Below are positions 1 to 64,000 of a stretch of DNA of 64,000 bases, piece by piece. Source of the stretch: Minisyncoccota bacterium. Its GTDB lineage: Bacteria; Patescibacteriota; Minisyncoccia; Minisyncoccales; Minisyncoccaceae. Each line of letters opens with the position of its first letter. The stretch's first letter is position 1. Position numbers and translations under genes: made by a program. The stretch lies in contig JBBABL010000001.1 in the NCBI GenBank assembly GCA_041657645.1, positions 1,407 through 65,406 of the forward strand, written 5' to 3'. A model generated the notes under the pieces. That model was not told where the DNA came from. It ran no database searches and was given only the letters and a program-made list of their open reading frames with translations.

Positions 1-2
1 CT

Positions 3-1577
3 GCTGTATGTAGACATAGCGACCTAGAGCCAAAGAGTAGCTGTAGGTTATGCTTAGTTTCAATCAAAGGAATAAATGGATTTCATACTTCCTGTTCAAC
101 GTATGTTGAGAATGGAATGGAGGTAACAACCGATTCTCCAGAAATTAGAAAATTAAGAAAGATTAATTTAGAACTTTTGTTTTCTCAACACATAGAACAA
201 TGCAACCAATGTAATTGGAAATATAAATGTAGGCTTTTGTCTTTAGCAAAGGACTATAATATTAAAATAACAAAGTTTAATGACAGAAAGAAAGGTTTCC
301 CTGAAAAGAAATTCGGACCATCGATAGTTTTTGATAGCTCAAAGTGTATTGATTGTAAAAACTGTGTTCAGATGTGCCAAAAACAAGGAATAGGATATTT
401 AACGGTTAAAGAAAAAGATGGTTTTTTCCAAGTAGTCACGGATCCGAAAAAAGAGTGTGTCTATTGCGGACAGTGCATAACTCATTGTCCAAGCGGAGCC
501 TTTGAAGAAGTAAGTTCAGTTGAAGATGTTGAAAAAGAATTAAAGAATAATTATGTTGTCTTTCAGTTTGCGCCTGCGATTAGAAGTAGTATTGGTGAAG
601 AATTCGGAATGCCTTATGGCTCTATAACTACAGGCAAGCTTGCTGCTAGTATTAAAAAATTAGGAGCAAAGAAAGTTTTTGATGTGTCTGTAAGCGCAGA
701 TATAACTACAATTGAAGAAGGAGGTGAGTTAATTGAGAGATTAAGTAGTGGTAAAAATTTACCAATGTTTACTTCTTGTTGTCCTTCTTGGGTTAGGTAT
801 GTTGAAGTGTATAGACCAGAATTAGCAAAAAATTTAACATCAGTAAGATCGCCACATATAATTTTAGGAGGTTTAACAAAAACATATTTTGCAAATAAAG
901 AAAAAATTGATCCTAAAAAAATTATTGTAGTTTCTGTAATGCCGTGTACATCTAAAAAATATGAAATATTGAGAGAAGAATTAAAAGTAGATGGAATGAA
1001 GCCAGTAGACTATGTTTTAACAACTAGAGAATTAGGGAGATTGCTTAAGAAAAATAATATAGATTTCAGTAATATAAAAGATGAAGCTCTTGATCCTCCA
1101 TGGAATGAATCTACAGGGGCCGGAGTTATATATGGAAATACGGGAGGAGTAATGGAGTCCGCATTAAGAACTGTTTATGAAAAGTTAACAGGGAAAGAAT
1201 TAAAAAAACTTGATTTTAAAGAGGTGAGAGGGTTGGAAGGATCTAAAGAAGCAAAAGTTAAGATAGGAAATAGAGTAGTTAATGTCGCCATTATTAATGG
1301 TTTAGGAAATATTGGCAAAATAGATCTTAAAAAATATGACTATATTGAGGTTATGGCTTGTCCAGGTGGATGTATCGGTGGAGGAGGACAGCCAATTCCA
1401 GTAGATAATGAGATAAGGGAAAAAAGAGCTTTATCTTTGTACAAAATAGATAAAAATAATAAAATAAGAATGGCACATAAAAGTCCAATAGTCGAAATGA
1501 TATACAAAGACTTTTTAAATAATAAAAAAAATATACATAAAACTTGCCATACAAAATATTTTCCTAAAAATAAATAA
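3..1577 (+). CDS. hydA: [FeFe]-hydrogenase catalytic subunit-like protein, 5'-partial (runs off the window start)
   Basis: The frame stays open to the window edge, and the upstream residues AVCRHSDLEPKSSCRLCLV look like a 2Fe-2S N-domain. There are two ferredoxin-type Cys clusters (CIDCKNCVQMC, CVYCGQCITHCP). The H-cluster signatures FTSCCPSWV, MPCTSKKYE and EVMACPGGCIGGGGQP are present, followed by a small-subunit-like C-terminal tail. Confidence 0.8.
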   Translation, partial: AVCRHSDLEPKSSCRLCLVSIKGINGFHTSCSTYVENGMEVTTDSPEIRKLRKINLELLFSQHIEQCNQCNWKYKCRLLSLAKDYNIKITKFNDRKKGFPEKKFGPSIVFDSSKCIDCKNCVQMCQKQGIGYLTVKEKDGFFQVVTDPKKECVYCGQCITHCPSGAFEEVSSVEDVEKELKNNYVVFQFAPAIRSSIGEEFGMPYGSITTGKLAASIKKLGAKKVFDVSVSADITTIEEGGELIERLSSGKNLPMFTSCCPSWVRYVEVYRPELAKNLTSVRSPHIILGGLTKTYFANKEKIDPKKIIVVSVMPCTSKKYEILREELKVDGMKPVDYVLTTRELGRLLKKNNIDFSNIKDEALDPPWNESTGAGVIYGNTGGVMESALRTVYEKLTGKELKKLDFKEVRGLEGSKEAKVKIGNRVVNVAIINGLGNIGKIDLKKYDYIEVMACPGGCIGGGGQPIPVDNEIREKRALSLYKIDKNNKIRMAHKSPIVEMIYKDFLNNKKNIHKTCHTKYFPKNK

Positions 1578-1579
1578 TT

Positions 1580-2044
1580 ATGAATAAATCAATTTTAAAA
1601 ACATCAAGCTTAACAATAATTCAATTCGGAGCCCTTTTAGCAATTTTATTCTGTGCGCCATTCATAGGGAATCAACTTATAACAGGAACAATCGTTAATG
1701 CTACTTTAATTATATCCTTTTTCCTATTGGGGAGAGGGAGTGCGGTTCTACTTTGTTTCTTGCCAAGTGTAATTTCTTTAGGATTGGGATTTATGCCTTT
1801 AGCGATTATGATTCCTTTTATCATGGCCGGAAACATAATTTTTGTTTATTCTTTTAGTATAATCAAAAACTATTGGGTTGCCTTAATTGCCGGTGGGCTT
1901 ATCAAAGCATCATTTCTTTTTATAATGGCTAATGTTTTAGTTAATAATAGTGTTGTTTCGTCAATGATGAGTTGGCCTCAGGTTGTTACGGCTATACTAG
2001 GAGGAATTGTTGCTTATTTCTTTATTAAAAAATTGGATTTTTAG
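1580..2044 (+). CDS. Integral membrane protein, family not recognised
   Basis: This 154-aa ORF starts 3 nt after the hydrogenase stop. It has about five hydrophobic helices and no diagnostic motif. Confidence 0.6.
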   Translation: MNKSILKTSSLTIIQFGALLAILFCAPFIGNQLITGTIVNATLIISFFLLGRGSAVLLCFLPSVISLGLGFMPLAIMIPFIMAGNIIFVYSFSIIKNYWVALIAGGLIKASFLFIMANVLVNNSVVSSMMSWPQVVTAILGGIVAYFFIKKLDF

Positions 2045-2089
2045 TGATTTTTTGCTATAGTATTATTAATATAATAAATATATAAAATT

Positions 2090-2419
2090 ATGACATTTCA
2101 AGAATATCAAGAAGAAGCAAGGAAAACAGCCATTTATCCTAATAAGGATAGCAACTTCATCTACCCAACCCTTGGTTTAGTTGGAGAGGCAGGAGAAGTA
2201 GCTGAAAAGATTAAAAAAGTGATAAGAGATGATGATGGAGTCGTTTCAGAAGAAAAAAGGGCAGAAGTTACAAAAGAATTAGGAGATGTTCTATGGTATA
2301 TTGCTAATTTATCTAAAGAACTTAGCATCTCATTAGAAGAAGTTGCTTCTAAGAATATAGAAAAACTTCAATCAAGACAACAAAGAGGTGAGCTTCATGG
2401 AAGCGGAGATAATAGATAA
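2090..2419 (+). CDS. MazG-like all-alpha nucleoside triphosphate pyrophosphohydrolase
   Basis: The protein is 109 aa. It carries LGLVGEAGEVAEKIKK (an EXXE metal motif) and ELGDVLWYIANL, which are typical of small MazG-family NTP-PPases. Confidence 0.75.
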   Translation: MTFQEYQEEARKTAIYPNKDSNFIYPTLGLVGEAGEVAEKIKKVIRDDDGVVSEEKRAEVTKELGDVLWYIANLSKELSISLEEVASKNIEKLQSRQQRGELHGSGDNR

Positions 2420-2424
2420 AAAAT

Positions 2425-2697
2425 ATGAAAAACCTTTTTATAGTTAATGTTTTTGATAATTACGTTAAGAACGTCAGCGGTAATTGGTGGATAGTTTTTA
2501 TTACGGGATTAACAGCGATAGCTCTAGGGGTTTCATTTATAATTTGGCCAATAGAGGCTCTTAAAATACTTATTTACTTTATTGGATTAATTATTATTGT
2601 TATTGGGTTGTTTTATATAAAGAACAGTTTTAGAATCAAAAGAATAGGAAAGAATTATGAAAACCTTAAAGAAGACATCAAATCAAAATTCGAATAA
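2425..2697 (+). CDS. Small two-helix membrane protein (HdeD/DUF308-like)
   Basis: The protein is 90 aa with two long hydrophobic helices (WWIVFITGLTAIALGVSFIIWP and ILIYFIGLIIIVIGLFYI). Confidence 0.5.
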   Translation: MKNLFIVNVFDNYVKNVSGNWWIVFITGLTAIALGVSFIIWPIEALKILIYFIGLIIIVIGLFYIKNSFRIKRIGKNYENLKEDIKSKFE

Positions 2698-3517
2698 GAT
2701 TGATGTTATAAAATTTAATGGAGAGAGACAATCATTCTCCGCAAATAAAGTTTATAATTCTGCATTAAGAGCAGGAGCTTCTTTTTCTTTAGCCAAGGAA
2801 ATATCATTAGAGGTTGAAAAGGAGGCTTATGATGGTATTAAAACTTTAGAAATATTTAAAAAAATAAAAGAAAGACTTAGAAGTAAAGATATTCAACTAT
2901 CAATGAGGTTTAGTTTAAAAGAGGGAATAAGCAAGCTTGGACCCGAAGGATTTTTATTTGAAGAATTTATAATAAGATTACTTAGCAACTATTGCATGGA
3001 AGTTAAATCAGGAAAAATTGTTTCTGGGAAATGTTCTAAGTATGAAATAGATTTTTTAGCTGATAACAATGATTATTTATTTATTGGTGAATGTAAATAT
3101 AGAAATAAATCTAATTCAAAGATTGATATTAATGTTCCGTTAAAAAGCTTTGCTATTCTAGAAGATATAAAAGAGGGGAAATGTTTTAGAGACAAGAACT
3201 TAAAATCTTTCATTGTTACAAACTCTAAGTTTACCTTGGAAGCAATAAGGTACTCATTATGTAAAAATATTAAATTATTAGGATGGAAATATCCTGAAAA
3301 AAGAGGTCTTGAGAGAATAATCGAAGAAAAGAAGCTTTATCCTGTTACTATTCTTCCATCATTAACAAAATATATTTTTAATATTTTTGAAAAAGAAGGG
3401 ATTGTTCTTGCTTCAGAAGTTTTAGATATGAATATATCTAAGCTGTCAAAATTAGCCCCTAAAAAAAAGTTAGAGAAGATAAGAGAAGAGGCACAAATTT
3501 TAATAAATAAAAAATAA
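2657..3517 (+). CDS. ATP-cone domain fused to an Mrr/PD-(D/E)xK restriction-endonuclease-like domain
   Basis: The N-terminus (IDVIKFNGERQSFSANKVYNSALRAG...IKTLEIFKKIKERL) matches the ATP-cone pattern. The C-terminal half has IDFLAD...FIGECKYRN, which is a D...ExK nuclease core. The start overlaps the upstream ORF by 41 nt, so it is uncertain. Confidence 0.7.
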   Translation: MKTLKKTSNQNSNKIDVIKFNGERQSFSANKVYNSALRAGASFSLAKEISLEVEKEAYDGIKTLEIFKKIKERLRSKDIQLSMRFSLKEGISKLGPEGFLFEEFIIRLLSNYCMEVKSGKIVSGKCSKYEIDFLADNNDYLFIGECKYRNKSNSKIDINVPLKSFAILEDIKEGKCFRDKNLKSFIVTNSKFTLEAIRYSLCKNIKLLGWKYPEKRGLERIIEEKKLYPVTILPSLTKYIFNIFEKEGIVLASEVLDMNISKLSKLAPKKKLEKIREEAQILINKK

Positions 3518-4572
3518 TGGCATTACAAATAGGAATTGTTGGATTTCCAAATGTGGGAAAATCAACATTATTTCAACTAATTACACAGAAGCAAGTAGAT
3601 ATAGCTAATTATCCTTTCTGCACAATTGATCCAAACGTTGGAGTAACTTGTGTTCCTGATAAAAGAGTAGATGATTTAACTAAACTTACAAGCTCTCTTA
3701 AAAAAATATATGCTACAGTTGAATTTGTAGATATCGCGGGATTAGTTGAGGGAGCTAGTAAGGGTGAAGGATTGGGAAATAAATTTCTTGCAAATATCAG
3801 AGAAACTGATGCGATAATTTATGTTTTACGCTGTTTTAAAAATGAAAATGTTATCAAAACAAGAGATGATACAGATATACTAAGAGATAAAGAAATTTTA
3901 GATATGGAAATGATTTTGAAGGACATTGAAACAGTAGAAAAAAGAATGTCTTCATTAGAAAGAGAAATAAGAGTAGGAAAAAAAGAGGCTGTAAAAGAGA
4001 TGGACGTTTTAAAAAAAGTTTACGAGGCATTAAAAGATAGTAAATTAATTTCAGAAATGTCATTAAGCGATGAAGAAGAAATTATTGTTAAAAGTTATCA
4101 ATTGCTATCATCCAAACCAAGATTATATTTATTGAACGGAGAAGAAAGAGATGTAGACTCTAATGTTTTAGAATTTTTTAAAGATAAACATCATATCTTC
4201 ATGGATGTTTTAACAGAGTCAGAAAGTAATTCCCTAACAGATGAAGAAAGAGAAGATTTAGGAATAGAACTTAAGATGGATAAATTAATTAAAGAGGCTT
4301 ATAATCTATTAGGATTAATTAATTTCTTTACAACTGGAGCTGATGAGACAAGAGCATGGACAATTAAAGATGGTTTTAAGGCCCCTCAAGCAGGCGGAGT
4401 AATTCACAGTGATTTCGAAGAAACATTTATAAAGGCAGAAGTTATTAATTGGCAAGATTTAATAGATTGCGGTGGTTTTGCGAAAGCAAGAGAAAAAGGA
4501 ATGATTAGAACGGAAGGAAAAGAATACGTCGTTAAAGATGGTGACGTTATTGAAATTAAAAGTGGTAAATAA
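3517..4572 (+). CDS. ychF: Ribosome-binding ATPase YchF
   Basis: It has the GIVGFPNVGKSTLF P-loop, FCTIDPN, DIAGLVEGAS, and a C-terminal TGS-like tail ending in VKDGDVIEI. Confidence 0.9.
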   Translation: MALQIGIVGFPNVGKSTLFQLITQKQVDIANYPFCTIDPNVGVTCVPDKRVDDLTKLTSSLKKIYATVEFVDIAGLVEGASKGEGLGNKFLANIRETDAIIYVLRCFKNENVIKTRDDTDILRDKEILDMEMILKDIETVEKRMSSLEREIRVGKKEAVKEMDVLKKVYEALKDSKLISEMSLSDEEEIIVKSYQLLSSKPRLYLLNGEERDVDSNVLEFFKDKHHIFMDVLTESESNSLTDEEREDLGIELKMDKLIKEAYNLLGLINFFTTGADETRAWTIKDGFKAPQAGGVIHSDFEETFIKAEVINWQDLIDCGGFAKAREKGMIRTEGKEYVVKDGDVIEIKSGK

Positions 4573-4573
4573 T

Positions 4574-5785
4574 ATGAAATACGATGTTGTTATAATTGGA
4601 GGAGGTCCTGCGGGAATGATGGCTGCAATCAGTGCATCTTCTTTGGGCGCAAAAGTAATTCTTATAGAGAAGAATAAAAAATTAGGTAATAAACTTTTAC
4701 TAACAGGGGGAGGAAGATGCAACTTAACATGTATTACAGAAAACAATAGAGAATTTTCTCAAAAGTTTGGAAAAAATGGTAATTTTTTAATGTCTCCATT
4801 GTCTGTTTTTAACTTTGACAATACTCTTGAGTTTTTTGAAAAGTTAGAATTAAAAAAAGAAGGAAGCAAGGTTTATCCTCTTAGCAATAAAGCAAAAGAT
4901 GTTTTAGCTTTTTTAAATGATTTACTTAAAAAGAATAAAGTTAAAATGTTAACTTCTTCTTCCGTCAATAAATTCAATATTAATGAAAATAAAATAGAGG
5001 GAGTTGTTTTAGATGATGGAAAAGTAATAGAGGGGGATTCATATATTATCTGTACTGGCGGAAAGTCATATCCGACCACGGGATCATCAGGAGACGCTTT
5101 TGATTGGAATATTGGACACACTGTAACAGAATTAAATCCTTCTTTAACTCCAGTCGAAATACAAGAAAAATGGATTAAATCTCTTCAAGGAATTTCTCTA
5201 AATGATATCGGTCTTTCTGTTAATGAAAAAAAACATAATGGAGAAATTTTATTTACCCATTTTGGATTTAGTGGACCATTAATTTTAGATATAAGTAAAG
5301 AAATTGGAGAAAAACTTAAAGAAGGGAAAGTTAAGTTATATTTAGATCTTTTTCCAGGAATGACATTGGAGGATCTTAATATCCATTTTCAAAAATCAGT
5401 TAATAAAAATAGGTTAGTTTTAAAATACTTATCAACTATTATTCCTGAAAAATTAGTTCATTTTATTATTAACTTTAGTAGCGTTCCAAAATCAAGAAGA
5501 TTAAATAATTTAACCAAAGAAGAAAGATTAAGATTGATTAAGGTTCTTAAGAAAATAGAATTTAATGTGGTGGGATTATTAGGATTCGATAAAGCAATGA
5601 TTACTTCGGGAGGATTTTCTTTAAAAGAAATTGATTCAAAAAATATGAAGTCTAAAATTATTGATAATTTATATTTTGCTGGTGAGGCAATAGATGTTGA
5701 TGGTCCATCAGGCGGATACAACCTTCAAGTCTGTTGGACTACTGGTTATGTTGCTGGCATAAATTCAGTCAAAAAAAATGATTAA
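4574..5785 (+). CDS. HI0933/YhiN-family FAD-dependent oxidoreductase
   Basis: It has an N-terminal YDVVIIGGGPAGMMAA dinucleotide-binding fold, LLLTGGGRCN, and C-terminal LYFAGEAIDVDGPSGGYNLQ. I chose the ATG at 4574 because it follows the ychF stop. Confidence 0.8.
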   Translation: MKYDVVIIGGGPAGMMAAISASSLGAKVILIEKNKKLGNKLLLTGGGRCNLTCITENNREFSQKFGKNGNFLMSPLSVFNFDNTLEFFEKLELKKEGSKVYPLSNKAKDVLAFLNDLLKKNKVKMLTSSSVNKFNINENKIEGVVLDDGKVIEGDSYIICTGGKSYPTTGSSGDAFDWNIGHTVTELNPSLTPVEIQEKWIKSLQGISLNDIGLSVNEKKHNGEILFTHFGFSGPLILDISKEIGEKLKEGKVKLYLDLFPGMTLEDLNIHFQKSVNKNRLVLKYLSTIIPEKLVHFIINFSSVPKSRRLNNLTKEERLRLIKVLKKIEFNVVGLLGFDKAMITSGGFSLKEIDSKNMKSKIIDNLYFAGEAIDVDGPSGGYNLQVCWTTGYVAGINSVKKND

Positions 5786-7436
5786 CTATATATTTTATTT
5801 TTTTATTTCATTATTACCTATATTCTCTGTATTTGGTTTTAATACAGCATATTTAATTTTATTTGCTTTTTCCCTTTTACTATTACATATATTTAAACCT
5901 CAGAAAATTACATATAGTAAAATTCAAATTATTAGTTTATTATTTCTAGTTTTAATTTCTCTATCAACATTATTTTCAAAAAATATTTTTCTAAGTTTTT
6001 GGGGCAAAGGAGGAGAAAGTTTAGTCGCTCTCCTATCTATATTTATAATATTTTCCTTTGCTAGGTTAATTAAAAAAGAAGATATATATAAAATTATTAA
6101 ATTTTTATTCATTGGAATATTTTTTTCTATATTATTATTCCTTATAAAGGGAGGAAACTCTGAAGTATTGGCGATTATTTGTTCCTTATCATTAATGATT
6201 ATTCCTTATTTTAAAAATAGAAAAATCGCTATCATCACTTCTTTAATATTATTTTCCTTTTTAATTTTTATTAATATTAAAATTACTTGGTTTATTGTTA
6301 TATTAGGAACACTATTTTATGTATGGAGGATAATTGCAAACCCTAAAATTAAAGATAAAAAGTTTATTGGACTAATTGCCATCTTTTTAGTTTCATTAGT
6401 GCTTTTTAATTTTTCCCAACCATTAAAAGAAAACATTCTTCCTTATAATTATAGTTTCTTAATTGCTCAGGGAAGTTTATTAGAAAGTCCTAAGAATTTT
6501 CTAATTGGTTCTGGATTATCAACTTATAATTATCAATTTTCTTTATATAAAGATAAGGAAATTAATTTAACTAATCCATATATAGTTTTTGAAGAGGGGT
6601 CAAATATGATTCTTACTTTTGTAGTTACAATAGGACTGCTTGGGGTAATTTCTTTGCTATCTTTATTCTTCATATTTTATCGTAAGGGATTTAGTGATTT
6701 TCCTAAAAAAGATAATTTTATTTTTCCTATATTATTTTGTTTGTCGCTCCTATTTATTTTTTATAAAATAAATTTACTATTAATACTCCTATTTTTTATA
6801 TTTTTAGCTTTTTGGGATGAAAAAGGAAAAGAAATTAAATTTAATAAATTATTATTTTTACCACTTATTGTAGCGTTTATTCTAATTATTTTTAATCATT
6901 TTAACTATTTAGAAGCTGAGAATTATTATAATAAAGCGGTTAATTACTTTAATAACGAAGAACCTTTGACTAAGTCTATAACCGAAGCGCAAAAAGCAGT
7001 TCAAAAGTTTAACTTGAGCGAGTATAATATGTTTATATCTAAATTATATTTATTAAAAGCAAGTTCATATTTTGAAGAAAGATGGGTGACTCAGGAGAAG
7101 ATAAATGAGCAGAATAAATTAATTGAAGAAAATGTTTTATTATCAGAAAAGCATGCAAAACAAGCAGTAGATGTAGATGGCAATAATTTTCAAACATGGC
7201 AAAAATTAGGATTTCTTTACGAAAACATTAATTTTTTAATCGATGATAAAACAGAGGAAATTTTAACTATATATGAGAAAGCAAAAAAACTAGCCCCTCA
7301 AAATTATGAAATATATTTTTCTATAGCTAGGGTTCTTGAAGAAGAAGGAAAAACCGAAGAAGCTATGGAAGAATACAGGAAAGCTTTTGATTTGAATCCT
7401 AATGATGAAAAATTAATTAAAAAAATTAGCGAATGA
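5778..7436 (+). CDS. Polytopic O-antigen-ligase/polymerase-like membrane protein with a C-terminal TPR region
   Basis: The first roughly 370 aa contain more than 10 hydrophobic helices. The C-terminal roughly 170 aa are soluble and repeat-like (AEENYYNKAVNYF..., YEKAKKLAPQNYEIYFSIARVLEEEGKTEEAMEEYRKAFDLNP). Confidence 0.6.
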   Translation: MINYIFYFFISLLPIFSVFGFNTAYLILFAFSLLLLHIFKPQKITYSKIQIISLLFLVLISLSTLFSKNIFLSFWGKGGESLVALLSIFIIFSFARLIKKEDIYKIIKFLFIGIFFSILLFLIKGGNSEVLAIICSLSLMIIPYFKNRKIAIITSLILFSFLIFINIKITWFIVILGTLFYVWRIIANPKIKDKKFIGLIAIFLVSLVLFNFSQPLKENILPYNYSFLIAQGSLLESPKNFLIGSGLSTYNYQFSLYKDKEINLTNPYIVFEEGSNMILTFVVTIGLLGVISLLSLFFIFYRKGFSDFPKKDNFIFPILFCLSLLFIFYKINLLLILLFFIFLAFWDEKGKEIKFNKLLFLPLIVAFILIIFNHFNYLEAENYYNKAVNYFNNEEPLTKSITEAQKAVQKFNLSEYNMFISKLYLLKASSYFEERWVTQEKINEQNKLIEENVLLSEKHAKQAVDVDGNNFQTWQKLGFLYENINFLIDDKTEEILTIYEKAKKLAPQNYEIYFSIARVLEEEGKTEEAMEEYRKAFDLNPNDEKLIKKISE

Positions 7437-8332
7437 TTATAGAAGAATTAAGAAATGAGTTTCCATTAATAAAAGAAGAAATTTCTTTAAAAGAATATAC
7501 TACTTTTAGAATTGGTGGGAATGCAAAATATTTATTAAAAGTATCTGATATAAAAGAATTAAAAAGAATAGTAGAAAAAGCTAACAAACTTAAAATTCCT
7601 TTTTTAGTTATTGGAGGCGGAAGCAATATTCTTTTTTCAAACAAAGGATATGATGGACTTATTATCGTCTACAAACAAAACAAAGTAATTGATCCGATAA
7701 TAAATAAGAATAATCTAATTGATGTTTGTGCAAATATTCCTCTTTCAGCTCTAATTTCTAAGCTTAAAGGTCTTTCTGGTCTTGAATGGGCGGTAGGTAT
7801 TCCTGGAACACTAGCAGGAGCTATAAATGGAAATGCAGGAGCCTTTGGAGAATCAATTTCTGACTCTATAGAAAGCGTTAATGTTTTAGAACTAAAAGAC
7901 AACGATTTTATTGAAAAAAAATACAATAAAAATGATTGTCAGTTTTCTTATAGAAACAGTGTTTTTAAGAATAACCAAAACTTAATTATAGTTTCTGCTA
8001 CGCTTAGAATGAATAATGATATTCCAGAAGAAATAGAAAAAAGAATTAAAGATAATTTAAATAAAAGAAATTTAAAACAGCCGAAAGGTTTTTCTGCAGG
8101 CTCAGTTTTTAAAAATGGAGATGGATTTTCTGCAGGGGCGTTGATTGAAAAGGCTGGGCTTAAAGGATTACAAATTGGAGATGCAAAAGTATCTGAAGAA
8201 CACGCTAATTTTATAATAAACTTAGGAAATGCTTCCTCTGAAGATGTTATAAATTTAATAAATATTATCAAAAAAGAAGTTAAAGAAAAATTTTTAATTG
8301 AGCTTGAAGAAGAAATTAAAATTTTTAATTAA
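7433..8332 (+). CDS. murB: UDP-N-acetylenolpyruvoylglucosamine reductase
   Basis: It has TTFRIGGNAKY, VIGGGSNILF and GSVFKN motifs. The ATGA start overlaps the previous gene's stop. Confidence 0.9.
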   Translation: MIIEELRNEFPLIKEEISLKEYTTFRIGGNAKYLLKVSDIKELKRIVEKANKLKIPFLVIGGGSNILFSNKGYDGLIIVYKQNKVIDPIINKNNLIDVCANIPLSALISKLKGLSGLEWAVGIPGTLAGAINGNAGAFGESISDSIESVNVLELKDNDFIEKKYNKNDCQFSYRNSVFKNNQNLIIVSATLRMNNDIPEEIEKRIKDNLNKRNLKQPKGFSAGSVFKNGDGFSAGALIEKAGLKGLQIGDAKVSEEHANFIINLGNASSEDVINLINIIKKEVKEKFLIELEEEIKIFN

Positions 8333-8338
8333 AAACTA

Positions 8339-8373
8339 TTGACAAATTATTCAATAAGAGAGAAAATATAAAT
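8339..8373 (+). promoter_or_regulatory. Putative sigma70-type promoter for the Lys/Ala-rich protein gene
   Basis: A TTGACA lies at 8339-8344. Candidate -10 elements are GAAAAT after a 17-nt spacer, or TATAAAT slightly further downstream. Confidence 0.35.
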
Positions 8374-8434
8374 AGGAATTTGATTTTTGTAATAGGGAAA
8401 GGTCGATTAATTAAGTTTAACTTTTCTAAAAAAA

Positions 8435-8623
8435 ATGGCGGTAAAAAAAGCTGCAGTAAAAAAGGCTCCTGTTAAAAAGAAGCCTGCAAAGAAAGTAGCA
8501 AAGAAGCCTGTAAAGAAAGTTGCTGCAAAAAAAGTTGCAAAGAAGCCTGTAAAGAAAGTTGCAAAAAAGAAAGTAGCAAAGAAGGCTCCTGCAAAAAAGA
8601 AAGTAGCAAAGAAAAAGAAATAA
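8435..8623 (+). CDS. Histone-H1-like Lys/Ala/Pro-repeat DNA-binding protein
   Basis: The 62-aa protein is almost entirely K, A, V and P (KKVAKKPVKKVA units). A 26-nt exact DNA repeat occurs at 8498-8523 and 8537-8562, giving a 39-nt period. Confidence 0.7.
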   Translation: MAVKKAAVKKAPVKKKPAKKVAKKPVKKVAAKKVAKKPVKKVAKKKVAKKAPAKKKVAKKKK

Positions 8624-8634
8624 TTTTCACTAAA

Positions 8635-8656
8635 GCAACTCCATCAGAGTTGTTTT
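8635..8656 (+). terminator. Probable intrinsic terminator
   Basis: The stem is GCAACTC/GAGTTGT, the loop is CATCA, and the hairpin is followed by TTT. Confidence 0.4.
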
Positions 8657-8673
8657 AGTTATAAAGAAAACAT

Positions 8674-9003
8674 ATGGAAATAAAAATAAAAACAACAAAC
8701 GTAGAAGTAACAGAATATTTAAAAAAACTTGTAAATAGTAAGGCGAAAAAAATAGAGAAATTATTAGTGGATTATCCAGGATTAATTCTTGAAGTTGAAT
8801 TAGAAAGAACAACGAAGCATCATCAAAAGGGAGATATTTTTAGGTCAGAGCTACAGATTCAAGTTCCTAAAGGAAAACTATTAAGAGCTGTTTCAAAGAA
8901 AGAAAATTTTCGCTTATCCCTCTCGGAAGCCGAAAAAGATTTAGTAATTCAAATTAAAAAATATAAAGATAAGAGTAATCTTGAAATACGAAGAAAGCTT
9001 TGA
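8674..9003 (+). CDS. hpf: Ribosome hibernation promoting factor / RaiA family
   Basis: The protein is 109 aa. It has the IKTTNVEVTEYLKKLVNSKAKKIEKLL start and the HHQKGDIFRSELQIQVP core typical of the sigma54-modulation/HPF family. Confidence 0.8.
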   Translation: MEIKIKTTNVEVTEYLKKLVNSKAKKIEKLLVDYPGLILEVELERTTKHHQKGDIFRSELQIQVPKGKLLRAVSKKENFRLSLSEAEKDLVIQIKKYKDKSNLEIRRKL

Positions 9004-9034
9004 CCTTTTTCCTTTATTGAGATAGTATGGATTT

Positions 9035-11464
9035 ATGGCTATATTAGAAAAAATTTTTGGCAGTGCTAATGATAAGTATATAAAAAGTTTAGCTCCCTTA
9101 GTTAATAAAATTAACTCTTTTGAGTCTGATTTTGGTAAATTATCAGAAGAAGAAATAAAAAAGAAGACTTTGAATTTTAAAGAAAGACTAACAAAAGGAG
9201 AGACTTTAGATGATATATTGCCAGAAGCTTTTGCTCTAGCAAGAGAAGCAGGTAAAAGAACTCTTAACCAGAGACATTTTGATTGTCAATTAATTGGAGG
9301 AATAACCCTACATAAAGGAAGAATTGCTGAGATGAGGACTGGGGAAGGAAAAACATTAACTGCTACATTACCTCTGTATCTAAATGCTCTTTTAGGAAAA
9401 GGTTGTCATTTAGTTACTGTTAATGATTATCTTTCAAGAAGAGATGCTGTTTGGATGGGTCAAATATATGATGCGCTAGGATTAACAGTCTCTTGTATTA
9501 ATCATGAGCAGTCTTTTATATATGATCGTGAATTTAAAAAAGAAGAAGATGACAAGAAAAGAGACGAATTAGGTAGCTTTCTTGTTGTTGAGGATTTCTT
9601 AAGGCCATGCTCAAGAAAAGAGGCATATAATGCAGATATTACCTATGGAACAAACAATGAATTTGGATTTGATTATCTTAAAGATAATATGGTTTATGAT
9701 TTAAGAAATAAAAATCAAAGAGATTTTAATTTTGCAATTGTTGATGAAGTGGATTCTATATTAATTGATGAAGCAAGGACCCCTTTAATTATTTCTGCTC
9801 CTGATGAAGAAAGTTCAAAGTGGTATACGGAGTTTTCAAGAATTATTCCTAAATTGAATAAAGAAGGAGATTATGAGATAGATGAAAAAATGAGGGCAGT
9901 TACTTTAACAGAAGAGGGAATTAATAAAGTTGAAAGTATATTGGGAATGGGAAATATATATGATGAAAGAGGTTCTAAATATCTTCATCATTTAGAACAA
10001 GCCCTTAAAGCAGAGATTCTTTTTAAAAAAGAAAAGGATTATGTTATTAAAAACGGAGAAGTTGTAATAATTGATCAGTTTACAGGAAGAATGATGCCTG
10101 GAAGAAGATGGTCAGGAGGACTTCATCAAGCTATAGAAGCAAAAGAAGGAGTAAGAATTATGCCAGAATCAATAACACTGGCTTCAATTACATTTCAGAA
10201 TTATTTTAGAATGTATTCAAAATTATCAGGAATGACGGGAACAGCTGAAACATCAGCAGAAGAATTTGATAAGGTTTATGGACTTGAGGTTTCTATTATT
10301 CCGACAAACAAAAAAGCAATAAGAAAAGACTTAGGTGATAAAGTTTACAAAACAGAAGAGGCCAAGTTTAAAGCAGTTGTAGAAGAAGTAAAAGAAAAAA
10401 ATAAAACAGGACAGCCAGTGTTAGTTGGAACAACTTCAATTGATAAAAATGAATATCTTGGAGCTCTTTTATCAAGAGAGGGAATAAAACATAATATATT
10501 AAATGCTAAGCATCATGAACAAGAGGGTGAAATTATTGCTCAGGCAGGAAGAAAAGGAGCAGTAACTATTGCTACCAATATGGCAGGAAGAGGAGTAGAT
10601 ATATATTTAGGAGGTTCTCCTTCTACACCCGAAGAGAATGAAGAGGTGAAGAGTATTGGAGGATTATGTGTAATTGGAACAGAAAGACATGAAGCAAGAA
10701 GAATTGACAATCAATTAAGAGGTAGAGCGGGTAGGCAGGGTGATCCAGGAGAAACACAATTTTTTGTATCCCTTGAAGATGATGTTATTAGAATATTCGG
10801 AGGTGACAGAATTAAAGCTCTAATGGAAAGATTTAATATTGATGAAAATATTCCAATTGAAAATGGAATGATTTCTAGAAGTATTGAATCTGCTCAAAGT
10901 AAAATTGAAGGAATGAATTTTGATGCAAGAAAACATATCTTGGAGTATGATGATGTTTTGAATAAACAAAGAGATATTGTTTATTCAAAAAGGATAGAAG
11001 TGTTAGAGCGAGCAGAACAAAATTCTATCAAGGATTTAGTTGTTCCTTTGCTTGATAAATATGGTTATTCTGAAGATGACTATACAAAAAAAGAAAGTGA
11101 GGTTGGTAAAGAAAATATGAATCAAATTGAAAGAGTAGCTGCTCTAAGAGCGATTGATTCTATATGGGTAGAGCATTTAGAAAATATGGATAGTTTAAAA
11201 GACTCTGTTAGAATCAGAGCCTATGGACAAAGGGATCCTCTGATAGAATACAAGAGAGAAGGGAAAATATTATTTAATGAATTATTAGAAAACTGTGAAA
11301 AGAATATGGTAGAGGGGATAATGAAAGCAACTATTAATGTTAAGCCTGCTACCAATATTCCTGAAAATAATAATTTACCACGAAGTGAAGGAATAAACAG
11401 AAATGATCCATGTCCTTGTGGAAGTGGAAAAAAGTATAAGAAGTGCTGTGGATTGGGAAAATAA
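9035..11464 (+). CDS. secA: Preprotein translocase ATPase SecA
   Basis: It has MRTGEGKTLTATLP (Walker A), VDEVDSILIDEARTPLIIS, TNMAGRGVDI, and the C-terminal zinc motif CPCGSGKKYKKCCG. Confidence 0.97.
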   Translation: MAILEKIFGSANDKYIKSLAPLVNKINSFESDFGKLSEEEIKKKTLNFKERLTKGETLDDILPEAFALAREAGKRTLNQRHFDCQLIGGITLHKGRIAEMRTGEGKTLTATLPLYLNALLGKGCHLVTVNDYLSRRDAVWMGQIYDALGLTVSCINHEQSFIYDREFKKEEDDKKRDELGSFLVVEDFLRPCSRKEAYNADITYGTNNEFGFDYLKDNMVYDLRNKNQRDFNFAIVDEVDSILIDEARTPLIISAPDEESSKWYTEFSRIIPKLNKEGDYEIDEKMRAVTLTEEGINKVESILGMGNIYDERGSKYLHHLEQALKAEILFKKEKDYVIKNGEVVIIDQFTGRMMPGRRWSGGLHQAIEAKEGVRIMPESITLASITFQNYFRMYSKLSGMTGTAETSAEEFDKVYGLEVSIIPTNKKAIRKDLGDKVYKTEEAKFKAVVEEVKEKNKTGQPVLVGTTSIDKNEYLGALLSREGIKHNILNAKHHEQEGEIIAQAGRKGAVTIATNMAGRGVDIYLGGSPSTPEENEEVKSIGGLCVIGTERHEARRIDNQLRGRAGRQGDPGETQFFVSLEDDVIRIFGGDRIKALMERFNIDENIPIENGMISRSIESAQSKIEGMNFDARKHILEYDDVLNKQRDIVYSKRIEVLERAEQNSIKDLVVPLLDKYGYSEDDYTKKESEVGKENMNQIERVAALRAIDSIWVEHLENMDSLKDSVRIRAYGQRDPLIEYKREGKILFNELLENCEKNMVEGIMKATINVKPATNIPENNNLPRSEGINRNDPCPCGSGKKYKKCCGLGK

Positions 11465-11468
11465 TACT

Positions 11469-11495
11469 TTGACAAAAGGTGCTTTATAGTATAAT
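11469..11495 (+). promoter_or_regulatory. Putative sigma70-type promoter for typA
   Basis: TTGACA at 11469-11474 and TATAAT at 11490-11495 are separated by a somewhat short 15-nt spacer. Confidence 0.45.
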
Positions 11496-11543
11496 CTTAT
11501 AATGTTTAATAAGCATTCTGCTTTTTGGCAGATTTTTTAAGTT

Positions 11544-13337
11544 ATGGAAATAAGAAACATTGCAATTATAGCTCACGTTGATCATGGTAAAACTTCGTTA
11601 ACAGATTCTTTAATGAAACAATCTGGAGGCGCCGAAGAAACTTTTACTATGGATACAAATGAATTAGAGAAAGAAAGAGGAATTACAATATATTCCAAAA
11701 ATACCTCTATTTTCTACAAAGATACTAAAATAAACATAGTTGATACCCCAGGCCATGCCGATTTCAGTTCAGAAGTTGAAAGAGTTTTAAGATCAATTGA
11801 TTCAGTGCTTTTAGTAGTGGACGCTCAAGAAGGTCCTATGCCTCAGACAAAGTTTGTTTTAAAAAAATCACTAGAACTTGGATTTAAACCGATTGTTGTT
11901 ATAAATAAAATAGACAAGCCTGCTGCTAGACCAGATGAAGTTAAAGAAATGGTTTATGAATTGTTCCTAGATTTAGGAGCTAATGACGAACAACTTGATT
12001 TTGAAGTTGTTTATGCTAATGGAAGAGATGGAATTGCTAAAAGAAATTTAGATGATGAGTCAGATAATCTAGTCCCTCTTTTAGACTTAATTATTGAAAA
12101 AGTTAACCCTGCTTCTTCAGATGAATTAGCAAATAAAAAACTAAGAGCTCAACCGTTTAATCTTGGTTATGATAATTTTCTAGGAAGACTTGCTATTTGC
12201 AGAATATATGAAGGAAAAATAAGTAAGGGAGAAGATGTTTTTGTTAAAGGAATCAATAGTGAAGTTAGAAAAGGAAAAGTTGTTAAAATGTTTACTTTTC
12301 ACGGACTAGAGAAGGTAGAATTAGAAGATGCATCTGCAGGAGATATTGTTATTATCGCTGGAATCCCCGATATTTTTATTGGAGAAACAATTTCATCTGA
12401 TTCAGAAGTTGAGTCTTTGCCTTTTATACATATTGATGAACCAACAATATCACTTAATTTCTTAGTGAATAATTCTCCTTTTGCAGGAAGAGAAGGAAAG
12501 TTTGTTACTAATAGACAATTGAAAGAAAGACTTCTAAAAGAGGTAGAGATAAACGTAGGATTAAAAATAGATTTTTCATCAGCCGAATATTATAAAGTTT
12601 ATGGAAGAGGTGAATTACATATTGCCATACTTTTAGAACAAATGAGAAGAGAAGGATATGAATTACAGGTTTCTCAACCTCAGGTAATTATTAAAGAAGT
12701 GGACGGAAAGAAAATGGAGCCTTATGAAGAAGTTATAATTGACCTACCAAGTGAAATGGCTGGGACTGTGATAGAAAAACTTTCTAAAAGAAAAGGAATC
12801 ATGACTGAAATGAAGCCAGACACAATTCATACAAGAATAGTTTTTGACATGCCAACAAGAGGATTATTAGGGTATAAGTCAGAGTTTGTAATGGATACTC
12901 GTGGAGAGGGTATTTTAGCTAGTAGAGTGATAGGATTTAAGCCTTATGCAGGTGAGATAGAAAAAAGAAGTGTTGGTTCAATGATTTCAATGGCAACAGG
13001 AAAATCATCTGGTTTTTCATTGTTTAATCTTCAAGAAAGAGGTGTTTTGTATATTGGCCACGCAGAAGATGTTTATGAAGGAATGGTTATAGGAAATGTT
13101 TCTAAGGGAAATGACTTAGCAGTTAATCCAAATAAAGGAAAAGAACTTTCAAATATGAGATCTTCAGGAGCTGATGAAGCAATTAAATTAACTCCTCCGG
13201 ACACTTTAAGTATAGAAAAAGCAATGAGCATTATGAGTGATGATGAATATCTTGAAATAACCCCTAACAACGTTCGTTTAAGAAAACAATACTTAACTGA
13301 TGTCGAAAGGATAAGACACAAGAGGAAAGGTAGTTAA
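11544..13337 (+). CDS. typA: Translational GTPase TypA/BipA
   Basis: It has AHVDHGKTS, DTPGHADF and NKIDK GTPase motifs. The length and C-terminal domain are BipA-like. Confidence 0.95.
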   Translation: MEIRNIAIIAHVDHGKTSLTDSLMKQSGGAEETFTMDTNELEKERGITIYSKNTSIFYKDTKINIVDTPGHADFSSEVERVLRSIDSVLLVVDAQEGPMPQTKFVLKKSLELGFKPIVVINKIDKPAARPDEVKEMVYELFLDLGANDEQLDFEVVYANGRDGIAKRNLDDESDNLVPLLDLIIEKVNPASSDELANKKLRAQPFNLGYDNFLGRLAICRIYEGKISKGEDVFVKGINSEVRKGKVVKMFTFHGLEKVELEDASAGDIVIIAGIPDIFIGETISSDSEVESLPFIHIDEPTISLNFLVNNSPFAGREGKFVTNRQLKERLLKEVEINVGLKIDFSSAEYYKVYGRGELHIAILLEQMRREGYELQVSQPQVIIKEVDGKKMEPYEEVIIDLPSEMAGTVIEKLSKRKGIMTEMKPDTIHTRIVFDMPTRGLLGYKSEFVMDTRGEGILASRVIGFKPYAGEIEKRSVGSMISMATGKSSGFSLFNLQERGVLYIGHAEDVYEGMVIGNVSKGNDLAVNPNKGKELSNMRSSGADEAIKLTPPDTLSIEKAMSIMSDDEYLEITPNNVRLRKQYLTDVERIRHKRKGS

Positions 13338-13969
13338 ACTAAATAATTATATATACACCAGAAATGGGACATTGTCCCCAAAAGAACAAGAATGTGAAAT
13401 AGTTCGTGAAAACCAAATGCTTTACTGATATTTGGTTTTTTAATTGCATAAATTACTGCACCGACGATATAGAATAATCCTCCGATTAATAACCATATAA
13501 CAACTCCTAGGCCAGTTGTTTTGTATAGTGGGTATATAATAATAAACGAAAGGCAACCCATTAAAACGTAAAGAAAAGTAGCAAACCAGCGAGGAGTTTT
13601 GTCCCAGAATGACTTAAAGAATACGGTTGACGTTCCTGCTAAGGCTAGAGTCCAAATACTTATAAAAGAAATCATTCCTAAGCTACCACCAAGAGCAATT
13701 AAGCATAGAGGAGTGTAGGTTCCAGCAATTAAAATATAAATCATTGCATGATCTATTTTTCTAAACACATCAACATCTTCAGGGGAATGTCCAAAAAGAT
13801 GATAGATGGAGCTTGAGGCATAAAGGAAGCACATACTTAGTCCAAACACAAGGAAAGAAATAGTTTCTATTAATTCTTTTGCAGAATAGAGCAAAAGAAA
13901 TGTTCCTATTATGGAAAGGATTAATCCTAATAAATGACTAAGTCCAGAGATTGGGTCTTTTATTTTCAT
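13334..13969 (-). CDS. Hemolysin-III / PAQR family membrane protein
   Basis: It has seven hydrophobic helices. Conserved His-containing motifs are SSSIYHLFGH, IDHAMIYILIAGTYTP and HELFHILVLLG. Confidence 0.85.
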   Translation of the reverse strand: MKIKDPISGLSHLLGLILSIIGTFLLLYSAKELIETISFLVFGLSMCFLYASSSIYHLFGHSPEDVDVFRKIDHAMIYILIAGTYTPLCLIALGGSLGMISFISIWTLALAGTSTVFFKSFWDKTPRWFATFLYVLMGCLSFIIIYPLYKTTGLGVVIWLLIGGLFYIVGAVIYAIKKPNISKAFGFHELFHILVLLGTMSHFWCIYNYLV

Positions 13970-14018
13970 AATTAATATGATACATTATTTTTAGCATATT
14001 TGAAATAGAGGTGCTGAA

Positions 14019-14495
14019 ATGTTTAAAAGTTTGTTTTTAAAGAAAAAAGAATTAGTTGAGGAAACATTAAATTTCCTTGATTATGAACCGAAATTGAGGA
14101 TAAACACAGTTAAACTTCCTTTTGGCAGGTATATTATTCTTGCTGATGGTAGGTCAAGTAGGCCAAGAAATCCTACTAGCTATATCATTAATACTTCTAA
14201 AGAAGTTGACGAAAAAGGATTTGCTGTGCGAGTAGCGGTAAAAGCAATTCGTTGCCGAAGACAGAGCGGAGAAAATAAGTTGGAAACCTTTTCAGACATA
14301 GAAATGCCTGAGAGCTTCCATCAATTATTTGAAAACATTTACTTTATGACCTGGGGGAAATATGAAGCAGATTCTGAGATTATTGCTTTCATAGCAGAAC
14401 ATTTATACTATGAAGGAGTTTCTTTAGAAGAGATATCTCAAATGCTTCTTATGGATGCCTCAGAGATAAATGAAAGGTATCTAAAAAAAGGATAG
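14019..14495 (+). CDS. Hypothetical protein with an HTH-like C-terminus
   Basis: The protein is 158 aa. It is one of very few genes here with an SD-like AGAGGTG (14007-14013). The C-terminal GVSLEEISQMLLMDASEINERYL resembles a helix-turn-helix. Confidence 0.5.
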   Translation: MFKSLFLKKKELVEETLNFLDYEPKLRINTVKLPFGRYIILADGRSSRPRNPTSYIINTSKEVDEKGFAVRVAVKAIRCRRQSGENKLETFSDIEMPESFHQLFENIYFMTWGKYEADSEIIAFIAEHLYYEGVSLEEISQMLLMDASEINERYLKKG

Positions 14496-14513
14496 AAATA
14501 TCCTTATTTTTTT
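14483..14513. terminator. Bidirectional intrinsic terminator between convergent genes
   Basis: The stem AAGGATA/TATCCTT closes a GAAA loop. An A-run lies on the left and a T-run on the right. The hairpin overlaps both stop codons. Confidence 0.65.
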
Positions 14514-15637
14514 ATGCCATAATTTTCCTTTAGATTTTGTATCCTACCGTATGATTCATTAATTTGTTTTTCTGATATTTCTCTATTTCTTACGGCGTTA
14601 AAAATTGCATCTACTGCTTGCTTGGGAGCCAATTCGTTATATTCGTCTCCGTTATTGGAAATAATTAACATATCGCATCCAGCATTTATTGCCTTAATAA
14701 CGGCTTCCGCATATCCATAATTATTAACTATTGCTCCCATCTGCATATCATCGGATATAATAACTCCATTAAAATTTAATTCATCTCTTAGTATTTCCTT
14801 AAGAAACTTTGAAGAAAGTGTTGCTGGATTATCTTCATCAATATTTTTATTAAATATATGAGCAGTCATTACTATATCTGAATAACCATTTTCAATTAAT
14901 TTTCTATAAGGGATAAGCTCTTCTTCGTTATATGTTTCTGTTACATCAACTATTCCTAAGTGTGAGTCATCTTCTGAGCTTCCATGTCCAGGGAAATGTT
15001 TTATTGCTGATATGATTCCATTTTCATGAAGTCCTTCTATAAATGCAGATGAATACTCGTAAACTTTTTCTGGGTCTTCCGAAAAAGATCTTTCCAAATA
15101 TCTAATAACAGGATTCATTGGATTAATATTAACATCAACAACGGGTGCAAAGTCCATATTAATGCCAATATCCTTTAATGTTTTTCCTAAAGATAGCCCA
15201 TAAGACTTAACATCTTCAATTGATAGTTTTCCCATTTCTTCGGCCGAAGGAATATTTTCAAAACCATATTTTGTTTTGAGTCTATTAACATGTCCTCCCT
15301 CGGCATCAATTGAAACGAATATATCGGAAGAAGCATTTTTAATACTATTAATCAATTCTTTAGTTTGTTCGGGGCTAACAATATTTCTTTCAATTTCTCC
15401 TTTTGAAGGGTTGTCTCTATCAAAAAGGATTACTCCTCCTATATTTAATTCTTTTATTGTTTTAACGATATATGAATTACTATTAGCTTCTGTTCCCCTA
15501 AATCCAATAACTAGCATCTGGCCAATCTTATCTTTTAGATTGTCGTCAATTTTCTTCTCCTTAAGGTAGTTGTTACCCAATAATACAATAATTACAACAA
15601 GAACAATGATGACTGAAAGTTTAATAATTTTATTCAT
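14504..15637 (-). CDS. nagZ: Glycoside hydrolase family 3 beta-N-acetylhexosaminidase (NagZ-like), membrane-anchored
   Basis: It has an N-terminal hydrophobic anchor, the KHFPGHG motif, and GVIISDDMQMGA. Confidence 0.85.
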   Translation of the reverse strand: MNKIIKLSVIIVLVVIIVLLGNNYLKEKKIDDNLKDKIGQMLVIGFRGTEANSNSYIVKTIKELNIGGVILFDRDNPSKGEIERNIVSPEQTKELINSIKNASSDIFVSIDAEGGHVNRLKTKYGFENIPSAEEMGKLSIEDVKSYGLSLGKTLKDIGINMDFAPVVDVNINPMNPVIRYLERSFSEDPEKVYEYSSAFIEGLHENGIISAIKHFPGHGSSEDDSHLGIVDVTETYNEEELIPYRKLIENGYSDIVMTAHIFNKNIDEDNPATLSSKFLKEILRDELNFNGVIISDDMQMGAIVNNYGYAEAVIKAINAGCDMLIISNNGDEYNELAPKQAVDAIFNAVRNREISEKQINESYGRIQNLKENYGIKK

Positions 15638-15663
15638 ATTTTGAAATTATAATAACACAAACA

Positions 15664-15692
15664 TTGACATTTATCCATTATTAATCTATTAT
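15664..15692 (+). promoter_or_regulatory. Putative sigma70-type promoter for the RRM protein gene
   Basis: TTGACA (15664-15669), a 17-nt spacer and TATTAT (15687-15692) are present. This implies a 5' UTR of roughly 65 nt. Confidence 0.55.
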
Positions 15693-15764
15693 TCCATTAA
15701 CACTAATGTGCATGCTCATCATTATTGAGTAGGTCGTAAAAAAAATCAATTATCAAAAGAAAAA

Positions 15765-16031
15765 ATGGAAAAGAAACTATACGTAGGAAACCTTCCTTAC
15801 ACTCTATCTGATGAAGCTCTTAAGGATTTATTTACAGAAGCAGGCGAAGTAGCTGCAGCTTCTATAATTATTGATAAATTCTCAAAGAGATCAAAAGGCT
15901 TTGGTTTTGTAGAAATGTCTACAGAAGAAGACGCTGCAAAAGCTAAAGATATCTTTAACGGAAAAGAAGTAGAAGGAAGAAAGTTAATAGTTGACGAAGC
16001 TAGACCAATGAAGGATTTCAGCGGTGAATAA
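15765..16031 (+). CDS. RRM-type (RNP-1) RNA-binding protein
   Basis: RNP2 (LYVGNL) and RNP1 (KGFGFVEM) are both present in an 88-aa protein. Confidence 0.9.
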   Translation: MEKKLYVGNLPYTLSDEALKDLFTEAGEVAAASIIIDKFSKRSKGFGFVEMSTEEDAAKAKDIFNGKEVEGRKLIVDEARPMKDFSGE

Positions 16032-16043
16032 TTTCGTGCAATT

Positions 16044-16072
16044 AGAGGGCCCCTTAGGGGGCTCTTTTCTTA
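16044..16072 (+). terminator. Intrinsic terminator
   Basis: A GC-rich hairpin (AGAGGGCCCC TTAG GGGGCTCT) is followed by TTTTCTTATTTT. Confidence 0.7.
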
Positions 16073-16099
16073 TTTTAAATTTAATGATAAAATAATTTT

Positions 16100-16426
16100 A
16101 TGGAAACAATAAATTTTGAAGATTTTTTAAAAGTAGATTTAAGGTTGGGAAAAATAGTTGAGGCTGAAAAAGTCGAAGGTTCAGTTAAGATTATTAAAAC
16201 AATAATTGATTTAGGCGAAACCAAGAAACAAATATTAGCTGGAATAGGAGAATATTATAATCCAGAAGATTTAATTAATAAGAATGTGGTTATCGTTGCT
16301 AACCTTAGTCCAAAAAAGATAATGGGTATGGATAGCGAAGGAATGATATTAGCATTAAAAGATGAAAACAATCTATCTTTATTATTTACTGATAAAGATA
16401 TAGAAACAGGGTCAAGAGTAAGTTAA
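16100..16426 (+). CDS. tRNA-binding domain protein (CsaA/Trbp111/EMAP-like)
   Basis: It has FLKVDLRLGKIVEAEKV...KIIKTIIDLGE...VVIVANLSPKKIMGMDSEGMIL, the OB-fold tRNA-binding pattern. Confidence 0.85.
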   Translation: METINFEDFLKVDLRLGKIVEAEKVEGSVKIIKTIIDLGETKKQILAGIGEYYNPEDLINKNVVIVANLSPKKIMGMDSEGMILALKDENNLSLLFTDKDIETGSRVS

Positions 16427-16441
16427 TAATAAATAAAAAAA

Positions 16442-17245
16442 ATGGAAGCACAATATTTTGAAAAAGAAACAAAAACAGACAACCCTTTAATTAAAGGTTT
16501 GATGATTATTGGAATGATATTTTTAGTTATATCAATCTTTTATATTTTCTTTGCGATACAAAATGTTTCAAAAGAAACAAAGCATATTGGAACAGATTCA
16601 CAAGGAAATACTATAGAGGTTTCTGGTTCCGGAGTTGTTTATGCTGTCCCAGATGTTGCTGTTGCAACTTTTTCAGCAATAACTGAAGAATCAACATTAG
16701 AATATGCATTAAGTCAAAATACAGAAAAAATAAATAGAGTTATAGATTTTCTAAAAAGGCAGGGAGTTAATGCGGACGATATTAAAACATTAGATTTTAA
16801 TATTTATCCAAAGTATGAATGGCAGACAACAGGAGTTGATTTAACTGTTTATCCTTTAGGAAAAAGGGTAATTACTTCTTATGAAGCGGTAGAATCGTTA
16901 GAAGTGGTTATCAAAGACAACGATCAAATTGGAAGAATTATACAAGGTTCAATTGACGCTGGTGCAAGCCAAACAAGTAATTTGAAATTTATTATTAGTA
17001 ACGAAGAAGCTCTTAAAAAAGAAGCAAGAGATTTAGCTATAGCAGATGCGGAGTCTAAAGCTACCGAGATTGCGTCTTCATTAGGATTAAAACTGAGTGA
17101 TGCATCAAGTTTTTACGAAGAAGATACTATTCCTACATATATAGTTTCTGATACTTCAACTACAGGAACAGGGAATAACTTAGAAATAATCGTAAAAGAG
17201 AATAAGATTGAAGTAAGGGTTAATATTTCATACGATATTAAATAG
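16442..17245 (+). CDS. SIMPL/DUF541-family envelope protein with an N-terminal anchor
   Basis: It has a TM helix, then VSGSGVVYAVPDVAVATFS, and later the EEALKKEARDLAIADAESKATEIASSLG pattern. It is a paralogue of the ORF at 63369. Confidence 0.75.
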   Translation: MEAQYFEKETKTDNPLIKGLMIIGMIFLVISIFYIFFAIQNVSKETKHIGTDSQGNTIEVSGSGVVYAVPDVAVATFSAITEESTLEYALSQNTEKINRVIDFLKRQGVNADDIKTLDFNIYPKYEWQTTGVDLTVYPLGKRVITSYEAVESLEVVIKDNDQIGRIIQGSIDAGASQTSNLKFIISNEEALKKEARDLAIADAESKATEIASSLGLKLSDASSFYEEDTIPTYIVSDTSTTGTGNNLEIIVKENKIEVRVNISYDIK

Positions 17246-17248
17246 AAT

Positions 17249-17683
17249 ATGAACAAGAAAGTATTATTAATTATAACATTCGTTATTGTGGGAGCAATTT
17301 GTATTTTTCTTAATTCAAACAAAGAAGAAGATATTTTGGCAAATCAAAGCGAAAACAAAGAGATGGTTAAAATAGAAATAATAGCAGAGGGAACAGGAGA
17401 TGTTTCAAAAGCAGGAGATGTTTTGACAGTTCATTATGTTGGAACTCTTGAAAATGGAAATAAATTTGATTCAAGTATCGATAGAGGCTCCCCATTTTCT
17501 TTTACTCTTGGAGTGGGACAAGTTATTCAAGGATGGGAAGAGGGAATGAGCGGAATGAAAGTTGGAGAAAAAAGAAAACTTACTATATCTCCTGAAAAGG
17601 GATATGGTGAAAGAGGTGTTCCTGGTGTAATTCCATCAAACGCAACTTTAATTTTTGAAGTAGAGCTTTTAGGGATTAATTAA
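17249..17683 (+). CDS. FKBP-type peptidyl-prolyl cis-trans isomerase, membrane-anchored or secreted
   Basis: It has [31 protein letters not shown] and LIFEVELL, plus an N-terminal hydrophobic segment. Confidence 0.9.
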
Positions 17684-17687
17684 CTTT

Positions 17688-18251
17688 ATGAATAATGAAG
17701 AGCAATTAAAAAAGATTAAAGAAGAAGTTTTATCTTGTAAGAATTGTTCTTTATGTAAAGAAAGGAAAATACCTGTTATTGGACAAGGAAATCATAGTGC
17801 GAAAATTATTTTTATAGGGGAAGCTCCCGGAGCAAAAGAAGATGCAATGGGAGTTCCTTTTTGTGGGAGGTCAGGAGACTTTTTAAATGAACTTTTAAAG
17901 CATATTGATTTAAAAAGAGAAGATGTATATATTGCTAATATTATCAAGTGTAGACCACCTAAAAATAGGGATCCAAAAGAAGAAGAAATTGAAAAATGTA
18001 AGCACTTTATTGAAAAACAAATAGAAATAATTAACCCTAAGGTCGTTTGTTCTTTAGGTAGACATTCAATGAATTTTATGATGAATACGCTTAATATTCC
18101 TCTTGAATCAATAAGTAAGGTTCATGGTCAAGTTTTTGAAGGAAAGAGAGTGTTTATTCCTTTTTATCATCCAGCAGTAGCGATATATAATTCAAACATG
18201 AAAGAATCCCTTAAAAAAGATTTTGAAGTTTTAAAGAAGTATGTTGATTAA
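17688..18251 (+). CDS. Uracil-DNA glycosylase, family 4
   Basis: It has CxxCxLC at the N-terminus, GEAPGAKEDAMGVPFCGRSG, and HPAVAIYN. Confidence 0.85.
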   Translation: MNNEEQLKKIKEEVLSCKNCSLCKERKIPVIGQGNHSAKIIFIGEAPGAKEDAMGVPFCGRSGDFLNELLKHIDLKREDVYIANIIKCRPPKNRDPKEEEIEKCKHFIEKQIEIINPKVVCSLGRHSMNFMMNTLNIPLESISKVHGQVFEGKRVFIPFYHPAVAIYNSNMKESLKKDFEVLKKYVD

Positions 18252-18465
18252 AGTAAAGGCTTTTCCTTTATCAAAAGAAGACAAAGTTGTCCAAAAAAAT
18301 AATGATAGCTTTGATGTTTTTGTTAGAGAAGAAGCAGAAAGGAATATGGCGAACAAAAGAATAATTGAGCTTCTTTCTGAATATCTTAAAATTCCACAGA
18401 ATAAAGTAAAAATGATTAAAGGATTTAAAGAGAGTAGCAAAATATTTGATATAAAAAATGATTGA
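18241..18465 (+). CDS. DUF167/YggU-family protein
   Basis: The protein is 74 aa. The IKVKAFPLSKEDKV...REEAERNMANKRIIELLSEYLKIPQNKVKMIKG pattern matches this family. Confidence 0.65.
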   Translation: MLIKVKAFPLSKEDKVVQKNNDSFDVFVREEAERNMANKRIIELLSEYLKIPQNKVKMIKGFKESSKIFDIKND

Positions 18466-18889
18466 AGAAATATTATTAAATAAAGTTCTAATATCTTGTA
18501 TATTGTCATGGTTTGTAGCGCAAAGCATTAAAGCTATAATTTTAACTTACAAACAAAAGAAATTTAGATTTGACCTATATTCATTGCCAGGTAATTTTCC
18601 TTCTTCTCATAGCGCTACAGTTTCTGCACTAGTTACTTCGGTAGGGCTAGTTTCTGGATTTGACTCAGTGGTTTCTGCTATTTCAATTATTTTTGCTTTT
18701 TTTATAATCTATGATGCAAAAGTAATCAGAGGGGCTGCTGGAAGACAGGCTCGCTCACTTAATATCTTAATTGAAAAAATGAATGAAGAGGGAGATATTA
18801 CTAAATTAAGAGAAATACTGGGGCACAGTATCATAGAAATAATAAGTGGAATAATAATCGGAATAGTAATATCTATTTTAATAATCTAA
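18458..18889 (+). CDS. Divergent PAP2 (DUF212, acid phosphatase / haloperoxidase-related) membrane protein
   Basis: It has SWFVAQSIK, FPSSHSATVSAL, and GHSIIEIISG motifs. Confidence 0.75.
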   Translation: MIEEILLNKVLISCILSWFVAQSIKAIILTYKQKKFRFDLYSLPGNFPSSHSATVSALVTSVGLVSGFDSVVSAISIIFAFFIIYDAKVIRGAAGRQARSLNILIEKMNEEGDITKLREILGHSIIEIISGIIIGIVISILII

Positions 18890-18890
18890 A

Positions 18891-19529
18891 ATGGAAATAC
18901 CAGAAGATTACAAAAATGGATATAAGAATTTTTTAGGCGTTAAGATTGATTTATCTAAAAGGCCGTTAATTCCAAGAGAAGAAACAGAATATTGGGTTAG
19001 TACTTTTATTAATGACAACAATAAAAGTATTAAATGTTTAGATTTATTTTCTGGCTCAGGTTGCATTGGACTATCTATTTTAAAAAATATTAAAGAATCA
19101 ACTTGTGATTTTGGAGAAATAGACGATGGTTTTATTGAGCAAATTAAAATTAATATTGAGATTAATAATATAGATATTAATAGGTGTAAAGTATTAAAGA
19201 CAAATATTTTTTCAGGAATAAACGATAAGTATGATGTTATACTGGCAAACCCCCCTTATGTTGCAGAAGATAGAAAAGATGAGGTTGGTGAAGATGTTAA
19301 AAAATTTGAACCAGCAATTGCTCTATATGGAGGAAAAGATGGAATGGAAATTATTAGATTTTTCTTAACGGAGGCTAAGGAACACCTTAAGGAAGATGGT
19401 TTAATAATAATGGAATTTGATCCAGAGCAAAAAAAAGAAATAGAAGAAATAATCAAAAATATTTATTCAGATTATGAATTTAAAAAGGATCAATTTGATA
19501 AATATAGATTCGTTAAAATAAATAAATAA
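18891..19529 (+). CDS. prmC: Release-factor glutamine N5-methyltransferase (HemK/PrmC), short form
   Basis: It has the SAM-binding LDLFSGSGCIG, catalytic NPPYV, and FEPAIALYGGKDGM. Confidence 0.75.
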   Translation: MEIPEDYKNGYKNFLGVKIDLSKRPLIPREETEYWVSTFINDNNKSIKCLDLFSGSGCIGLSILKNIKESTCDFGEIDDGFIEQIKINIEINNIDINRCKVLKTNIFSGINDKYDVILANPPYVAEDRKDEVGEDVKKFEPAIALYGGKDGMEIIRFFLTEAKEHLKEDGLIIMEFDPEQKKEIEEIIKNIYSDYEFKKDQFDKYRFVKINK

Positions 19530-19530
19530 T

Positions 19531-20268
19531 ATGTGGGAATATATTTTATTAGGAGCATTGCAGGGAATATTTGAATGGGTTCCAATTTCAAGTGAAGGAG
19601 TTTTAACTCTTTTTTCAAGTTTTATAGTTACTGATATTAGTAGTATTGATTTTTCTTTATTTCTTCACTTAGGAACGATGTTAGCAATTATCATTTATTT
19701 TAGAAAAGATTGGATAGATTTAATTCTACTAAGGGATAAAAAATTACTTAGATTTTTTGTTATTGCCTCAATTATTTCTTTAGGACTGGGATTTATTATT
19801 TATAAAACAATGGGTGATATTAGTATTGGTTCAGGACTTTTATTCTTAATGGGAATAGGACTTCTTTTAACATCTTGGTTCCAGAGAAAAAATATTAAAT
19901 TAAAAATAAGCGACGACTTTTCTTCTGTTATAGTAGGACTACTACAGGGAATAGCTGTTATCCCTGGTGTTTCTCGTTCTGGTGCAACTATATTTGGTTT
20001 ATCTCTTAAAGAAAATGACCCTTCAGAAATATTAAAAAAATCTTATTTAATATCCTTGCCAGCCGTAGTTGCATCATCAGGATATATTTTTATAAGCAAT
20101 CCAGTTATTTCTTCTTTTCCATGGATAGCACTTCTATCAAGTTTTATCTTTGGAATTATATCTCTTAAAATAATTTTAGATTTTTCTAAGAAAGTTAATT
20201 TTTCAACCCTAACAATGGTATTCGGTTTACTTTGTTTAGTTGGTGGATTAATTGAAGTATGGATGTAA
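19531..20268 (+). CDS. uppP: Undecaprenyl-diphosphatase
   Basis: It is polytopic and has FEWVPISSEG, IPGVSRSGATIFG motifs. Confidence 0.85.
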   Translation: MWEYILLGALQGIFEWVPISSEGVLTLFSSFIVTDISSIDFSLFLHLGTMLAIIIYFRKDWIDLILLRDKKLLRFFVIASIISLGLGFIIYKTMGDISIGSGLLFLMGIGLLLTSWFQRKNIKLKISDDFSSVIVGLLQGIAVIPGVSRSGATIFGLSLKENDPSEILKKSYLISLPAVVASSGYIFISNPVISSFPWIALLSSFIFGIISLKIILDFSKKVNFSTLTMVFGLLCLVGGLIEVWM

Positions 20269-20930
20269 TACAAGAATTACAATCTAAAAAAAATAAAAAT
20301 CAAGCAGTAATATTGTCTCGATTCTTTAAAACTGGTAAAGGACAGTATGGAGAGGGAGATGTTTTTCTAGGAATTAAAGTTCCTATTCAAAGAGAGGTTT
20401 CAAAAAGACATACGGACATTTCCTTTAAAGATATTCAGGCGTTGCTTAATTCCAAGATTCATGAATGCAGACTTACAGGTCTTTTTATTATGATTGAAAA
20501 AGAAGACAAAGAAAAAGCTTTTAATCTTTATCTTAAAAATACAAAAAACATTAATAATTGGGATTTAGTAGACTTGTCAGCTCCTAAAATAGTGGGAGAA
20601 TACTTAAAAGATAAAAAAAGAAATATTTTATATTCTTTAGCTGTTTCTGATAATTTATGGGAGAAAAGAATATCAATTGTTTCAACATATGCTTTTATAA
20701 AAGAAAATGATTTTAAAGATACGATAAAAATAGCAAAAATATTGCTAAACGATAAACACGATTTGATTCATAAAGCAGTTGGTTGGATGTTAAGAGAAGT
20801 TGGGAAAAGGGACAAGGAACTTGAAAAGAGTTTTCTCAATAAATATTATCGTAATATGCCGAGAACTATGTTAAGATACTCAATAGAAAAGTTTAATCCA
20901 AAAGAAAGAGAGTTTTATATGAAAAAATAA
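20259..20930 (+). CDS. DNA alkylation repair protein (AlkD-like HEAT repeat)
   Basis: It has FFKTGKGQYGEGDVFLGIKVP, NNWDLVD, and HKAVGWMLREVGK. Confidence 0.75.
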   Translation: MDVIQELQSKKNKNQAVILSRFFKTGKGQYGEGDVFLGIKVPIQREVSKRHTDISFKDIQALLNSKIHECRLTGLFIMIEKEDKEKAFNLYLKNTKNINNWDLVDLSAPKIVGEYLKDKKRNILYSLAVSDNLWEKRISIVSTYAFIKENDFKDTIKIAKILLNDKHDLIHKAVGWMLREVGKRDKELEKSFLNKYYRNMPRTMLRYSIEKFNPKEREFYMKK

Positions 20931-20931
20931 T

Positions 20932-23304
20932 ATGGATTTAATAACATATATCTTAATTCTAATATTCATCTTATTATTAATAGTATTAATGCTATTAATT
21001 AAGAGATTGAACAATCATAAGACAATAAAGGAGTCCTTAGATTTTACCTTGTTCTCTGTTAAAATGAGCGGTGCCACTACTGAAGAAATTAGAGATTCGG
21101 GTAAGCAAGAGAAAGACTGGATTAAATCAATGGAAGATTTCTACAGTAGCCTTAATTCTTTATCAAAAGAAGGTGCCTTTGGAGTATCTCCATGGATAGC
21201 TTTAGAAATAGTAAAGCTTAAAGAGGAAATAGTTTTTTATGTGGCTACACCGAAAAGGTTTGAAAATTTTATTGAAAAAGAGATATATAGTTTGTATCCT
21301 TTTGCACAAGTAGAAAAAAGTGACGATTATAATATATTTGCTCCTACCGAAAATGTTTATTGCGGTTATTTAAAAACAACGAAACCTTTTTATCTTCCCA
21401 TTAAAACTTATAATAATATGGACTCTGATCCATTATCTTCAATCACAAACATATTTACCAAATTAAAAACTCACGAAGAAGCAGCTGTTCAGTTAGTTAT
21501 AAGAAAATCATCAAATAATTGGAGAGATAGAGCGAAAATGATTATTAATGAAGTTTCTCAAGGAAAGAATTTTACTCAAGCAATGGGAGCAACAAATTTA
21601 TTATCAACTATTAAAGGAAAAGACGAGAAAAATATTTATGAATCAAAAGTTGACGAAGAGCTTCTAGAGATTCTTGAATCTAAGATTAGTAAGAATAGTT
21701 TTGAAACAAATATTAGATTGGTTGTTTCTACTGATGATAAAAATAAAAGCGAAAGTGTGTTTTTACAAATGGCTAATTCTTTTGGGCAATTTAATTCTCC
21801 AAAGACAAATAGTTTTAGGCTTATAAGAACCAAGGGAAGATCTTTTGATGAGTTGATATATAAATATACTTTTAGACTTTTTGATTCTTCTTCAAGTAAT
21901 ATATTAGATACGGAAGAATTAACTAGTGTATTTCATTTTCCAACACCATTGACTAAGACACCAAATATAAAGGGAGTTAGCTCAAAAGTATCAGCACCAC
22001 CAATTAATCTTCCTAGCGAAGGATTATTATTAGGATATAATGAATATAGAGAAGAGAAAAAAGATATTAAAATGAAAAGAGATGACAGAAGAAGACATAT
22101 GTATATTATTGGACAAACCGGAACTGGTAAATCTTCTCTTCTTTCATCAATGGCTCTTCAAGATATTCAAAATGGAGAGGGAATTGGAATGTTAGACCCA
22201 CACGGTGATTTAATTGACGATGTTTTGAGTAAGATGCCTAAAGAAAGAATAGAAGATGTTGTTCTATTTGATCCAACAAATTTAGAAAGATCGGTTGGTT
22301 TGAATATGCTTGAGTATGATGCTCGTTTTCCAGAGCAAAAAACATTCATTGTTAATGAGATGATTAATATTTTAGATAAGCTTTACGACTTGAGACAAAC
22401 TGGTGGTCCAATGTTTGAGCAATATACTAGAAATGCCCTTATGCTTTTAATGGATGATCCTAACGATGTGTATACCTTAATGGAAATACCAAGGGTTTTA
22501 GCTGATACAGAATTTAGAAAAAGGCTTTTATCTAAATGTAAAAATATTTTAGTGAAGGAGTTCTGGGAAAAACAGGCAGAACAGGCAGGAGGAGATGCAG
22601 CATTAAAAAACATGGTGCCATATATTACATCTAAATTTGACAATTTTATATCTAATGACTATATGCGCCCTATTATTGGACAAACTAAAAGCACTTTTAA
22701 TTTTAGAGAAATTATTGATGGTAAAAAAGTATTTTTAGTTAATCTAAGTAAGGGAAGATTGGGTGAGATAAATAGTTCTCTTTTAGGATTAATCATTACA
22801 AGCAAATTATCGCTAGCTGCTTTTTCAAGGGTTGATATTCCTGAAAGTGAGAGAAAAGATTTTTACTTATATATGGATGAGTTCCAAAACTTTGCCACTA
22901 AAACAATCTCAATTATTTTATCAGAGGCAAGAAAGTATAGATTAGGTTTAATAATGTCTCACCAATTTATAGCTCAACTGCCTGAGGAAATAAGGGATAG
23001 TGTCTTTGGAAATGTTGGAACAATAGCTTCATTTAGAGTAGGAGCTGAAGATGCTAAGTTTTTGGAGAAAGAATTTGAGCCTGTATTTAATAGTCAAGAC
23101 TTAATGAATATTAACAACTTCAGTTTTTATATTAAAATGATGATGGATGGACAAATATCTAAACCTTTTAATGTTAAAACGTACTTACCAGAAAAAGGAA
23201 ATTATGAAAGAGCAAGTGATATTAAGGAGTATTATTCTTTGACTTATGCTAAAAGAAAACAAGCAGTTGAAGAGGAAATATCAAGAAGAAGGCTTGACAG
23301 ATAA
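20932..23304 (+). CDS. VirD4/TraD/TraG-like (type IV coupling protein family) P-loop ATPase with an N-terminal TM helix and a roughly 380-aa unassigned N-domain
   Basis: It has Walker A (IIGQTGTGKSS), Walker B-like FYLYMDEFQNF, and an ARKYRLGLIMSHQ motif. A single N-terminal hydrophobic helix is present (ITYILILIFILLLIVLMLLI). Confidence 0.7.
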   Translation: MDLITYILILIFILLLIVLMLLIKRLNNHKTIKESLDFTLFSVKMSGATTEEIRDSGKQEKDWIKSMEDFYSSLNSLSKEGAFGVSPWIALEIVKLKEEIVFYVATPKRFENFIEKEIYSLYPFAQVEKSDDYNIFAPTENVYCGYLKTTKPFYLPIKTYNNMDSDPLSSITNIFTKLKTHEEAAVQLVIRKSSNNWRDRAKMIINEVSQGKNFTQAMGATNLLSTIKGKDEKNIYESKVDEELLEILESKISKNSFETNIRLVVSTDDKNKSESVFLQMANSFGQFNSPKTNSFRLIRTKGRSFDELIYKYTFRLFDSSSSNILDTEELTSVFHFPTPLTKTPNIKGVSSKVSAPPINLPSEGLLLGYNEYREEKKDIKMKRDDRRRHMYIIGQTGTGKSSLLSSMALQDIQNGEGIGMLDPHGDLIDDVLSKMPKERIEDVVLFDPTNLERSVGLNMLEYDARFPEQKTFIVNEMINILDKLYDLRQTGGPMFEQYTRNALMLLMDDPNDVYTLMEIPRVLADTEFRKRLLSKCKNILVKEFWEKQAEQAGGDAALKNMVPYITSKFDNFISNDYMRPIIGQTKSTFNFREIIDGKKVFLVNLSKGRLGEINSSLLGLIITSKLSLAAFSRVDIPESERKDFYLYMDEFQNFATKTISIILSEARKYRLGLIMSHQFIAQLPEEIRDSVFGNVGTIASFRVGAEDAKFLEKEFEPVFNSQDLMNINNFSFYIKMMMDGQISKPFNVKTYLPEKGNYERASDIKEYYSLTYAKRKQAVEEEISRRRLDR

Positions 23305-23321
23305 TAGGTATATGTTAAAAT
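23294..23321 (+). promoter_or_regulatory. Putative extended -10 promoter inside the 3' end of the ATPase gene
   Basis: TTGACA (23294-23299) is followed by a 16-nt spacer ending in TGT, then TAAAAT (23316-23321). Confidence 0.5.
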
Positions 23322-23351
23322 TAACACATAATACGAATAATCAATAAAAAT

Positions 23352-24785
23352 ATGGAAAATAAAGAAAAAATAGACAACGAAGAAGATAAAATATTAGAGG
23401 TAGACGAACTTTCCAATGCTTATAATCCAGATAAATCTAGCGAAGTAGATAATTCTAAAATTATTGAAATAAAAGATATAGTTGATGATAAGATTGATCC
23501 TACTAAACCTGATGAAATCATTGAAATTGAAGACCTTGAGAAGCAACTTCCTCACAATAGAGAGTTCGATGAAGAAAATAAAATAGAAGATATCTTGAAT
23601 AAAGGAAAAGAAATAAAAGAAAATAGGGAAGAAGTAGAATTTATTATAAATGAAATAGAAAGATGGCTTGAGGATTTAAGATTAGCTAAAGATGATAAAA
23701 ATAAAGGAAAAGGTCTGCTTGCTAAGCTAGGATTGGGTAAAAAATCAACTGGATTAAGTGAAGATTATAAAAAGATACTTTTAGGGGGAAATAATATTGC
23801 AAAACAAGTTAATTTGTTAAAAGAAAACAATAAAAACATTGAATTTACAGCGGATCAGCAAGAAGTTTTGAACACCTTTGAAAGATTATTTGAAGATGAA
23901 AAAGAATCTCTTTCAGAAAGTGTTAAAAAAAGCATTGAAAAATCTGAAGAAAATACTGCTGAAGAAATTGAAGATATCTCGCCTGAACAAAAAAAATTAC
24001 TGGACAAAGTAAAGAAATTCTTAGGGAATAAGAGAGTTCAATTTGTTATAGGTGCATTAATAATAGGGCTAGCAGTTGCTGCCCCCCCTACAGGTGCCTT
24101 GAGTTTCTATACCCTTGGATTGTTGCCAGGATTTTTACCAGCTTCTGCTGCTACAAGTGCAACAGCTTTGACTAGTGCTGCTGGCGGGCTATTAATATCT
24201 CGTGAGGTTATTGAAGCATTTTTTAAAAAAGCTAAAGAAGGAGAAGTAATTAAAATTGCTGAGCCTGAAACTATTGTTAATAATGATGAAAGAGAGGAAG
24301 AAGATTTAGTTGGAGAAGAAGTGCTTGACAATCCAGTTGTTTCTGAAGAGCATCAAGAAAAAGAAATTGAGGAGGAAATGTTTGATAATCCAGTTGTTTC
24401 TGAAGAGCATCAAGAAGAAGAAATTGAGGAGGAAATGTTTGATAATCCAGTTGCTTCCGGGGAGTACCAACAGGCTCAAAAAGAAGTAAATGAAGAATTT
24501 GATGAAGAACCAATTGAAACATCTGAGCCTAAGGAAGAAAAAGATTACTTTAAGATAATTCAAGAAGGAATTAACGAAAAAGACCCTATAGAGGTAGGAT
24601 TTAAAGATAAAAGAACTGGAAGAGTAGATTCTTGGGGATGGAGAGCAGTTGATATTGTAAAATCTATCAATAACCAGCCAGATAAAATTCGTATTGAAAA
24701 GAAAGTAGCCAATGGAGGCGTATCTCTAAAATTAGTTGATTTAAATGATTTAATGTTTAAAAAATCTGATCAATTTAGAGTATAA
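23352..24785 (+). CDS. Highly acidic hypothetical membrane protein with tandem repeats
   Basis: The 477-aa protein is E/D/K-rich. It has a central Ala/Gly-rich hydrophobic pair of helices (FVIGALIIGLAVAAPP...LLPGFLPASAATSATALTSAAGGLLI), a 19-aa tandem repeat, and a basic C-terminal globular region. Confidence 0.6.
   Translation: MENKEKIDNEEDKILEVDELSNAYNPDKSSEVDNSKIIEIKDIVDDKIDPTKPDEIIEIEDLEKQLPHNREFDEENKIEDILNKGKEIKENREEVEFIINEIERWLEDLRLAKDDKNKGKGLLAKLGLGKKSTGLSEDYKKILLGGNNIAKQVNLLKENNKNIEFTADQQEVLNTFERLFEDEKESLSESVKKSIEKSEENTAEEIEDISPEQKKLLDKVKKFLGNKRVQFVIGALIIGLAVAAPPTGALSFYTLGLLPGFLPASAATSATALTSAAGGLLISREVIEAFFKKAKEGEVIKIAEPETIVNNDEREEEDLVGEEVLDNPVVSEEHQEKEIEEEMFDNPVVSEEHQEEEIEEEMFDNPVASGEYQQAQKEVNEEFDEEPIETSEPKEEKDYFKIIQEGINEKDPIEVGFKDKRTGRVDSWGWRAVDIVKSINNQPDKIRIEKKVANGGVSLKLVDLNDLMFKKSDQFRV
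24327..24473 (+). repeat. In-frame 57-nt tandem repeat (2 full copies plus 1 diverged partial copy)
   Basis: The unit at 24327-24383 recurs at 24384-24440 with 2 substitutions, encoding DNPVVSEEHQE(K/E)EIEEEMF. A third copy degenerates after DNPVAS. Confidence 0.9.
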
Positions 24786-24809
24786 TTAACAAATTAATAA
24801 TTTAAAAAA

Positions 24810-25112
24810 ATGGAAAAAGAAATTGTAACTAAATGTGAAAGCGCAATAGAAGAATTAGGATTAGACATTCTTCCAGAAGAAGAAAAAGTAGAAATAATTC
24901 AAAGAATGACTGATCTTGTTTGTGACAGAGTAATGCTTAAATTAATTAGCAGAATTAGCGATGAAGAAATTGAAGAAGCAAATGATATTATGAGTGGCAC
25001 TGATGAGAAAAAACAAGCAGAATTTTTAGCCATAAAAATGCCTGATTTCTTAAGTGTCGTAGAAGAAGAAGTAAATAATGCTAAGAAAGAAATTAATAAT
25101 AATATTGAATAA
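24810..25112 (+). CDS. Small acidic hypothetical protein
   Basis: The protein is 100 aa, predicted helical, and has no recognisable motif. Confidence 0.5.
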   Translation: MEKEIVTKCESAIEELGLDILPEEEKVEIIQRMTDLVCDRVMLKLISRISDEEIEEANDIMSGTDEKKQAEFLAIKMPDFLSVVEEEVNNAKKEINNNIE

Positions 25113-25456
25113 TGGAAAATAAAAGAGAAAGTGAAATAGGTGGTTTTGAAAATATTCCAGAAAGAGCAGAAAGAGAAATTTTTTCTCATGAAAAGTTGGA
25201 AAAATTAGAAGAGCCTGAATTAAAAATAAAGTCTATTGACGAAATTGCAGGAGGCAATATTGAAGCTATAAAAGAAAATAGTGGGACCATAAAAATTACA
25301 GAAGAAGAAAAGAAAGTTCTTCTTCGTGTGAAAGAGTCACAGGGAGCAAGTATTGGAAAGATAGCAAAAATTATTAATACAATTAAAAGAAAATTTACCC
25401 CCTTTGGAGTTGATAGTTATCACGACAAAATGACTAAGAAAAAAGATGGCCAATAG
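25112..25456 (+). CDS. Small hypothetical protein
   Basis: The protein is 114 aa. Its ATG overlaps the previous stop (TAATG). The N-terminus is acidic and the C-terminus basic. Confidence 0.5.
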   Translation: MENKRESEIGGFENIPERAEREIFSHEKLEKLEEPELKIKSIDEIAGGNIEAIKENSGTIKITEEEKKVLLRVKESQGASIGKIAKIINTIKRKFTPFGVDSYHDKMTKKKDGQ

Positions 25457-25469
25457 GCCATTTTCTTTT
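25446..25469 (+). terminator. Intrinsic terminator overlapping the stop codon
   Basis: The stem ATGGCC/GGCCAT closes an AATA loop and is followed by TTTCTTTT. Confidence 0.6.
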
Positions 25470-25496
25470 ACCCTATTTTGATGTATAATTGTCTTA

Positions 25497-28400
25497 ATGA
25501 AGGATGATTTACTTTCTGACTTGAATAAAGAACAAAAAGAAGCGGTTATTTTTAATAATGGACCGCTTTTGATTGTTGCAGGAGCAGGAACAGGAAAAAC
25601 AACAGTTTTAACAAGAAGAATAGCATATTTAATTAATAATGGAGTCAAACCAGAAGAGATTTTAGCTGTAACTTTTACCGAAAAGGCGGCCAGAGAAATG
25701 GAAGAAAGAGTAGAGAGTCTTTTGCCGTTTGATTATTATGATTTTTGGATTTCAACTTTTCATTCTTTTTGTGATAGGGTTTTAAAAAGGCACGGTTTGT
25801 CAATTGGCATACCAACTAATTATAGGTTATTAGAGTCAGCTGGAAGTTGGATGTTGATTAAGAAGAATTTTGATAAATTTAGTTTCTTGAAAGAGTATAG
25901 GCCACTTGGAAATCCAACTAAGTTTATTCAAGCTCTCGTTTCCCATTTTTCTCAATGTAAGAACGAAGGAATATATCCCGAAAATTATATTGAATATGAA
26001 AAATCTCTTAAGAATGACGATAACGATTTAGAGAGAATAAAAGAAGTAGCTAAAGCATACGAAGTTTATCAGCAATTATTATTAGATAATAATGTTTTAG
26101 ATTTTGGAGATTTAATAAACTATACACTAAAAATATTTGAAAAAAAGAAAGATGTTTTGGAGAGATACAGGAAGCAATTTAAGTATATTATGGTTGATGA
26201 ATTTCAAGATACAAATTGGGTTCAATATGAATTAATTAAAAAACTTGCCCATCCGAATAATAATATCACAATAGTCGGAGACGATGACCAATGTCTAATT
26301 GGAGATTCTAAAATAGATATATTAAAAGATAAAGAGATTAAAAAGATAAAGATTAAGAATGTTAAAAAAGGTGACGATGTTTTAACAGCAATAGGAAAAG
26401 GCCATTTAGGATTATCTCAAGTTAAAAATATCTCAAAAAGTAAAAAAAAGACTGAACTAATTACCGTTAAGACAAAAAGTGGAAATTGCTTAACTATTAC
26501 AGATAATCATAAGATGTTCTGCATGGTTCCTTCATCAGAAAGACGAATTAAGAATAATTATCATTATGTATATTTAATGTATAGAGATGATATTGGCTGG
26601 AGGATTGGGAAAACAGATAACTTATTCGGAAGATTAATGCTCGAAAGATCGGCAGACAGTATTATAGGGTTAAGAGATTTTGATAGTGATTCTGAAGCAA
26701 GGTATTATGAAACATTATGGTCTTTGAAGTACGGAATTCCTACGAGTTGTTTTTGTGAAAGGGAAGGAACCGTTATTAAAAAAGAATTACTTCGCAAGCT
26801 TTACGAGGAAATAGATGTTTCGAAGGGAGTCATAACTCTTGCTAGAGATTTAAATATTGATTTAAATACACATCATTGTTATTTGGGTGGAGTGAACAGG
26901 GGGAATAAAAAGAGAGTTAAAATTAATATTGTGATGTGTTCAAGAAATAGCAGGATTAAAAATGCAAAAGATATTATAGAGAATCCAAAAATTATACATA
27001 CACTAAATATTGATACTTCAATTAAAGAGATAATTGATAAATTAGAGAAAGCAGGTTTTAAATTAGCAAAAGCCAAAAATGGAAAAAAATTAGTTATAAG
27101 TAGTACCGATATACGGGAGATAGGCAAAAAAGCTAAAGAGCTTCAGAATCTTTTGGGTGGTTTTATAGATTTTAAATTTTATGCAGGGCTTGGGCTTGAT
27201 ATTAAAAATAAGAAAAGAAAAAATAACCCAGCAAAAGTTATTCCTGCCAAAAACTTGTTAAGAGGACATTATTTGCCAATTAAGAGAGGAAACGATGTTG
27301 TTTATGATGAAATTATTGATATTAAAAGAGAAAGTAAAACAGTTGATGTTTATGACCTAGAAGTAAAGGGGACTCATAATTTTATTGCTGAAGAAATTGT
27401 TGTTCATAATTCAATCTTTTCCTTTCAAGGAAGTTCGTTTAATAATGTTTTAAGATTTAAAAAAGATTATCCTAAATCTAAAGAAATTGTTCTAATAGAA
27501 AATTATAGGTCGCCACAGAACATTCTTGATTTATCATATAGTTTTATCCAAAAGAATAATCCTAATAGATTAGAGTGTAAATTAAATGATTCCGAGATAT
27601 TTTTAGATGCAGAAAAAAAAGGAATAGATTTGAAAAACTTTAAAGGTATAAGTAAAAAACTAAAAAGTAATCAAGACAAAGACGGTATTGTTGAGTTATT
27701 AAGTTTTGAAGGAGTTGATCAAGAGATAACAGGAGTTGTTAATAAGATTTGGGAAATTAAAGAAATAGATGATACATCATCTTTTTCGAGCTTTTCTATT
27801 TTAACAAGAACCAATAATGCTGCTGATATATTTTCTCGGGCGTTAGAAAGAGCAGGCATTCCTTATCAATTCATTTCTTCTAAAGGATTATACACGGATC
27901 CTTTAATAATAGACTTAATTTCCTACTTAAAAGTTGTTCTTAATTTTTATGACTCACTTAGTTTTTATAGAGTATTAAGATTAATGAATTTTTCTCCTGA
28001 AGAAGTTTCAATAATAATACAATATAGTGACAAGAAAGGAATTCCTATTTTTGAATCACTTAAGAATAGTCATTTGTTAAGTAAATTTACATCTGAAACA
28101 AAAGTAAAAATTAATAAACTAATTAAGAACCTTAATAATCATTACAATTTGTCAAAAGACAGAAATATTGGTGAAGTTTTTGTTAATGTTATTCAAGATC
28201 TTGAGTACGGTAAATATATTCCAGAAAATACAGAAGATGGTTTTAGAAAGTGGGAATTAATTGATCAATTTTATGAGAAAGCGAAAGAATTTGAAAATTC
28301 TCAAGCTGATGCAAAACTTCCTGCCTTTATTGAAAATATTCAGATGGAGTTAGATGCAGGAGAAGAAGGATCATTAAGGAAAAATATTGATTCTCATTTT

Positions 28401-29573
28401 GACGCAGTAAGAATAATGACAGTTCACTCAGCAAAAGGACTAGAATTTGATTATGTTTTTGTTCCTTATCTAGTTTCAAGGTCTTTTCCATCTGATCAAA
28501 AGAGGGATCCAATAGAATTGCCTGATGATTTAATTAAAGAAGTTCTACCTCAAGGTGATTTTCACATTCAAGAAGAAAGAAGACTTTTCTATGTCGCCCT
28601 AACAAGAGCAAAAAAGGGAATGTTTTTAACATGGAGTGCTGATCATGGCGGAAAACAACTTAAAAAACCATCAAGATTTTTAATAGAATCAGAACTTATT
28701 AGTGAGGATATAATTAAGAATCAAAAGTTTGAAAGAAGTCCAGGTTTTTGTATAAAGAGGGTATTAAATTTTAAGCAAGAGTCAGACGAGACAAATGGTT
28801 CGGGAAAAGATTTAAAACTTTTTATGCCAGATCATTTTTCTTACTCTCAGTTAGAATCATTTAGAAAATGTCCCCTTGAGTATAAGCTTAAAAATATATT
28901 GAAGATACCAATAAGAGGAAAGTCAGTTTTTAGTTTTGGTAAAACTATTCACGCAGTAACTCATAAATTTGTTAATGAAGCTTTTAAAAAAGAACAAACA
29001 GATATATTCAAGAATGATTTAAAAACTCTTTATAAAATATATGACGAAGAGTGGATTTCTGATTGGTATAAATCAGCAGAAGAACAAAAAGAGTTTTATA
29101 ATAAAGGAAAAGAAATACTTAAAAATTTCTATAACGACCTTAAAGAAAATCATAACATTCTCTCAATAAATGATGAGCTAGCATTAGAAAAAGGATTTCA
29201 ACTTAAATTAAATGTAGATGTTGTAATTGGAATGATTGACAGAATTGATGAAGTAAGGGGAGGAGTTGAAATTATTGACTACAAGACAGGTTCTCCTAAA
29301 AAGACGCTATCTAAAGAAGATAAGTTGCAATTATTAATATATGCCTTAGCAGCTAAGAATGTTTTAGGACTTAATCCAGTTAAATTAACATACTATTACC
29401 TAGAAGATTGTTCAAAAGCTTCCTTTGATGTTAAAGATGGAATTATTGAAAAGACAGAAGAAGAATTAAAAGAATTAATTAAAAAAGTCAAAAGAAGTAA
29501 CTTTAAGCCTTCAGGAGGATGGCATTGTCAATTCTGTGACTTTAGAGATATTTGTGCACATAAAAAAAAATAA
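25497..29573 (+). CDS. UvrD/PcrA/AddA-type SF1 helicase with a C-terminal Cas4/AddB-like Fe-S PD-(D/E)xK nuclease, interrupted by an intein
   Basis: Helicase motifs are LIVAGAGTGKTTVL (Walker A), IMVDEFQDTN (II), VGDDDQ|...|SIFSFQGSS (III, split), NYRS, and MTVHSAKGLEFD / LFYVALTRAK (V-VI). The nuclease tail has FSYSQLESFRKCPLEY, IDRIDEV...IIDYKTG, and CQFCDFRDIC. Confidence 0.9.
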   Translation: MKDDLLSDLNKEQKEAVIFNNGPLLIVAGAGTGKTTVLTRRIAYLINNGVKPEEILAVTFTEKAAREMEERVESLLPFDYYDFWISTFHSFCDRVLKRHGLSIGIPTNYRLLESAGSWMLIKKNFDKFSFLKEYRPLGNPTKFIQALVSHFSQCKNEGIYPENYIEYEKSLKNDDNDLERIKEVAKAYEVYQQLLLDNNVLDFGDLINYTLKIFEKKKDVLERYRKQFKYIMVDEFQDTNWVQYELIKKLAHPNNNITIVGDDDQCLIGDSKIDILKDKEIKKIKIKNVKKGDDVLTAIGKGHLGLSQVKNISKSKKKTELITVKTKSGNCLTITDNHKMFCMVPSSERRIKNNYHYVYLMYRDDIGWRIGKTDNLFGRLMLERSADSIIGLRDFDSDSEARYYETLWSLKYGIPTSCFCEREGTVIKKELLRKLYEEIDVSKGVITLARDLNIDLNTHHCYLGGVNRGNKKRVKINIVMCSRNSRIKNAKDIIENPKIIHTLNIDTSIKEIIDKLEKAGFKLAKAKNGKKLVISSTDIREIGKKAKELQNLLGGFIDFKFYAGLGLDIKNKKRKNNPAKVIPAKNLLRGHYLPIKRGNDVVYDEIIDIKRESKTVDVYDLEVKGTHNFIAEEIVVHNSIFSFQGSSFNNVLRFKKDYPKSKEIVLIENYRSPQNILDLSYSFIQKNNPNRLECKLNDSEIFLDAEKKGIDLKNFKGISKKLKSNQDKDGIVELLSFEGVDQEITGVVNKIWEIKEIDDTSSFSSFSILTRTNNAADIFSRALERAGIPYQFISSKGLYTDPLIIDLISYLKVVLNFYDSLSFYRVLRLMNFSPEEVSIIIQYSDKKGIPIFESLKNSHLLSKFTSETKVKINKLIKNLNNHYNLSKDRNIGEVFVNVIQDLEYGKYIPENTEDGFRKWELIDQFYEKAKEFENSQADAKLPAFIENIQMELDAGEEGSLRKNIDSHFDAVRIMTVHSAKGLEFDYVFVPYLVSRSFPSDQKRDPIELPDDLIKEVLPQGDFHIQEERRLFYVALTRAKKGMFLTWSADHGGKQLKKPSRFLIESELISEDIIKNQKFERSPGFCIKRVLNFKQESDETNGSGKDLKLFMPDHFSYSQLESFRKCPLEYKLKNILKIPIRGKSVFSFGKTIHAVTHKFVNEAFKKEQTDIFKNDLKTLYKIYDEEWISDWYKSAEEQKEFYNKGKEILKNFYNDLKENHNILSINDELALEKGFQLKLNVDVVIGMIDRIDEVRGGVEIIDYKTGSPKKTLSKEDKLQLLIYALAAKNVLGLNPVKLTYYYLEDCSKASFDVKDGIIEKTEEELKELIKKVKRSNFKPSGGWHCQFCDFRDICAHKKK
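26292..27410 (+). mobile_element. Intein (373 aa, residues 266-638 of the helicase) with a central endonuclease-like domain
   Basis: It begins with Cys directly after VGDDDQ and ends with VVHN, followed by Ser. Hint blocks are present: CLIGDSKI (A), TITDNHKMF (B), VYDLEVKGTHNFIA (F), and EIVVHN (G). Removing it restores the canonical motif III, VGDDDQSIFSFQG. Confidence 0.85.
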
Positions 29574-29574
29574 T

Positions 29575-30576
29575 ATGAAAAAAACAAAAATTACAATATT
29601 AGGAGATGGAGCGTGGGGAACAACTTTAGCAATACTATTATCTAAAAATGGACACGAAGTAACGGTTTGGAGTGTTTTTGGTGACCATCTTGATATACTT
29701 GATAAACAAAGAGAGAATAAGAAATATTTAAAAGGGATTAAGATTCCTGAAAATATTATATTTGAAAAAGACATTAAAAAGGCAATTGAATTTGGTGAAT
29801 ATATTGTTTTTAGTATTCCTTCAAAGTTTTTTAGAAGTGTTAGCCAATTAATTAAAAAAGAAAAGATTTCTTTAAGTAAAAAAACTTTTATTAGCGTTAC
29901 CAAAGGATTAGAACAAGACTCATTAAAAAGAATGACAGAAGTTTTGAAAGAGGAACTTGGTAATGTTAAAACCTGTGTTTTATCTGGACCAACTATTGCC
30001 ATTGAAGTGGCACGTGAACTTCCTGCACTTTTAGTTATTGCCGCAAAAGACAAAAAGAATGCCGAAAGAATACAAGAAATATTTAGTAATGATTATTTTA
30101 GAGTATATACTTCTACTGATGTTGTGGGAGTGGAATTAGGAGGGCCACTTAAAAATATTATTGCGGTAGTTGCAGGAATATCTGATGGGCTTGGTTTTGG
30201 TTCAAATGCTAAGGCGGCAATACTTTCCCGTGGAATAGTTGAGATTCAAAGACTAGGAGAAAAGATGGGAGCTAAACGAAAAACATTTTATGGTCTAGCA
30301 GGATTAGGTGATCTTTCTACTACATGTATTAGTCCAGAGAGTAGAAATAGAAAACTAGGAGAAAGGATTGCTAAGGGAGAAAAACTTAAAGATATAGTTG
30401 ATTCAACAGATAGTATTATTGAAGGAGCGACAACAGCGGAGGCAGTTTACAAATTAAGCAAGAAGTATGATGTTGATATGCCAATAGTTCATTCAGTTTA
30501 TAATATTTTATATAAGAAAATGAAACCTGAAAATGCTTTGAAAATAATGATGAAAAGAGATAGGAAGCCAGAGTAA
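29575..30576 (+). CDS. gpsA: NAD(P)H-dependent glycerol-3-phosphate dehydrogenase
   Basis: It has ITILGDGAWGTTLA, SGPTIAIEVA and GLGDLSTTC. I prefer the ATG at 29575 because the track start is a GTG inside the helicase gene. Confidence 0.9.
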   Translation: MKKTKITILGDGAWGTTLAILLSKNGHEVTVWSVFGDHLDILDKQRENKKYLKGIKIPENIIFEKDIKKAIEFGEYIVFSIPSKFFRSVSQLIKKEKISLSKKTFISVTKGLEQDSLKRMTEVLKEELGNVKTCVLSGPTIAIEVARELPALLVIAAKDKKNAERIQEIFSNDYFRVYTSTDVVGVELGGPLKNIIAVVAGISDGLGFGSNAKAAILSRGIVEIQRLGEKMGAKRKTFYGLAGLGDLSTTCISPESRNRKLGERIAKGEKLKDIVDSTDSIIEGATTAEAVYKLSKKYDVDMPIVHSVYNILYKKMKPENALKIMMKRDRKPE

Positions 30577-30635
30577 CTATTGAATAATTTCAAATTATAA
30601 TATAAAGTTTAAAGAGATAATAAATAATAAAAAAC

Positions 30636-31109
30636 ATGAAGATAAATATATTTATAGAAAATCCAAAAGGAACATCAAACAAGTATGAATTAGATAAGGA
30701 GTCAGGAAAAATAATGCTTGATAGAGCACTTTATTCTTCTGTGTATTGGCCCTTTGAATATGGTTTTATAGAAAACACATTGGCTGATGATGGAGATCCA
30801 CTTGATGCATTAGTTTTAGTTAATGAACCTACTTTCCCAGGATGTGTAATTCCTTCAAAAATTATAGGAATGCTGAATATGGAAGATGAAGGAGGAATGG
30901 ATTACAAGATTATTGCCGTTCCAGATGATAAGATTGATCCAAGATTTGAACACATTAATGATATTAGTGATTTGACGGAACACCAAAGAAAAGAAATACA
31001 AGAATTTTTTGAAATATATAAAAGACTTGAACCAAATAAATGGGTAAAAGTTACGGGACTTGAACCAAAAGAAACAGCAGAAAAAATAATAGAACAATCT
31101 AAAAAATAA
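30636..31109 (+). CDS. ppa: Inorganic pyrophosphatase, family I
   Basis: It has YELDKESG, YGFIENTLADDGDPLDALV, and DYKIIAV. Confidence 0.9.
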   Translation: MKINIFIENPKGTSNKYELDKESGKIMLDRALYSSVYWPFEYGFIENTLADDGDPLDALVLVNEPTFPGCVIPSKIIGMLNMEDEGGMDYKIIAVPDDKIDPRFEHINDISDLTEHQRKEIQEFFEIYKRLEPNKWVKVTGLEPKETAEKIIEQSKK

Positions 31110-31112
31110 AAA

Positions 31113-31328
31113 ATGGAAAAATTAAACAAGGAATACAAAGTAAATAAAGAAAAGTGTTTGGGGTGTGGAAGTTGTAGTTTATCTTGTCCAGAAGGGACTG
31201 AAATGGACACAGACGGAAAGGCAGTAGTAATTAGCTCTGCTAAGGTTGAAGAGTGCGGAGGAGTTGATTTATGCCCTTATGGAGCGATTGAAATAGAGAA
31301 CGGAGCTGAGGATAACGAAGAAGAATAA
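31113..31328 (+). CDS. Small 4Fe-4S ferredoxin
   Basis: It has CLGCGSCSLSCPEG, a second cluster half with CGGVDLCPYGAI. Confidence 0.75.
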   Translation: MEKLNKEYKVNKEKCLGCGSCSLSCPEGTEMDTDGKAVVISSAKVEECGGVDLCPYGAIEIENGAEDNEEE

Positions 31329-31333
31329 GATAG

Positions 31334-31363
31334 TAACCCAAACTAAATGTTTGGGTTATTTTT
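31334..31363 (+). terminator. Intrinsic terminator after the ferredoxin gene
   Basis: A 9-bp stem (AACCCAAAC/GTTTGGGTT) closes a TAAAT loop and is followed by TTTTT. The hairpin contains the track's ATG at 31347, which argues for the 31371 start of mnmA. Confidence 0.65.
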
Positions 31364-31370
31364 ATACATA

Positions 31371-32360
31371 ATGAATAAAAAAGTATTAGTTGCTTTCTCA
31401 GGAGGAGTTGACTCAGCAGTAGCTTCTTTAATCCTTAAAGAAAAAGGATATGATGTGAAGGCTGCTTTTATGAGAATTACAAATTCTCCCTTAATAGAAA
31501 AAGGAGCAAGAGATTTATCTAAAAAGATAGGAATACCTTTCTCCGTTTTTGACTTTAGAAAAGAGTTTAATGATATTATTGTAAAATACTTTATTGATGA
31601 GTATAAGAAAGGATTAACTCCTAATCCTTGTGTTCTATGTAACAAGGAAGTAAAGTTTGGATTGTTTCTAAAAGAGGCAATGAAAATGGATTTTGATTTT
31701 ATTGCTACAGGACACTATGTTTCTGTAAAAGATGGATTAATTAAACAAGCTCGTGATTCTCATAAAGACCAGTCATATTTTTTATGGAGACTTAACAAAA
31801 AGCAAATTAGTAAAACAATATTTCCTTTGGGAAATTACATAAAAGAAGAAGTTAGGGCTATTGCTAAAAAAAAGGGAATATATTCTTTCGTTGCCCCAGA
31901 GTCTCAAGAAGTTTGTTTTATAAAGTCTGCTAATGAAGAATTTTTAAGAAAAAAAATTAAAAATAAAAAAGGAAATATAGTTGATAGAGAGGGAAATATT
32001 ATTGGAATTCATGACGGTATTTGGCTATATACTATCGGACAAAGAAAAGGGATTGGATTATCAGGTGGGCCATACTGGGTAATTGATAAAAATATTAAAA
32101 GAAATGAGATTATTGTTTCCAAGAACGAAAAAGAATTATTGTCAAAAGAGGTATTGTTTAAAAATGCGAATTGGATAAAGCCAGTAAGATTTCCATTGAG
32201 ATTAAAGGCAAAAATAAGATATGGACACAAACAAGCTTTTGGGGTATTAATAAGTAATAATAGATTTGTCTTTGATAAACCACAAAAATCAATAACAAAA
32301 GGACAATCTATCGTTTTTTATGATAAAAAAGAAGTAATAGGTGGAGGAATAATAAAATGA
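31371..32360 (+). CDS. mnmA: tRNA 2-thiouridine(34) synthase
   Basis: It has the VAFSGGVDSAV PP-loop, NPCVLCN, and KDQSYFL. Confidence 0.9.
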   Translation: MNKKVLVAFSGGVDSAVASLILKEKGYDVKAAFMRITNSPLIEKGARDLSKKIGIPFSVFDFRKEFNDIIVKYFIDEYKKGLTPNPCVLCNKEVKFGLFLKEAMKMDFDFIATGHYVSVKDGLIKQARDSHKDQSYFLWRLNKKQISKTIFPLGNYIKEEVRAIAKKKGIYSFVAPESQEVCFIKSANEEFLRKKIKNKKGNIVDREGNIIGIHDGIWLYTIGQRKGIGLSGGPYWVIDKNIKRNEIIVSKNEKELLSKEVLFKNANWIKPVRFPLRLKAKIRYGHKQAFGVLISNNRFVFDKPQKSITKGQSIVFYDKKEVIGGGIIK

Positions 32361-33511
32361 AACAAAAAATATATTTTGACTATGCGGCAACGACTCCTAT
32401 TGATCCAAGAGTTGTAAAAGCAATGGAGCCATTCTTTAATAAGAAATTTGGAAATGCATCTTCTTTGCATTGCTTTGGAAATGATACAAAAAAAGTATTA
32501 GAAAAAAACAGAAAGATAATTGCTGATGCAATAAATGCAAAAGAAGATGAGATAATTTTTACTAGCTCTGCTACAGAAAGTAATAATATTGCTTTGAAGG
32601 GTGTTGCCTTTGCAAACAAAGGAAAACATATTTTAATTTCCTCAGTTGAACACGATTGTGTTTTAAATAGTGCTAAATGGTTAAAAGGAAGGGGTTATGA
32701 TGTTGAATTTTTGCCTGTTGATCAGTACGGAATGGTTGATCCAAAAGAAGTTGAAAAAAAGATAAGAAAAGATACTATTTTAGTTTCAGTAATGCATGTT
32801 AATAACGAAGTTGGAACAATTGAACCAATTAAAGAAATAGGAAGTATTTGCCGAAAGAATAATGTCTATTTTCACACAGATGCCGCTCAAAGTTTTGGTA
32901 AATTACAAATTGATGTTGTTAGTATGAATATAGATTTATTGACAGTATCATCTCAGAAAATATATGGACCAAAAGGAGCAGCAGCTTTGTTTATTAGGGA
33001 TGGAGTAAAAATAGAACCTTTATTGCATGGAGGGGGACAAGAAATGAATATGCGTTCATCAACAGAAAATATTCCTGCTATTGTTGGTTTTGGCAAAGCA
33101 ACAGAACTGTGTCTTAAAGAAATGAAAGAAGAAAATAAGAGATTAAGCAAATTAAGAGATAGGATTATAAAAACACTATTAAAAGAAGTAAAAGACTGTT
33201 ATCTTAATGGTCATCCAAAAGAAAGAGTTTCAAATAATGTTAATGTTCGTTTTTCTTTCATTGAAGGGGAGTCAATATTATTTATGCTTGATTCTTTTGG
33301 TATAGCAATTTCAACAGCTTCAGCATGTTCTTCTCCTAAATTAGAACCGTCACATGTTTTAAGTGCTATGGGATTAAAACACGAAGAGGCGCATGGATCA
33401 ATTAGGATAAGCTTAGGAAGAATGACAAAAGATAAAGACGTTGATTATTTATTAAGTGTCTTGCCAAATGTTGTAGAAAAGTTAAGATTAATTTCACCTC
33501 ATAAAAAATAA
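32357..33511 (+). CDS. nifS: Cysteine desulfurase (NifS/IscS type)
   Basis: It has YFDYAATTP, HVNNEVGTI, the PLP-lysine region SSQKIYGPKG, and the catalytic-Cys loop SACSS. Confidence 0.9.
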   Translation: MKQKIYFDYAATTPIDPRVVKAMEPFFNKKFGNASSLHCFGNDTKKVLEKNRKIIADAINAKEDEIIFTSSATESNNIALKGVAFANKGKHILISSVEHDCVLNSAKWLKGRGYDVEFLPVDQYGMVDPKEVEKKIRKDTILVSVMHVNNEVGTIEPIKEIGSICRKNNVYFHTDAAQSFGKLQIDVVSMNIDLLTVSSQKIYGPKGAAALFIRDGVKIEPLLHGGGQEMNMRSSTENIPAIVGFGKATELCLKEMKEENKRLSKLRDRIIKTLLKEVKDCYLNGHPKERVSNNVNVRFSFIEGESILFMLDSFGIAISTASACSSPKLEPSHVLSAMGLKHEEAHGSIRISLGRMTKDKDVDYLLSVLPNVVEKLRLISPHKK

Positions 33512-33945
33512 TGTATTCAAAAGAAGTATTAAAACATTTTAAGAAACCTCATAACTACGGGAAGATTGAAAATCCTGATGGATTAGGGATAGTTGGTAAC
33601 ATGGCTTGTGGCGATGAGATGTTTGTTTATTTAAAAATAAAAGATAATGTGATTAAGAATATTAAGTTTGAAACTTTTGGCTGTGTTGCGGCAATTGCTA
33701 CAAGTAGCGTTGTGACCGATTTAGTAAAAGGAAAAACCATTAAGGAAGCTTTAAAAATAACAAAACAAAATGTTATAGATGCTTTAGGGGTTCTTCCTCC
33801 TATTAAAATACATTGTTCTGTTTTAGCGATAGATGCTTTAAATGAAGCAATATATAATTATTATTTAAAAAATGAGATTAGTGTTCCTGAAGAAATAGAA
33901 GAAAAACATAATCAAATAATTAAAAGAGAAAGTTGTCATTCATGA
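33511..33945 (+). CDS. nifU: Fe-S cluster scaffold protein (NifU/IscU N-domain type)
   Basis: It has the three conserved Cys regions ACGDEM, FGCVAAIATSS and IHCSVLA. Confidence 0.9.
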   Translation: MYSKEVLKHFKKPHNYGKIENPDGLGIVGNMACGDEMFVYLKIKDNVIKNIKFETFGCVAAIATSSVVTDLVKGKTIKEALKITKQNVIDALGVLPPIKIHCSVLAIDALNEAIYNYYLKNEISVPEEIEEKHNQIIKRESCHS

Positions 33946-34139
33946 AAATTACTAATAAAACAAAATTATCAGAAATCATTAACGATTCAAACAAAAGGAA
34001 AATATTAGAAGAATTTGATTTTCCTTGTCTTTTCTGTCCACATATGGCCGAAGAAATTGAAAAACTAGAAATCGGATTTGTTTGTGAAACTTATGGAATT
34101 GACGAGAAAGAATTAATTAAAAAACTAAACGAGCAATGA
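33942..34139 (+). CDS. DUF1858-like small redox-disulfide protein
   Basis: The protein is about 65 aa. It has a FPCLFCPH CxxC motif and an ICE-like helical tail. The ATG at 33942 overlaps the nifU TGA. Confidence 0.55.
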   Translation: MKITNKTKLSEIINDSNKRKILEEFDFPCLFCPHMAEEIEKLEIGFVCETYGIDEKELIKKLNEQ

Positions 34140-34960
34140 AAAAGAAAATAATATTTGTACTTTTAGCATTAAATATTATTTCCTTCTCTTATCTTTTTTA
34201 TTTATATTTGTCACCTGAACTTAGGGTGACTTTTTTTAATGTTGGTCAAGGGGATTCTATTTTTATAGAAACTCCTCAAGGACATCAGATTATAATTGAT
34301 GGAGGACCATCGGAAATAACCTTAGCCCAAAAACTTTCAGAAAATATGCCTTTTTGGGACAAGACAATTGATTTAATTATTTTAACTCATACGGATAGGG
34401 ATCATATTACAGGCCTCTTTGAAGTTTTAGATAATTATATTGTTGAAAATATTTTATGGTCGGGGATAGGAGAGGGCTCTAATAGTGAAATATGGAGAAT
34501 AATGATTGAAAATGAAGGTGCTAATATATATTACTCATCTTCTGTTGAGAAAGTAACCATGGGAAATGCTTCGTTAGATATTATTAGCTTCCCAGAAGTT
34601 TTTGAAAACAACAATGATAATTCAGTTATTTCAAGATTGAGATATAAAGAAAGTACATTTCTTTTTCCTGGAGATATTACTTTTAATATAGAAAAAAAGT
34701 TATTAGATAAAGATATTTCGGCAGATGTTTTAAAGGTTGCTCATCATGGTTCAAAATATTCTACCTCAGAAGAATTCTTAAATAAGGTACATCTATCTTT
34801 AGCTGTAATTCAAGTTGGAAAGAATTCTTATGGACATCCAACTAACGAGGTTTTGACACGTCTTTCAAATTTTGATATTAAAGTACTAAGAAACGATATT
34901 GATGGAGATATTAAAATTGTTTCTGATGGACTAGTTTATAAAAAAATAATTAATAAATAA
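34136..34960 (+). CDS. ComEC/Rec2-type metallo-beta-lactamase domain protein (stand-alone, single TM anchor)
   Basis: It has an N-terminal helix, FFNVGQGDSIFIETP, LTHTDRDHITG, FPGDIT, and KVAHHGSKYSTS. Confidence 0.8.
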   Translation: MKKKIIFVLLALNIISFSYLFYLYLSPELRVTFFNVGQGDSIFIETPQGHQIIIDGGPSEITLAQKLSENMPFWDKTIDLIILTHTDRDHITGLFEVLDNYIVENILWSGIGEGSNSEIWRIMIENEGANIYYSSSVEKVTMGNASLDIISFPEVFENNNDNSVISRLRYKESTFLFPGDITFNIEKKLLDKDISADVLKVAHHGSKYSTSEEFLNKVHLSLAVIQVGKNSYGHPTNEVLTRLSNFDIKVLRNDIDGDIKIVSDGLVYKKIINK

Positions 34961-34967
34961 AAATAAT

Positions 34968-36023
34968 ATGGATTTTCCAATTTCAAAAATTAAAATGGGA
35001 GATGATAGAAAATTTAATTTATCAGACCCAAAAGAAAGAGAAGAATATTTTCAATTAAAGTGTGGACCAGAAATAGAAAAGCTAAGAGAGTATTTAAAAA
35101 CAAATACTTTTATTGCTTATTTATTAGGTAAGAAGAATTCTGGAAAAGGAACTTACTCAAAAATGTTTTCCGAAGTTCTTGGAGGAGATATGATAGAGCA
35201 TTTATCAGTCGGAGATATGGTAAGAAGTATTGATGAAGAATTTCAAGACCCAGAGAAGAAAAAAGAATTGATAGAATTTCTTGAAAAACATTACAGAGGA
35301 TTTTATTCACTAGATGAAATTATTAAAAGCTTGGAAGATAGAGATACTAAAAGTTTATTGCCTGATGAAGTTATTTTAGTTTTAGTTAAAAGAGAAATAT
35401 CTAAAAGACAAGGCAAGGTTATACTATTAGATGGCTTTCCTAGAAACTTAGATCAAGTAGGGTTCTCATTATTCTTCAGAGATTTAGTTGAGTATAGAGA
35501 TGACCCAGATGTTTTTATTTTAATAGATGTTCCGATGAACATTATTAGTGAAAGAATTAAATGGAGAAGAATTTGTCCAAAATGTAATACTTCAAGAAGC
35601 TTAAAACTTCTTCCAACTTCAAAAGTTGAATATGATGAGGCAACAAAAGAATTCTATTTAATTTGTGATGAAGCAAATTGTGATGGCGGAAGAATGATTA
35701 TGAAAGAAGGAGATGAAAAAGGAATCGAACCAATAAGGGAAAGATTATTAATGGATGAAGAAATATTAAAGAGAGCATATTCATTGTACGGAGTTCCAAA
35801 AGTATTATTAAGAAATGCTATTCCTGCAGATGTTGCTCAAGAATATGTTGATAATTATGAAATGACCCCAGGATATTCTTTCAAATATGTTGACGGTAAA
35901 GTTGAAACTATTGAAGAGCCTTGGATAGTTGCTGATGACGAAGGTGTTCAATGTGTTAGTTTACAAGCTGCTCCAGTAGTTGTTTCAATGATTAAACAAC
36001 TCGTTGAAGTTTTGAAAATATAG
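34968..36023 (+). CDS. Atypical long adenylate-kinase-like nucleoside monophosphate kinase
   Basis: It has the degenerate P-loop LLGKKNSGKGTYSK, LLDGFPRNLDQ, and the Cys-containing lid RRICPKCNTS...CDEANCDG. It carries N- and C-terminal extensions relative to the adk at 52501. Confidence 0.65.
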   Translation: MDFPISKIKMGDDRKFNLSDPKEREEYFQLKCGPEIEKLREYLKTNTFIAYLLGKKNSGKGTYSKMFSEVLGGDMIEHLSVGDMVRSIDEEFQDPEKKKELIEFLEKHYRGFYSLDEIIKSLEDRDTKSLLPDEVILVLVKREISKRQGKVILLDGFPRNLDQVGFSLFFRDLVEYRDDPDVFILIDVPMNIISERIKWRRICPKCNTSRSLKLLPTSKVEYDEATKEFYLICDEANCDGGRMIMKEGDEKGIEPIRERLLMDEEILKRAYSLYGVPKVLLRNAIPADVAQEYVDNYEMTPGYSFKYVDGKVETIEEPWIVADDEGVQCVSLQAAPVVVSMIKQLVEVLKI

Positions 36024-36032
36024 TGATACAAT
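36004..36032 (+). promoter_or_regulatory. Extended -10 promoter for the downstream structured RNA
   Basis: TTGAAG (36004-36009) is followed by a 17-nt spacer ending in TGA, then TACAAT (36027-36032). The predicted start is about 36039, the first base of the terminal stem. Confidence 0.5.
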
Positions 36033-36038
36033 ATAGAT

Positions 36039-36151
36039 GGTCCTATCCAATAAATTCCGAACAACTTTTTATTCGGGAGCTAGTATATTTAACTACCTTG
36101 GTATTTGAATGAGGCACCCACGTGGATTCTTCGGATTTCACAGATAGGACC
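36039..36151 (+). ncRNA. Structured small RNA of unrecognised class
   Basis: A 9-bp terminal stem pairs GGTCCTATC (36039-47) with GATAGGACC (36143-51). Internal hairpins are CCGAA/TTCGG (36057-76), TAGT/ACTA (36081-95), and a cUUCGg-capped hairpin (36124-39). It contains the palindromes CCTTGG and CCACGTGG. A promoter lies upstream and a terminator downstream. Confidence 0.55.
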
Positions 36152-36155
36152 AAAG

Positions 36156-36185
36156 AAAACACTACTTTATGTAGTGTTTTCATTT
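36156..36185. terminator. Bidirectional intrinsic terminator
   Basis: The stem AAAACACTAC/GTAGTGTTTT closes a TTTAT loop. A U-run would follow on either strand. It ends the + strand RNA and the - strand rpmB-tRNA unit. Confidence 0.7.
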
Positions 36186-36219
36186 ATAAATAAAAACTTC
36201 AATTAAGAAGTCTTTATTG

Positions 36220-36290
36220 TCGGGTTGCCGGGAGTTGAACCCGGGTCTTACGCACCCCATGCGCAAATAATACCATTATACTACAACCCG
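36220..36290 (-). tRNA. tRNA-Pro (anticodon GGG), CCA not encoded
   Basis: The reverse complement folds as acceptor CGGGTTG/CAACCCG, anticodon stem TGCGC/GCGTA with loop ATGGGGT (GGG at positions 34-36, G37), and T arm CCGGG-TTCAACT-CCCGG. Confidence 0.85.
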
Positions 36291-36306
36291 AAAGAGATAA
36301 TAGGTA

Positions 36307-36525
36307 TTATTTTTTATCCAAAGATTTGATGCATTTTGTGCAAGCTAAAATCTTTTTACCAGCAAAATCTTTAAACTTTTTGTTAGTTGGATTCTCAGGT
36401 ACAGTAACTTTTTGTAGATTAGGGTATTTTCTTTTCTTAGGAGAAGGATTATATCTTGAAATCAATTTATAATAACTTCCGCCCATAGAAGAAGATTTAC
36501 CGCAAATTTGACATTCTTTTTCCAT
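36307..36525 (-). CDS. rpmB: 50S ribosomal protein L28 (Cys-containing form)
   Basis: The sequence is MEKECQICGKSSSMGG...RKYPNLQKVTV...ACTKCIKSL. I prefer the ATG at 36525. Confidence 0.85.
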   Translation of the reverse strand: MEKECQICGKSSSMGGSYYKLISRYNPSPKKRKYPNLQKVTVPENPTNKKFKDFAGKKILACTKCIKSLDKK

Positions 36526-36591
36526 ATGCGAATAGATTATCAAAAAAGGAGAATAATTGCAAGTCTCTAATATTTTTGGTAAGATTGGTTT

Positions 36592-37203
36592 ATGGAAATA
36601 ACAATAGTATTCGCATTAATTATACTTCTTTTCTCTATAATCATTCATGAGATTGCTCATGGTAGTGTTGCTTATTCATTAGGTGATAGCACAGCTAAAA
36701 ATTCAGGAAGATTGACATTGAATCCAATAAAACATTTAGACCCAGTTGGTTCAATCCTTTTGCCTGTATTTTTATCTATTCTAAGTCTTCCAATAATTGG
36801 TTGGGCTAAGCCAGTTCCAATTAATCCGTTTAATTTTAATGATCAAAAATGGGGAGAACTTAAAGTTTCAATAGCGGGGCCATTAGCTAACTTTGCAATT
36901 GCTTTAATATTTGGATTAGTAATTATGTTTTTTTCCTTACCAGAGAGTTTTTTGGAAATTGCTTCTTTGGTAATTATTTATAATATTGCTTTAGGAATTT
37001 TCAATCTAATACCAGTTCCACCATTAGATGGATCACATATTTTATTTGCTTTATTAGGAGAAAGGTTTAATAATGTAAAAAAGTTTTTGTATCAATATGG
37101 ATTCTTTGTTTTAATATTCTTAGTTTTTTCTGGTGGAATAAATTGGGTATTTAATTTTTCTTATTGGGTCACTTCACTTTTCTTTAAATTTTCATTAGTA
37201 TAA
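36592..37203 (+). CDS. Site-2 protease family (M50) membrane metalloprotease
   Basis: It has HEIAHG in the first helix, NLIPVPPLDGSHIL, and a polytopic profile. Confidence 0.85.
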   Translation: MEITIVFALIILLFSIIIHEIAHGSVAYSLGDSTAKNSGRLTLNPIKHLDPVGSILLPVFLSILSLPIIGWAKPVPINPFNFNDQKWGELKVSIAGPLANFAIALIFGLVIMFFSLPESFLEIASLVIIYNIALGIFNLIPVPPLDGSHILFALLGERFNNVKKFLYQYGFFVLIFLVFSGGINWVFNFSYWVTSLFFKFSLV

Positions 37204-37222
37204 TAATTAATAAAATAAAAAT

Positions 37223-37954
37223 ATGAAATTAGAAAATAAAATTGCAATTATAACAGGTGCAGCTTCAGGAATTGGAAGAGCAATTGCTGAGAAATTTATC
37301 TCGGAGGGTGCTTCTGTTGTTTTCTCTGATATAAATGAAATTGATATTAGTCAATTTGGAGATAAAGCTATTTTTGTAAAATGTAATGTTTCAAAATCAG
37401 AGGAAGTAGATAGCTTAATTCAGTCTTGTTTAGATAATTTTGGTAGAGTTGATATTATGGTTAATGATGCAGGTATAGGAACAATGGGAGATATTCTAAG
37501 TGCTAACGACGAGGATTGGAAAAAAACAATTGATATAAACTTATCAGGTGTATTCTACGGTGCAAGAGCTGCAGCAAGAGCAATGAAAGAAAAAGGAATT
37601 AAAGGTTCAATTATTAATATGAGTTCAATTCTAGGTTCAGTTGGTTTTAAATCAACAATTGCATATTGTGCAGCTAAGGGAGGAATAGACCAAATTACCA
37701 AAGCAGGTTCATTAGATTTAGCTTCACTAGGGATTAGAATAAATTCTATTGCCCCTGGATTTATTAAAACAAGTATGACCAAGGGACTACAGGAAGATGA
37801 AAATTATTGTGGTTTTATTAACTCTATGACACCGATGGGACACATGGGTGATGTCGAGGATATAGCGAACGCAGCAGTTTATCTTGCATCAGATGATTCA
37901 AAGTATGTAACAGGTTTAACTCTATATGTTGACGGAGGATATAGGGCACAATAA
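37223..37954 (+). CDS. Short-chain dehydrogenase/reductase (FabG / glucose-1-dehydrogenase-like)
   Basis: It has TGAASGIGRAIA, NDAGI, the YCAAKGG catalytic Y-x3-K, and PGFIKT. Confidence 0.85.
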   Translation: MKLENKIAIITGAASGIGRAIAEKFISEGASVVFSDINEIDISQFGDKAIFVKCNVSKSEEVDSLIQSCLDNFGRVDIMVNDAGIGTMGDILSANDEDWKKTIDINLSGVFYGARAAARAMKEKGIKGSIINMSSILGSVGFKSTIAYCAAKGGIDQITKAGSLDLASLGIRINSIAPGFIKTSMTKGLQEDENYCGFINSMTPMGHMGDVEDIANAAVYLASDDSKYVTGLTLYVDGGYRAQ

Positions 37955-37958
37955 TTAT

Positions 37959-37987
37959 TTGACATTTAACATATTATTTGATAGTTT
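37959..37987 (+). promoter_or_regulatory. Putative promoter of the str operon
   Basis: TTGACA (37959-37964) is followed by a 17-nt spacer ending in TGA, then TAGTTT (37982-37987). Confidence 0.4.
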
Positions 37988-37991
37988 AATC

Positions 37992-38010
37992 ACAAGCGTT
38001 TTTCGCTTGT
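37992..38010 (+). promoter_or_regulatory. 5' leader stem-loop ahead of rpsL
   Basis: The 7-bp stem ACAAGCG/CGCTTGT has a TTTTT loop. It lies at the predicted 5' end of the transcript, 21 nt before the rpsL ATG. Confidence 0.45.
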
Positions 38011-38031
38011 AATTTATTTTAGAATTAAAAT

Positions 38032-38448
38032 ATGCCAACAATAAGACAATTAATAAGAAAAAACAGAAAGCCACTTAAAAGTAAAGATAAGACTCCTGCA
38101 CTTGCTTTTGGTTTTAACCCTTTGAAGAATAGACCTAAGAAAAGTTTTTCATCTTTTAAGAAAGGAGTTTGTTTAAAAGTTTTTACAACTACACCTAAAA
38201 AACCTAACTCAGCTTTGAGAAAAGTCTGTAGAATTAAACTAAGTAATGGAAGTGAAGTTACCGCATACATACCAGGAGAAGGACACAATTTACAGGAGCA
38301 TTCAATCGTGATGATTAGAGGTGGAAAAGTTAAGGATTTGCCAGGAGTAAGATATCATGTTGTTCGTGGAAGATTTGATTGTGGTGGAGTTGAAGGAAGA
38401 AAGAAAAAAAGAAGTTTATATGGTGTTAAAAAACCAGTAGCTAATTAA
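38032..38448 (+). CDS. rpsL: 30S ribosomal protein S12
   Basis: It has [27 protein letters not shown], and [12 protein letters not shown]. Confidence 0.97.
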
Positions 38449-38455
38449 TTAAAAT

Positions 38456-38926
38456 ATGTCAACAGGATTAAAGTTTAAGAAAAAAATAATAATGCCCGAT
38501 GCTGTGTACGATGATATACTTGTAGCAAAGTTTATCAATCAGATTATGTTAGATGGGAAAAAAACTATAGCTCAAAAAATAGTTTATGGTTCTTTTGATA
38601 TAATTAAAGAACAAAACAAAAAAGATCCTTTAGATGTTTTTAAACTTGCTATTCAAAACGTTTCACCTGTATTAGAAGTTAAACCAAGAAGAGTTGGAGG
38701 AGCAACATATCAAGTTCCTATGGAAGTAAAAGGAAACAGAAAATTAAGTTTAGCTATGAAATGGATTATTTCTTCTTCAAGAAATAAGAAAGGAAAAGCA
38801 ATGAAATTTAAATTAGCAGAAGAACTACTTGAAGCTTCTGAGAATAAAGGTAATTCAGTTAAGAAGAAAGAAAATGTTCATAAAATGGCAGAAGCTAATA
38901 GAGCCTTTGCTCACTTTGCCTTTTAA
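38456..38926 (+). CDS. rpsG: 30S ribosomal protein S7
   Basis: It has [21 protein letters not shown], and NRAFAHF. Confidence 0.95.
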
Positions 38927-38938
38927 TTATAAATATAT

Positions 38939-41050
38939 ATGAGTCGCGAATACCCAATAGAAAAATATAGAAATATCGGAATTATTGCTCACATTGATGC
39001 AGGTAAAACTACAACTAGTGAAAGAGTTTTGTTCTACACAGGAATTTCTCATAAAATTGGAGAAGTTCATGAAGGTGGAGCAATTATGGATTGGATGGAA
39101 CAAGAAAGAGAAAGAGGCATTACTATTACTTCAGCGGCTACTACTTGTTTTTGGTCTCCAAGAGAATACTTACAAAAAGAAAAAACAAACAGCCACAGGA
39201 TCAACTTAATTGATACTCCTGGACACATTGACTTTACAGCTGAAGTTCAAAGAAGTTTAAGAGTATTAGATGGAGCGGTTGTTGTTTTTGATGGCGTTGC
39301 AGGCGTAGAAGCACAATCAGAAACTGTTTGGAGACAAGCTGACAGGTACAATGTTCCTAGAATTTGCTTTATAAATAAAATAGATAGAACAGGTGCATCT
39401 TTTGAAAAAAGCCTTCAATCAATTTGGGACAAATTAACTACTAATGCAGTAGCGATACAATATCCAATTGGAGAAGAAGCACAGTTCGCATCAATCATTG
39501 ACTTAGTAGAAATGAAAGCAGTAAAGTTTGAAGGAGAAATGGGAAAAGATGTTATCTTTTTTGACATTCCTGAGGATATGATGGCTAAAGCAAAAGAATG
39601 GAGAGAAAAAATGGTTGAAAAAATTGTTGCTGAAGATGAATCATTAATGGAAAAATATTTAGGAGGTGAAGAAATTTCAGCAGAAGATTTAAAGAAAACT
39701 TTAAGAAAGGCTGTTATTAATTGTAAATTAGTTCCTGTTTTAGTAGGAACATCTTTAAAGAATAAAGGAGTACAATTAGTATTAGATGCTGTGGTAGATT
39801 ATCTTCCAAGTCCAATGGATGTTCCAGCAGTTGTTGGAATTGATCCTAATAATGAAGAAATTAAAATAGAAAGGCATCCTAATGATGAGGAACCTTTTGC
39901 TGCGCTAGCTTTTAAGGTTGCTACTGATCCATTCGTTGGAACACTTACATATATTAGAGCTTATTCAGGAAAATTTACTAAAGGAAATTATTTAATAAAC
40001 ACTGTTACCGGAGAAAGAGAAAGAATCGGAAGAATATTAAGAATGCATTCTAACGAAAGAGAAGAAGTTGAAGAAGTTTTTGCAGGGGACATAGTTGCTT
40101 TTGTTGGAATGAAAAATACTTCAACAGGGCATACACTTTGCGATGAAAAACAAAAACTTATTTTAGAAAAAATAACTTTCCCAGAACCAGTTATTTCTAT
40201 TCAGATTGAACCAAAAGCAAAAGCAGACCAAGAAAAGATGGGAGCTTCATTAAAGAAATTACAAGACGAAGACCCTACATTTAGAATGGAAACCGATCAA
40301 GAATCAGGAGAAACTATTTTATCTGGAATGGGAGAACTTCATTTAGATATTATCGTTGATAGATTAAAGAGAGAATTTAATGTTGAAACTAATGTAGGAA
40401 GACCTCAAGTTTCATACAGAGAAACAATTGATAGAAATGCTGAAGCGGAATGTAAATATATAAAGCAGACTGGTGGAAGAGGACAATATGGACATGTTAA
40501 AATTAGATTGGAACCAAAAGAAAGAGGGGAGGGTTTTGAATTTGTTAATGAAATTAAAGGAGGTGTTATTCCTCGAGAATATATTCCTGCCGTAGAAAAA
40601 GGTATTAAAGAAGCAATGGACAAAGGTGTTGTTGCAGGATTCCCGTTAATAGACGCAAAAGTTACACTATATGATGGTTCATTCCATGAAGTTGATTCAT
40701 CTGAAATGGCCTTTAAGATAGCAGGTTCAATGGCACTACAAGATGGTGCTAAGAAGGCAGGAGCTTATTTATTAGAGCCAATAATGAAATTAGAAGTAGT
40801 TGTTCCGCCAGAATTTTTAGGAGATGTTATCGGAGATATTTCTTCAAGAAGAGGTCAGATTGATGAAACTGTTGATAGACCAGGAGTAAAAGCAATTTAT
40901 GCAAAAGTTCCTTTATCAGAAATGTTTAGTTATGCTACAACTTTAAGATCATTAACTCAAGGAAGAGGAACATCATCAATGGAATTTGAAAGTTATCAAA
41001 AAACTCCAGGAAATATATCACAAGAAATAGTTGAGGGAAAAAGAAAATAA
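38939..41050 (+). CDS. fusA: Elongation factor G
   Basis: It has [17 protein letters not shown] and NKIDR. The protein is 703 aa with full EF-G domain order. Confidence 0.97.
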
Positions 41051-41051
41051 T

Positions 41052-41258
41052 ATGGACATTAAAGAAATTAAACAAATAATTGAAGAAGAAGGTGGAAAGA
41101 TAATTATTCCTGAAGAAGACGGTAGTCCAACACTAATAATTATGAGCTTGGATAACTACAGAAAAGAAAAGGAAGTTAAGCATAGAAGCAAAATTGAATC
41201 ACCATCAAGAGCAATAGAAGAAGAATCTCTAAAAATAGAAGACCTTCCATTTAATTAG
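41052..41258 (+). CDS. Small hypothetical protein, Phd/YefM-antitoxin-like N-terminus
   Basis: The protein is 68 aa from the ATG at 41052. GGKIIIPEEDGSPTLIIMSLDNYRK resembles the Phd/YefM beta-strand/helix core. The C-terminus is acidic. Confidence 0.45.
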   Translation: MDIKEIKQIIEEEGGKIIIPEEDGSPTLIIMSLDNYRKEKEVKHRSKIESPSRAIEEESLKIEDLPFN

Positions 41259-41261
41259 TTA

Positions 41262-41289
41262 TTGACTTTTTTCAAAATTTAGCTAAAAT
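41262..41289 (+). promoter_or_regulatory. Putative promoter for tuf
   Basis: TTGACT (41262-41267), a 16-nt spacer and TAAAAT (41284-41289) are present. Confidence 0.5.
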
Positions 41290-41337
41290 AGATAAGCGTA
41301 ATAAATAATAAATATAAAAAATAATTAATAAAAAAAT

Positions 41338-42528
41338 ATGGCAGAGTTTACAAGAACAAAACCCCATTTAAACGTAGGAACTATTGGTCACGTTGACCAC
41401 GGTAAAACTACTTTGAGTGCGGCAATATTACATTCTTTAGCATTAAGGAATGGAGGAGTATCTGAAAAATCAGTTGCTCAAATTGATTCAGCTCCTGAAG
41501 AAAAAGCAAGAGGTGTTACAATTAACATTTCTCATTTAGAGTATGAAACAGACAAAAGACACTATGCTCACATAGATTGTCCAGGTCACGCAGACTATAT
41601 TAAAAACATGATTACTGGTGCTGCTCAGATGGATGGTGCAATATTAGTAGTTGCTGCCACTGACGGACCTATGCCTCAAACAAGAGAACATATTCTACTT
41701 GCTAAACAAGTTGGATTACCTTCAATCGTAGTTTTCTTAAATAAGTGTGATATGGTAGAAGATGCAGAGATGATTGATTTAGTTGAAGATGAAGTTAGAG
41801 AATTATTAAAGAAGTATGAATTTGATGGAGAAAATGCTCCTATAATTAGAGGTTCAGCACTTAAAGCTTTAGAAGGAACATCTGTAGATGATGAATGGGT
41901 TAAGAAAGTTTTAGAATTAATGGATCAATTAGATTCATACATTCCTGATCCAGTTAGAGATAAGGAAAAACCTTTCTTGATGGCTATTGAAGATATTTTC
42001 TCAATTGAAGGAAGAGGAACAGTTGCTACAGGAAGAGTTGAAAGAGGTGTTATTAATGCCAACGAAGAAGTTGAAATTGTTGGAATTAGACCAACTGCAA
42101 AATCAACAGCTGTATCAGTTGAAATGTTTAACAAATCATTAGGTTATGGAGAAGCTGGAGATAACGTAGGTATTTTATTAAGAGGATTAAAGAAAGAAGA
42201 TATTGAAAGAGGTCAAGTTTTGTCAAAACCAGGAACTATTACTCCTCATACAGAATTTACAGCTCAAATCTATGTTTTAACAAAAGAAGAAGGAGGAAGA
42301 CATACACCTTTCTTTACAGGATACAAACCTCAATTCTTTATCAGAACAGCTGATATTACAGGTGATGTATTTTTAGCTGAAGGAACAGAAATGGTTATGC
42401 CTGGAGATACAGTTGATGTTACAGTTAAATTAATTGTACCAGTAGCATTAGAAGAAAAACAAGGTTTTGCGATTAGAGAAGGTGGAAAGACAGTTGGAGC
42501 TGGAGTTATTACTAAAATTATAAAGTAA
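41338..42528 (+). CDS. tuf: Elongation factor Tu
   Basis: It has [17 protein letters not shown] and NKCD, and is 396 aa. Confidence 0.98.
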
Positions 42529-42529
42529 A

Positions 42530-42868
42530 ATGACAGAAACCTCAAAAAAAACTGAACATGTATCAAAGCTTAGAATTAAGCTAAAGGCATATGATCACAA
42601 GGTGATTGACAAGAGCGCTCAGCAGATAATTGAAATGGCTGTTAGGTGTGGAGTTAAAACTGCTGGGCCAGTTCCCTTGCCAATAGAAATTAGCAAGTTT
42701 ACTGTTAATCGATCAACTTTTGTTCATAAACCATCAAGAGAGCAGTTTGAAATGAGGGTTCACAAAAGAATAATTGATGTGTTATCTCCCAATCAAAAGG
42801 TAGTAGAATCATTAAAGTCTCTTACTTTGCCTGCAGGAGTAGATACTGAAATTAAGAGTATTTTATAA
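42530..42868 (+). CDS. rpsJ: 30S ribosomal protein S10
   Basis: It has LRIKLKAYDHKVID and a PLPIEISKFTVNRS core. It has a short N-terminal extension. Confidence 0.95.
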   Translation: MTETSKKTEHVSKLRIKLKAYDHKVIDKSAQQIIEMAVRCGVKTAGPVPLPIEISKFTVNRSTFVHKPSREQFEMRVHKRIIDVLSPNQKVVESLKSLTLPAGVDTEIKSIL

Positions 42869-42918
42869 TGACATTAAATAGATAGAATTAATTAAATATT
42901 GGTAACGCTAGTCTTTTC

Positions 42919-42941
42919 GCTAGGCTGGTTGCCTAGCTTTT
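42919..42941 (+). terminator. Terminator-like / attenuator hairpin between rpsJ and rplC
   Basis: The stem GCTAGGC/GCCTAGC closes a TGGTT loop and is followed by TTTT. An upstream GCTAG (42909-13) could pair alternatively with the 3' arm. Confidence 0.45.
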
Positions 42942-42953
42942 ATAGTTAACAAC

Positions 42954-43541
42954 ATGAAATTTATATTAGGAAAAAAAATTGAAATGAGTCAAATGTTTAA
43001 AGAAGATGGAACAGTAGTTCCAGTAACTTTGGTTGCAACAGGAGATTGTAGTGTTGTTCAAGTAAAAACTAAAGAAAGAGATGGTTATGAAGCGATAAAG
43101 ATTGGTTATGAGAATTTACCTGAAAGAAAGATTAAAAAAACAGGAACACCATATAGATATTTAAAAGAATTTAAAGGAGAAGTGGAAGGATTTAAGATAG
43201 GAGATAAGATTTCATTAGAATCTTTTCAACTAGGAGATAGGATTAAGGTTTCCGGAGTATCTAAAGGAAAAGGATTCCAAGGAGGTGTAAAAAGATGGGG
43301 GTTTTCCGGAAAACTTACTGCAACTCATGGTAACAAACATGAACACAGAACATTAGGTTCTACTGGTTGTTGTACTCCATGTAGAGTTATTAAAGGAAAG
43401 AAAATGCCTGGAAGAATGGGAAGCGATAGAATATCAGTTAAGAACTTAGAAATAGTAAATATTGATTCTAAGAATAATATAATGATGATTAAGGGTGCTA
43501 TTCCAGGAAGAAGAGGAACTCTTTTAGAGATAAGAGCATAA
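42954..43541 (+). CDS. rplC: 50S ribosomal protein L3
   Basis: It has ILGKKIEMSQMF, GVSKGKGFQG, and IKGKKMPGRMG. Confidence 0.95.
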   Translation: MKFILGKKIEMSQMFKEDGTVVPVTLVATGDCSVVQVKTKERDGYEAIKIGYENLPERKIKKTGTPYRYLKEFKGEVEGFKIGDKISLESFQLGDRIKVSGVSKGKGFQGGVKRWGFSGKLTATHGNKHEHRTLGSTGCCTPCRVIKGKKMPGRMGSDRISVKNLEIVNIDSKNNIMMIKGAIPGRRGTLLEIRA

Positions 43542-43545
43542 TTTT

Positions 43546-44172
43546 ATGGTAACAAAAAAAGAAACAAAAATTGAAAAAGAAATAGAACAAACTAGCTTGC
43601 CTAAAGATATTTTTGATGTTCCAATGAATGCCGATTTACTTCATCAAGTAGTTGTTTCTCAAATGGCGAATAGAAGAACTGTTATTGCCGATGCAAAAAG
43701 AAGAGGTGATGTTCGTGGTGGAGGAATAAAACCATGGAAACAAAAAGGAACAGGTAGAGCAAGACATGGTTCAAGAAGATCTCCTATATGGATTGGTGGA
43801 GGTGTTACCCATGGACCAACAAGTGAAAGAATCTTTAAAAAAATATTACCAAAGAATATTAAAAGAAAAGCATTATTTGTTGCTTTATCAGAAAAAGCTA
43901 GAAATGGATTTATTAAAGTTATAGATACTCTTGAATTAAAAGAAGCAAAAACTAAGAGTATGTTAGGAATTTTAAACAAATTAGGAATCAATGGAAGCTG
44001 TTTAATTGTTTTGCCTAAAATGGATAATAATTTAATTTTAGCAACAAGAAATATTTCCAAGGTAAGTACAATTCAAGCAAAAGACATTAATTGTTTAGAT
44101 ATAGTTACCGCAAAAACAATTTTAATTGATAAAAAGGGAGTAAATATAATTAAAGAAACATTTAAGAAATAG
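43546..44172 (+). CDS. rplD: 50S ribosomal protein L4
   Basis: It has RRGDVRGGGIKPWKQKGTGRARHGS. Confidence 0.95.
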   Translation: MVTKKETKIEKEIEQTSLPKDIFDVPMNADLLHQVVVSQMANRRTVIADAKRRGDVRGGGIKPWKQKGTGRARHGSRRSPIWIGGGVTHGPTSERIFKKILPKNIKRKALFVALSEKARNGFIKVIDTLELKEAKTKSMLGILNKLGINGSCLIVLPKMDNNLILATRNISKVSTIQAKDINCLDIVTAKTILIDKKGVNIIKETFKK

Positions 44173-44173
44173 T

Positions 44174-44479
44174 ATGGAAAAGATAACCCAAAAAACTGAA
44201 AAATGGAATGTTTTAATATCACCCTGTATTACTGAGAAGGCGGTAGATGCTTCTTCATTAGGTAACTTTTATGTTTTTAAAGTAAATGGAGACGCTAACA
44301 AGATAGAAATTAAGAAAGCAGTAGAAGATAAGTATAAGGTTAATGTTATTCAGGTAAGAACAGTTAATCTTCCTCGAAAAAAAGTTAAAAGAGGAAGAAT
44401 AGAAGGTTTTAAACCAGGATACAAGAAAGCTATTATAAAATTGAAGGAAGGTCAAAAAATAGAAATGATTTCACAGTAA
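44174..44479 (+). CDS. rplW: 50S ribosomal protein L23
   Basis: It has ISPCITEKA, FKVNGDANKIEIKKAVE, and operon position between L4 and L2. Confidence 0.9.
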   Translation: MEKITQKTEKWNVLISPCITEKAVDASSLGNFYVFKVNGDANKIEIKKAVEDKYKVNVIQVRTVNLPRKKVKRGRIEGFKPGYKKAIIKLKEGQKIEMISQ

Positions 44480-44480
44480 T

Positions 44481-45293
44481 ATGCAAAGAAAAAAAACAAA
44501 AATGAAAAATTTTCTTGTTCTAACTAAGAAAAAACCTGAAAAGAGTTTGACTGTTAGAATCAAGAGGACTGGTGGAAGAGGAAGTGATGGAAGAATAACC
44601 ACTAGGCATATAGGAGGTGGAGCAAGAAAGCTTTATAGGGTTATTGAGTTTGCTCAAAAAAGAATAGATGCGCCTGCTGAAGTTATGGCAATTGAGTATG
44701 ATCCAAACAGAAATGCTTTTATAGCTTTAATCCAATACGAAGATGAAATGAAAAAGTATATTATAGCCCCAGAAGAATTGAAGGCGGGAGATAAGATTGT
44801 TTTTTCTGAGAAAGCTGAACCTAATATTGGAAACAGAATGAAGTTGAAAAATATCCCAGAAGGTACTACAGTGTATAATATAGAGTTAGAACCAAACAGA
44901 GGAGGAGTATTGGTAAGAGCAGCAGGAACAGGAGCTGTCCTTCAAAACTATGAAGGAGGATATGCAAAAATAAAGATGCCATCATCTGAAATAAGAAGAA
45001 TATCAGGAGAATGTTTTGCATCAATTGGTAAAGTTTCTAATTCAGAATACAGATTTATTAATTGGTCAAAAGCGGGAACAAGCAGATTGAAAGGAATAAG
45101 ACCAACAGTGAGAGGTTCTGCTATGAATCCTTGTGATCATCCACATGGTGGAGGAGAGGGAAGAACAGGAATTGGTTTGAAGCATCCTAAGACTCCATGG
45201 GGAAAGCCAGCCTTAGGAGTAAAAACAAGAAAGACAAACAAGAAATCATCAAAGTTAATTATTAATAGAAGAGTTAAGAAAAAGAGAAAATAA
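44481..45293 (+). CDS. rplB: 50S ribosomal protein L2
   Basis: It has [27 protein letters not shown]. Confidence 0.97.
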
Positions 45294-45297
45294 TATT

Positions 45298-45621
45298 ATG
45301 TCAAGAAGTCTTAAAAAAGGTCCATATATTGACCCTAATGTTACAAAGAAAATAGAAGGAAAGAAACCAAGTGAAACTCCTCCTATTAAAACATGGTCAC
45401 GTGCGTGTACTATCACTCCTGAGATGATTGGTTTTACATTTGGTGTTCATAATGGAAAAGATTTTCTTCAAGTAAAAGTAACAGAAGAAATGGTTGGACA
45501 TAAGTTAGGTGAATTTTCTCCAACAACAAAGTTTATAAGACATGGAGGAAAGATGCAAAAAGAATTAGATAAGAACAAAGGAAAATCTGGTCAATCAAAT
45601 GAGCCAGTTAAAATAAAATAA
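45298..45621 (+). CDS. rpsS: 30S ribosomal protein S19
   Basis: It has [28 protein letters not shown]. Confidence 0.95.
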
Positions 45622-45622
45622 T

Positions 45623-45991
45623 ATGGCATTCGAAGTTAAACTAAAATATCTACATATAGCTCCAAGGAAAGCAAGATTAGTTGCAGATTTGGTAAGAGGA
45701 AAAAAAGCAGAAGAAGCTCAGACGATTTTAGGTTTTACAGTTAAAAAAGCCAGCGAGCCTGTTTTAAAACTTTTAAATTCAGCATTATCTAACGCGAAAA
45801 CATTAACAAATACAGACGCTAAAGATCTTTTTATTTCTAAGATTACAGTTGACGAAGGACCATCTTTAAAAAGAATTTTACCTAAGTCCAGAGGAAGAGG
45901 AGAGACAATCAAAAAGAAGATGTCACACATAACTTTAGTTTTAGACAAGAAAAGAGAAGAAGAAATTAAAAACAAAAAAAATGAGTCATAA
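45623..45991 (+). CDS. rplV: 50S ribosomal protein L22
   Basis: It has IAPRKARLVADLVRGK, and the KSRGRGETIKKKMSHI tail. Confidence 0.93.
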   Translation: MAFEVKLKYLHIAPRKARLVADLVRGKKAEEAQTILGFTVKKASEPVLKLLNSALSNAKTLTNTDAKDLFISKITVDEGPSLKRILPKSRGRGETIKKKMSHITLVLDKKREEEIKNKKNES

Positions 45992-46652
45992 AGTTCACCC
46001 TAAAATTTTTAGAATAAAAGGAATCCAAGATTGGTTATCACAGGGATTTTATGGAAGCAAACCTTTAAAAGATATAAAGGAAGATTTTATAATCAGAAAA
46101 TTTTTAACAAATAAATTAAAAGAATCAAGTGTTGAAAGAATTGAAATAGAAAAATATTCTAATAAGATTAACGTTGTTGTTTATTCTGCTAGACCAGGAA
46201 TTATTATTGGAAGAGGAGGAGAAGGAATTGAGAAGATAAGATTAGAGCTTTTAAAAGAAGTATTCAAAAAGAATAAGCTTACCTTAGTAGAGCTTAATGA
46301 TTTACAAAAGAAATTAAAGATGGAAGTTAGAGAGGTTTCAAATCCTTGGATATCATCTGTTTTAATTGGACAATGGATAGCTCAAAGAATTGAAAAGAGG
46401 TCACCATTCAGAAAGACAATAAAACAAGCTATTGAAAAAACAAGGGTAAATAAGGAAGTCCAAGGCGTTAAAATACAGGTTTCAGGAAGATTAGACGGTG
46501 CTCAAATTGCGAGAACAGAATGGTTAGAAAAAGGAAGGCTACCAAGACAAACAATAAGAGCAGATATTGACTACAGCTTGTCTGAGGCAAGATGTACTTA
46601 TGGAACAATAGGTATTAAGGTTTGGATATATAAAGGAGATAAATTTGAATAA
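45981..46652 (+). CDS. rpsC: 30S ribosomal protein S3
   Basis: It has the KH-domain GIIIGRGGEGIEK, and SGRLDGAQIARTEW. Confidence 0.95.
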   Translation: MSHKVHPKIFRIKGIQDWLSQGFYGSKPLKDIKEDFIIRKFLTNKLKESSVERIEIEKYSNKINVVVYSARPGIIIGRGGEGIEKIRLELLKEVFKKNKLTLVELNDLQKKLKMEVREVSNPWISSVLIGQWIAQRIEKRSPFRKTIKQAIEKTRVNKEVQGVKIQVSGRLDGAQIARTEWLEKGRLPRQTIRADIDYSLSEARCTYGTIGIKVWIYKGDKFE

Positions 46653-46654
46653 TT

Positions 46655-47068
46655 ATGTTAGCACCAAAGAAATTAAAACATAGAAAACATCAGAAAGGAA
46701 GAGGAACAAAAAGACTTTTTGAAAGCAGAGGAACAAATATTAATTTTGGTACTTTTGGACTAAAAGCAACTACAGAAAAATGGATTACAAGTAATCAAAT
46801 AGAAGCTTGCAGAAGAGTTATTATTAGATATTTAAGAAAAGGAGGTAAGCTTTGGATAAGAATTTTTCCTGCTAAGGTTATTACAAAGAAAGGACAAGAA
46901 GTTCCTATGGGAGGAGGAAAAGGTTCTCTAGATCACTATGTTTTCCCTGTAAAACCAGGTAGAATATTATTTGAAATAGAAGGAATTAGCGAAACTGATG
47001 CTAAAGATGCATTAAGAAAAGCAGGAGATAAGTTGCCATTAAAGACAAAATTTGTTAAGAAACAATAG
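46655..47068 (+). CDS. rplP: 50S ribosomal protein L16
   Basis: It has MLAPKKLKHRKHQKGR, PMGGGKGS. Confidence 0.95.
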   Translation: MLAPKKLKHRKHQKGRGTKRLFESRGTNINFGTFGLKATTEKWITSNQIEACRRVIIRYLRKGGKLWIRIFPAKVITKKGQEVPMGGGKGSLDHYVFPVKPGRILFEIEGISETDAKDALRKAGDKLPLKTKFVKKQ

Positions 47069-47072
47069 AAGT

Positions 47073-47255
47073 ATGAAAAATAAAGATTTATTGATAAAAA
47101 AGAAAGAAGATTTAATTAAACTGCTTGATGAAAAAAGAGAGAGTGTTAAGGACTTTAATTTTAAATCTGTTTCTGGAGGAATAAAGGATACAAAGAGATT
47201 AAGAGAAGACAAAAAAGATATTGCAAGAATATTGACAATATTAAGTAAAAAATAA
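47073..47255 (+). CDS. rpmC: 50S ribosomal protein L29
   Basis: The protein is 60 aa from the ATG at 47073 (the track start is a TTG inside rplP). It has the helical KDLLIKKKEDLIKLLDEKRE pattern and the expected operon position. Confidence 0.85.
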   Translation: MKNKDLLIKKKEDLIKLLDEKRESVKDFNFKSVSGGIKDTKRLREDKKDIARILTILSKK

Positions 47256-47256
47256 T

Positions 47257-47496
47257 ATGCCAAAAAAAGAATTAATCGGTTTAATAGTTTCAGACAAGAT
47301 GCAGAAGACTGCCGTGGTTGAGGTTGAAAGAATTAAAGAACATCCAAAGTATAAGAGAAGATATAAGATTCACAAGAAGTATAAGGCTCATGTTGAATCT
47401 GGAGAATATAAAACAGGAGACAAAGTTTTAATTAGAGAATGTAGCCCAATTTCTAAAGATAAAAAATGGGAAATTATTTCAAAAATAGATAAATAA
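47257..47496 (+). CDS. rpsQ: 30S ribosomal protein S17
   Basis: It has GLIVSDKMQKTAVVEVER, HPKYKR, and YKAH. Confidence 0.93.
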   Translation: MPKKELIGLIVSDKMQKTAVVEVERIKEHPKYKRRYKIHKKYKAHVESGEYKTGDKVLIRECSPISKDKKWEIISKIDK

Positions 47497-47506
47497 ATAA
47501 AAGAAA

Positions 47507-47878
47507 ATGATACAGACAGAAACAATGTTAAAAGTTGCTGATAACAGCGGAGGAAAGACAGTAAAATGTATCCGTGTTTTAGGTGGAACAAGAAAAAGAT
47601 ATGCTGCATTAGGAGATATTATTGTTGTTGCTGTTAAAGATGCTGAACCAAGAAAGAATGTTAAAAAGCATCAGGTATTAAAAGCGGTTGTTGTAAGAAA
47701 AAAGTCTTCTACAAGAAGAAAAAATGGTAGTTACATTAGATTTGATGATAATGCTGTTGTTATGTTAGAGGGAACTTCAAAGGAACCAAAGGGGACAAGA
47801 ATCATCGGACCAGTTGCTCGTGAAGTGAGAGAAAAAGGATTTGAAAAAATCTCAACAATGACAAAAAATTTAATTTAA
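47507..47878 (+). CDS. rplN: 50S ribosomal protein L14
   Basis: It begins [17 protein letters not shown] and has IRFDDNAVV. Confidence 0.97.
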
Positions 47879-47882
47879 GAAT

Positions 47883-48188
47883 ATGAAAATAAAAAAGAAC
47901 GATCAAGTTTTAATAATTGCAGGAAATGACAAAGGAAAGAAAGGAAAAGTTTTAAGGTCTTTGCCATCTAAGGAAAGAGTTGTTGTTGAGGGAATTGCAT
48001 TAATTAAAAAACACATTAAACCTAAAAAATCTGGACAAAAAGGACAAATAGCTAGCGTTCCTAGAGCAATTAGTGTTACTAATGTTAAGATTGTTTGTTC
48101 TAAATGTGGAAAGGCGACTAGAGTTGGATATGAAATTATAGATAAGAAGAAGTACCGTGTTTGTAAGAAATGCGGAGCAAAAATTTAA
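47883..48188 (+). CDS. rplX: 50S ribosomal protein L24 with a C-terminal CxxC...CxxC pair
   Basis: It has the KOW motif (KKNDQVLIIAGNDKGKKGKV), then CSKCGKATRVGYEI...RVCKKCGAKI. Confidence 0.93.
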   Translation: MKIKKNDQVLIIAGNDKGKKGKVLRSLPSKERVVVEGIALIKKHIKPKKSGQKGQIASVPRAISVTNVKIVCSKCGKATRVGYEIIDKKKYRVCKKCGAKI

Positions 48189-48198
48189 TTAAAGCAAT

Positions 48199-48765
48199 AT
48201 GGCAATAATGAGCACAAAAGAAAAATACAAAACAAAGGTAGTTCCAGGAATGAAAGAAAAATTTCAGTACAAGAATGTAATGTCTGTTCCTCGAATTCAA
48301 AAAGTAGTTGTTAATACTGGTTTTGGAAGAATTATTTCTAGTAAAACTAAAGATGAGACTAAAAAGTTTTCTGAATACGTTATTAATAACATCGGAGCTG
48401 TTTGTGGACAAAAGCCAGTTTTGACAGTTGCTAGAAAATCAATTTCAACTTTTAAATTAAGAGAAGGAAGTGTTATCGGTTCAAAAGTAACATTGAGAGG
48501 AAAGAAAATGTATGATTTCATTGATAAGTTAGTAAATATCGTTCTTCCTCGTTCAAGAGATTTCTTAGGTATTAAATTAAGTGCTGTTGATGCTAACGGT
48601 AACTTTAATCTAGGGATAAAAGAACATATTGTTTTTCCTGAAATTTCTCCAGAGAAATCACCAATTATTCTTGGATTAGAAATAACGATAGCTACAGATG
48701 CGAAAAACAGAGATGAAGGATTAGAATTATTTAAATTACTTGACTTTCCTTTCAAGAAAAGTTAA
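48199..48765 (+). CDS. rplE: 50S ribosomal protein L5
   Basis: It has NVMSVPRIQKVVVN, FPEI, GLEITI. Confidence 0.95.
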   Translation: MAIMSTKEKYKTKVVPGMKEKFQYKNVMSVPRIQKVVVNTGFGRIISSKTKDETKKFSEYVINNIGAVCGQKPVLTVARKSISTFKLREGSVIGSKVTLRGKKMYDFIDKLVNIVLPRSRDFLGIKLSAVDANGNFNLGIKEHIVFPEISPEKSPIILGLEITIATDAKNRDEGLELFKLLDFPFKKS

Positions 48766-48780
48766 AGTCAATAGGTATTT

Positions 48781-48966
48781 ATGGCAAAGACATCAAAAAT
48801 AGCAAAATCAAATAAGAAACCAAAGTTTTCAACAAGAATAGAAAACAGATGTTTTAAGTGTGGAAGAAACAGAGGGTACATAAGAAAATTTGGATTATGT
48901 AGAATTTGTTTTAGAGAAATGGCTAATCGTGGCGAATTGCCAGGAGTTAAGAAAAGTAGTTGGTAA
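48781..48966 (+). CDS. rpsZ: 30S ribosomal protein S14, zinc-binding type Z
   Basis: The protein is 61 aa with [23 protein letters not shown]. Confidence 0.95.
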
Positions 48967-48981
48967 TATAATACAAAAAAA

Positions 48982-49374
48982 ATGGATCCAATAGCAAACA
49001 TGATCAGTTCAATAAATAATGCACAAGCTGTAGGAAAAAAACAGATAGCTTTTTATCCTTACTCTAATTTTAAGTATTCAATCTTAGAGCTTTTGCAAAG
49101 AGAAGGTTTTATAGAAAACCTAGAAAAAAAAGGCAGACTTTCAAAAAGAAAGATTGTTGCAGATTTGAAATATGACGAAGAAGGAAATCCTAGAGTAACA
49201 AAAATTAAGATGGTCTCTAAACAGGGACAAAGGATTTATTCAACATACAAGGAAATGAAATCAGTTAAGTCAGGTTACGGTTTCTCAATAGTCACTACTT
49301 CAAAAGGATTAATGACTAATAAGGAAGCAAGAAAAGTAAAAGAAGGGGGAGAAATAATTTGTGAAATTTGGTAA
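48982..49374 (+). CDS. rpsH: 30S ribosomal protein S8
   Basis: It has DPIANMISSINNA, and TTSKGLMTNKEARK. Confidence 0.95.
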   Translation: MDPIANMISSINNAQAVGKKQIAFYPYSNFKYSILELLQREGFIENLEKKGRLSKRKIVADLKYDEEGNPRVTKIKMVSKQGQRIYSTYKEMKSVKSGYGFSIVTTSKGLMTNKEARKVKEGGEIICEIW

Positions 49375-49378
49375 AAAT

Positions 49379-49915
49379 ATGTCAAGAATAGGAAAACAAG
49401 AAATTTTAATACCAGCAGGAGTAGAGGTCTTAATTAATGGTTTGAAGATTGAAGTTAAGGGTCCAAAAGGAACTCTTAAAATGAAAGCTCTTCCAGAGAT
49501 TCTAATTGAGATTAAAGATAATGCTATCTATTTTTCTCCTAAAAAAGAAGATTTAAAATCTAAAGCATATTGGGGACTAACAAGAACACTTGTTAGTAAT
49601 ATGGTGGATGGTGTTTCTAAGGGATTTGAAAAGAAGTTAGAAATTAATGGAGTTGGTTTTAAAGTAAGGGTTGAAGGAAAAAAACTAATATTAGACGTTG
49701 GTTTTAGTCACTCGGTTGAAATAGAAGCTCCAGAAGGTATAGAATTTACTGCGGAGAAAAATGTGATTACTGTTTCAGGAATAGATAAAGAGCTTGTTGG
49801 ACAAATTTCTGCAAAAATAAGAAGAGTCAGACCACCAGAACCATACAAAGGAAAAGGTATTAAATATTTTGATGAGATTATTAAAAGAAAAGTAGGTAAG
49901 AAAACTGCTGCATAA
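49379..49915 (+). CDS. rplF: 50S ribosomal protein L6
   Basis: It begins MSRIGKQEI, and has [12 protein letters not shown] prefer the ATG at 49379 because the track start is a GTG inside rpsH. Confidence 0.95.
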
Positions 49916-49919
49916 CAAT

Positions 49920-50252
49920 ATGTTAGAAAAAAAAGAAAAAAGAATAAAAAGGCATAAAAAAGTTACTGCTAGAATAGGAGTTGAAAAACCAAGACTTTGC
50001 GTTTTTCGAAGTAACCAATATATTTATGCTCAGATAATAGATTCAGGAAAAACTGTTCTATCTCTTAACGATTCAAAATCTAAAGATAAGGTTAGCAAAG
50101 TAGAATCATCTAAGAATATCGGTAAATTAATTGCAGAGAAAGCCATAGAGCAAAAAATTACTGAAGTTGTTTTTGATCGAGGAGGATATAAATATCATGG
50201 AAGAGTTAAAGCCTTAGCCGAAGGCGCAAGAGAAGCAGGATTAAAGTTCTAA
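49920..50252 (+). CDS. rplR: 50S ribosomal protein L18
   Basis: It has [43 protein letters not shown]. Confidence 0.95.
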
Positions 50253-50256
50253 TATT

Positions 50257-50736
50257 ATGAATAATACAAAGTTTGAAAGAAGAAGACCAAAAGAAGTAGT
50301 AAAAGACGAATTTGATTCAAAGCTTTTAGATTTGGCAAGGGTTACAAAAGTAACAGGAGGAGGAAAGACAATGAGATTTAGAGCTGTTATGATTGTAGGA
50401 AATAAAACTGGTAAAGTTGGCGTAGGTGTTTCTAAAGGACTTGATGTTTCTCAAGCAATTGAAAAAGCAACCAAGGTTGCTAAAAAGAACTTAAAGGATA
50501 TTCCTATTGCAAACGGAACGATTCCTTTTGAAGTAGAAGCTAAACTAGGACCATCAAACGTAATTTTAAAACCACAAAAAAAAGGAAAAGGGCTTGTTGC
50601 TGGAGGAACAATAAGAGTAATATGCTCTTTAGCAGGAATTGAAGATATTTCTTCAAAATCAATTAGTAGAACAAAGAATAAGTTAAATAATGCAAGAGCA
50701 ACAATGAAAGCCTTGTCTAAATTGAATAAGAAATAA
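50257..50736 (+). CDS. rpsE: 30S ribosomal protein S5
   Basis: It has VTKVTGGGKTMRFRAVMIVGN, and GLVAGGTIR. Confidence 0.95.
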   Translation: MNNTKFERRRPKEVVKDEFDSKLLDLARVTKVTGGGKTMRFRAVMIVGNKTGKVGVGVSKGLDVSQAIEKATKVAKKNLKDIPIANGTIPFEVEAKLGPSNVILKPQKKGKGLVAGGTIRVICSLAGIEDISSKSISRTKNKLNNARATMKALSKLNKK

Positions 50737-50737
50737 A

Positions 50738-51172
50738 ATGCAATTACACGAGATAAAAAAGAATAGCACTTTCAAGGATAAAAAAAGAGTTGGAAGAGGA
50801 GGAAAGAAAGGAACTTATTGTGGCACAGGTGGAAAAGGTCAAAAGGGAAGAGCAGGTGCAAATTTCCAACCAATTATTAGAACTTGGATTAAAAAGTATC
50901 CTAAGCTTAGAGGTTATAATTTTAATGTACTTAACAAATATGCTATTGTTGATGTTAGTACACTAGAAAAGAAATTTGACGATAATGCTGTTATTAATCC
51001 TAAAGTTTTAACTGATGATAAGATAGTAAGAAAAATAGACGGAAAAATTCCATTAATTAAAGTATTAGGAAAGGGAGACATTAAAAAATCTTTAACTATT
51101 GAAAACTGTTTAGTTTCAAAAACTGCAAAGCAAAAAATTGAAAAAGCAGGGGGAACAGTTAAAGAAAAATAA
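50738..51172 (+). CDS. rplO: 50S ribosomal protein L15 (follows S5 directly, with no L30 gene)
   Basis: It has RVGRGGKKGTYCGTGGKGQKGR. It starts 2 nt after the S5 stop. Confidence 0.93.
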   Translation: MQLHEIKKNSTFKDKKRVGRGGKKGTYCGTGGKGQKGRAGANFQPIIRTWIKKYPKLRGYNFNVLNKYAIVDVSTLEKKFDDNAVINPKVLTDDKIVRKIDGKIPLIKVLGKGDIKKSLTIENCLVSKTAKQKIEKAGGTVKEK

Positions 51173-51174
51173 TC

Positions 51175-52419
51175 ATGTTTAAAAAAATCATTGAAATTTT
51201 CAAAGCAAAAGAATTAAGATATAAAATACTTTTTGTCTTATTTGTTTTTGCTATTTTCAGATTAATGGCAAATATCGCTATTCCAGGAATAGATGTTGAA
51301 AAAATACAAAATTATTTTTCTGGCAATCAATTCTTTGGCTTGATGAACTTATTTACAGGAGGAGCATTAGACAATGTTTCTATTGTGATGCTTGGGCTTG
51401 GACCATACATTACAGCAGTTATTATATTCCAACTATTAACAATGGTTTTTCCTCAGATGGAAAAATTATATAAAGAAGAAGGAGAAGCAGGAAGACAAAA
51501 ATTTAATCAATACTGTAGAATAGCAGCAGTTCCTTTTGCTCTTATTCAAGGATATAGTATGATTTTCTTTTTAAAGTCTCAAGGAGCTATTACCACCCTA
51601 GATCCAATTACAATGGTAACAGCAGTTTTATCTATCGTAGCTGGTTCTACTATTTTAATGTGGCTAGGAGAATTGATTTCTGAAAAAGGAATTGGAAATG
51701 GTGTTTCACTTTTAATTTTTGCTGGTATCGTTGCAGATTTTCCAAACAACATTCAAAAAATGTTTATAACATTTGATCAAACTCAAATATTTTCATATTT
51801 ATTATTTATAGCACTTTCTGTATTGGTAATTGTTGGAGTTGTTTTGATTAACGAAGGTAGAAGAAATATTCCTGTTTCTTATGCTAAAAGAGTAAGAGGA
51901 AATAAGATGTATGGAGGAGCTTCAACATATTTACCTTTGAATATTAATCCAGCGGGAGTTATTCCAATTATATTCGCTATTTCATTCTTAATGCTTCCTT
52001 CAATGCTTGCTTCGTTCTTAGGATGGGAATCAGTAGCAAACTTTTTGAACAATCCTTGGATATATGGAGCAATATACTTTATTCTCGTGTTTATGTTTAC
52101 ATTTTTCTATACAGCTGTTACTTTTGACCCTAAGAGCATATCAACTAACCTGCAAAAGATGGGTGGATTTGTTCCAGGAATTAGACCAGGAGAAAATACA
52201 GCACAATTCTTACAAAATATATTAAATAAGGTTTTAGTTATCGGTGCAACCTCATTAGGATTAATTGCAGTGATGCCTTCAATTATTCAAGGAATTACAG
52301 GAATTCAAGAATTTAGTTTTATGATTGGTGGAACTGCATTAATAATTATTGTTTCTGTTGCTCTGGAAACAATGAGACAAATTAATGCACAGCTAGAAAT
52401 GAGAGAGTACGATGCATAA
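51175..52419 (+). CDS. secY: Preprotein translocase subunit SecY
   Basis: It has 10 TM segments and the motifs GIDV, LGLGPYITAVIIFQLL, GELISEKGIGNGVSLLIFAGI. Confidence 0.97.
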   Translation: MFKKIIEIFKAKELRYKILFVLFVFAIFRLMANIAIPGIDVEKIQNYFSGNQFFGLMNLFTGGALDNVSIVMLGLGPYITAVIIFQLLTMVFPQMEKLYKEEGEAGRQKFNQYCRIAAVPFALIQGYSMIFFLKSQGAITTLDPITMVTAVLSIVAGSTILMWLGELISEKGIGNGVSLLIFAGIVADFPNNIQKMFITFDQTQIFSYLLFIALSVLVIVGVVLINEGRRNIPVSYAKRVRGNKMYGGASTYLPLNINPAGVIPIIFAISFLMLPSMLASFLGWESVANFLNNPWIYGAIYFILVFMFTFFYTAVTFDPKSISTNLQKMGGFVPGIRPGENTAQFLQNILNKVLVIGATSLGLIAVMPSIIQGITGIQEFSFMIGGTALIIIVSVALETMRQINAQLEMREYDA

Positions 52420-52439
52420 TTTTTAATATCGATTAAAAG

Positions 52440-52465
52440 TAGAAGATTCTTTCTTCTATTTTTTT
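52440..52465 (+). terminator. Intrinsic terminator after secY
   Basis: The stem TAGAAGA/TCTTCTA closes a TTCTT loop and is followed by TTTTTTT. Confidence 0.6.
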
Positions 52466-52500
52466 GTTTTTTGTAATATAATTAACTTAATAAAAAAAAG

Positions 52501-53181
52501 ATGAACAAAAATCCATTAGTTTTAATTTTGCTTGGTAAATCAGGCGCAGGAAAAGGCACTCAATTGAACTTATTAAAAGATAGGCTTAATTTGGAGTTTA
52601 TTGGAACGGGAGAGCTTTTAAGGCAAAGAAAAAAGACAGATGATTTTACAGGTAAAAAAATTTCTACTGTAATTGATAATGGTGGTATTATTGCTACACC
52701 AATACCATTTAAATTATGGATGGATTCATTTGAAGAAATTAAGAATAATGGAGATATTGATAATGGTATTATAATTGATGGTTCTCCAAGAAAGATAAAA
52801 GAAGCATGGTTATTAGACGATGCTTTAGGCTGGTTTGAATGGGACAAAAAAGTAAAAATAATTCTTATTGATATTTCTGACGAGGAGGCAATTTCTAGAA
52901 TTACAAGAAGAAAAACCTGTCCTCAATGTGGTAAAATAATGATGTTCTCAAAAGATATGGAGGATATACAAATTTGTCCTGAATGTGGAAGCGAGCTTGT
53001 TAAGAGACCAGATGATACTATCGAAGGAACTAAAAAAAGACTACAATGGTTTGAAGACGAAGTAGGGCAAGTTATTAAATATTACGAAGACGATAATAGA
53101 CTTATAAGAGTAAATGGAGAACAATCAGTCGAAGATGTTTATAACGACATAATAAAGGTGATTGAAAATGATAACAATTAA
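52501..53181 (+). CDS. adk: Adenylate kinase (zinc-lid type)
   Basis: It has the LLGKSGAGKGTQ P-loop, IIDGSPRK, and the lid CPQCG...CPECG. Confidence 0.9.
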   Translation: MNKNPLVLILLGKSGAGKGTQLNLLKDRLNLEFIGTGELLRQRKKTDDFTGKKISTVIDNGGIIATPIPFKLWMDSFEEIKNNGDIDNGIIIDGSPRKIKEAWLLDDALGWFEWDKKVKIILIDISDEEAISRITRRKTCPQCGKIMMFSKDMEDIQICPECGSELVKRPDDTIEGTKKRLQWFEDEVGQVIKYYEDDNRLIRVNGEQSVEDVYNDIIKVIENDNN

Positions 53182-53962
53182 AACAAAAGAAGAGGTTGAA
53201 TTAATGGCCAAGGGAGGAAAAATCTTAAATTCATTAATCAATAAATTAGGAGAAAGCGTTGCTATTGGTGTAAGCGGTAAAGATATAGAAAAAATAGCAG
53301 ATAAGTTAATTGAAGAAACAGGAGGAAGAGCTAACTTTAAAGGTCAAGACGGGTTTCCGTCTTGTCTTTGTTTTTCAATTAATGAAGAAATTGTTCACGG
53401 CACACCTGGCGAAAGAGTTTTAAAAAACGGAGATATAGTGACTCTTGATATTGGAATATTTTTCCCTCTTAATGTTTTTTTAAAAGGAGATATAGATTAT
53501 AAAAAATATCCTAATTTAAAAAATGGTTTTCATACAGATATGGCTAGAACTTATATTGCAGGAGAGGCTGACTTTGAGATACAAAGACTTGTTAAGGCTA
53601 ATAAAAAGGCTCTTAAGAGAGGAATTAGCCAAGTTAAGGCCGGAAATAGGTTTGGGCAAATAGGGGAGGAGATGGAGAAGTTTTCAACAAGAGAGGGATA
53701 TAATGTTATTAAAGATTTATGTGGGCATGGAATAGGTTCTAATCTTCACGAAGATCCAGATGTCCTAAACTACGGAGATAAAAAATATGGAGAAATTATG
53801 AAAGAGGGGATGGTTTTTTGCATTGAACCAATGCTTTCAATGGGAAACGATGAAATTCAAAAAAGGGGAACAGCTTACATTACCGAAGATAAATCACTTA
53901 ATGCCCATTTTGAAGATATGGTAGCAGTAACAAAAAAAGGAGCTATAATTTTGACAGCCTAA
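53168..53962 (+). CDS. map: Methionine aminopeptidase, type I
   Basis: It has EIVHGTPG, DIG..., CGHGIG, and FCIEPM metal-ligand regions. I prefer the ATG at 53168 because the track start is a TTG. Confidence 0.9.
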   Translation: MITIKTKEEVELMAKGGKILNSLINKLGESVAIGVSGKDIEKIADKLIEETGGRANFKGQDGFPSCLCFSINEEIVHGTPGERVLKNGDIVTLDIGIFFPLNVFLKGDIDYKKYPNLKNGFHTDMARTYIAGEADFEIQRLVKANKKALKRGISQVKAGNRFGQIGEEMEKFSTREGYNVIKDLCGHGIGSNLHEDPDVLNYGDKKYGEIMKEGMVFCIEPMLSMGNDEIQKRGTAYITEDKSLNAHFEDMVAVTKKGAIILTA

Positions 53963-53994
53963 AAAAAATAAGGTAAGATATTGGTGGTAAAAAA

Positions 53995-54225
53995 ATGAGT
54001 GACAAAAAAGTAGTTGATCAGGTTAAAAAAATTGTTCTTTACGGTATCGAATTAAATGCGAAGAGAACAGAGTTTCTAAACATGCCGGAATATAAAAAGC
54101 ACGAAATTGATAGGCAAGATTCTGCTCAAAAAGCAGATGATATGCTAAACAGCTTTTTTGAGAAAGACAGTGGCAGGAATTTAATTCCTTCAGATCAAAG
54201 TATGGACAAGCGATTACAAAAGTAA
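53995..54225 (+). CDS. Hypothetical protein (occupies the position where infA would normally follow map)
   Basis: The protein is 76 aa, has no S1/OB IF-1 signature, and is followed by a strong terminator. Confidence 0.45.
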   Translation: MSDKKVVDQVKKIVLYGIELNAKRTEFLNMPEYKKHEIDRQDSAQKADDMLNSFFEKDSGRNLIPSDQSMDKRLQK

Positions 54226-54237
54226 TCGCATTTTTTT
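54210..54237 (+). terminator. Intrinsic terminator ending the ribosomal super-operon region
   Basis: The stem GCGATTA/TAATCGC has a 6-nt loop and is followed by A then TTTTTTT. It overlaps the stop codon. Confidence 0.65.
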
Positions 54238-54265
54238 ATTTAAAGAAATATGATAGAATAACAAT

Positions 54266-54721
54266 ATGTTTTATGAACTACAAACATTCTTAATAGCAAT
54301 GACTCCTATTTTTGAATTAAGGGGTTCTATTCCAATTGCTATATTTCAGTACAATCTATCAGTCCCTTCTGCATTTATCTTTTCTGTCCTAGGAAATATA
54401 TTTTCTTCAATAATTATACTTCTTTTCTTAGAGAAGGTCTCAACTTTTCTCTCTCAAAAAAGTAAGTTTTTCAATAATTTTTTTGAATGGCTCTTTTCAA
54501 GAACAAGGAAAAAATATCAAGGTAATTACGATAAATTAAAAGAGCTATTCTTGGTTGCTTTTGTTGCAATTCCATTGCCAGTAACGGGAGCTTGGACAGG
54601 TTCATTGTGTGCTTTTCTCTTTGGTATACCTTTTAAAAAGTCTTTACCTTTGATATCATTAGGAATAGTAATAGCAGGTATAATAGTCACGATAATTAGT
54701 CTAGGAATAAAAATAATATGA
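54266..54721 (+). CDS. Small multidrug-export-like membrane protein (COG2426 type)
   Basis: The protein is 151 aa with four helices. It has the MTPIFELRGSIPIA N-terminal motif, and PLPVTGAWTGS. Confidence 0.6.
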   Translation: MFYELQTFLIAMTPIFELRGSIPIAIFQYNLSVPSAFIFSVLGNIFSSIIILLFLEKVSTFLSQKSKFFNNFFEWLFSRTRKKYQGNYDKLKELFLVAFVAIPLPVTGAWTGSLCAFLFGIPFKKSLPLISLGIVIAGIIVTIISLGIKII

Positions 54722-55368
54722 ATAAATTAATTATAGCTAACTGGAAGTGTAACCCAGTAACATTAAAAGAAGCAAAAGAATTACTTGAGAAAATCAAAGA
54801 CAATGCCTTAGGAAAAAATGTTGTTATTTGTCCTCCTTCAATATTTCTTTCATCTTTAATTTGCGAAGGAGTAAAGTTTGGAGCTCAGAATTGTTTTTGG
54901 AAAGAGAAAGGTGCTTTTACGGGAGAAACATCTCCTCAGATGATTAAAAGTATTGGGGCAGATTATGTTATTATTGGACACTCAGAAAGAAGGAATATAT
55001 TAAAAGAAACTAATGAAGAAATTGTTCAAAAGGTAATTGAAGCTATCAAAGCAAATTTAATTCCGATTGTTTGTGTTGGAGAATCTAAAGGAGAAGATGC
55101 TTTTAAAGTATTGGGAGAACAAATTAAAGGAATAGATGAAGATATTATTTTAGCCTATGAACCGCTATGGGCAATTGGAACAGGGGAGTATGCGTCAATT
55201 GAAAAGGTAAAAGAGGTTAAGGAATTCCTTAAAGAAAGAAAAGTCTTATACGGTGGCAGTGTTAATGCAGAAAATATTCAACAGTACTTAACGGTCACGG
55301 ACGGAGTTTTAATTGGTGGAGCCTCTCTTGATTTTGAAGAATTTAATAAAATATTGTGCGACATTTAA
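54718..55368 (+). CDS. tpiA: Triosephosphate isomerase (short, 216 aa)
   Basis: It has ANWKCN, IIGHSERR, YEPLWAIGTG, GGASL. Confidence 0.9.
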   Translation: MNKLIIANWKCNPVTLKEAKELLEKIKDNALGKNVVICPPSIFLSSLICEGVKFGAQNCFWKEKGAFTGETSPQMIKSIGADYVIIGHSERRNILKETNEEIVQKVIEAIKANLIPIVCVGESKGEDAFKVLGEQIKGIDEDIILAYEPLWAIGTGEYASIEKVKEVKEFLKERKVLYGGSVNAENIQQYLTVTDGVLIGGASLDFEEFNKILCDI

Positions 55369-56321
55369 TTCTTTAAATCCTTACCACTGTGAAATTGGCG
55401 ATGGACGTCTCTAAGATGCTTATTTGTAACATGAGTATATATTTGAGTAGTCGCTATATTTTTGTGTCCGAGGAATTCTTGAATGGTTCTTAAGTCAACT
55501 CCTTGTCCAAGTAAATCTGTAGCATAACTATGTCTTAATGTGTGTGGAGTTGTAAAGAAAGGAATATTAGCTAATGTGGCATACTTCTTTACAATTCTTT
55601 CTATCGAACGAGGCGTTAAACGGGCCTCTGGGGCTAGTTTAGACCTGTAATTGATAAACAGAGCCTTATCTTCATCACCACGCGTTTTAAGGTATTTTTT
55701 AATCCAATCTAATGCGCGTTCAGAGAAGTAAACTGTTCTAGTATATTTTCCTTTACCAATAATACTTAGCTCTAAATCTTTCTTATTTTCAAGACTTTTA
55801 AATTGCTCTCTATTTAAGGCTACGAGCTCGGCTATTCTTAATCCTGTGGAAAAGAATGATTCAAGTATCGCACGATCTCTTAAACCGCTCATATTTTCTG
55901 TGTTAGGTGCGAGTAATAGTTTTTCTATTTGGTCTAAATTTAAGAACTTTATAGTTTTTTCTTTTTGAGCATCTTTAGATAGTTTTATCTTATCAGCTGG
56001 CAAAGAGATGATGTCTTTATCAGTGAAAAAGCTTAAAAGTGATCGTAGGGCGATTAAATAGTAATTTTGAGTAAGCTTAGACAATGGCTTATTTTTATCA
56101 TCTTTATGACGAGCTAAGTATAATCTATAATTCCAAACTTCTTCAGGAGTTAATTGATGAGGAAGTAAGTCTTTTTTTTCTGTAACCAAAAGCCAGTCAG
56201 TAAATTTTTTTAAATATCTACTATAATTTTTTTGAGTATTATCTGATAGTCCTTTCTCAATTTCACAATAATCGAGAAAGTCAGGAATATGCTTGATTAT
56301 GGGCTTATTTGAATTATCCAT
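55365..56321 (-). CDS. Tyrosine site-specific recombinase (XerC/XerD-like)
   Basis: It has an N-terminal SAM-like domain, GLRIAEL (Arg I), HTLRHSYATDLL, and LGHKNIATTQIYTHV (catalytic Tyr). Confidence 0.85.
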   Translation of the reverse strand: MDNSNKPIIKHIPDFLDYCEIEKGLSDNTQKNYSRYLKKFTDWLLVTEKKDLLPHQLTPEEVWNYRLYLARHKDDKNKPLSKLTQNYYLIALRSLLSFFTDKDIISLPADKIKLSKDAQKEKTIKFLNLDQIEKLLLAPNTENMSGLRDRAILESFFSTGLRIAELVALNREQFKSLENKKDLELSIIGKGKYTRTVYFSERALDWIKKYLKTRGDEDKALFINYRSKLAPEARLTPRSIERIVKKYATLANIPFFTTPHTLRHSYATDLLGQGVDLRTIQEFLGHKNIATTQIYTHVTNKHLRDVHRQFHSGKDLKN

Positions 56322-56340
56322 ATATTAATTGTCGCTTAAC

Positions 56341-56613
56341 CTACATTGTCCGACATTTATGATTATATATCCTATCCTCTCTCTTGTCAATAAAAAAAGA
56401 GGAACAACATATGTTGTCCCAATCAATTTCTTTGCTGTAGTTTATTACAGCATTTGAGTAAATGTTCATTATGGCTTTTCTTTCTCTCGCATCAAGCTTT
56501 TGATTGATTTGAGTGATTTTAGAAATTGCTTCTTGAATCTTTCCTTTTTCGGCAAGTCCTTTAATCTCCGAAAAAAATATTAGGTTTTCCATTTCTCTCT
56601 TTCCCATAATCAT
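56341..56613 (-). CDS. Hypothetical protein
   Basis: This 90-aa ORF lies between uppS and the recombinase on the same strand. It has no motif. Confidence 0.4.
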   Translation of the reverse strand: MIMGKREMENLIFFSEIKGLAEKGKIQEAISKITQINQKLDARERKAIMNIYSNAVINYSKEIDWDNICCSSFFIDKREDRIYNHKCRTM

Positions 56614-56649
56614 TCTCCAAAAATATTATAATAACATATTTAATTATTG

Positions 56650-57336
56650 TCAAGCCCCTTTTCTTCTTTCTCTTTCTGAGTAGTCATTGATAGCTTTTTC
56701 AAATTCTTTTCCATTGAAGTCTGGGAAAAGTTCGTTTGTAAAATATAGTTGAGAATATGATGTTTTCCACATCATAAATCCAGTTGAATTATGGGGATCA
56801 TCTTTACATCCAGTTCTAATAACAAAATCTACTTCGGGCAAGTTTTTTGTCCAAAGGTTATTTTTAATATTTTCTTCTGTAACTTCCCCTTCAATATTTT
56901 TAATACAGTCGATCATCTCGTCAGTTCCATTGTATGCCATTAAAAAGGTAACTAAAAAGTTATCATAATCTTTTGTGCATTCAATTGCATTTTCCATAGC
57001 TTTTTTAGTTGATTCAGGAAAATATTCCCTCCACTTCCCTATTATCTGTATTTTAACCTTATTCTTATGTATATCTTGGTTATTAACTACCCTATTAAAC
57101 TGGTTCTCAAAGACCATAAAAAGGTTTCTAACCTCCTCTTCTGTTCTTTTAGTAATGTTGTCTAGAGAACTTCCCCAAAAGGTAAAATAAGGTATTTTAA
57201 GGCTTAGAACGGTATTTAATATATCTTCTAGTGTTTCTGCTCCTTTTTGATGCCCTATCAGGGTAAGAAATCCTTTTTTCTGTGCCCAACGCCTATTTCC
57301 GTCAGGAATTAATGCAACATGGTTCGGAATGTTCAT
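56650..57336 (-). CDS. uppS: Isoprenyl transferase / undecaprenyl diphosphate synthase
   Basis: It has HVALIPDGNRRWA, and IRTG..., RRKG. Confidence 0.9.
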   Translation of the reverse strand: MNIPNHVALIPDGNRRWAQKKGFLTLIGHQKGAETLEDILNTVLSLKIPYFTFWGSSLDNITKRTEEEVRNLFMVFENQFNRVVNNQDIHKNKVKIQIIGKWREYFPESTKKAMENAIECTKDYDNFLVTFLMAYNGTDEMIDCIKNIEGEVTEENIKNNLWTKNLPEVDFVIRTGCKDDPHNSTGFMMWKTSYSQLYFTNELFPDFNGKEFEKAINDYSERERRKGA

Positions 57337-57555
57337 ATGTTATTCTTATTGGTTCTTTTTCTTGACTTTTAATGTATATACAACCCAAAGAAAAGAAAAA
57401 AGAACATATTAAAACTAATAGAATGATATTAATAATGTCATCCTTTTTTTCTTTGACAAAATTGATTATTTTTGATAGCATCTACTTATTAATAATAAGC
57501 ATTAATTTAGTCTGATGTATATATATTAGATTAAAATTAATAAAGAGTCAAAAAA

Positions 57556-57828
57556 ATGTCAACAACCAAATCCGCCGGTACAAGTCGTTTGGGAAGAGAT
57601 TCAAACCCTAAGTATCTAGGCGTTAAATTATTCGAAGGACAAAAAACTAAAATAGGTTCTATTATTATCCGTCAAAGAGGGACCAAGTTTCTTGCAGGTA
57701 AAAATGTAAGAATGGGAAAAGATAATACTCTTTATTCAATTAAAGAAGGTAAAGTTTATTTTACTACTAAAAGAAAAACACTTTTTGATGGCTCTCAAAG
57801 GATAGCTAAAACAGTAAACGTAGAATAA
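57556..57828 (+). CDS. rpmA: 50S ribosomal protein L27
   Basis: It has KSAGTSRLGRDSNPKYLGVK, GSIIIRQRGTKFLAGKNV. Confidence 0.95.
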   Translation: MSTTKSAGTSRLGRDSNPKYLGVKLFEGQKTKIGSIIIRQRGTKFLAGKNVRMGKDNTLYSIKEGKVYFTTKRKTLFDGSQRIAKTVNVE

Positions 57829-57830
57829 AG

Positions 57831-57858
57831 AAAAACGAGGATTACTCCTCGTTTTTTT
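57831..57858. terminator. Bidirectional intrinsic terminator between rpmA and pyrG
   Basis: The order is AAAAA, stem CGAGGA/TCCTCG with loop TTAC, then TTTTTTT. The T-run overlaps the pyrG stop. Confidence 0.75.
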
Positions 57859-59476
57859 ATTTCCCTGCTACCCTGATAAATTCTTTAAATAAAGGATGTG
57901 GATTTAGTGGACGAGATTTTAACTCGGGATGGAATTGAACAGCAACAAAGAAAGGATGATTTTTTAGTTCAATTATTTCTACAAGATTCTTTTTCGGGTT
58001 AATTCCTCCGATAATTAGACCTTTTGAAGTTAATAAATCTAAATATTTATTATTAAATTCATATCTATGTCTATGTCTTTCTGAAATTGATTCTTTCTTA
58101 TAAGCCTTACTACTAATAGTTCCTTTATTAATCTTACAATCCCATGCTCCTAATCTCATTGTTGCTCCATATTTATGATTTTTCATCACTTCCTTCTGTT
58201 CTTCCATTAAATCAATTAAAGGACTTTTAGCTTTAGGATCAAATTCGGTTGAAGTAGCATCTTCAATTTTACAAACATTTCTAGCAAACTCAATAACTGC
58301 TAATTGCATTCCTAAGCATAGTCCTAAAAAAGGTATTTTATTCTTTCGGCAATATTCTATTGCTTTAATTTTTCCTTCGGTTCCTCGAGATCCAAAACCT
58401 CCAGGAATAATTATTCCATCGTATTCTTTTAGTCTAGTTACAGTGTTTTTATCGTTTTCTAGTCTTTCAGCAGATATCCATTCAATAATAGGATTCTTAT
58501 TGTTTGTCCATGCACTATGTTTTATTGCTTCAATTACGGATATGTAAGAATCTGTTAAAGAAAATCCTCCACTTTCAAAATATTTTCCAACGATACCAAT
58601 TTTAACGTCTTTCTTATTATTATTGTCGATTCTTTTAATAAGTTTTTTCCATTCTTCTCCTTTATTTTTTTTAGTTCTTAGTTTTAACTTCTTTAATATT
58701 CTTTCTCCTAAACCTTCTTTTTCAAAATTAAGAGGTATCTTATATATTGAGTCAGTGTCAGGAGCAGAAATAACGTCTTTTATATCAACACTGCAGAATG
58801 TCGATATTTTTCTTTTTCTGGGTTCGTCTAAAGGAACGCTTGCCCTACCAAGTATGAAGTCTGCTTGAATACCAGACTCATTCAATAATCTTGAGGATGT
58901 CTGGGTTGGTTTTGTTTTCATCTCTCCTATTGTCTTTATAGTTGGAAGATAAGTTACTAAAGCGAATAAAACCTTTTTAGGATATTTAAGTCTCATCATT
59001 CTAGCAGCTTCTAAGAACAGAAGATTTTGATATTCTCCTACGGTTCCACCTATTTCAATAACAACAAAATCTAGTTTATCTTTTTTAGCCACCCTTTCAA
59101 TTCTGCGAATTACTTCATTTGGAATATCTGGAACAACTTCAACACATCTACCATTATACTCAAGGTTTCTTTCTTTCTGAATTACTGATTGATAAACTCC
59201 TCCTGTAGTAATAGAATTTTCGGTAGATAAATTTATATCTAAGAATCTTTCATAATTTCCTAAATCTTGGTCACATTCAGTTCCATCATCGGTAACGAAT
59301 GTTTCCCCGTGCTCAATTGGGTTCATTGTTCCGGCATCAACATTAATATATGGATCAATTTTTACAGCTGAAACACTAAAACCTTTATCTTGAAGGATTC
59401 TTGCAATTGAAGCGGTAGCAGCTCCTTTTCCTACGCTGGACATTACCCCTCCTGCAACAAAAATATAGTTTGCCAT
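57857..59476 (-). CDS. pyrG: CTP synthase
   Basis: It has GGVMSSVGKG, the glutaminase GLCLGMQ, and QFHPE. Confidence 0.97.
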   Translation of the reverse strand: MANYIFVAGGVMSSVGKGAATASIARILQDKGFSVSAVKIDPYINVDAGTMNPIEHGETFVTDDGTECDQDLGNYERFLDINLSTENSITTGGVYQSVIQKERNLEYNGRCVEVVPDIPNEVIRRIERVAKKDKLDFVVIEIGGTVGEYQNLLFLEAARMMRLKYPKKVLFALVTYLPTIKTIGEMKTKPTQTSSRLLNESGIQADFILGRASVPLDEPRKRKISTFCSVDIKDVISAPDTDSIYKIPLNFEKEGLGERILKKLKLRTKKNKGEEWKKLIKRIDNNNKKDVKIGIVGKYFESGGFSLTDSYISVIEAIKHSAWTNNKNPIIEWISAERLENDKNTVTRLKEYDGIIIPGGFGSRGTEGKIKAIEYCRKNKIPFLGLCLGMQLAVIEFARNVCKIEDATSTEFDPKAKSPLIDLMEEQKEVMKNHKYGATMRLGAWDCKINKGTISSKAYKKESISERHRHRYEFNNKYLDLLTSKGLIIGGINPKKNLVEIIELKNHPFFVAVQFHPELKSRPLNPHPLFKEFIRVAGK

Positions 59477-59483
59477 ATATTTA

Positions 59484-59915
59484 TTAAATTATTATTTTAA
59501 TCTCCCCTTCTAAATCTCCTAATTTTACTTTAACTAAAAATTCTCCTGTATGTTTTATAGGGTTATCAATCTTAATCTGACTTTTTTCAATATTGTAGCC
59601 TAACTCTTTTAATCTATCAGATATTTTTTGCTCACTTATTGACTCAAAAAGCTGTCCTTCGTCCCCTATCTTTGTTTCAATTTTTATCTCCTTAGAGTTT
59701 ATTTCCTTAATAATTCTTTCATTTTCTATTTTGTTTTCTTCAATTTGTTTTTCTTCTATCTTCTTTTTGTCTTCTAGTCTTTTTAATGATTCATTGTCTG
59801 CAGCAGTAGCTAATTTGTTAGGTAAAAGAAAGTTTCTAGCGTAACCAGAAGAAACTTCCTTAATATCAAATTTTCTACCAACTCCTTTTATATCTTTTAA
59901 TAATATTATTTTCAT
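59484..59915 (-). CDS. rplI: 50S ribosomal protein L9
   Basis: It begins MKIILLKDIKGVGRKFDIKEVSSGYARNFLLPNKLA. Confidence 0.9.
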   Translation of the reverse strand: MKIILLKDIKGVGRKFDIKEVSSGYARNFLLPNKLATAADNESLKRLEDKKKIEEKQIEENKIENERIIKEINSKEIKIETKIGDEGQLFESISEQKISDRLKELGYNIEKSQIKIDNPIKHTGEFLVKVKLGDLEGEIKIII

Positions 59916-59917
59916 AT

Positions 59918-61093
59918 TTAAATTAATTTATTAATTTCTTCTAAAGCTTTTTCTAATTGAGAGTCATTCTCATTATATTCAATTTCAATATCTGGCGTTA
60001 TTCCCTCTCCATCAATAACATTTCTATTTGGCGTCAACCATTCTGCAATAGTTAATTTCAAAGTTAATTTATTAGACAAGCTAATTACTTTTTGAACCGT
60101 TCCTTTTCCAAATGATTTTTCTCCAACGGTTAGAATATTCCTATTATCTTTAATTGCTCCAGCAAGTATTTCAGCGGCAGAAGCACTTCCTTCATCAATT
60201 AATATAACTAGTGGGTAATGGCTAAGATTAGACGGCCCATTTGATTTAGTCTCAACTTCGTTTCCATCCTTATCTCTTTCAACTATTACAATTTGTCCTT
60301 TATTTAAAAACCATCCAGCTATATCAACTGCTTGACTAACTAATCCTCCAGGATTACCCCTTAAATCTAAAATTATTCCTTTTGCTTCCGAGTTTAGTAT
60401 CTCAGAAGCAACTTTTTTAAAGTCTTGATAGGTTGTATTAGAAAAATGATATATTCCTAAGTGAGCAATATTGTCGGATCCTATTAAATCCCAGTCTACA
60501 GTTGGAACATTAATAACTGCTCTTGTAATGTCTACATCAAAAGAACTACCATCTCTTTCTATGGTTAAAGTAACTTCAGTTCCCTTCTCACCTCTAATTT
60601 TATTTACCGCCTCATTAATAGATAAGTTGCTAGTTGATTCTCCGTTTATTGCAAGTATTATATCCTTTGGTTTTAATTCTGCTTTTTCTGCGGGGGTTCC
60701 TTTAATGGGAGAAATAGCTGTTAGTTTTTTATCTCTTATCGCTATTTGCAATCCTATTCCTTCAAAACTGCCAGTTATAGTTTCCTGAAGATCTTCTGTT
60801 CCCTTAGGATCAAAAAATTCAGTATATGGATCGTCTAGAGCATCAACCATTCCAGAAATAGCTCCATAAGTCATCTTTTCTAAATCAATTTTGTCTTGAT
60901 TAACATAGTTAACGAATATCTGGTCTAGTGTCTTTTTAATAAGAGAAAAATCTATATTTTCATTAGAATATGCTCTTTCGTAATAATCTTGGAGTAAATA
61001 TTGGTGGAAATAAAAACCACCGATAAAAGAAATTAAAACAAAAAACAATCCGATTATCTTTGAGTCAATTTTCATATGATTAAAGAATAGCAT
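59918..61093 (-). CDS. S41-family C-terminal processing peptidase with a PDZ domain
   Basis: It has an N-terminal anchor, a PDZ region (GIGLQI...PAEKAELKPKDIILAING), LRGNPGGLV, and GSASAAEILAGA. Confidence 0.9.
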   Translation of the reverse strand: MLFFNHMKIDSKIIGLFFVLISFIGGFYFHQYLLQDYYERAYSNENIDFSLIKKTLDQIFVNYVNQDKIDLEKMTYGAISGMVDALDDPYTEFFDPKGTEDLQETITGSFEGIGLQIAIRDKKLTAISPIKGTPAEKAELKPKDIILAINGESTSNLSINEAVNKIRGEKGTEVTLTIERDGSSFDVDITRAVINVPTVDWDLIGSDNIAHLGIYHFSNTTYQDFKKVASEILNSEAKGIILDLRGNPGGLVSQAVDIAGWFLNKGQIVIVERDKDGNEVETKSNGPSNLSHYPLVILIDEGSASAAEILAGAIKDNRNILTVGEKSFGKGTVQKVISLSNKLTLKLTIAEWLTPNRNVIDGEGITPDIEIEYNENDSQLEKALEEINKLI

Positions 61094-61112
61094 GTTTTTG
61101 TTTTTAAGACAA

Positions 61113-62324
61113 TTAATTAGCTATGAGATAGTTCCATCTACAATCAGCGATTGTAATCTTGCTATATTCCCCTATTTTTCCTTTATTTAGTATAACCGCT
61201 CTTCCAGAATCAGTTCTTGCTAAATAATTGTCTTTTCTTTTTTCAACAACCAAAACATTAAATTGTTTGCCAATGTATTTACTATTTTTCTCTAAATTCA
61301 TTTCTTGGAATAGTTTAGACAACTTTCTTGATCTTTCTTTTTTAATTCTATCGGGTAAGTCTTTAAGATTAAAGTCTTCAGTTCCTTTTCTTCTTGAAAA
61401 CTTAAAAATATGAATAACTTCTGGCTTTATTTCTTCAATTAATTTGAATGTCTTATTAAACGATTCTTCTGTTTCTAACGGGTGGCCGACAATGATATCG
61501 GTTGCAATTATGCTCTCCTTAAAAAGTTTTCTAAATTTATTAACTATACTTACAAAGTCAGCAGATGAATATCCCCTGCGCATCTTTTTTAATAATTCAT
61601 TATCACCTGATTGAATTGGTAGGTGTATAAATTTATAAATTTTATCTGATTTATATACACCAAGTAGTCTATTGTTAACATACTTAGGATTCATCATTCC
61701 TAACTTTATCTTAAAATCACCTTTAATATTCACGATCTTTTCTAGTAAATTAGACAAACAATCACCATTGTCCATTCCATAGACCGATAAATCTTGAGAG
61801 GTTAATTGAACTTCTTTTATTCCACTATCAACTAATTGTTCAATTTCTTTAATTATATTTTCACTGGCAAAAGAAAATAATTCTTTTCGGGCTAATTTTG
61901 TAGCACAATATGAACAATTTCCTAAGCATCCTTCAGCGATAGGAACTATCCCTGTTTTTTTTGAAACAATAGAAGCTTTATCAAGTTTTGTTTTTTTAGT
62001 ATTGATAATATCTTCTTCAACTGCTAAATCAATTGATAATATGTTTGTTGGTCCAATAATTGCATCGGCAACCTTTTTACATTCTTCTGGTGATATCAAA
62101 GGAAGACAACCAGATATAATAATTCTTTTTCCTTTGCTTTTTAATTCTTTCGCTTCTTTTATTATTTTCCTTTCGGTTTTTTCTACCACTCCGCAGGTAT
62201 TAATAACGACAAAATCAGCATCTTTTAATGATGTTTCCTTGTGTTTCTTCAATAAGATTTCTCTCATAATTTCTGAGTCAGATTGATTCAACTTGCATCC
62301 GTAGGTTTTAATGTAAAAATTCAT
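61113..62324 (-). CDS. MiaB/MtaB-like radical-SAM tRNA methylthiotransferase
   Basis: It has the N-terminal KTYGCKLNQSDSE, the radical-SAM CLGNCSYC, and a C-terminal TRAM-like domain. Confidence 0.85.
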   Translation of the reverse strand: MNFYIKTYGCKLNQSDSEIMREILLKKHKETSLKDADFVVINTCGVVEKTERKIIKEAKELKSKGKRIIISGCLPLISPEECKKVADAIIGPTNILSIDLAVEEDIINTKKTKLDKASIVSKKTGIVPIAEGCLGNCSYCATKLARKELFSFASENIIKEIEQLVDSGIKEVQLTSQDLSVYGMDNGDCLSNLLEKIVNIKGDFKIKLGMMNPKYVNNRLLGVYKSDKIYKFIHLPIQSGDNELLKKMRRGYSSADFVSIVNKFRKLFKESIIATDIIVGHPLETEESFNKTFKLIEEIKPEVIHIFKFSRRKGTEDFNLKDLPDRIKKERSRKLSKLFQEMNLEKNSKYIGKQFNVLVVEKRKDNYLARTDSGRAVILNKGKIGEYSKITIADCRWNYLIAN

Positions 62325-62400
62325 CTAATTAATAGTATTTTATTTCCCATCTTTTTTCAACTGATGTAACAAAAACGATTTTAGTGTATTATATATAGTG

Positions 62401-62982
62401 ATGGAGGAAAGTGAAATAAAAGAATTGGTCTTGAGAATACAAAATAAAGACAAAGATGCTTTTCAAAAGTTATTTGATTTTTATTATAATAAGATTATTA
62501 AGTATGTATTCAGAAGAACTCTTGATGTTGAATATAGTAAAGATATAACTTCCAATGTTTTTCTGAAAGTATTGGATAATATAGATAACTTTAGATGGAA
62601 AAGTTTTAATGCTTGGATATTTAAAATTGCTACCAATGAAACTAATCAATATTTTAGAAAACAAAATAGGTATAAATTAATTATTGATGACTCAGACATT
62701 TATTTTAATTTAAGCGATAATAATAAGGCTTCTATAGAAATAGAAAAAAAGATAGATGATGATAAGTATTTATTAATTTTACACAAGGCAATAAAACAAT
62801 TAAAACCGATATACCAAGACATTCTTCATTTAAGATATTTTGAAGAATTACCATATAACGAGATATCAGCCATTATGAAAAAGAATGAATCAACAATAAG
62901 AGTTTATTCTAAAAGAGCGATTGAAGAATTGGAAAAGATTTTAAAAGAAGATGCCAATAATTTTATTAATTATGAAGCTTGA
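62401..62982 (+). CDS. ECF-type sigma-70 family RNA polymerase sigma factor
   Basis: Region 2 reads FQKLFDFYYNKIIKYVFRR...AWIFKIATNE. The region 4 HTH is LRYFEELPYNEISAIMKKNESTIRVYSKRAIEEL. The track start at 62398 is a GTG, and an ATG follows at 62401. Confidence 0.85.
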   Translation: MEESEIKELVLRIQNKDKDAFQKLFDFYYNKIIKYVFRRTLDVEYSKDITSNVFLKVLDNIDNFRWKSFNAWIFKIATNETNQYFRKQNRYKLIIDDSDIYFNLSDNNKASIEIEKKIDDDKYLLILHKAIKQLKPIYQDILHLRYFEELPYNEISAIMKKNESTIRVYSKRAIEELEKILKEDANNFINYEA

Positions 62983-63349
62983 AGAATTATTCCAAAAAAT
63001 TAATAAAGAGAATATGTCTTTTGGAAGACATAAAGAAGAATTAAGAGCTTTATTATTAAGTAGGGATTATTTTCGAAAAGAAAAAGAGCAATGGGATTGG
63101 AAATTATCAATGTCGTCTCTTGCATTTTCTGCTTTTCTTTTAATCTTTACGTCAGTATTCCCTGTTTATTCAGATAATAGTATGTTAAGTAGTTTAGAAA
63201 AAAATATAAATGTTAATAGCCTTGGTTCGGATGAATGGGCTGGTCAAGGTGTTAAAGTATACGAAATGGTCGAACAAGAAACAAAAACATTATTTTATTT
63301 TGATTCAAGAAATGATGTTCTTGTCCATTCAGAAGTATATAATAAATAA
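62972..63349 (+). CDS. Putative membrane-anchored anti-sigma factor
   Basis: It overlaps the sigma gene's stop. It has a single TM helix (LSMSSLAFSAFLLIFTSVFPVY) about 50 aa from the N-terminus. The start could be 62951 or 62972. Confidence 0.5.
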   Translation: MKLEELFQKINKENMSFGRHKEELRALLLSRDYFRKEKEQWDWKLSMSSLAFSAFLLIFTSVFPVYSDNSMLSSLEKNINVNSLGSDEWAGQGVKVYEMVEQETKTLFYFDSRNDVLVHSEVYNK

Positions 63350-63368
63350 TAATAAATAAAAAAAATAT

Positions 63369-64000
63369 ATGGAAATGTTTAAAAACAAATTTTTTCAATT
63401 TCTTTCTTTAGTTCTAATGATCGTAGTAATTGTATTTTTGATTGCTTCAATCAGTGAAAAGACACAATTCCAAGAGGATAATCTTGTTTCTGTTTCAGGA
63501 ACAGGTGAAGTATATGTTACTCCAGATATCGGCTCAGTTAGCTTTTCAGTCGTAACTGAAAATAGAGATGTTTCAGTGGCATCAGATGAGAATGCAACAA
63601 AAATGAATGATGTTATAGAATATATCAAAAGCGAAAGCGTTGAAAGTAAAGATAATAAAACATCAGGAAACAATATCTCTCCTAGATATGAATGGAATAA
63701 CGATACAGGTAAAAGATCTTTAGTTGGTTACGAAGTTACTCAAACAATTAGTGTTAAGATCAGAGATTTATCAAAAGTTGGTACAATTATATCTAATGCA
63801 ACCTCTAAAGGTGCTAATGATGTAAGTAGCCTTTCTTTTGTTATTGATGATGATGAAGAAGCTAAAGCTCAGGCAAAAGAATTAGCTATTGAAAACGCTA
63901 AAAAGAAAGCAGAAGACTTAGAAAAAATGCTTGGCATTAAAATGGTGAGAATTGTAAGCTATTCCGAATATTCAAGTGATATGTTAAGGGCTACAAGTTA
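63369..64000 (+). CDS. SIMPL/DUF541-family envelope protein, 3'-partial (runs off the window end)
   Basis: The open frame from the ATG at 63369 to the window end is missing from the track because it has no stop. It has a TM helix, VSGTGEVYVTPDIGSVSFS, and DEEAKAQAKELAIENAKKKAEDLEKMLG. It is a paralogue of 16442-17245. The listed minus-strand ORF at 63395-63673 is its shadow. Confidence 0.75.
   Translation, partial: MEMFKNKFFQFLSLVLMIVVIVFLIASISEKTQFQEDNLVSVSGTGEVYVTPDIGSVSFSVVTENRDVSVASDENATKMNDVIEYIKSESVESKDNKTSGNNISPRYEWNNDTGKRSLVGYEVTQTISVKIRDLSKVGTIISNATSKGANDVSSLSFVIDDDEEAKAQAKELAIENAKKKAEDLEKMLGIKMVRIVSYSEYSSDMLRATS

Follow-up and report, generated by a model that had tools for sequence, protein, structure and literature searches.

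ACN, our working name for a 286-residue protein encoded at positions 2657..3517 on the plus strand, combines an N-terminal ATP-cone, an AF1548-type PD-(D/E)xK nuclease core and an AF1548-like C-terminal domain. This architecture emerged from the open reading frame, its homologues, a match to PDB entry 1y88, an AlphaFold model, Foldseek comparisons and family-wide Pfam searches. The fold agrees with the domain assignments, the predicted active site is intact, the family is distributed across bacteria and archaea in a pattern that looks vertical, and no conserved link joins the gene to the MazG-like gene that lies close to it in the window (the whole 64,000-nucleotide stretch of DNA analysed). 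The value of this result is mostly corrective, as the MazG/nuclease defence module put forward in the original prediction is not a conserved system.

An open-reading-frame check bore out the three genes that had been placed here on the plus strand: a MazG-like NTP pyrophosphohydrolase of 109 amino acids (2090..2419), a two-helix DUF308 membrane protein of 90 amino acids (2425..2697) and ACN. All three are co-directional and tightly packed, with 5 nt between the MazG and DUF308 genes. The 41-nt overlap that had been described between the membrane-protein frame and the start of the nuclease gene is real (2657-2697), and an identical overlap occurs in close relatives (loci L001 and L002). Upstream of the conserved domain of ACN, the reading frame offers a single canonical start, the ATG at 2657; in more distant relatives the protein starts 12–14 codons later, and residues 1–11 are disordered in the AlphaFold model. 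ACN is small and soluble-looking. Promoter and terminator scans of window positions 1–9000 returned numbers of sites not above those in shuffled sequence, so a transcription unit could not be defined.

ATP-cones are allosteric modules that bind ATP or dATP in ribonucleotide reductases (RNRs) and NrdR. In ACN the cone covers about residues 15–92 (2699..2932, plus strand), as judged from a Pfam alignment of residues 17–77, from relatives and from Foldseek. The Pfam model (PF03477) scored 22.8 bits against the window protein, just short of its cut-off of 25.8, and 25.0 bits in a six-frame search. Relatives from the order scored 33–46 bits, and the domain was matched in all 15 of the aligned relatives (E ≤ 0.01, best 5.3e-9). 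Residues 16–92 form two strands followed by helices in the AlphaFold 2 model, and the model and Foldseek together revealed the beta-hairpin and four-helix fold of a cone. Foldseek aligned this N terminus with the cones of NrdR and of NrdA, NrdD and NrdB at a probability of 1.0 over about 100–119 columns. The nucleotide contacts of E. coli NrdA are K9, R10, K21, T55 and K91. In an alignment with NrdA and NrdR sequences, K19, K31, T63 and K88 of ACN fell opposite NrdA K9, K21, T55 and K91. Relatives show little or no variation at K31, T63 and K88, and position 19 is lysine or asparagine, with asparagine in about half of them. The equivalent of R10 is missing from the window protein and is not conserved among its relatives.

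The PD-(D/E)xK core lies at about residues 95–225 (2939..3331, plus strand), as delimited by invariant columns, the AF1548 alignment and Foldseek, and contains the motif YEIDFLAD...GECKY. A single-sequence search matched ACN to PDB entry 1y88 (AF1548) at E=3e-24, and a profile search did so at 1.7e-38. In the AlphaFold model (pLDDT 88.9, pTM 0.81), the part beyond the cone superposed on 1y88 with a TM score of 0.81 (Foldseek E=2.3e-15), and the order of its secondary-structure elements agreed with a restriction-endonuclease-like alpha/beta core. The predicted catalytic residues D132 (3050-3052, plus strand) and E145-C146-K147 (3089-3097, plus strand) are invariant in alignments of both close and distant relatives, as are E102 and E130. 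D132, E145 and K147 align with D38, E51 and K53 of AF1548, the residues predicted to be catalytic in that protein, which the GOS paper (PMC1821046) presents as a predicted restriction endonuclease. The Pfam Mrr_cat model was matched in 9 of 15 relatives. Beyond the core, a helical domain at about residues 228–283 (3338..3505, plus strand) scored 20.2 bits against AF1548-like_C (PF22357; cut-off 23.9), which all 15 relatives matched, and gave weak RAD51D_N matches; it is HhH/RAD51D_N-like and probably binds nucleic acid. JGI annotation labels relatives of ACN 'Holliday junction resolvase'.

The fusion of an ATP-cone to an Mrr-type PD-(D/E)xK domain, as originally proposed, is thus real, on the evidence of Pfam matches across relatives, the 1y88 match, and the model with its Foldseek results. 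Non-conserved nuclease residues would have counted against the proposal; D132, E145 and K147 are instead invariant. We found no paper on such a fusion in the searchable literature, in keeping with the earlier statement that it is biochemically uncharacterised. Given a real fusion, invariant residues and no published account, a nuclease gated by the nucleotide pool remains a reasonable prediction.

In NrdR, a protein of about 150 amino acids, a zinc ribbon at the N terminus precedes the ATP-cone. ACN is not itself NrdR: it has no zinc ribbon, its cone is N-terminal and a nuclease follows the cone. An ATP-cone search of this genome found just two proteins, NrdD and ACN; NrdR was absent. NrdR-sized open reading frames were rare in the order, too few to test whether NrdR and ACN tend to exclude each other. 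These counts would suit a non-catalytic role, in which the nuclease fold serves as a DNA-binding module and ACN acts as a repressor that responds to nucleotides in the manner of NrdR, which the lineage mostly lacks. We consider such a role very improbable. The invariance of E102, E130, D132, E145 and K147 in close and distant relatives argues for catalysis, ACN adjoined RNR genes in 0 of the 69 loci inspected, and ACN was not found in half of an order in which RNR is nearly universal.

The identities of the two upstream genes stood up as well. The MazG frame matched PF03819 at 53.2 bits (cut-off 22), its metal-binding motif EXXE...EXXD (E33-x-x-E36 ... E63-x-x-D66) is invariant, and its closest solved structures are the small MazG-like proteins 2q73, 2gta (YpjD) and 5ie9. 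The small two-helix membrane protein between MazG and the nuclease matched DUF308 at 33.4 bits (cut-off 25). By contrast, the functional link drawn between the three genes was not supported. In that scheme, MazG, DUF308 and ACN make one module that couples nucleotide depletion to a nucleotide-sensing nuclease, and the 5-nt gap, the 41-nt overlap and the retention of the gene order in relatives down to 52% identity all favour it. However, synteny in those same relatives extends over at least nine genes, from a NuoF-like/hydrogenase gene to MurB, and the adjacency is therefore not specific to MazG, DUF308 and ACN. The three-gene arrangement occurred only in the window's own family (this genome, G465 and G514) and its close metagenomic kin; it was absent from the other 23 of the 24 families of the order and from all 21 more distant loci, so that the conservation of adjacency on which the original prediction had staked itself was not found. 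DUF308 homologues adjoined ACN only in the window, L001, L002, L004, L005, G465 and G514.

Co-occurrence pointed the same way. A MazG orthologue was present in 23 of 121 order genomes, 13 of which also carry ACN (10.6 expected), and the two genes were adjacent in only 3 of those 13; co-occurrence is no more than chance. In 14 other genomes the genes beside the MazG orthologue are unrelated to those here, and in G514 an extra 182-aa frame intervenes between MazG and DUF308. MazG and DUF308 are neighbours of ACN only through lineage-specific gene order, and we regard the single-module scheme as highly improbable. MazG may fit a broad theme of nucleotide metabolism without being a dedicated partner of ACN.

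The gene is real: a search returned 432 homologues of ACN, and the family comprises 278 clusters (50% identity, E<1e-30) from Patescibacteria, DPANN archaea, Bacteroidota and Chlamydiota. One carrier, Pontibacter actiniarum DSM 19842, is cultivable; its homologue is WP_237151220.1. The gene is single-copy and was found in 56 of 121 order genomes (a 120-genome sample plus this genome) and in about 23 of 401 genomes of a phylum sample. Searches failed to find it in roughly half of the order and in about 94% of the phylum sample; it is thus dispensable, a pattern that would also fit a defence gene. In the protein tree, 10 of the 15 taxonomic families with at least two members form single groups; the tree requires 15 label changes, compared with a mean of 25.6 after shuffling, and this value was reached in 0 of 200 shuffles. 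Inheritance looks vertical with frequent loss.

This patchiness, together with the likeness of ACN relatives to Mrr_cat, would be expected if ACN were a solitary defence nuclease whose cone senses a phage-induced surge in dATP or loss of ATP and frees an Mrr-type nuclease against phage or host DNA, as in abortive infection or type IV restriction. Foldseek also placed ACN near Can2, Card1, Cdn1, MspJI and McrC, and the joining of a sensor to a PD-(D/E)xK nuclease is an established defence design. Nonetheless, PADLOC returned no match in the window for ACN, MazG, DUF308, a 154-aa membrane protein or YchF. We also surveyed 83 neighbours of ACN at 21 loci for enrichment near known defence genes, the check that had been proposed. 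Most of these neighbours have housekeeping functions, more than two of them never share a Pfam family, and PADLOC matches among them were scattered, with no enrichment, no recurrent defence gene and no defence island. Homologues were absent from IMG/VR and from GenBank phages, and a homologue was present in just 2 of 72,556 plasmid records. With a tree that follows taxonomy, a single copy set among housekeeping genes and, in other phyla, a place inside an operon that resembles nucleotide catabolism, a defence function is in our view unlikely, and the abortive-infection and nucleotide-depletion logic of the original prediction finds no backing here.

ACN has no fixed partner, and its neighbours differ even inside taxonomic families. 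The neighbour associations described below were counted over related genomes with kinship ignored. The operon in question is the same string of genes in Pontibacter (Bacteroidota) and Criblamydia (Chlamydiota), comprising ACN, a beta-CASP MBL hydrolase, a thymidine-phosphorylase-family protein and a ribose-phosphate pyrophosphokinase; ACN is also followed by a beta-CASP gene on one 1.1-Mb contig. Neither the thymidine/AMP-phosphorylase family nor RuBisCO was found in this genome, so the salvage operon of Pontibacter and Criblamydia is not directly transferable to it. Immediately upstream of ACN, some lineages carry LOG and HD genes. An apparent set of three independent LOG/ACN adjacencies was rejected, since locus L102 is identical to L082, which leaves one clade (f4 and f185) and one weaker case (L007).

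A Cas4-like Fe-S nuclease gene also neighbours ACN in several families of Patescibacteria. In the order, it occurred in 38 of 56 genomes with ACN and 33 of 65 without, a modest co-occurrence, and it lay less than 2 kb from ACN in 7 of the 38 co-occurring order genomes, from 5 families, and equally close in 2 genomes of other orders. This gene, of the PDDEXK_1 type, adjoins ACN in G467, G515, G412 and G143 and lies within 2 kb of it in G454, G510, G438 and G195. Such placements could mean that ACN is a structure-specific or end-processing nuclease of repair or recombination, working with the Cas4-like exonuclease and licensed by dNTPs or ATP so that resection takes place only when resynthesis is possible. 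Neighbouring Y-family polymerase (IMS) genes at 2 loci, a Foldseek match to the repair nuclease NucS (2vld), the JGI label and the weak RAD51D_N likeness of the C-terminal domain are consistent with this role. Yet in this genome the Cas4-like gene lies on a different contig (G000:C9), the co-occurrence is only modest, and the Pontibacter/Criblamydia operon points to catabolism rather than repair. We hold a repair function to be distinctly unlikely, with a probability slightly below that of defence.

The reading that we favour, and judge to have an even chance of being correct, is that ACN acts on its own as a (d)ATP-gated nuclease in the turnover and salvage of cellular nucleic acid and has no part in phage defence. 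Nucleotide-dependent oligomerisation is established for RNR and NrdR, and by analogy the cone of ACN is expected to act in the same way. Adenine nucleotides would bind the cone and change the oligomeric state of ACN, and this change would start or stop the cutting of DNA or RNA. Breakdown of nucleic acid would then track the ATP/dATP status of the cell, and ACN would contribute to turnover and nucleotide salvage in a symbiont-type genome of 667 kb. In this scheme we infer the ligand, the direction of the switch, the substrate and the physiological role.

A more far-reaching version of the turnover reading is tentative, and we think it somewhat doubtful as a whole. It holds that ACN is the first ATP-cone-controlled nuclease, with a (d)ATP oligomerisation switch, and that it forms the regulated entry step from nucleic acid to salvageable nucleotides in ultra-small symbionts unable to make nucleotides, possibly with the Cas4-like exonuclease; in other phyla, its partners would be the beta-CASP hydrolase and a nucleoside-monophosphate phosphorylase. 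To our knowledge, the only established role of ATP-cones is to regulate ribonucleotide reduction, through RNR and NrdR. The widespread ACN family puts an RNR-type sensor on a predicted, intact nuclease. Should the cone behave as predicted, cells would control their nucleotide supply through degradation in addition to synthesis, which would matter where life depends on scavenged nucleotides.

Several known systems share parts of this design. AF1548 of Archaeoglobus fulgidus (1Y88) has the nuclease core and the C-terminal helical domain in common with ACN, but its crystallised chain is without an ATP-cone. Known from structural genomics and without an assigned function, it lends ACN no known activity. 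Mrr-type (type IV) restriction endonucleases share the Mrr_cat model with the 9 matching relatives, whereas their N-terminal DNA-recognition domain is absent from ACN, which also differs from them in having no defence-island context, in being vertically inherited and in lying among housekeeping genes. The CARF-nucleases of type III CRISPR systems, Can2, Card1 and Cdn1, which were among the top Foldseek matches (8z4i, 7bdv and 6xl1), are built alike, with a sensor for a nucleotide ligand that allosterically controls a PD-(D/E)xK nuclease. In these effectors, which sit in a CRISPR context, a CARF domain serves as the sensor and binds cyclic oligoadenylates, whereas ACN has an ATP-cone and stands outside any CRISPR or defence context. 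With NrdR and the class I and III RNRs, ACN shares the N-terminal fold of the ATP-cone and the lysine, threonine and lysine at positions equivalent to NrdA K21, T55 and K91. The K-R dipeptide of the beta-hairpin in RNR and NrdR cones is reduced to K/N-x in ACN, and as output domain ACN has a nuclease in place of their reductase or zinc-ribbon DNA binder.

To determine the domain organization of ACN, the 286-residue protein encoded at positions 2657–3517 (+), we compared its sequence and predicted structure with known proteins and found three parts: an ATP-cone, a nuclease core and a C-terminal domain. Residues 95–280 matched AF1548 (PDB 1y88; E = 3e-24, or 1.7e-38 with the family profile), and D132, E145 and K147 of ACN aligned with D38, E51 and K53 of AF1548, which are catalytic by the prediction of Yooseph et al. 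(PMC1821046). D132 and the E145-C-K147 motif were invariant in 15 close-to-moderate relatives and 13 distant ones, as were E102 and E130. The N-terminal 90 residues scored 22.8 bits against the Pfam ATP-cone, slightly under the cut-off of 25.8; the relatives matched ATP-cone and AF1548-like_C in 15 of 15 cases each and Mrr_cat in 9 of 15. The AlphaFold2 model, based on the alignment, was confident (pLDDT 88.9, pTM 0.81), and a Foldseek search of the PDB with it returned AF1548 first (TM 0.81), then, at probability 1.0, ATP-cones from NrdR and from ribonucleotide reductases of classes I and III, and also listed the CARF-nucleases Can2, Card1 and Cdn1. The fusion of an ATP-cone to a PD-(D/E)xK nuclease that had been proposed is therefore present, with its catalytic residues intact, and we regard a role for ACN as a non-catalytic regulator as extremely unlikely.

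We aligned the cone with that of NrdD from the window's own genome and with those of NrdA and NrdR from E. coli. K19, K31, T63 and K88 of ACN fell on K9, K21, T55 and K91 of NrdA. The equivalent of NrdA R10 was unconserved in the ACN family, and about half of the relatives have Asn in place of K19. Judged from the sequence, nucleotide binding by the ACN cone is plausible. In ribonucleotide reductases and NrdR, ATP or dATP on the cone alters the oligomeric state and thereby activity. By analogy, the ACN cone would bind adenine nucleotides, which would convert the PD-(D/E)xK domain from an active to an inactive assembly or back, and nucleic-acid cleavage would be coupled to nucleotide status. 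Apart from ACN, the genome encodes a single ATP-cone protein, a ribonucleotide reductase of class III (NrdD-type; G000:C47; L009 1477–3132) whose gene directly follows an FtsZ-like gene; a search of the genome for NrdR found none. ACN variants of 343–345 residues in two related genomes (G090:C25:1482-2405 and G220:C33:6773-7687) have a profile match split in two because extra sequence separates the nuclease core from the C-terminal domain. At least 20 genomes of the order Minisyncoccales have stand-alone ORFs of ~95 residues made up of an ATP-cone alone (for example, G423:C3:142915-143163, G474:C41:21035-21298 and G452:C52:6648-6857), and in G452 one such ORF lies directly upstream of a 364-residue ACN variant.

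The genome (667 kb, 80 contigs, estimated complete) has a G+C content of ~30%, and the ACN homologues that carry names are from Paceibacteria/Patescibacteria. Genes in positions 1–9000 form one co-directional string on the + strand: an [FeFe]-hydrogenase (3–1577), a 154-residue membrane protein (1580–2044), MazG (109 residues; 2090–2419), a DUF308 two-helix membrane protein (90 residues; 2425–2697), ACN, YchF (3517–4572), and then an HI0933-like flavoprotein, a large membrane/TPR protein and MurB. Families were assigned with Pfam. The 41-nt overlap of the DUF308 and ACN ORFs proved to be real: ATG 2657 is the sole canonical in-frame start before the conserved domain, and the overlap recurs in two related loci (L001 and L002). 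In two others (L004 and L005; 52–58% identity), ACN starts 12–14 codons further downstream, right next to the DUF308 stop codon; residues 1–11 of ACN are disordered in the model. The ACN stop and the YchF start have one base in common (3517), and the YchF and HI0933-like ORFs overlap by 35 nt (4538–4572). The latter two overlaps are consistent with tight packing; a common function of these genes has no support. Promoter-like and terminator-like sites were no commoner than in shuffled sequence.

The original prediction joined MazG, DUF308 and a nucleotide-gated nuclease in one module. The trio was kept in L001, L002, L004 and L005/L006 (72–52% identity), where the whole surrounding block was syntenic too. 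This block of at least nine genes (NuoF-like, [FeFe]-hydrogenase, 154-residue membrane protein, MazG, DUF308, ACN, YchF, HI0933-like, TPR/membrane protein and MurB) was syntenic down to ~52% ACN identity (window 3–8332 versus L001, L002, L004 and L005). At 21 loci sampled from metagenomes and other families in the phylum, no MazG or DUF308 homologue lay within ~6 kb of ACN. Within the order, for which 40 fetched ACN loci and the window represent 24 families, the trio occurred only in the window's own family (G000, G465 and G514, the last with an extra 182-residue ORF between MazG and DUF308). Elsewhere in the order, the arrangement of genes around ACN and MazG was scrambled, even among members of one taxonomic family. 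Among 121 genomes (120 of the order plus the window's own), 56 had ACN, 23 had a MazG orthologue (E < 1e-30) and 13 had both, against 10.6 expected if independent. The two were adjacent in 3 of those 13, and in the remainder were separated by 27 kb (G413) or located on different contigs; neighbours of MazG orthologues in 14 further genomes were unrelated. The trio is thus not a unit. Loss of the adjacency in other genomes had been named with the original prediction as an outcome that would refute it, and with adjacency confined to one family amid whole-block synteny, and not kept across the order or at distant loci, we consider the three-gene module very unlikely.

A link to abortive infection or defence found no support in anything tested. 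PADLOC matched no model to ACN, MazG, DUF308, the 154-residue membrane protein or YchF, and its matches among ACN neighbours were scattered cross-matches. The 83 flanking genes in 21 loci were mostly housekeeping (MnmA, aminoacyl-tRNA synthetases, SHMT, PGK, GAPDH, DnaA, LepA, FtsZ and PilB), with no Pfam family recurring in more than two. ACN homologues were absent from IMG/VR and GenBank phages and present in 2 of 72,556 plasmid records. The gene is single-copy, and its tree tracks the taxonomy of the genomes: of the 15 families with at least two members, 10 form single groups, and the tree needs 15 label changes where shuffled labels need 25.6 on average (0 of 200 shuffles got down to 15). 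A solitary defence nuclease would fit the patchy distribution of ACN (56 of 121 order genomes, or 46 of 97 when high-quality genomes alone are counted, and ~23 full-length copies in a phylum-wide sample of 401 genomes), from which it follows that the gene is dispensable and often lost. Given the housekeeping neighbours, the lack of PADLOC or phage matches and the tree, however, we consider this role unlikely.

Across 278 clusters at 50% identity (E < 1e-30), the family keeps a constant architecture of ~265–295 residues and reaches Parcubacteria, Wildermuthbacteria, Aenigmatarchaeota and one gammaproteobacterial MAG. Among the labels given to members by automatic annotation are 'restriction endonuclease', 'ATP cone domain-containing protein', 'Holliday junction resolvase' and 'ATPase'. 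The most recurrent neighbour in Patescibacteria is a Cas4-like Fe-S PD-(D/E)xK nuclease (~230–280 residues, CPRC...CxxC motifs), found in 71 of the 121 genomes and without CRISPR context. Its gene directly follows ACN in G467, G515, G412 and G143, and is no more than 2 kb away in 7 of the 38 order genomes with both, against ~0.3 expected by random placement in a 600-kb genome; co-occurrence is modest (38 of 56 genomes with ACN, 33 of 65 without). Those seven genomes come from five families, and two genomes of other orders share the arrangement. Loci L051, L069, L091 and L092 show the enzyme next to ACN. That ACN acts with this enzyme in repair or recombination seems to us distinctly unlikely. 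LOG-family and HD genes lie directly upstream of ACN in some lineages; the LOG cases reduced to one clade and one weaker case, L102 being identical to L082.

In annotated records of Pontibacter actiniarum (Bacteroidota) and Criblamydia sequanensis (Chlamydiota), ACN is followed by a beta-CASP MBL hydrolase, a thymidine-phosphorylase-family protein and a ribose-phosphate pyrophosphokinase, in both cases on plasmids (NZ_CP021236.1 1972–6597 and NZ_LK031773.1 5034–9641). Shared by these unrelated phyla, the string resembles a portable operon for the breakdown of nucleic acids and nucleotides. The window's ACN is 34% identical to that of Pontibacter, and a 1.1-Mb contig carries ACN and then an orthologous beta-CASP gene (52% identical to Pontibacter's). 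These neighbour associations, drawn from related genomes with statistics that ignore their kinship, point to nucleic-acid and nucleotide processing. We give roughly even chances to ACN being a cellular turnover or salvage nuclease with no dedicated MazG partner. In the window's genome, the Cas4-like gene (G000:C9:6377-7093) and a beta-CASP homologue are on other contigs than ACN, and searches for the thymidine/AMP-phosphorylase family and RuBisCO found neither, so the Pontibacter-type pathway cannot simply be transferred to it.

Literature searches for ATP-cone–nuclease fusions, and for ATP-cones in defence settings, turned up no paper on such a protein; AF1548 appeared solely as a predicted restriction endonuclease, in the GOS paper (PMC1821046). 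The architecture is recognized by Pfam and in NCBI names. AF1548, a relative of solved structure, differs from ACN in having no ATP-cone. ACN is a variant, with an ATP-cone, of the known design that joins a ligand sensor to a PD-(D/E)xK nuclease, and one more member of an uncharacterized family.

What the first reader, a model, noticed from the sequence alone, without database searches (positions are those of the whole stretch)
20932..25456. Orphan VirD4/TraD-like coupling ATPase with a private N-domain, in an apparent operon with an acidic repeat membrane protein and two small proteins
The 790-aa protein has a membrane anchor and a C-terminal P-loop module (GQTGTGKSS; FYLYMDEFQNF; ARKYRLGLIMSHQ) of the type IV coupling protein / TraD-TraG family. 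There is no relaxase, VirB4, VirB6, pilin or other T4SS component anywhere in the 64 kb. I cannot assign its first roughly 380 aa to any family.

Directly downstream are a 477-aa very acidic protein with two central Ala/Gly-rich helices and a repeat tract, then two small ORFs of 100 and 114 aa. An internal promoter lies at 23294, and the group ends at the terminator at 25446.

In a putative episymbiont that must import nucleic acids and other building blocks, a stand-alone membrane DNA/protein-translocase ATPase with dedicated partners could be an uncharacterised uptake or export device. It need not be a conjugation remnant.
Basis: partly seen in the sequence, partly recalled or inferred. Interest (0 to 1): 0.68.

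Follow-up and report, generated by a model that had tools for sequence, protein, structure and literature searches.

The report
Patescibacterial type IV coupling-ATPase gene module
This is a chromosomal copy of the "coupling" motor ATPase of conjugation-type (type IV) secretion systems, kept by tiny symbiotic bacteria with three lineage-specific partner genes; the ATPase is a known type, but the conserved four-gene set has apparently not been described.

Summary
The four ORFs, motifs, 57-nt repeat, promoter-like site and terminal hairpin are all present as described. The 790-aa protein is a type IV coupling protein (T4CP, VirD4/TraG class).

Its N-domain is not private. It is Pfam DUF8128. It is homologous to the N-terminal region of T4CP-position ATPases in Bacillus and Embleya conjugation clusters and in Bacillus phage G. 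It folds like the N-terminal domain of VirB4.

Being "orphan" is the published norm for Patescibacteria: 5,713 T4CP homologues, only 148 near virB4. The VirB4 system is usually encoded elsewhere, so a T4SS outside the window cannot be excluded.

The operon idea holds and is the new part. Of 50 related loci with enough flank, 40 keep the small "FHD-motif" gene next to the ATPase, and 35 keep it together with DUF5663. Gene order comes in two circularly permuted forms. Four of four independently chosen DUF5663 genes lie in the same module. Two natural fusions (FHD–T4CP, large partner–DUF5663) argue for a physical complex.

The ATPase is more conserved than its housekeeping neighbours, while the large partner diverges fast.

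Best reading: a vertically inherited type IV coupling complex. Whether it depends on the T4SS is unresolved.

The parts
20932..23304 (+). Gene for a 790-aa type IV coupling protein (T4CP) of the DUF8128 subclass
   Evidence: ORF. Pfam/NCBIfam VirD4/TraG/TrwB hits. Precomputed PF26449 DUF8128. AF2 model pLDDT 84.7. Foldseek hits to VirB4, TrwB, DotL and Cagbeta. Full-length homologues on conjugative-type plasmids.
20938..21003 (+). Single N-terminal transmembrane helix (residues about 3-24), followed by KRLNNHK. Predicted topology is N-out, C-in.
   Evidence: Highest 19-residue hydropathy is 3.38, at residue 5. The model has a helix at 3-36. Topology is inferred from the positive-inside rule.
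21040..21981 (+). Cytoplasmic N-domain (residues about 37-350): Pfam DUF8128, VirB4-NTD-like fold
   Evidence: PF26449. Domain-only model pLDDT 81.3, pTM 0.81. The top 14 Foldseek PDB hits are all TrwK/VirB4 (E 2e-6 to 3e-4, TM 0.40-0.45). Homology to the N-terminal regions of plasmid T4CPs.
22048..23181 (+). T4CP-type P-loop ATPase domain (residues about 373-750)
   Evidence: blastp to the Embleya T4CP gives 1e-59, with no hit to the VirB4s of the same elements.
22111..22134 (+). Walker A, GQTGTGKS (residues 394-401)
   Evidence: G394, Q395, T396, G397, G399, K400 and S401 are invariant and T398 is nearly invariant in 68 homologues.
22336..22719 (+). All-alpha insertion (residues about 469-596) between Walker A and Walker B, in the position of the T4CP all-alpha domain
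   Evidence: Helices 469-596 in the model. TrwB_AAD_bind Pfam hit spanning 380-685.
22861..22884 (+). Walker B, FYLYMDEF (residues 644-651)
   Evidence: F644, L646, Y647, D649, E650 and F651 are invariant.
23294..23321 (+). Sigma-70-like promoter candidate (TTGACA-16-TAAAAT with TG) overlapping the end of the ATPase gene
   Evidence: Best-scoring site in the region. TTGACA plus a -10-like box is kept in the 5 closest relatives. More distant relatives have only a 10-20 nt gap, implying co-transcription. Function not shown.
23352..24785 (+). Gene for a 477-aa acidic, fast-evolving large partner with a central Ala/Gly-rich membrane hairpin
   Evidence: ORF. No Pfam, NCBIfam or PADLOC hit. Hydrophobic segment. 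A positional equivalent is present in 24 arrangement-A loci. Identity to relatives falls from 71% to 19% while the ATPase falls from 90% to 60%.
24033..24200 (+). Ala/Gly-rich hydrophobic hairpin of the large partner (residues about 228-283)
   Evidence: hydropathy; this is one of the few partly conserved stretches.
24318..24457 (+). 57-nt tandem repeat, 2.5 copies (19-aa acidic repeat)
   Evidence: TRF score 245, 93% matches.
24810..25112 (+). Gene for a 100-aa acidic helical protein of family DUF5663 (PF18908)
   Evidence: Pfam 22.2 bits, just under the 23.7 cut-off. Precomputed PF18908. Clear family membership through a profile. Adjacent to the ATPase module in 35 of 50 informative loci and in 4 of 4 reciprocal look-ups.
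25112..25456 (+). Gene for a 114-aa small partner of the "FHD-motif" family. It has an acidic, probably disordered N-part and a conserved C-terminal helix (...PFGVDSYHDKM...). Its start overlaps the stop of the previous gene.
   Evidence: Divergent member of a roughly 136-aa family found in 41 loci (hhalign probability 85%, E 6e-6). Adjacent to the ATPase in 40 of 50 loci. Fused to the ATPase N-terminus in another lineage.
25446..25470 (+). Palindromic GC-rich hairpin plus T-run overlapping the stop codon: a likely terminator of the module
   Evidence: The next gene (AddA-like) is preceded by TGTATAAT.

Best explanation
The 790-aa protein is a vertically inherited, active type IV coupling protein. 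It has an N-terminal membrane helix, a cytoplasmic DUF8128 domain with a VirB4-NTD-like fold, and a VirD4/TraG-type hexameric ATPase with an all-alpha insertion. It belongs to the same T4CP subclass that sits in the coupling-protein position of Gram-positive conjugation clusters.

In Paceibacteria-type Patescibacteria this gene has left the T4SS cluster. It now travels with three lineage-specific genes: a large, acidic, fast-evolving protein with an Ala/Gly-rich membrane hairpin; the roughly 100-aa acidic DUF5663 protein; and a roughly 115-140-aa FHD-motif protein.

Inferred mechanism:
- The four proteins form a membrane-associated coupling complex.
- The FHD protein binds the membrane-proximal N-terminal end of the ATPase.
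- DUF5663 binds the large membrane protein.
- Together they tether the ATPase and give it substrate specificity. This is analogous to, but not homologous with, DotL-DotM-IcmS/IcmW in Legionella.
- The ATPase then uses ATP to hand substrates to the chromosomal VirB4/VirB6/VirB2-type T4SS encoded elsewhere. The substrates are probably proteins, since no relaxase is present.

Shown: family membership, domain architecture, gene-module conservation, the fusions, and strong purifying selection.

Inferred: complex formation, the adaptor roles, dependence on the T4SS, and the nature of the substrate.
For: T4CP identity:
- Pfam/NCBIfam hits and PDB sequence hits to TrwB and DotL.
- Fold hits to TrwB (TM 0.6), DotL and Cagbeta.
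- Invariant Walker A and B motifs.

Same subclass as conjugative T4CPs:
- tblastn finds 316 plasmid records.
- In Bacillus plasmid NZ_CP154917.1 the homologue is followed by a replication-relaxation protein, conjugal-transfer genes and a separate 847-aa VirB4-like ATPase.
- In Embleya the order is PrgI - XF1762 family protein - 643-aa ATP-binding protein (VirB4-like) - homologue - replication-relaxation protein - NlpC/P60.
- The N-domain alone matches these proteins (E 5e-22; 3e-15). The VirB4s of the same elements do not match.

Module conservation:
- Among 50 informative loci, 40 have FHD and 35 have FHD plus DUF5663. There are two permuted gene orders, 24 of type A and 16 of type B.
- Four of four independently chosen DUF5663 genes lie in the order large protein - DUF5663 - 136-144-aa protein - DUF8128 ATPase.

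Fusions:
- The FHD domain replaces the TM helix at the ATPase N-terminus in 909-926-aa forms (E 1e-5 to 7e-10).
- The large partner of L048 carries a C-terminal DUF5663 domain (E 4e-18).

Selection and context:
- ATPase identity is 90/81/75/60% against four relatives. BacA is 88/77/63/51% and the large partner 71/22/22/19%.
- The flanks are core housekeeping genes.
- Literature: most Patescibacteria carry a VirB4 T4SS, with the T4CP homologue encoded far from it (PMC12102498).
Against: - There is no direct evidence that the four proteins bind each other.
- No T4SS gene lies within 10 kb in any of the 80 loci. Linkage to a T4SS is therefore only at genome level, and it comes from the literature, not from this genome.
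- In a sample of the published table, 5 of 20 genomes have a t4cp1 homologue but no VirB4 (draft MAGs). Overall, T4CP homologues occur in more genomes (2,918) than VirB4 (2,417). This fits a T4SS-independent role.
- The T4CP homologue of the cultivated Saccharibacterium was not essential, although its T4SS was. Whether that homologue is of the DUF8128 type was not checked.
- Conservation above that of housekeeping neighbours is unusual for a secretion adaptor.
- The two families of large partner are only weakly related (hhalign E 9e-4, probability 23%).
- Ten of 50 informative loci show no partner gene at the thresholds used.
Confidence: 0.5

Rival explanations
1. Stand-alone translocase. The ATPase and its three partners form a self-sufficient membrane device that moves DNA or protein in or out, independently of the VirB4 T4SS. 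The large Ala/Gly-rich membrane protein would provide the membrane component.
For: - The module is never within 10 kb of a T4SS gene.
- T4CP homologues occur in more Patescibacteria genomes than VirB4 does. Some genomes have t4cp1 without VirB4.
- The ATPase is conserved more strongly than housekeeping neighbours.
- In another lineage the fused form sits directly after SecY-Adk-Map at the end of the ribosomal operon, a typical housekeeping position.
- The published survey itself says exaptation cannot be ruled out.
Against: - A single TM helix per ATPase subunit, or none in the fused forms, plus a two-helix hairpin is a thin basis for a channel.
- No pore-forming partner of the VirB6 or ComEC type is in the module.
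- The VirB4-negative genomes are draft MAGs.
- All characterised members of the T4CP class work with a T4SS.
- DNA uptake in the one studied patescibacterium, a Saccharibacterium, uses ComEC.
Confidence: 0.27
2. Cytoplasmic nucleic-acid motor of the FtsK/HerA type, acting in DNA repair, recombination or segregation rather than secretion.
For: - The ATPase belongs to the FtsK-HerA superfamily. HerA structures are also fold matches and DUF87 hits occur.
- DNA-metabolism genes are syntenic. A DNA alkylation repair gene lies upstream and an AddA-like helicase-nuclease downstream in 21 loci. RmuC lies two to three genes downstream in the other arrangement.
- Conservation is very high.
Against: - Sequence and fold affinity are clearly closest to T4CPs of conjugation clusters, not to HerA or FtsK.
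- A membrane anchor is present.
- No NurA-like nuclease partner is present.
- The syntenic repair genes differ between lineages and are absent in the fused lineage, so the synteny looks incidental.
- FtsK-like "t4cp2" genes exist separately in these genomes.
Confidence: 0.1
3. A VirB4-type assembly ATPase paralogue rather than a coupling protein. It would energise assembly of a pilus or channel through its VirB4-like N-domain.
For: - Full-length Foldseek top hits are VirB4 (TrwK) across both domains (E 1e-12).
- The N-domain alone hits only VirB4 among significant matches.
Against: - There is no sequence-level similarity to VirB4 N-domains (E 0.36 and 0.07). There are no VirB4 Pfam or NCBIfam hits.
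- The ATPase domain matches T4CP-position proteins and not the VirB4s in the same plasmids.
- Those plasmids and phage G carry a separate VirB4 next to the homologue.
- Patescibacteria have their own canonical VirB4.
Confidence: 0.06
4. Decaying remnant of an integrated conjugative element, or an anti-phage defence ATPase (HerA-like).
For: - Homologues occur on plasmids and phages.
- There is a weak PADLOC hit to mad8 and to HerA models.
Against: - The reading frame is intact, with invariant catalytic motifs.
- The gene is more conserved than its housekeeping neighbours.
- It has a fixed position in conserved core synteny, and relatives are encoded in 466 species genomes.
- No integrase, relaxase or defence partner is nearby.
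- The PADLOC hits cover only the generic P-loop region.
Confidence: 0.03

Closest known systems
VirD4/TrwB/TraG-family type IV coupling proteins (e.g. TrwB of R388, PDB 1e9r; DotL, PDB 6sz9; Cagbeta, PDB 8dol)
   Same: Membrane-anchored P-loop ATPase with an all-alpha insertion between Walker A and B. Pfam T4SS-DNA_transf and TrwB_AAD_bind score above their cut-offs. The fold match to TrwB has TM about 0.6 over roughly 430 columns.
   Different: It has one TM helix instead of two. It has an extra cytoplasmic domain of about 310 aa (DUF8128) between anchor and ATPase that TrwB lacks. It is not linked to a relaxase or to VirB genes. It is chromosomal and vertically inherited.
DUF8128-type T4CP-position ATPases of monoderm conjugation clusters (Bacillus plasmids NZ_CP154917.1 and CP120602.1; Embleya plasmid NZ_CP108778.1) and Bacillus phage G gp156
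   Same: Homologous over both the N-domain and the ATPase (residues about 67-786; E 1e-33 to 1e-69). These are the closest relatives found outside Patescibacteria.
   Different: Those genes sit beside a replication-relaxation protein, TcpC/D/E-like proteins or PrgI, and a separate VirB4. The Patescibacteria gene has none of these nearby. Instead it carries DUF5663, FHD and large-protein partners, which have no homologue in the mobile-element loci.
Patescibacteria "t4cp1" homologues surveyed by Quinonero-Coronel et al. 2025 (PMC12102498)
   Same: Same phenomenon: VirD4-like genes are present in nearly all Patescibacteria genomes and almost never near virB4 (148 of 5,713). The authors note possible exaptation.
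   Different: That survey did not describe the N-domain, the partner genes or the fusions. Identity between its t4cp1 hits and the DUF8128 family is inferred, not checked sequence by sequence.
Legionella Dot/Icm type IV coupling complex (DotL-DotM-DotN-IcmS-IcmW-LvgA)
   Same: Works-like analogy: a T4CP plus a membrane partner with a cytoplasmic acidic-substrate-handling role, plus two small acidic adaptor proteins of about 100-150 aa.
   Different: No sequence or family relationship between the partners was detected. The analogy rests on composition, size and gene linkage only.
VirB4 (TrwK of R388; PDB 7o42, 7o43, 8rtd)
   Same: Two-domain layout. The N-domain fold is the only significant structural match for DUF8128 (E 2e-6, TM 0.40-0.45).
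   Different: No detectable sequence similarity in the N-domain. The ATPase domain is of the T4CP type by sequence. Canonical VirB4 is a separate gene in the same kinds of genomes.

Membership tests
Type IV coupling protein (VirD4/TraG/TrwB) | FtsK/HerA-superfamily P-loop nucleotide-binding domain with intact Walker A and B | tested here: met
   GQTGTGKS (394-401) and FYLYMDEF (644-651), invariant or nearly invariant in 68 homologues. Pfam PF02534 31.7 bits (cut-off 20.1) and PF10412 27.1 bits (cut-off 20.5).
Type IV coupling protein (VirD4/TraG/TrwB) | All-alpha domain inserted in the nucleotide-binding domain | tested here: met
   Helical block at residues 469-596 between Walker A and B in the model. 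TrwB fold match with TM about 0.6.
Type IV coupling protein (VirD4/TraG/TrwB) | N-terminal membrane anchor | tested here: met
   One strongly hydrophobic helix at residues 3-24, where the classical type has two. In a sister subfamily the helix is replaced by the FHD domain.
Type IV coupling protein (VirD4/TraG/TrwB) | Closer to T4CPs than to VirB4 when both are available from the same element | tested here: met
   blastp to the T4CP-position proteins of Embleya and Bacillus plasmids gives 1e-69 to 2e-33. There is no hit to their VirB4s.
Type IV coupling protein (VirD4/TraG/TrwB) | Genetic linkage to a relaxase and/or mating-pair-formation genes | tested here: not met
   None among the window ORFs scanned. 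None within 10 kb in 80 related loci. This is typical for Patescibacteria T4CP homologues.
Type IV coupling protein (VirD4/TraG/TrwB) | Couples substrates (relaxosome or effectors) to a T4SS channel | not testable with these tools
   Needs interaction or secretion assays.
Pfam DUF8128 (PF26449) N-domain family | Match to the family model over residues about 30-370 | tested here: met
   Precomputed PF26449 on this protein and on all 120 listed homologues. The model is absent from the local Pfam copy, so this could not be re-scored. A profile built here finds 3,301 clusters.
VirB4 (T4SS assembly ATPase) | VirB4-type N-terminal domain | tested here: inconclusive
   Fold level: the top 14 PDB hits are all TrwK (E 2e-6 to 3e-4, TM 0.40-0.45). 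Sequence level: no signal (E 0.36 and 0.07).
VirB4 (T4SS assembly ATPase) | VirB4-type ATPase domain by sequence (CagE_TrbE_VirB / AAA_10 models) | tested here: not met
   No VirB4 family in the Pfam or NCBIfam hit lists at E <= 0.1. No blastp hit to three VirB4s.
Pfam DUF5663 (PF18908), for the 100-aa ORF | Match to the family model | tested here: met
   22.2 bits against a cut-off of 23.7 in the local scan, so just below. PF18908 is precomputed for the identical protein. Homologues score up to 36 bits. A profile search returns only PF18908 proteins.
Dot/Icm-like type IV coupling complex | Homology of partners to DotM, DotN, IcmS or IcmW | tested here: not met
   No Pfam or NCBIfam hit of that kind for any partner. 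The resemblance is functional analogy only.
HerA-type anti-phage defence systems | Specific match to a defence-system ATPase model plus a cognate effector gene | tested here: not met
   Only P-loop-level PADLOC hits (mad8 E 1e-12; HerA over about 40 residues). The partners have no hits. The distribution is core and syntenic, not patchy.

The most novel reading that the evidence does not exclude
The module is a T4SS-independent, near-essential membrane machine of Paceibacteria-type Patescibacteria. A coupling-protein ATPase would have been captured from a monoderm conjugation system and rebuilt with three new partners into a dedicated translocase or remodelling motor, for example for importing or exporting nucleic acid or for handling the hypervariable large protein. 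Its DUF8128 domain would also be a surviving VirB4-type N-domain, making this T4CP subclass an evolutionary intermediate between VirB4 and classical VirD4.
Probability: 0.22. Interest if true: 0.75.

Novelty: new variant of a known kind. Interest (0 to 1): 0.45.

Why it matters
Patescibacteria depend on hosts, and their T4SS is the first shown to be essential for a bacterium's growth. The role of their ubiquitous, unlinked T4CP homologues is an acknowledged open point.

This work contributes four things:
- It defines what travels with that ATPase: a conserved four-gene set.
- It gives two natural fusions that predict who binds whom.
- It shows that the ATPase is under stronger constraint than neighbouring housekeeping genes.
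- It links the N-domain to Gram-positive conjugative T4CPs and, at fold level, to VirB4.

Together these make the question testable in the cultivated relatives Minisyncoccus archaeiphilus and Ca. Microsyncoccus archaeolyticus, which carry the same module.

It also flags many Bacillus and actinomycete plasmids, typed "non-mobilizable", that carry this T4CP next to a replication-relaxation gene and a VirB4.

Tried and rejected
- Sequence profile of the N-domain against PDB: nothing (best E 0.086, calcineurin B-like).
- hhalign of N-domain profiles against VirB4 N-domains from the same plasmids: not significant. VirB4 likeness therefore stays at fold level.
- Pfam, NCBIfam and PADLOC on the three partners and on their counterparts in other loci: no family except DUF5663.
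- Partner-family HMMs against the plasmid and phage loci: no hit.
- VirB4, relaxase and PrgI queries against all ORFs of 80 CPR loci: nothing apart from weak cross-hits to the T4CP itself.
- Iterating the 114-aa protein's profile drifted into low-complexity hits (153 hits). I replaced it with a one-round profile and a merged family model.
- The 108-aa gene upstream of the fused ATPase in L092 is not DUF5663.
- The two large-partner families could not be shown to be homologous.
- The listing of cluster members gave no organism names for distant N-domain relatives, so the taxonomic breadth beyond Paceibacteria-like lineages is not established.
- Two encoding-contig look-ups for window proteins found no record.
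- One Pfam call failed through my own bad coordinates.
- The defence-system and conjugation-remnant readings were considered and rejected on conservation and synteny.

Full report
**Observation**

The last two overlap by ATGA.

Walker A (GQTGTGKS, residues 394-401), Walker B (FYLYMDEF, 644-651) and the ARKYRLGLIMSHQ block are present. All are invariant or nearly invariant in 68 homologues.

The 477-aa protein is acidic, with pI 4.5. It has a central Ala/Gly-rich hydrophobic stretch and a 57-nt x 2.5 tandem repeat at 24318-24457.

The promoter-like site at 23294-23321 (11 of 12, with TG) is the best in the region. Such sites are no more frequent here than in shuffles. The GC hairpin at 25446-25461 with its T-run is real.

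The window is core chromosome. The ORFs scanned or annotated are FeFe hydrogenase, YchF, MurB, SecA, TypA, BacA, a DNA-alkylation repair enzyme, an AddA-like helicase-nuclease, GpsA, pyrophosphatase and others. No T4SS or relaxase gene was found among them. The 38-54 kb block was not scanned; from its ORF sizes it looks like a translation-factor and ribosomal-protein operon.

**What the ATPase is**

By sequence, residues about 375-707 belong to the VirD4/TraG/TrwB class. Pfam T4SS-DNA_transf and TrwB_AAD_bind score above their cut-offs. NCBIfam matches VirD4-like and TraD models. PDB sequence matches are TrwB and DotL.

A confident AlphaFold model (pLDDT 84.7) shows four elements:
- an N-terminal helix;
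- an alpha/beta N-domain of about 310 residues;
- a RecA-like ATPase;
- a helical insertion at residues 469-596 between Walker A and B, the position of the T4CP all-alpha domain.

The positively charged stretch after the single TM helix predicts that everything downstream is cytoplasmic. This is an inference.

**The N-domain is not private**

- *Pfam family.* Precomputed annotations call it Pfam DUF8128 (PF26449) on this protein and on all 120 listed homologues. A profile of the domain finds 3,301 clusters at 50% identity, 417 of them at E <= 1e-30.
- *Homologues on mobile elements.* tblastn against plasmids finds 316 records with homologues that cover both the N-domain and the ATPase.
  - In a 27.5-kb Bacillus plasmid, the homologue is followed by a replication-relaxation protein, conjugal-transfer genes and a separate 847-aa VirB4-like ATPase.
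  - In a 65-kb Bacillus plasmid, it precedes TcpC/D/E-like genes and a VirB4 that runs across the record start.
  - In an Embleya plasmid, the order is PrgI, an XF1762 family protein, a 643-aa VirB4-like ATPase, the homologue, a replication-relaxation protein and NlpC/P60.
  - Bacillus phage G has the pair gp155 (VirB-like) and gp156 (the homologue).
- *The N-domain alone matches these proteins.* hhalign gives E 5e-22 with probability 99.4%. blastp gives 3e-15. The VirB4 proteins of the same elements do not match either domain.

The protein is therefore a member of a T4CP subclass used by monoderm conjugation systems.

**Fold of the N-domain**

The full-length model's best PDB matches are full-length VirB4 (TrwK, E 1e-12), ahead of TrwB.

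A separate model of residues 28-372 (pLDDT 81.3, pTM 0.81) gives TrwK/VirB4 as all 14 top hits (E 2e-6 to 3e-4, TM 0.40-0.45). Unrelated ferredoxin-like folds follow at TM below 0.2.

Sequence-profile comparisons with VirB4 N-domains are not significant. The resemblance is therefore fold-level only. I treat it as a lead for an evolutionary link between VirB4 and this T4CP subclass, not as membership.

**"Orphan" status**

Quinonero-Coronel et al. 2025 (PMC12102498) report the following for Patescibacteria:
- 5,713 VirD4-like T4CP homologues in 2,918 of 3,035 genomes, only 148 of them near virB4;
- VirB4 in 2,417 genomes;
- almost no relaxases;
- the remark that exaptation of the T4CP "cannot be ruled out".

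Their Table S3 shows the typical layout. One t4cp1 gene lies tens to hundreds of genes away from a VirB6-VirB3-TrsD-VirB4-VirB2 cluster.

In the 80 related loci fetched here, no VirB4, relaxase or PrgI homologue lies within 10 kb of the ATPase.

Being unlinked is thus the known rule, and a T4SS elsewhere in this genome is likely. That cannot be tested from a 64-kb window.

**The partner genes**

This part appears to be new. A search of the paper library for DUF5663, DUF8128, PF18908 or PF26449 found no paper.

- *Scale of the comparison.* Relatives of the ATPase are encoded in 466 species genomes. Eighty loci were analysed. They include the cultivated Minisyncoccus archaeiphilus and Ca. Microsyncoccus archaeolyticus.
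- *The 114-aa protein.* It is a divergent member of a roughly 136-aa family. Members have an acidic N-part and a conserved C-terminal helix with the motif PYxLDxFHDxL, here PFGVDSYHDKM.
- *The 100-aa protein.* It belongs to DUF5663.
- *Neighbourhood counts.* Of 50 loci with enough flank, 40 have the FHD gene next to the ATPase and 35 have FHD plus DUF5663.
- *Two gene orders.* Twenty-four loci have ATPase - large protein - DUF5663 - FHD, as in the window. Sixteen have large protein - DUF5663 - FHD - ATPase. Conservation through a circular permutation of gene order argues for functional coupling rather than inherited synteny.
- *Reciprocal test.* Four DUF5663 proteins chosen only for lying on long contigs all sit in the order large protein (850-1,125 aa, no Pfam) - DUF5663 - 136-144-aa protein - DUF8128 ATPase.
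- *The large partner.* It falls into two families (P477-like, and a 740-1,365-aa type). Both share an architecture of charged low-complexity regions around an Ala/Gly-rich hairpin. Homology between the two is only weakly suggested (E 9e-4, probability 23%).
- *Lineage specificity.* The partners have no homologues in the plasmid or phage loci.

**Fusions**

- *FHD fused to the ATPase.* In a subfamily of 909-926-aa DUF8128 ATPases, the FHD domain is fused to the N-terminus (HMM E 1e-5 to 7e-10 over nearly the full model). It replaces the TM helix, and no hydrophobic segment remains. That fused gene sits directly after SecY-Adk-Map at the end of the ribosomal operon.
- *DUF5663 fused to the large partner.* In locus L048 the large partner carries a C-terminal DUF5663 domain (E 4e-18).

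These fusions predict two contacts: FHD with the N-terminal end of the ATPase, and DUF5663 with the large membrane protein.

Some members also carry long disordered acidic or Pro/Ala-rich C-terminal tails.

**Selection**

| Protein | Identity (%) to L035 / L002 / L006 / L018 |
|---|---|
| ATPase | 90 / 81 / 75 / 60 |
| BacA | 88 / 77 / 63 / 51 |
| DNA-alkylation repair enzyme | 79 / 71 / 62 / 58 |
| Large partner | 71 / 22 / 22 / 19 |
| FHD protein | 68 / 51 / 32 / 21 |

The ATPase is under very strong constraint, while the large partner evolves fast. That pattern is expected for a disordered, surface-related or host-interacting protein.

**Transcription**

TTGACA at the 3' end of the ATPase gene, with a -10-like box, is conserved in the five closest relatives. 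Relatives at about 75% identity have only 10-20 nt between the genes. Co-transcription is therefore the ancestral state. The internal promoter is plausible for this sub-clade but unproven.

**Mechanism**

- *Best reading (confidence about 0.5).* The four proteins form a membrane-associated type IV coupling complex. The ATPase hexamer is anchored by its TM helix. FHD sits at its membrane-proximal end. DUF5663 sits on the large membrane protein. The complex recruits substrates for the VirB4-type T4SS encoded elsewhere. The substrates are probably proteins, since there is no relaxase. This works like DotL-DotM-IcmS/IcmW without being homologous to it.
- *Main rival (about 0.27).* The same complex works without the T4SS. 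Three points favour this: T4CP homologues are more widespread than VirB4; some draft genomes have t4cp1 without VirB4; and the genomic positions look like housekeeping positions. The weak point is the lack of a plausible channel.
- *Minor rivals.* A DNA-repair or segregation motor: the syntenic AddA-like and RmuC genes differ between lineages, so this synteny is probably incidental. A VirB4-type paralogue: contradicted at sequence level. A remnant or defence system: contradicted by conservation and synteny, and PADLOC gives only P-loop-level hits.

**Verdict**

The T4CP assignment and the real operon of partners hold, and it is not a remnant. It is wrong on the "private" N-domain and on how unusual the orphan status is.
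- The ATPase is a member of a known but uncharacterised family.
- The conserved, permuted, fusion-supported four-gene module and the VirB4-like fold of DUF8128 are modestly novel and directly testable.

Noticed in passing
window 25497-29573 (+): The AddA/UvrD-type helicase-nuclease downstream is 1,358 aa, against about 980-1,034 aa in relatives. It carries an intein: there is a Pfam Intein_splicing hit, and the sequence reads ...GDDDQ|CLIGDSK ... VVHN|SIFSFQG.
   Followed up: partly
plasmid records (e.g. NZ_CP154917.1 = L086; CP120602.1 = L083/L085; NZ_CP108778.1 = L084): 253 of 316 plasmids carrying this T4CP subclass are typed "non-mobilizable" by MOB-suite. The ones inspected nevertheless have a compact T4CP / replication-relaxation protein / TcpC-D-E or PrgI / VirB4 cluster. 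The replication-relaxation (Replic_Relax) protein may be an unrecognised relaxase, and these plasmids may be conjugative.
   Followed up: partly
L087 (Bacillus phage G, gp155-gp156) and SPO1-like Bacillus phages: A jumbo phage encodes an adjacent VirB-like ATPase and a full-length homologue of this T4CP. Forty-seven Bacillus phage records have partial or full homologues. Their function in phages is unknown.
   Followed up: no
L092/L093 8001-10730: In another CPR lineage (42% GC) the FHD-fused, TM-less form of the ATPase sits immediately after SecY-Adk-Map at the end of the ribosomal protein operon. It is preceded by a 108-aa gene that is not DUF5663 and followed by NDK. No large partner is nearby.
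   Followed up: partly
P0219, P0251, P0256, P0265, P0266: Some DUF8128 ATPases are 1,100-2,000 aa long because of huge disordered C-terminal tails. The tails are Pro/Ala-rich in P0251 and acidic in several others. They are reminiscent of the separate low-complexity large partner.
   Followed up: partly
L011 2936-3421: One FHD-family protein (161 aa) has an inserted CxxC...CxxC zinc-ribbon-like motif (CEKCGKKIKVPFLPDSNKPFYCDNC) before the conserved C-terminal helix.
   Followed up: no
window 55365-62324 (- strand block) and 55365-56321: GC and AT skew flip sign only across a block of minus-strand genes at 55.4-62.3 kb, so skew tracks the coding strand. The block starts with a XerC/D-like tyrosine recombinase. 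This may mark an inversion or a replication landmark.
   Followed up: no
window 117-1577 (+): An FeFe-hydrogenase large subunit with ferredoxin-type clusters is encoded at the window start. This is notable for a reduced patescibacterial genome.
   Followed up: no
L019, L020, L021, L027, L033, L040, L047: A third neighbourhood type has the ATPase followed by a roughly 135-aa gene (possibly a very divergent FHD) and then an HlyD/MacAB-like efflux set. No DUF5663 was detected.
   Followed up: partly
group-B loci, e.g. L089 309-1895 and L090 1304-2926 (- strand): In the permuted arrangement the module is divergently transcribed from a conserved pair of PMT-family (dolichyl-phosphate-mannose-type) glycosyltransferase genes. 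Extra variable large genes sometimes lie between them and the module.
   Followed up: no

What the first reader, a model, noticed from the sequence alone, without database searches (positions are those of the whole stretch)
26292..27410. Intein in helicase motif III whose central domain looks GIY-YIG-like rather than LAGLIDADG or HNH
The helicase sequence reads VGDDDQ-CLIGDSK...EIVVHN-SIFSFQGSS. Deleting the 373 codons from Cys266 to Asn638 restores the canonical SF1 motif III (VGDxDQSIYxFRG). The insert carries Hint blocks A, B, F and G with a +1 Ser, so an intein call is well supported.

The roughly 250-aa middle part has no LAGLIDADG-like dodecapeptides and no HNH Cys/His pattern. Instead, from about 26559 to 26760 it reads YVYLMYRDDIGWRIGKT..FGRLMLER...ARYYETLWSLKYG. 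This matches the spacing of GIY (about 10 aa) YIG..R...E..W...GYN in GIY-YIG nucleases such as I-TevI.

As far as I know, GIY-YIG homing modules are known in group I introns and free-standing genes but are not a standard intein payload. A chimeric Hint plus GIY-YIG element would therefore be unusual.
Basis: partly seen in the sequence, partly recalled or inferred. Interest (0 to 1): 0.72.

Follow-up and report, generated by a model that had tools for sequence, protein, structure and literature searches.

The report
Helicase intein with GIY-YIG-like endonuclease
A self-splicing protein insert (intein) in a DNA-repair helicase carries a cutting module that looks like a divergent GIY-YIG nuclease, a type the searchable literature says does not occur inside inteins, and the same element turns up in at least 15 bacterial phyla and in phages.

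Summary
Window 26292-27410 encodes a 373-aa class-1 intein (Cys1, TxxH, Asp355, His-Asn, +1 Ser) that splits motif III of a UvrD/PcrA-like helicase-nuclease. Removing it in silico restores a full-length UvrD domain match.

The roughly 235-aa middle part matches no Pfam or NCBIfam family above threshold. A full HMMER profile search shows it defines a large family: 459 representative clusters, at least 120 GTDB species in 15 phyla, and 14 viral contigs. Nearly all copies sit at the same helicase site.

Its N-terminal module (intein residues 87-160) looks like a divergent GIY-YIG domain. No single test is strong, but they agree:
- PF01541 is the Pfam family most often hit, below threshold but in register.
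- hhalign against real GIY-YIG domains gives z=6 over shuffles.
- The best PDB sequence hit is a GIY-YIG protein.
- Foldseek against viral structures returns mostly GIY-YIG nucleases.
- The confident AF2 model has the hairpin, Arg-helix, linker-strand, Glu-helix order.
- Tyr94, Gly106, Arg114 and Glu140 are conserved as strongly as the splicing residues.

Differences from canonical GIY-YIG: the YIG Tyr is Arg and the His/Tyr partner is Glu. No LAGLIDADG or HNH signature is present. The rest of the insert is an unassigned, basic, probably DNA-binding region. Nuclease and splicing activity are inferred, not shown.

The parts
25497..26291 (+). N-extein: UvrD/PcrA-like SF1 helicase, motifs Q to the first half of motif III (ends ...VGDDDQ)
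   Evidence: PF00580 residues 9-266, TIGR01073 pcrA. Junction read.
26292..27410 (+). Whole intein, 373 aa, class 1 (Cys1 ... His372-Asn373, followed by Ser+1 at 27411-27413)
   Evidence: PF14890 74.9 bits, TIGR01445 and TIGR01443 above cutoff. Codons verified.
26292..26525 (+). Hint N-terminal part (intein aa 1-78): block A Cys1 (26292-26294), block B Thr70/His73 (26499-26510)
   Evidence: TIGR01445 aa 1-76. C1 100%, T70 96% and H73 100% conserved in 96 family inteins. AF2 beta-rich with pLDDT 87-93.
26550..26771 (+). GIY-YIG-like catalytic module (intein aa 87-160). Candidate active-site codons: Tyr94 26571-26573, Arg104 26601-26603, Gly106 26607-26609, Arg114 26631-26633, Glu118 26643-26645, Glu140 26709-26711
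   Evidence: PF01541 in register; hhalign z=6; 1zg2 top PDB hit; Foldseek BFVD GIY-YIG hits; beta-beta-alpha-beta-alpha, pLDDT >90; residues 98-99% conserved; codons.
26772..26861 (+). Helical pair (intein aa 161-190) with family motif [IL]-D-T...A.[KR]-L..D-L-G-[LI]-D; possible HTH- or HhH-like DNA-contact element
   Evidence: AF2 helices at central residues 86-95 and 98-108. Column composition. Only scattered weak HhH/IF2_N/E3_binding Pfam hits. The functional assignment is inference.
26862..27191 (+). C-terminal alpha/beta module of the central domain (intein aa 191-300), basic (pI about 10), near-invariant His236 (26997-26999); probable DNA-recognition region of unassigned fold family
   Evidence: AF2 strand/helix order with pLDDT about 85-98. 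pI and charge. No consistent Pfam or PDB sequence hit. Only weak Foldseek resemblance to LAGLIDADG scaffolds.
27192..27230 (+). Lys-rich low-confidence linker (intein aa 301-313)
   Evidence: pLDDT <50 at the end of the central-domain model. Composition.
27231..27410 (+). Hint C-terminal part (intein aa 314-373): block F Asp355 (27354-27356), block G His372-Asn373 (27405-27410)
   Evidence: TIGR01443 aa 352-373. PDB DnaB and other mini-inteins match aa 318-373. D355 99%, H372 99% and N373 100% conserved.
27411..29573 (+). C-extein: the rest of motif III (SIFSFQGSS), UvrD_C domain and a C-terminal PD-(D/E)XK (Cas4/AddB-like) nuclease with a Cys cluster
   Evidence: PF13361 and PF12705. Continuity after in-silico splicing.

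Best explanation
This is a mobile class-1 intein whose homing endonuclease is a divergent GIY-YIG-type nuclease rather than a LAGLIDADG or HNH domain.

The proposed mechanism has three steps.

(1) Splicing. The 1358-aa precursor is translated. The split Hint domain (aa 1-78 and 314-373) folds around the central insert and carries out protein splicing. Cys1 makes the thioester, Ser+1 attacks it, Asn373 cyclises, and Thr70/His73, Asp355 and His372 assist. The products are a 985-aa helicase-nuclease with an intact motif III (VGDDDQ-SIFSFQG) and the free intein.

(2) Cleavage. The intein binds the intein-less allele at the DNA that encodes motif III. In the window this is ATAGTCGGAGACGATGACCAA|TCAATCTTTTCCTTTCAAGGA. 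Binding uses the basic C-terminal alpha/beta module and the helical pair. The GIY-YIG-like module cuts. Tyr94 is the general base. Arg114 on the 'arginine helix' and Arg104 (in place of the YIG tyrosine, as Lys is in Hpy188I) hold the scissile phosphate. Glu140 on the 'glutamate helix' anchors one divalent metal.

(3) Homing. Recombinational repair from the intein-bearing allele copies the element in.

Because the target encodes one of the most conserved SF1-helicase motifs, the element can persist and move across very distant bacteria and phages.

Shown here: the intein anatomy, the existence and distribution of the family, the conservation pattern, and the fold and sequence resemblance to GIY-YIG.

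Inferred: splicing activity, nuclease activity, the residue roles, the target site, and which parts bind DNA.
For: Intein:
- Curated models score above threshold.
- All splicing residues are present in the window copy and 96-100% conserved in the family.
- Excision restores a full-length PF00580 match.

Family:
- The HMMER profile search finds 459 clusters at E<=1e-3 and 161 at E<=1e-10.
- Nearly all are at GDxxQ|C...HN|[SC]IYxFRG.
- 119 of 120 GTDB pattern hits were verified, covering 15 phyla and including cultured Clostridium aquiflavi, Leptolyngbya and Nodosilinea.
- 14 of 14 IMG/VR viral hits were verified.

GIY-YIG likeness:
- PF01541 is the most frequently hit Pfam family among 57 members.
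- It is hit by all three family consensus sequences over profile positions 1-69 of 78. MUG113 and T5orf172 also appear. I-TevII, annotated as a GIY-YIG homing endonuclease, scores no better at 17.2 bits.
- hhalign P=0.0024, z=6.0, with 0 of 150 shuffles reaching the observed score and a reversed control at 7.4.
- The top hit among 177,635 PDB sequences is the GIY-YIG protein 1zg2, in the same register, and Foldseek also finds it.
- In BFVD Foldseek ranks 5-50, the named hits are mostly GIY-YIG-superfamily nucleases at probability 0.9-1.0.
- The AF2 model (pLDDT 89.5) has the hairpin, helix, strand, helix order that Sokolowska 2011 describe.
- Y94, R104, G106, R114, E118 and E140 are 98-99% conserved.
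- The C-terminal module gives only scattered hits when tested the same way, so it acts as an internal negative control.

Mobility:
- Intein and extein identities are discordant in both directions.
- The same module occurs in inteins at a second site in P0143, P0095 and P0089.
Against: - No match to any GIY-YIG model passes a curated threshold: Pfam 12-17 bits against a 22.6 cutoff, and NCBIfam gives none.
- hhalign probability is only 8-12%.
- Foldseek against the PDB has nothing at E<=1e-3, and its nominally best named hits are LAGLIDADG meganucleases.
- The individual GIY-YIG hits in BFVD have E=0.006-0.1.
- Two canonical positions differ: the YIG Tyr is Arg, and the His/Tyr proton-relay partner is Glu. 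No equivalent of the conserved Asn was identified.
- My GIY-YIG reference alignment has only seven sequences. Three of those four were validated by their PF01541 scores. The typed I-TevI domain was checked only through its close database relatives.
- I could not superimpose active-site residues because no coordinates were available.
- No experiment shows splicing or cleavage.
Confidence: 0.72

Rival explanations
1. The module descends from GIY-YIG but no longer cuts DNA. It would survive as a DNA-binding, folding or regulatory domain of a vertically inherited, domesticated intein.
For: - Non-canonical residues sit at two catalytic-site positions: Arg for the YIG Tyr and Glu for the His/Tyr partner.
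- Intein and extein identities correlate at r=0.66, so much of the history looks vertical.
- Intein composition matches the host, with no sign of recent arrival in this window.
Against: - The general-base Tyr, the Arg-helix Arg, the steric Gly and the metal-binding Glu are 98-99% conserved across members that share only about 30% identity. That equals the conservation of the splicing residues.
- A basic residue at the YIG Tyr position has a precedent in the active enzyme Hpy188I.
- The distribution is sporadic across 15 phyla plus phages, the module occurs at a second insertion site, and some inteins are much more similar than their exteins.
Confidence: 0.14
2. The resemblance to GIY-YIG is convergent or spurious. 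The central domain would be a new fold family, either a nuclease with a different mechanism or a non-nuclease domain.
For: - Every sequence match is below threshold.
- Foldseek against the PDB finds nothing significant.
- A small beta-beta-alpha-beta-alpha unit is a common arrangement.
- About two thirds of the central domain has no assignable relatives at all.
Against: - Five different methods and libraries each put GIY-YIG first, and in the same residue register.
- The shuffle control gives z=6.
- The invariant residues fall on the GIY-YIG catalytic positions in the right secondary-structure elements.
- The C-module tested in the same way shows no such agreement.
Confidence: 0.1
3. The central domain is a degenerate LAGLIDADG or HNH endonuclease domain, or a decayed linker, as in most known inteins.
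For: - The Foldseek PDB hits ranked 2-6 are monomeric LAGLIDADG meganucleases, at E=0.03-0.07, probability 0.15-0.20, TM about 0.2 and rmsd about 16 A.
- The C-terminal module has an alpha-beta-beta-alpha-beta-beta-alpha order like a LAGLIDADG half-domain.
Against: - None of 96 family inteins has a LAGLIDADG-like motif under a pattern that detects both motifs in a control LAGLIDADG intein.
- No LAGLIDADG or HNH Pfam family appears among the families shown for members or consensus sequences.
- There are no conserved Cys or Asn columns and only two partly conserved His.
- BFVD hits include no LAGLIDADG or HNH protein.
- A decayed linker would not show residues conserved at 98-100% or a pLDDT of about 90.
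Confidence: 0.04

Closest known systems
GIY-YIG homing endonucleases of group I introns and free-standing phage genes (I-TevI, I-BmoI, I-TevII, Seg proteins)
   Same: - A small N-terminal catalytic module with a beta-hairpin carrying the general-base Tyr and a conserved Gly.
- An Arg helix, a linker strand and a Glu helix, followed by separate DNA-binding modules.
- A selfish-element lifestyle that targets conserved genes.
   Different: - Here the module is translated in frame inside a Hint domain, not from an intron ORF or a free-standing gene.
- The YIG Tyr is Arg, the His/Tyr partner is Glu, and no conserved Asn was identified.
- No NUMOD or Zn-finger modules were detected. The DNA-binding part is a different, unassigned alpha/beta domain.
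- Sequence similarity is below Pfam threshold.
[quoted passage not shown]
   Same: It is an active GIY-YIG enzyme in which the YIG tyrosine is naturally replaced by a basic residue (Lys) that donates a hydrogen bond to the scissile phosphate (PMC3045582). This family has an invariant Arg at that position.
   Different: Hpy188I is a dimeric restriction enzyme with a domain-swapped Glu helix and a short target. There is no Hint domain and no detectable close sequence relationship.
Classical inteins with LAGLIDADG (e.g. PI-SceI) or HNH endonuclease domains
   Same: The overall layout is the same: Hint N-part, endonuclease insert, Hint C-part. The class-1 splicing residues match, and the element is inserted in a conserved motif of a DNA-metabolism enzyme. 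P0095 carries such a LAGLIDADG intein in the same helicase.
   Different: The endonuclease insert has no LAGLIDADG or HNH features, and its catalytic module resembles GIY-YIG instead.
'Fractured genes': split inteins with a free-standing GIY-YIG or Vsr-like endonuclease gene between the halves (Dassa et al. 2009, PMC2677866)
   Same: An intein is associated with a GIY-YIG homing endonuclease at one locus. The authors proposed such loci as a route by which inteins could acquire new endonuclease types.
   Different: In those loci the nuclease is a separate ORF and the intein is split. Here it is one continuous reading frame with an in-frame nuclease. No sizeable alternative-frame ORF lies in the insert; the only one is an 82-aa antisense ORF.
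Non-canonical intein endonucleases in actinobacteriophages (Gosselin et al. 2025 preprint): in-frame HNH, antisense LAGLIDADG or VSR-like, out-of-frame EndoVII-like
   Same: These are further examples showing that inteins recruited nucleases other than in-frame LAGLIDADG.
   Different: None of them is an in-frame GIY-YIG. The hosts there are phage terminase, polymerase, capsid and ThyX proteins. Here the hosts are bacterial and phage SF1 helicases.

Membership tests
Intein (Hint-domain protein-splicing element, class 1) | N-terminal nucleophile (Cys/Ser1) and block B TxxH | tested here: met
   Cys1 (26292-26294) and Thr70/His73 (26499-26510) are present. They are 100%, 96% and 100% conserved in 96 family inteins.
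Intein (Hint-domain protein-splicing element, class 1) | C-terminal His-Asn followed by a Cys/Ser/Thr +1, and block F Asp | tested here: met
   His372-Asn373, Ser+1 and Asp355 are all present.
Intein (Hint-domain protein-splicing element, class 1) | Scores above the curated thresholds of intein profile models | tested here: met
   PF14890 74.9 bits (cutoff 35.8), TIGR01445 28.1 (24.5), TIGR01443 28.4 (15.6).
Intein (Hint-domain protein-splicing element, class 1) | In-frame insert in a conserved host motif whose removal restores the host domain | tested here: met
   PF00580 becomes full length (1-271 of 271) and gains 22.7 bits after in-silico splicing. The same site is used in over 100 homologs.
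Intein (Hint-domain protein-splicing element, class 1) | Protein splicing actually occurs | not testable with these tools
   Needs expression of the precursor and detection of the ligated exteins.
GIY-YIG nuclease superfamily | 'GIY' motif: conserved Tyr on the first strand of the hairpin (the general base) | tested here: met
   Tyr94 is 99% conserved. It aligns to I-TevI Tyr6 and to the 1zg2 YVY and lies on strand E13-20 of the model.
GIY-YIG nuclease superfamily | 'YIG' motif: Tyr and Gly on the second strand | tested here: inconclusive
   Gly106 is 99% conserved and aligned. The Tyr position holds an invariant Arg104. A basic residue (Lys) occupies this position in active Hpy188I, so this is a known kind of deviation, but the canonical Tyr is absent.
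GIY-YIG nuclease superfamily | Invariant Arg on the following helix (the 'arginine helix') | tested here: met
   Arg114 is 99% conserved and lies on helix H33-39. It aligns to I-TevI Arg27 and to the 1zg2 Arg.
GIY-YIG nuclease superfamily | His or Tyr four residues after the Arg (proton-relay partner of the GIY Tyr) | tested here: not met
   This position is Glu118, 99% conserved. It aligns to His31 of I-TevI (by ungapped continuation from the hhalign-aligned Arg114/Arg27) and to His of 1zg2.
GIY-YIG nuclease superfamily | Metal-binding Glu on the last core helix (the 'glutamate helix'), after a linker strand | tested here: met
   Glu140 is 99% conserved on helix H55-69, after strand E45-52. 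It aligns to I-TevI Glu75.
GIY-YIG nuclease superfamily | Conserved Asn after the Glu helix (Asn90 of I-TevI; residue number from my own knowledge) | tested here: inconclusive
   No Asn column reaches 50% conservation in the central domain. The family instead has Y147-G-I-P150-T...F154 at that place. No residue-level equivalence could be established without coordinates.
GIY-YIG nuclease superfamily | Three-dimensional fold match to solved or predicted GIY-YIG domains | tested here: inconclusive
   In BFVD many GIY-YIG-superfamily hits have probability 0.9-1.0 but E=0.006-0.1, with rmsd 1.9-8 A over 65-115 columns. In the PDB only 1zg2 appears, at E=0.36. The search used the whole three-part model because cropping was not possible.
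GIY-YIG nuclease superfamily | Profile score above the curated family threshold (PF01541, 22.6 bits) | tested here: not met
   Scores are 12.3-17.0 bits for consensus sequences, and the best member reaches E=0.0088. The annotated GIY-YIG endonucleases I-TevII (17.2 bits) and SegF (no hit) also fail this threshold. NCBIfam gives no hit.
GIY-YIG nuclease superfamily | Metal-dependent DNA cleavage | not testable with these tools
   Needs biochemistry.
LAGLIDADG homing endonucleases | One or two LAGLIDADG motifs, each at the start of an alpha-beta-beta-alpha-beta-beta-alpha domain | tested here: not met
   0 of 96 family inteins carry such a motif, while both motifs in the control intein are found. 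No LAGLIDADG Pfam family appears among those shown. Only a weak fold resemblance exists.
HNH (beta-beta-alpha-Me) homing endonucleases | Conserved His-Asn-His (and usually Cys/His zinc ligands) on a beta-beta-alpha unit | tested here: not met
   There is no conserved Asn or Cys. Only His195 (76%) and His236 (85%) are conserved, and both lie outside the N-terminal module. No HNH Pfam hits were found.

The most novel reading that the evidence does not exclude
The endonuclease may be a true hybrid. A GIY-YIG catalytic module would have been grafted onto a DNA-binding scaffold that is the surviving half of an ancestral LAGLIDADG domain. The evidence is that the C-terminal module has the alpha-beta-beta-alpha-beta-beta-alpha order and that the whole model weakly matches monomeric meganucleases. 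That would mean a nuclease 'engine swap' took place inside an existing intein. Such an architecture would combine sequence-tolerant monomeric GIY-YIG cleavage with saddle-type recognition, and it has since retargeted itself to at least two helicase sites.
Probability: 0.1. Interest if true: 0.85.

Novelty: new variant of a known kind. Interest (0 to 1): 0.7.

Why it matters
Reviews and surveys from 2006 to 2025 state or imply that GIY-YIG nucleases occur in group I introns and as free-standing genes, but not inside inteins.

This finding points to a large, phylogenetically broad intein family that uses a GIY-YIG-type module in frame. It spans at least 15 bacterial phyla and phages, and it occupies at least two insertion sites.

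If that is right, it matters in four ways:
- It adds a third in-frame nuclease class to inteins.
- It supports the view that mini-inteins were invaded independently by different nucleases.
- It defines a conserved domain family that Pfam and NCBIfam do not cover, so public annotations label these proteins only as 'PcrA/UvrD helicase' or 'hypothetical'.
- It offers compact, probably monomeric nuclease and DNA-recognition modules aimed at a conserved helicase motif. These could interest nuclease engineers, and the splicing domain could interest intein engineers.

It is directly testable with a splicing assay and a cleavage assay.

Tried and rejected
- Single-sequence Pfam, NCBIfam, PHROGs and PDB searches of the insert found only the Hint parts.
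- The word-indexed homolog search was nearly blind to the family. It gave 2 hits and 3 hits with the alignment. With I-TevI it gave only 9 near-identical hits, too narrow for a reference set.
- AF2 with a 3-sequence alignment gave an unusable central region, pLDDT 30-56. This model was discarded in favour of the 57-sequence model.
- Foldseek against the PDB was inconclusive.
- tblastn against 50,697 GenBank phage genomes found nothing.
I replaced it with a hand-made degenerate DNA pattern.
- NCBIfam on family consensus sequences gave no GIY-YIG hit. PHROGs gave only marginal 'endonuclease' hits.
- My first LAGLIDADG regex failed its positive control, so I discarded it. The loosened version passed.
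- The C-terminal module could not be assigned. Its profile against PDB sequences and its members against Pfam gave only scatter.
- I considered hidden endonuclease ORFs in other frames or on the antisense strand of the insert. The only one is an 82-aa low-complexity antisense ORF, so I rejected the idea.
- I considered a foreign-DNA composition signal. The intein's GC content (27-34%) matches its surroundings.
- Literature searches for a GIY-YIG intein or a UvrD motif III intein found nothing.
Full report
THE OBSERVATION

The window's ORF 25497..29573 (+) encodes a 1358-aa protein. Its N- and C-terminal parts are a UvrD/PcrA-type SF1 helicase (PF00580, PF13361; TIGR01073 is the best NCBIfam model) fused to a C-terminal PD-(D/E)XK nuclease (PF12705).

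Between ...ITIVGDDDQ and SIFSFQGSS... lie exactly 373 codons, 26292-27410. They begin with Cys and end with His-Asn, followed by Ser.

Curated intein models score above their cutoffs: PF14890 74.9 bits against 35.8, TIGR01445 28.1 against 24.5, and TIGR01443 28.4 against 15.6. Solved mini-inteins align to the C-terminal blocks.

When the insert is removed in silico, the PF00580 match extends from profile positions 1-251 to the full 1-271 and gains 22.7 bits. UvrD_C then follows at once.

THE CENTRAL DOMAIN IS A LARGE, UNANNOTATED FAMILY

Intein residues about 79-313 match nothing in Pfam, NCBIfam, PHROGs or PDB sequences when searched alone. The word-indexed homolog search found only two relatives, both partial Patescibacteria-type helicases with the insert at the same site.

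A full HMMER search with a three-sequence profile of the central domain against 1.84 billion cluster representatives found 459 proteins at E<=1e-3 and 161 at E<=1e-10. In nearly all of them the domain sits between Hint blocks at ...GDxxQ|C...HN|[SC]IYxFRG, which is SF1 helicase motif III. Complete inteins are very uniform in length, with a median of 361 aa.

I scanned the GTDB species-representative genomes with a degenerate DNA pattern for the family signature. They come from Patescibacteria, Chloroflexota, Actinomycetota, Deinococcota, Cyanobacteriota, Bacillota, Bacteroidota, Planctomycetota, Acidobacteriota, Pseudomonadota, Elusimicrobiota, Methylomirabilota, Myxococcota, Omnitrophota and Dormiibacterota. 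They include cultured Clostridium aquiflavi, Leptolyngbya sp. AN10 and Nodosilinea sp. LEGE 07088.

All 14 pattern hits in IMG/VR viral contigs are also family members. Public names for members are only 'PcrA/UvrD helicase' or 'hypothetical protein'.

IS THE DOMAIN GIY-YIG-LIKE?

With a 57-sequence alignment, AlphaFold2 gave a confident model of the central domain (pLDDT 89.5, pTM 0.81). Its first 70 residues form a beta-hairpin, a helix, a strand and a helix. This is the order that Sokolowska et al. describe as the GIY-YIG hairpin, arginine helix, linker strand and glutamate helix (PMC3045582).

Across 96 inteins, the residues on these elements are each 98-99% conserved: Tyr94, Arg104, Gly106, Arg114, Glu118 and Glu140 (intein numbering). 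That is as strong as the splicing residues Cys1, His73, Asp355, His372 and Asn373. The window copy has all of them.

Sequence tests:
- PF01541 GIY-YIG is the Pfam family hit by the most members, 3 of 57 with best E=0.0088. One further member hits T5orf172.
- All three family consensus sequences hit PF01541 in register (profile 1-69 of 78; 12-17 bits; E=0.007-0.22). One also hits MUG113.
- As a calibration, the annotated GIY-YIG homing endonuclease I-TevII scores only 17.2 bits, and SegF does not hit at all.
- hhalign of a 95-sequence N-module alignment against a seven-member GIY-YIG reference scored 21.2 (P=0.0024). The null from 150 column shuffles was 9.6+-1.9 with a maximum of 18.2, giving z=6.0. 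The reversed reference scored 7.4.
The typed I-TevI domain was checked only against its close database relatives.
- The alignments pair Tyr94 with I-TevI Tyr6, Arg104 with Tyr17, Gly106 with Gly19, Arg114 with Arg27 and Glu140 with Glu75. Glu118 pairs with His31 by ungapped continuation from Arg114/Arg27.
- The N-module profile searched against 177,635 distinct PDB sequences has as its best hit the GIY-YIG protein 1zg2 (UPF0213 family; E=0.11), in the same register.

Fold tests:
- Foldseek against the PDB gave nothing at E<=1e-3. It returned weak, poorly superimposing LAGLIDADG meganuclease hits (TM about 0.2, rmsd about 16 A) and 1zg2 at E=0.36.
- Foldseek against BFVD first returned three large viral proteins that evidently contain the same domain (E=1e-9 to 2e-5).
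- After those came a list in which the named hits are mostly GIY-YIG endonucleases, group I intron endonucleases, T5orf172 and NUMOD proteins. They have probability 0.9-1.0 over 65-115 columns and E=0.006-0.1. No LAGLIDADG or HNH protein appears.

Negative results:
- NCBIfam shows no GIY-YIG hit.
- PHROGs shows only marginal 'endonuclease' hits.

As an internal control, the C-terminal module treated in the same way gives only scattered, mutually inconsistent hits.

A pattern that finds both LAGLIDADG motifs of a control intein (P0095) finds none in 96 family inteins. There is no conserved Cys or Asn that could make an HNH site.

I conclude, at roughly 80% confidence, that residues 87-160 are a divergent member of, or descend from, the GIY-YIG fold. 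Formally it fails the curated-threshold test and two motif positions.

DEVIATIONS FROM CANONICAL GIY-YIG

The YIG tyrosine is an invariant Arg. In Hpy188I that tyrosine is Lys, and its role is to donate a hydrogen bond to the scissile phosphate, so Arg is a plausible functional replacement.

The His/Tyr that partners the general-base Tyr is Glu118. No equivalent of the conserved Asn was found. These changes make this a distinct subfamily, and they are the main reason to keep the rival 'inactive or different chemistry' alive.

THE REST OF THE INSERT

Residues 161-190 form two helices with a conserved [IL]DT...A.[KR]L..DLG[LI]D motif. Residues 191-300 form a basic (pI about 10) alpha/beta module with a near-invariant His236.

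By analogy with the modular GIY-YIG homing enzymes, I infer that these bind DNA and supply specificity. Nothing here tests that.

The module's alpha-beta-beta-alpha-beta-beta-alpha order and the weak PDB hits leave a small chance that it is a relic LAGLIDADG half-domain.

MOBILITY

Over 160 complete inteins with flanks, intein and extein identities correlate (r=0.66), but there are outliers in both directions. Some pairs have inteins 44-51% identical in helicases only 15-21% identical, including a viral copy. Other pairs have helicases 51-56% identical with inteins 28-32% identical.

P0143, P0095 and P0089 each carry two inteins with this module in one helicase. One is at motif III and one is just after motif II (VDEAQDLNK|C...SHN|CQH). 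P0095 also has a classical LAGLIDADG intein in its P-loop.

The reconstructed intein-less junction is conserved at codon positions 1 and 2 across 102 sites (46.7 bits over 42 nt), as expected for a homing site that encodes a catalytic motif.

Together with the sporadic, cross-phylum and phage distribution, this fits an element that still moves, or moved repeatedly. The window copy itself shows no compositional sign of recent arrival.

COMPARISON WITH WHAT IS KNOWN

- Dunin-Horkawicz et al. [quoted passage not shown]
- Dassa et al. [quoted passage not shown] They describe them only as separate genes between split-intein halves.
- A 2025 survey of non-canonical intein endonucleases lists HNH, antisense LAGLIDADG or VSR-like, and EndoVII-like types, but no in-frame GIY-YIG.
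- UvrD, Rep and PcrA are listed as intein hosts. I found no description of this site or of its endonuclease type.
- The library does not cover subscription journals, so an earlier report cannot be excluded.

VERDICT

The intein is real and ordinary in its splicing part. Its endonuclease part is a previously unannotated, widespread domain family whose catalytic module is best explained as a divergent GIY-YIG nuclease. This is a new variant of a known kind of element.

- This is a large family and not a unique chimera.
- The 'YIG' tyrosine is an arginine.
- Two thirds of the insert remain unassigned.

Interest is 0.70. Confidence in the full mechanistic reading is 0.72.

Noticed in passing
P0143 aa 679-1077 and 1117-1464; P0095 aa ~295-710, ~1220-1625 and ~1665-2004; P0089 (proteins): Single SF1 helicases carry two inteins that both have this GIY-YIG-like module. 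One is at motif III and one is just after motif II (VDEAQDLNK|C...SHN|CQH). P0095 also has a classical LAGLIDADG intein in its P-loop (GAGSGK|C...SHN|T). P0108 has two partial copies. P0144 and P0145 have another, unrelated intein ending ...VHN|CQD.
   Followed up: partly
Loci L010, L018, L030, L078, L083, L091, L108 (also L017, L041, L085, L092): In these genomes the family match spans 390-610 aa instead of about 225 aa. That suggests an extra insertion or a nested element inside the central domain, or a second copy. L078 is from the cultured Clostridium aquiflavi strain 5 N-1.
   Followed up: no
BFVD entries A0A140G655, A0A8S5V111, A0A8S5TZY8: The best structural matches to the central domain are large viral proteins. 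One is named DNA 3'-5' helicase and one is named adenine-specific DNA methyltransferase. The domain, and presumably the intein, may therefore also sit in other phage proteins. Their sequences could not be retrieved here.
   Followed up: no
window 27411-27437 (host motif III, C-extein side): The host reads SIFSFQGSS where most family hosts read SIYxFRGA. The aromatic Tyr is Phe and the conserved Arg is Gln. Close Patescibacteria relatives share this (SIFSFCGAS, SIFRFQGAS, SIYSFQGAS). It may mark a helicase subfamily with altered DNA or nucleotide contacts.
   Followed up: no
window 28800-29573 (C-terminus of the same ORF): The helicase is fused to a PD-(D/E)XK/Cas4-like nuclease domain that ends in a Cys cluster (C..C..C within WHCQFCDFRDIC). 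This is an AddA/AddB-like single-chain helicase-nuclease.
   Followed up: partly
window 20932-24785: A 790-aa ORF has weak matches to type IV secretion coupling proteins (TrwB/VirD4-like) and HerA. It is followed by a 477-aa highly acidic, repeat-containing ORF with a hydrophobic segment and no Pfam match.
   Followed up: no
window 117-1574: A [FeFe]-hydrogenase large subunit with ferredoxin-like domains lies in a roughly 30% GC genome whose intein relatives point to Patescibacteria. Other window genes (SecA, BipA, EF-G, SecY, CTP synthase) show this is a cellular chromosome.
   Followed up: no
window 26879-27127 (minus strand): An 82-aa TTG-start antisense ORF lies inside the intein. It is low-complexity and hydrophobic, and most likely a chance ORF in AT-rich DNA rather than an antisense endonuclease gene of the kind reported in some phage inteins.
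   Followed up: partly
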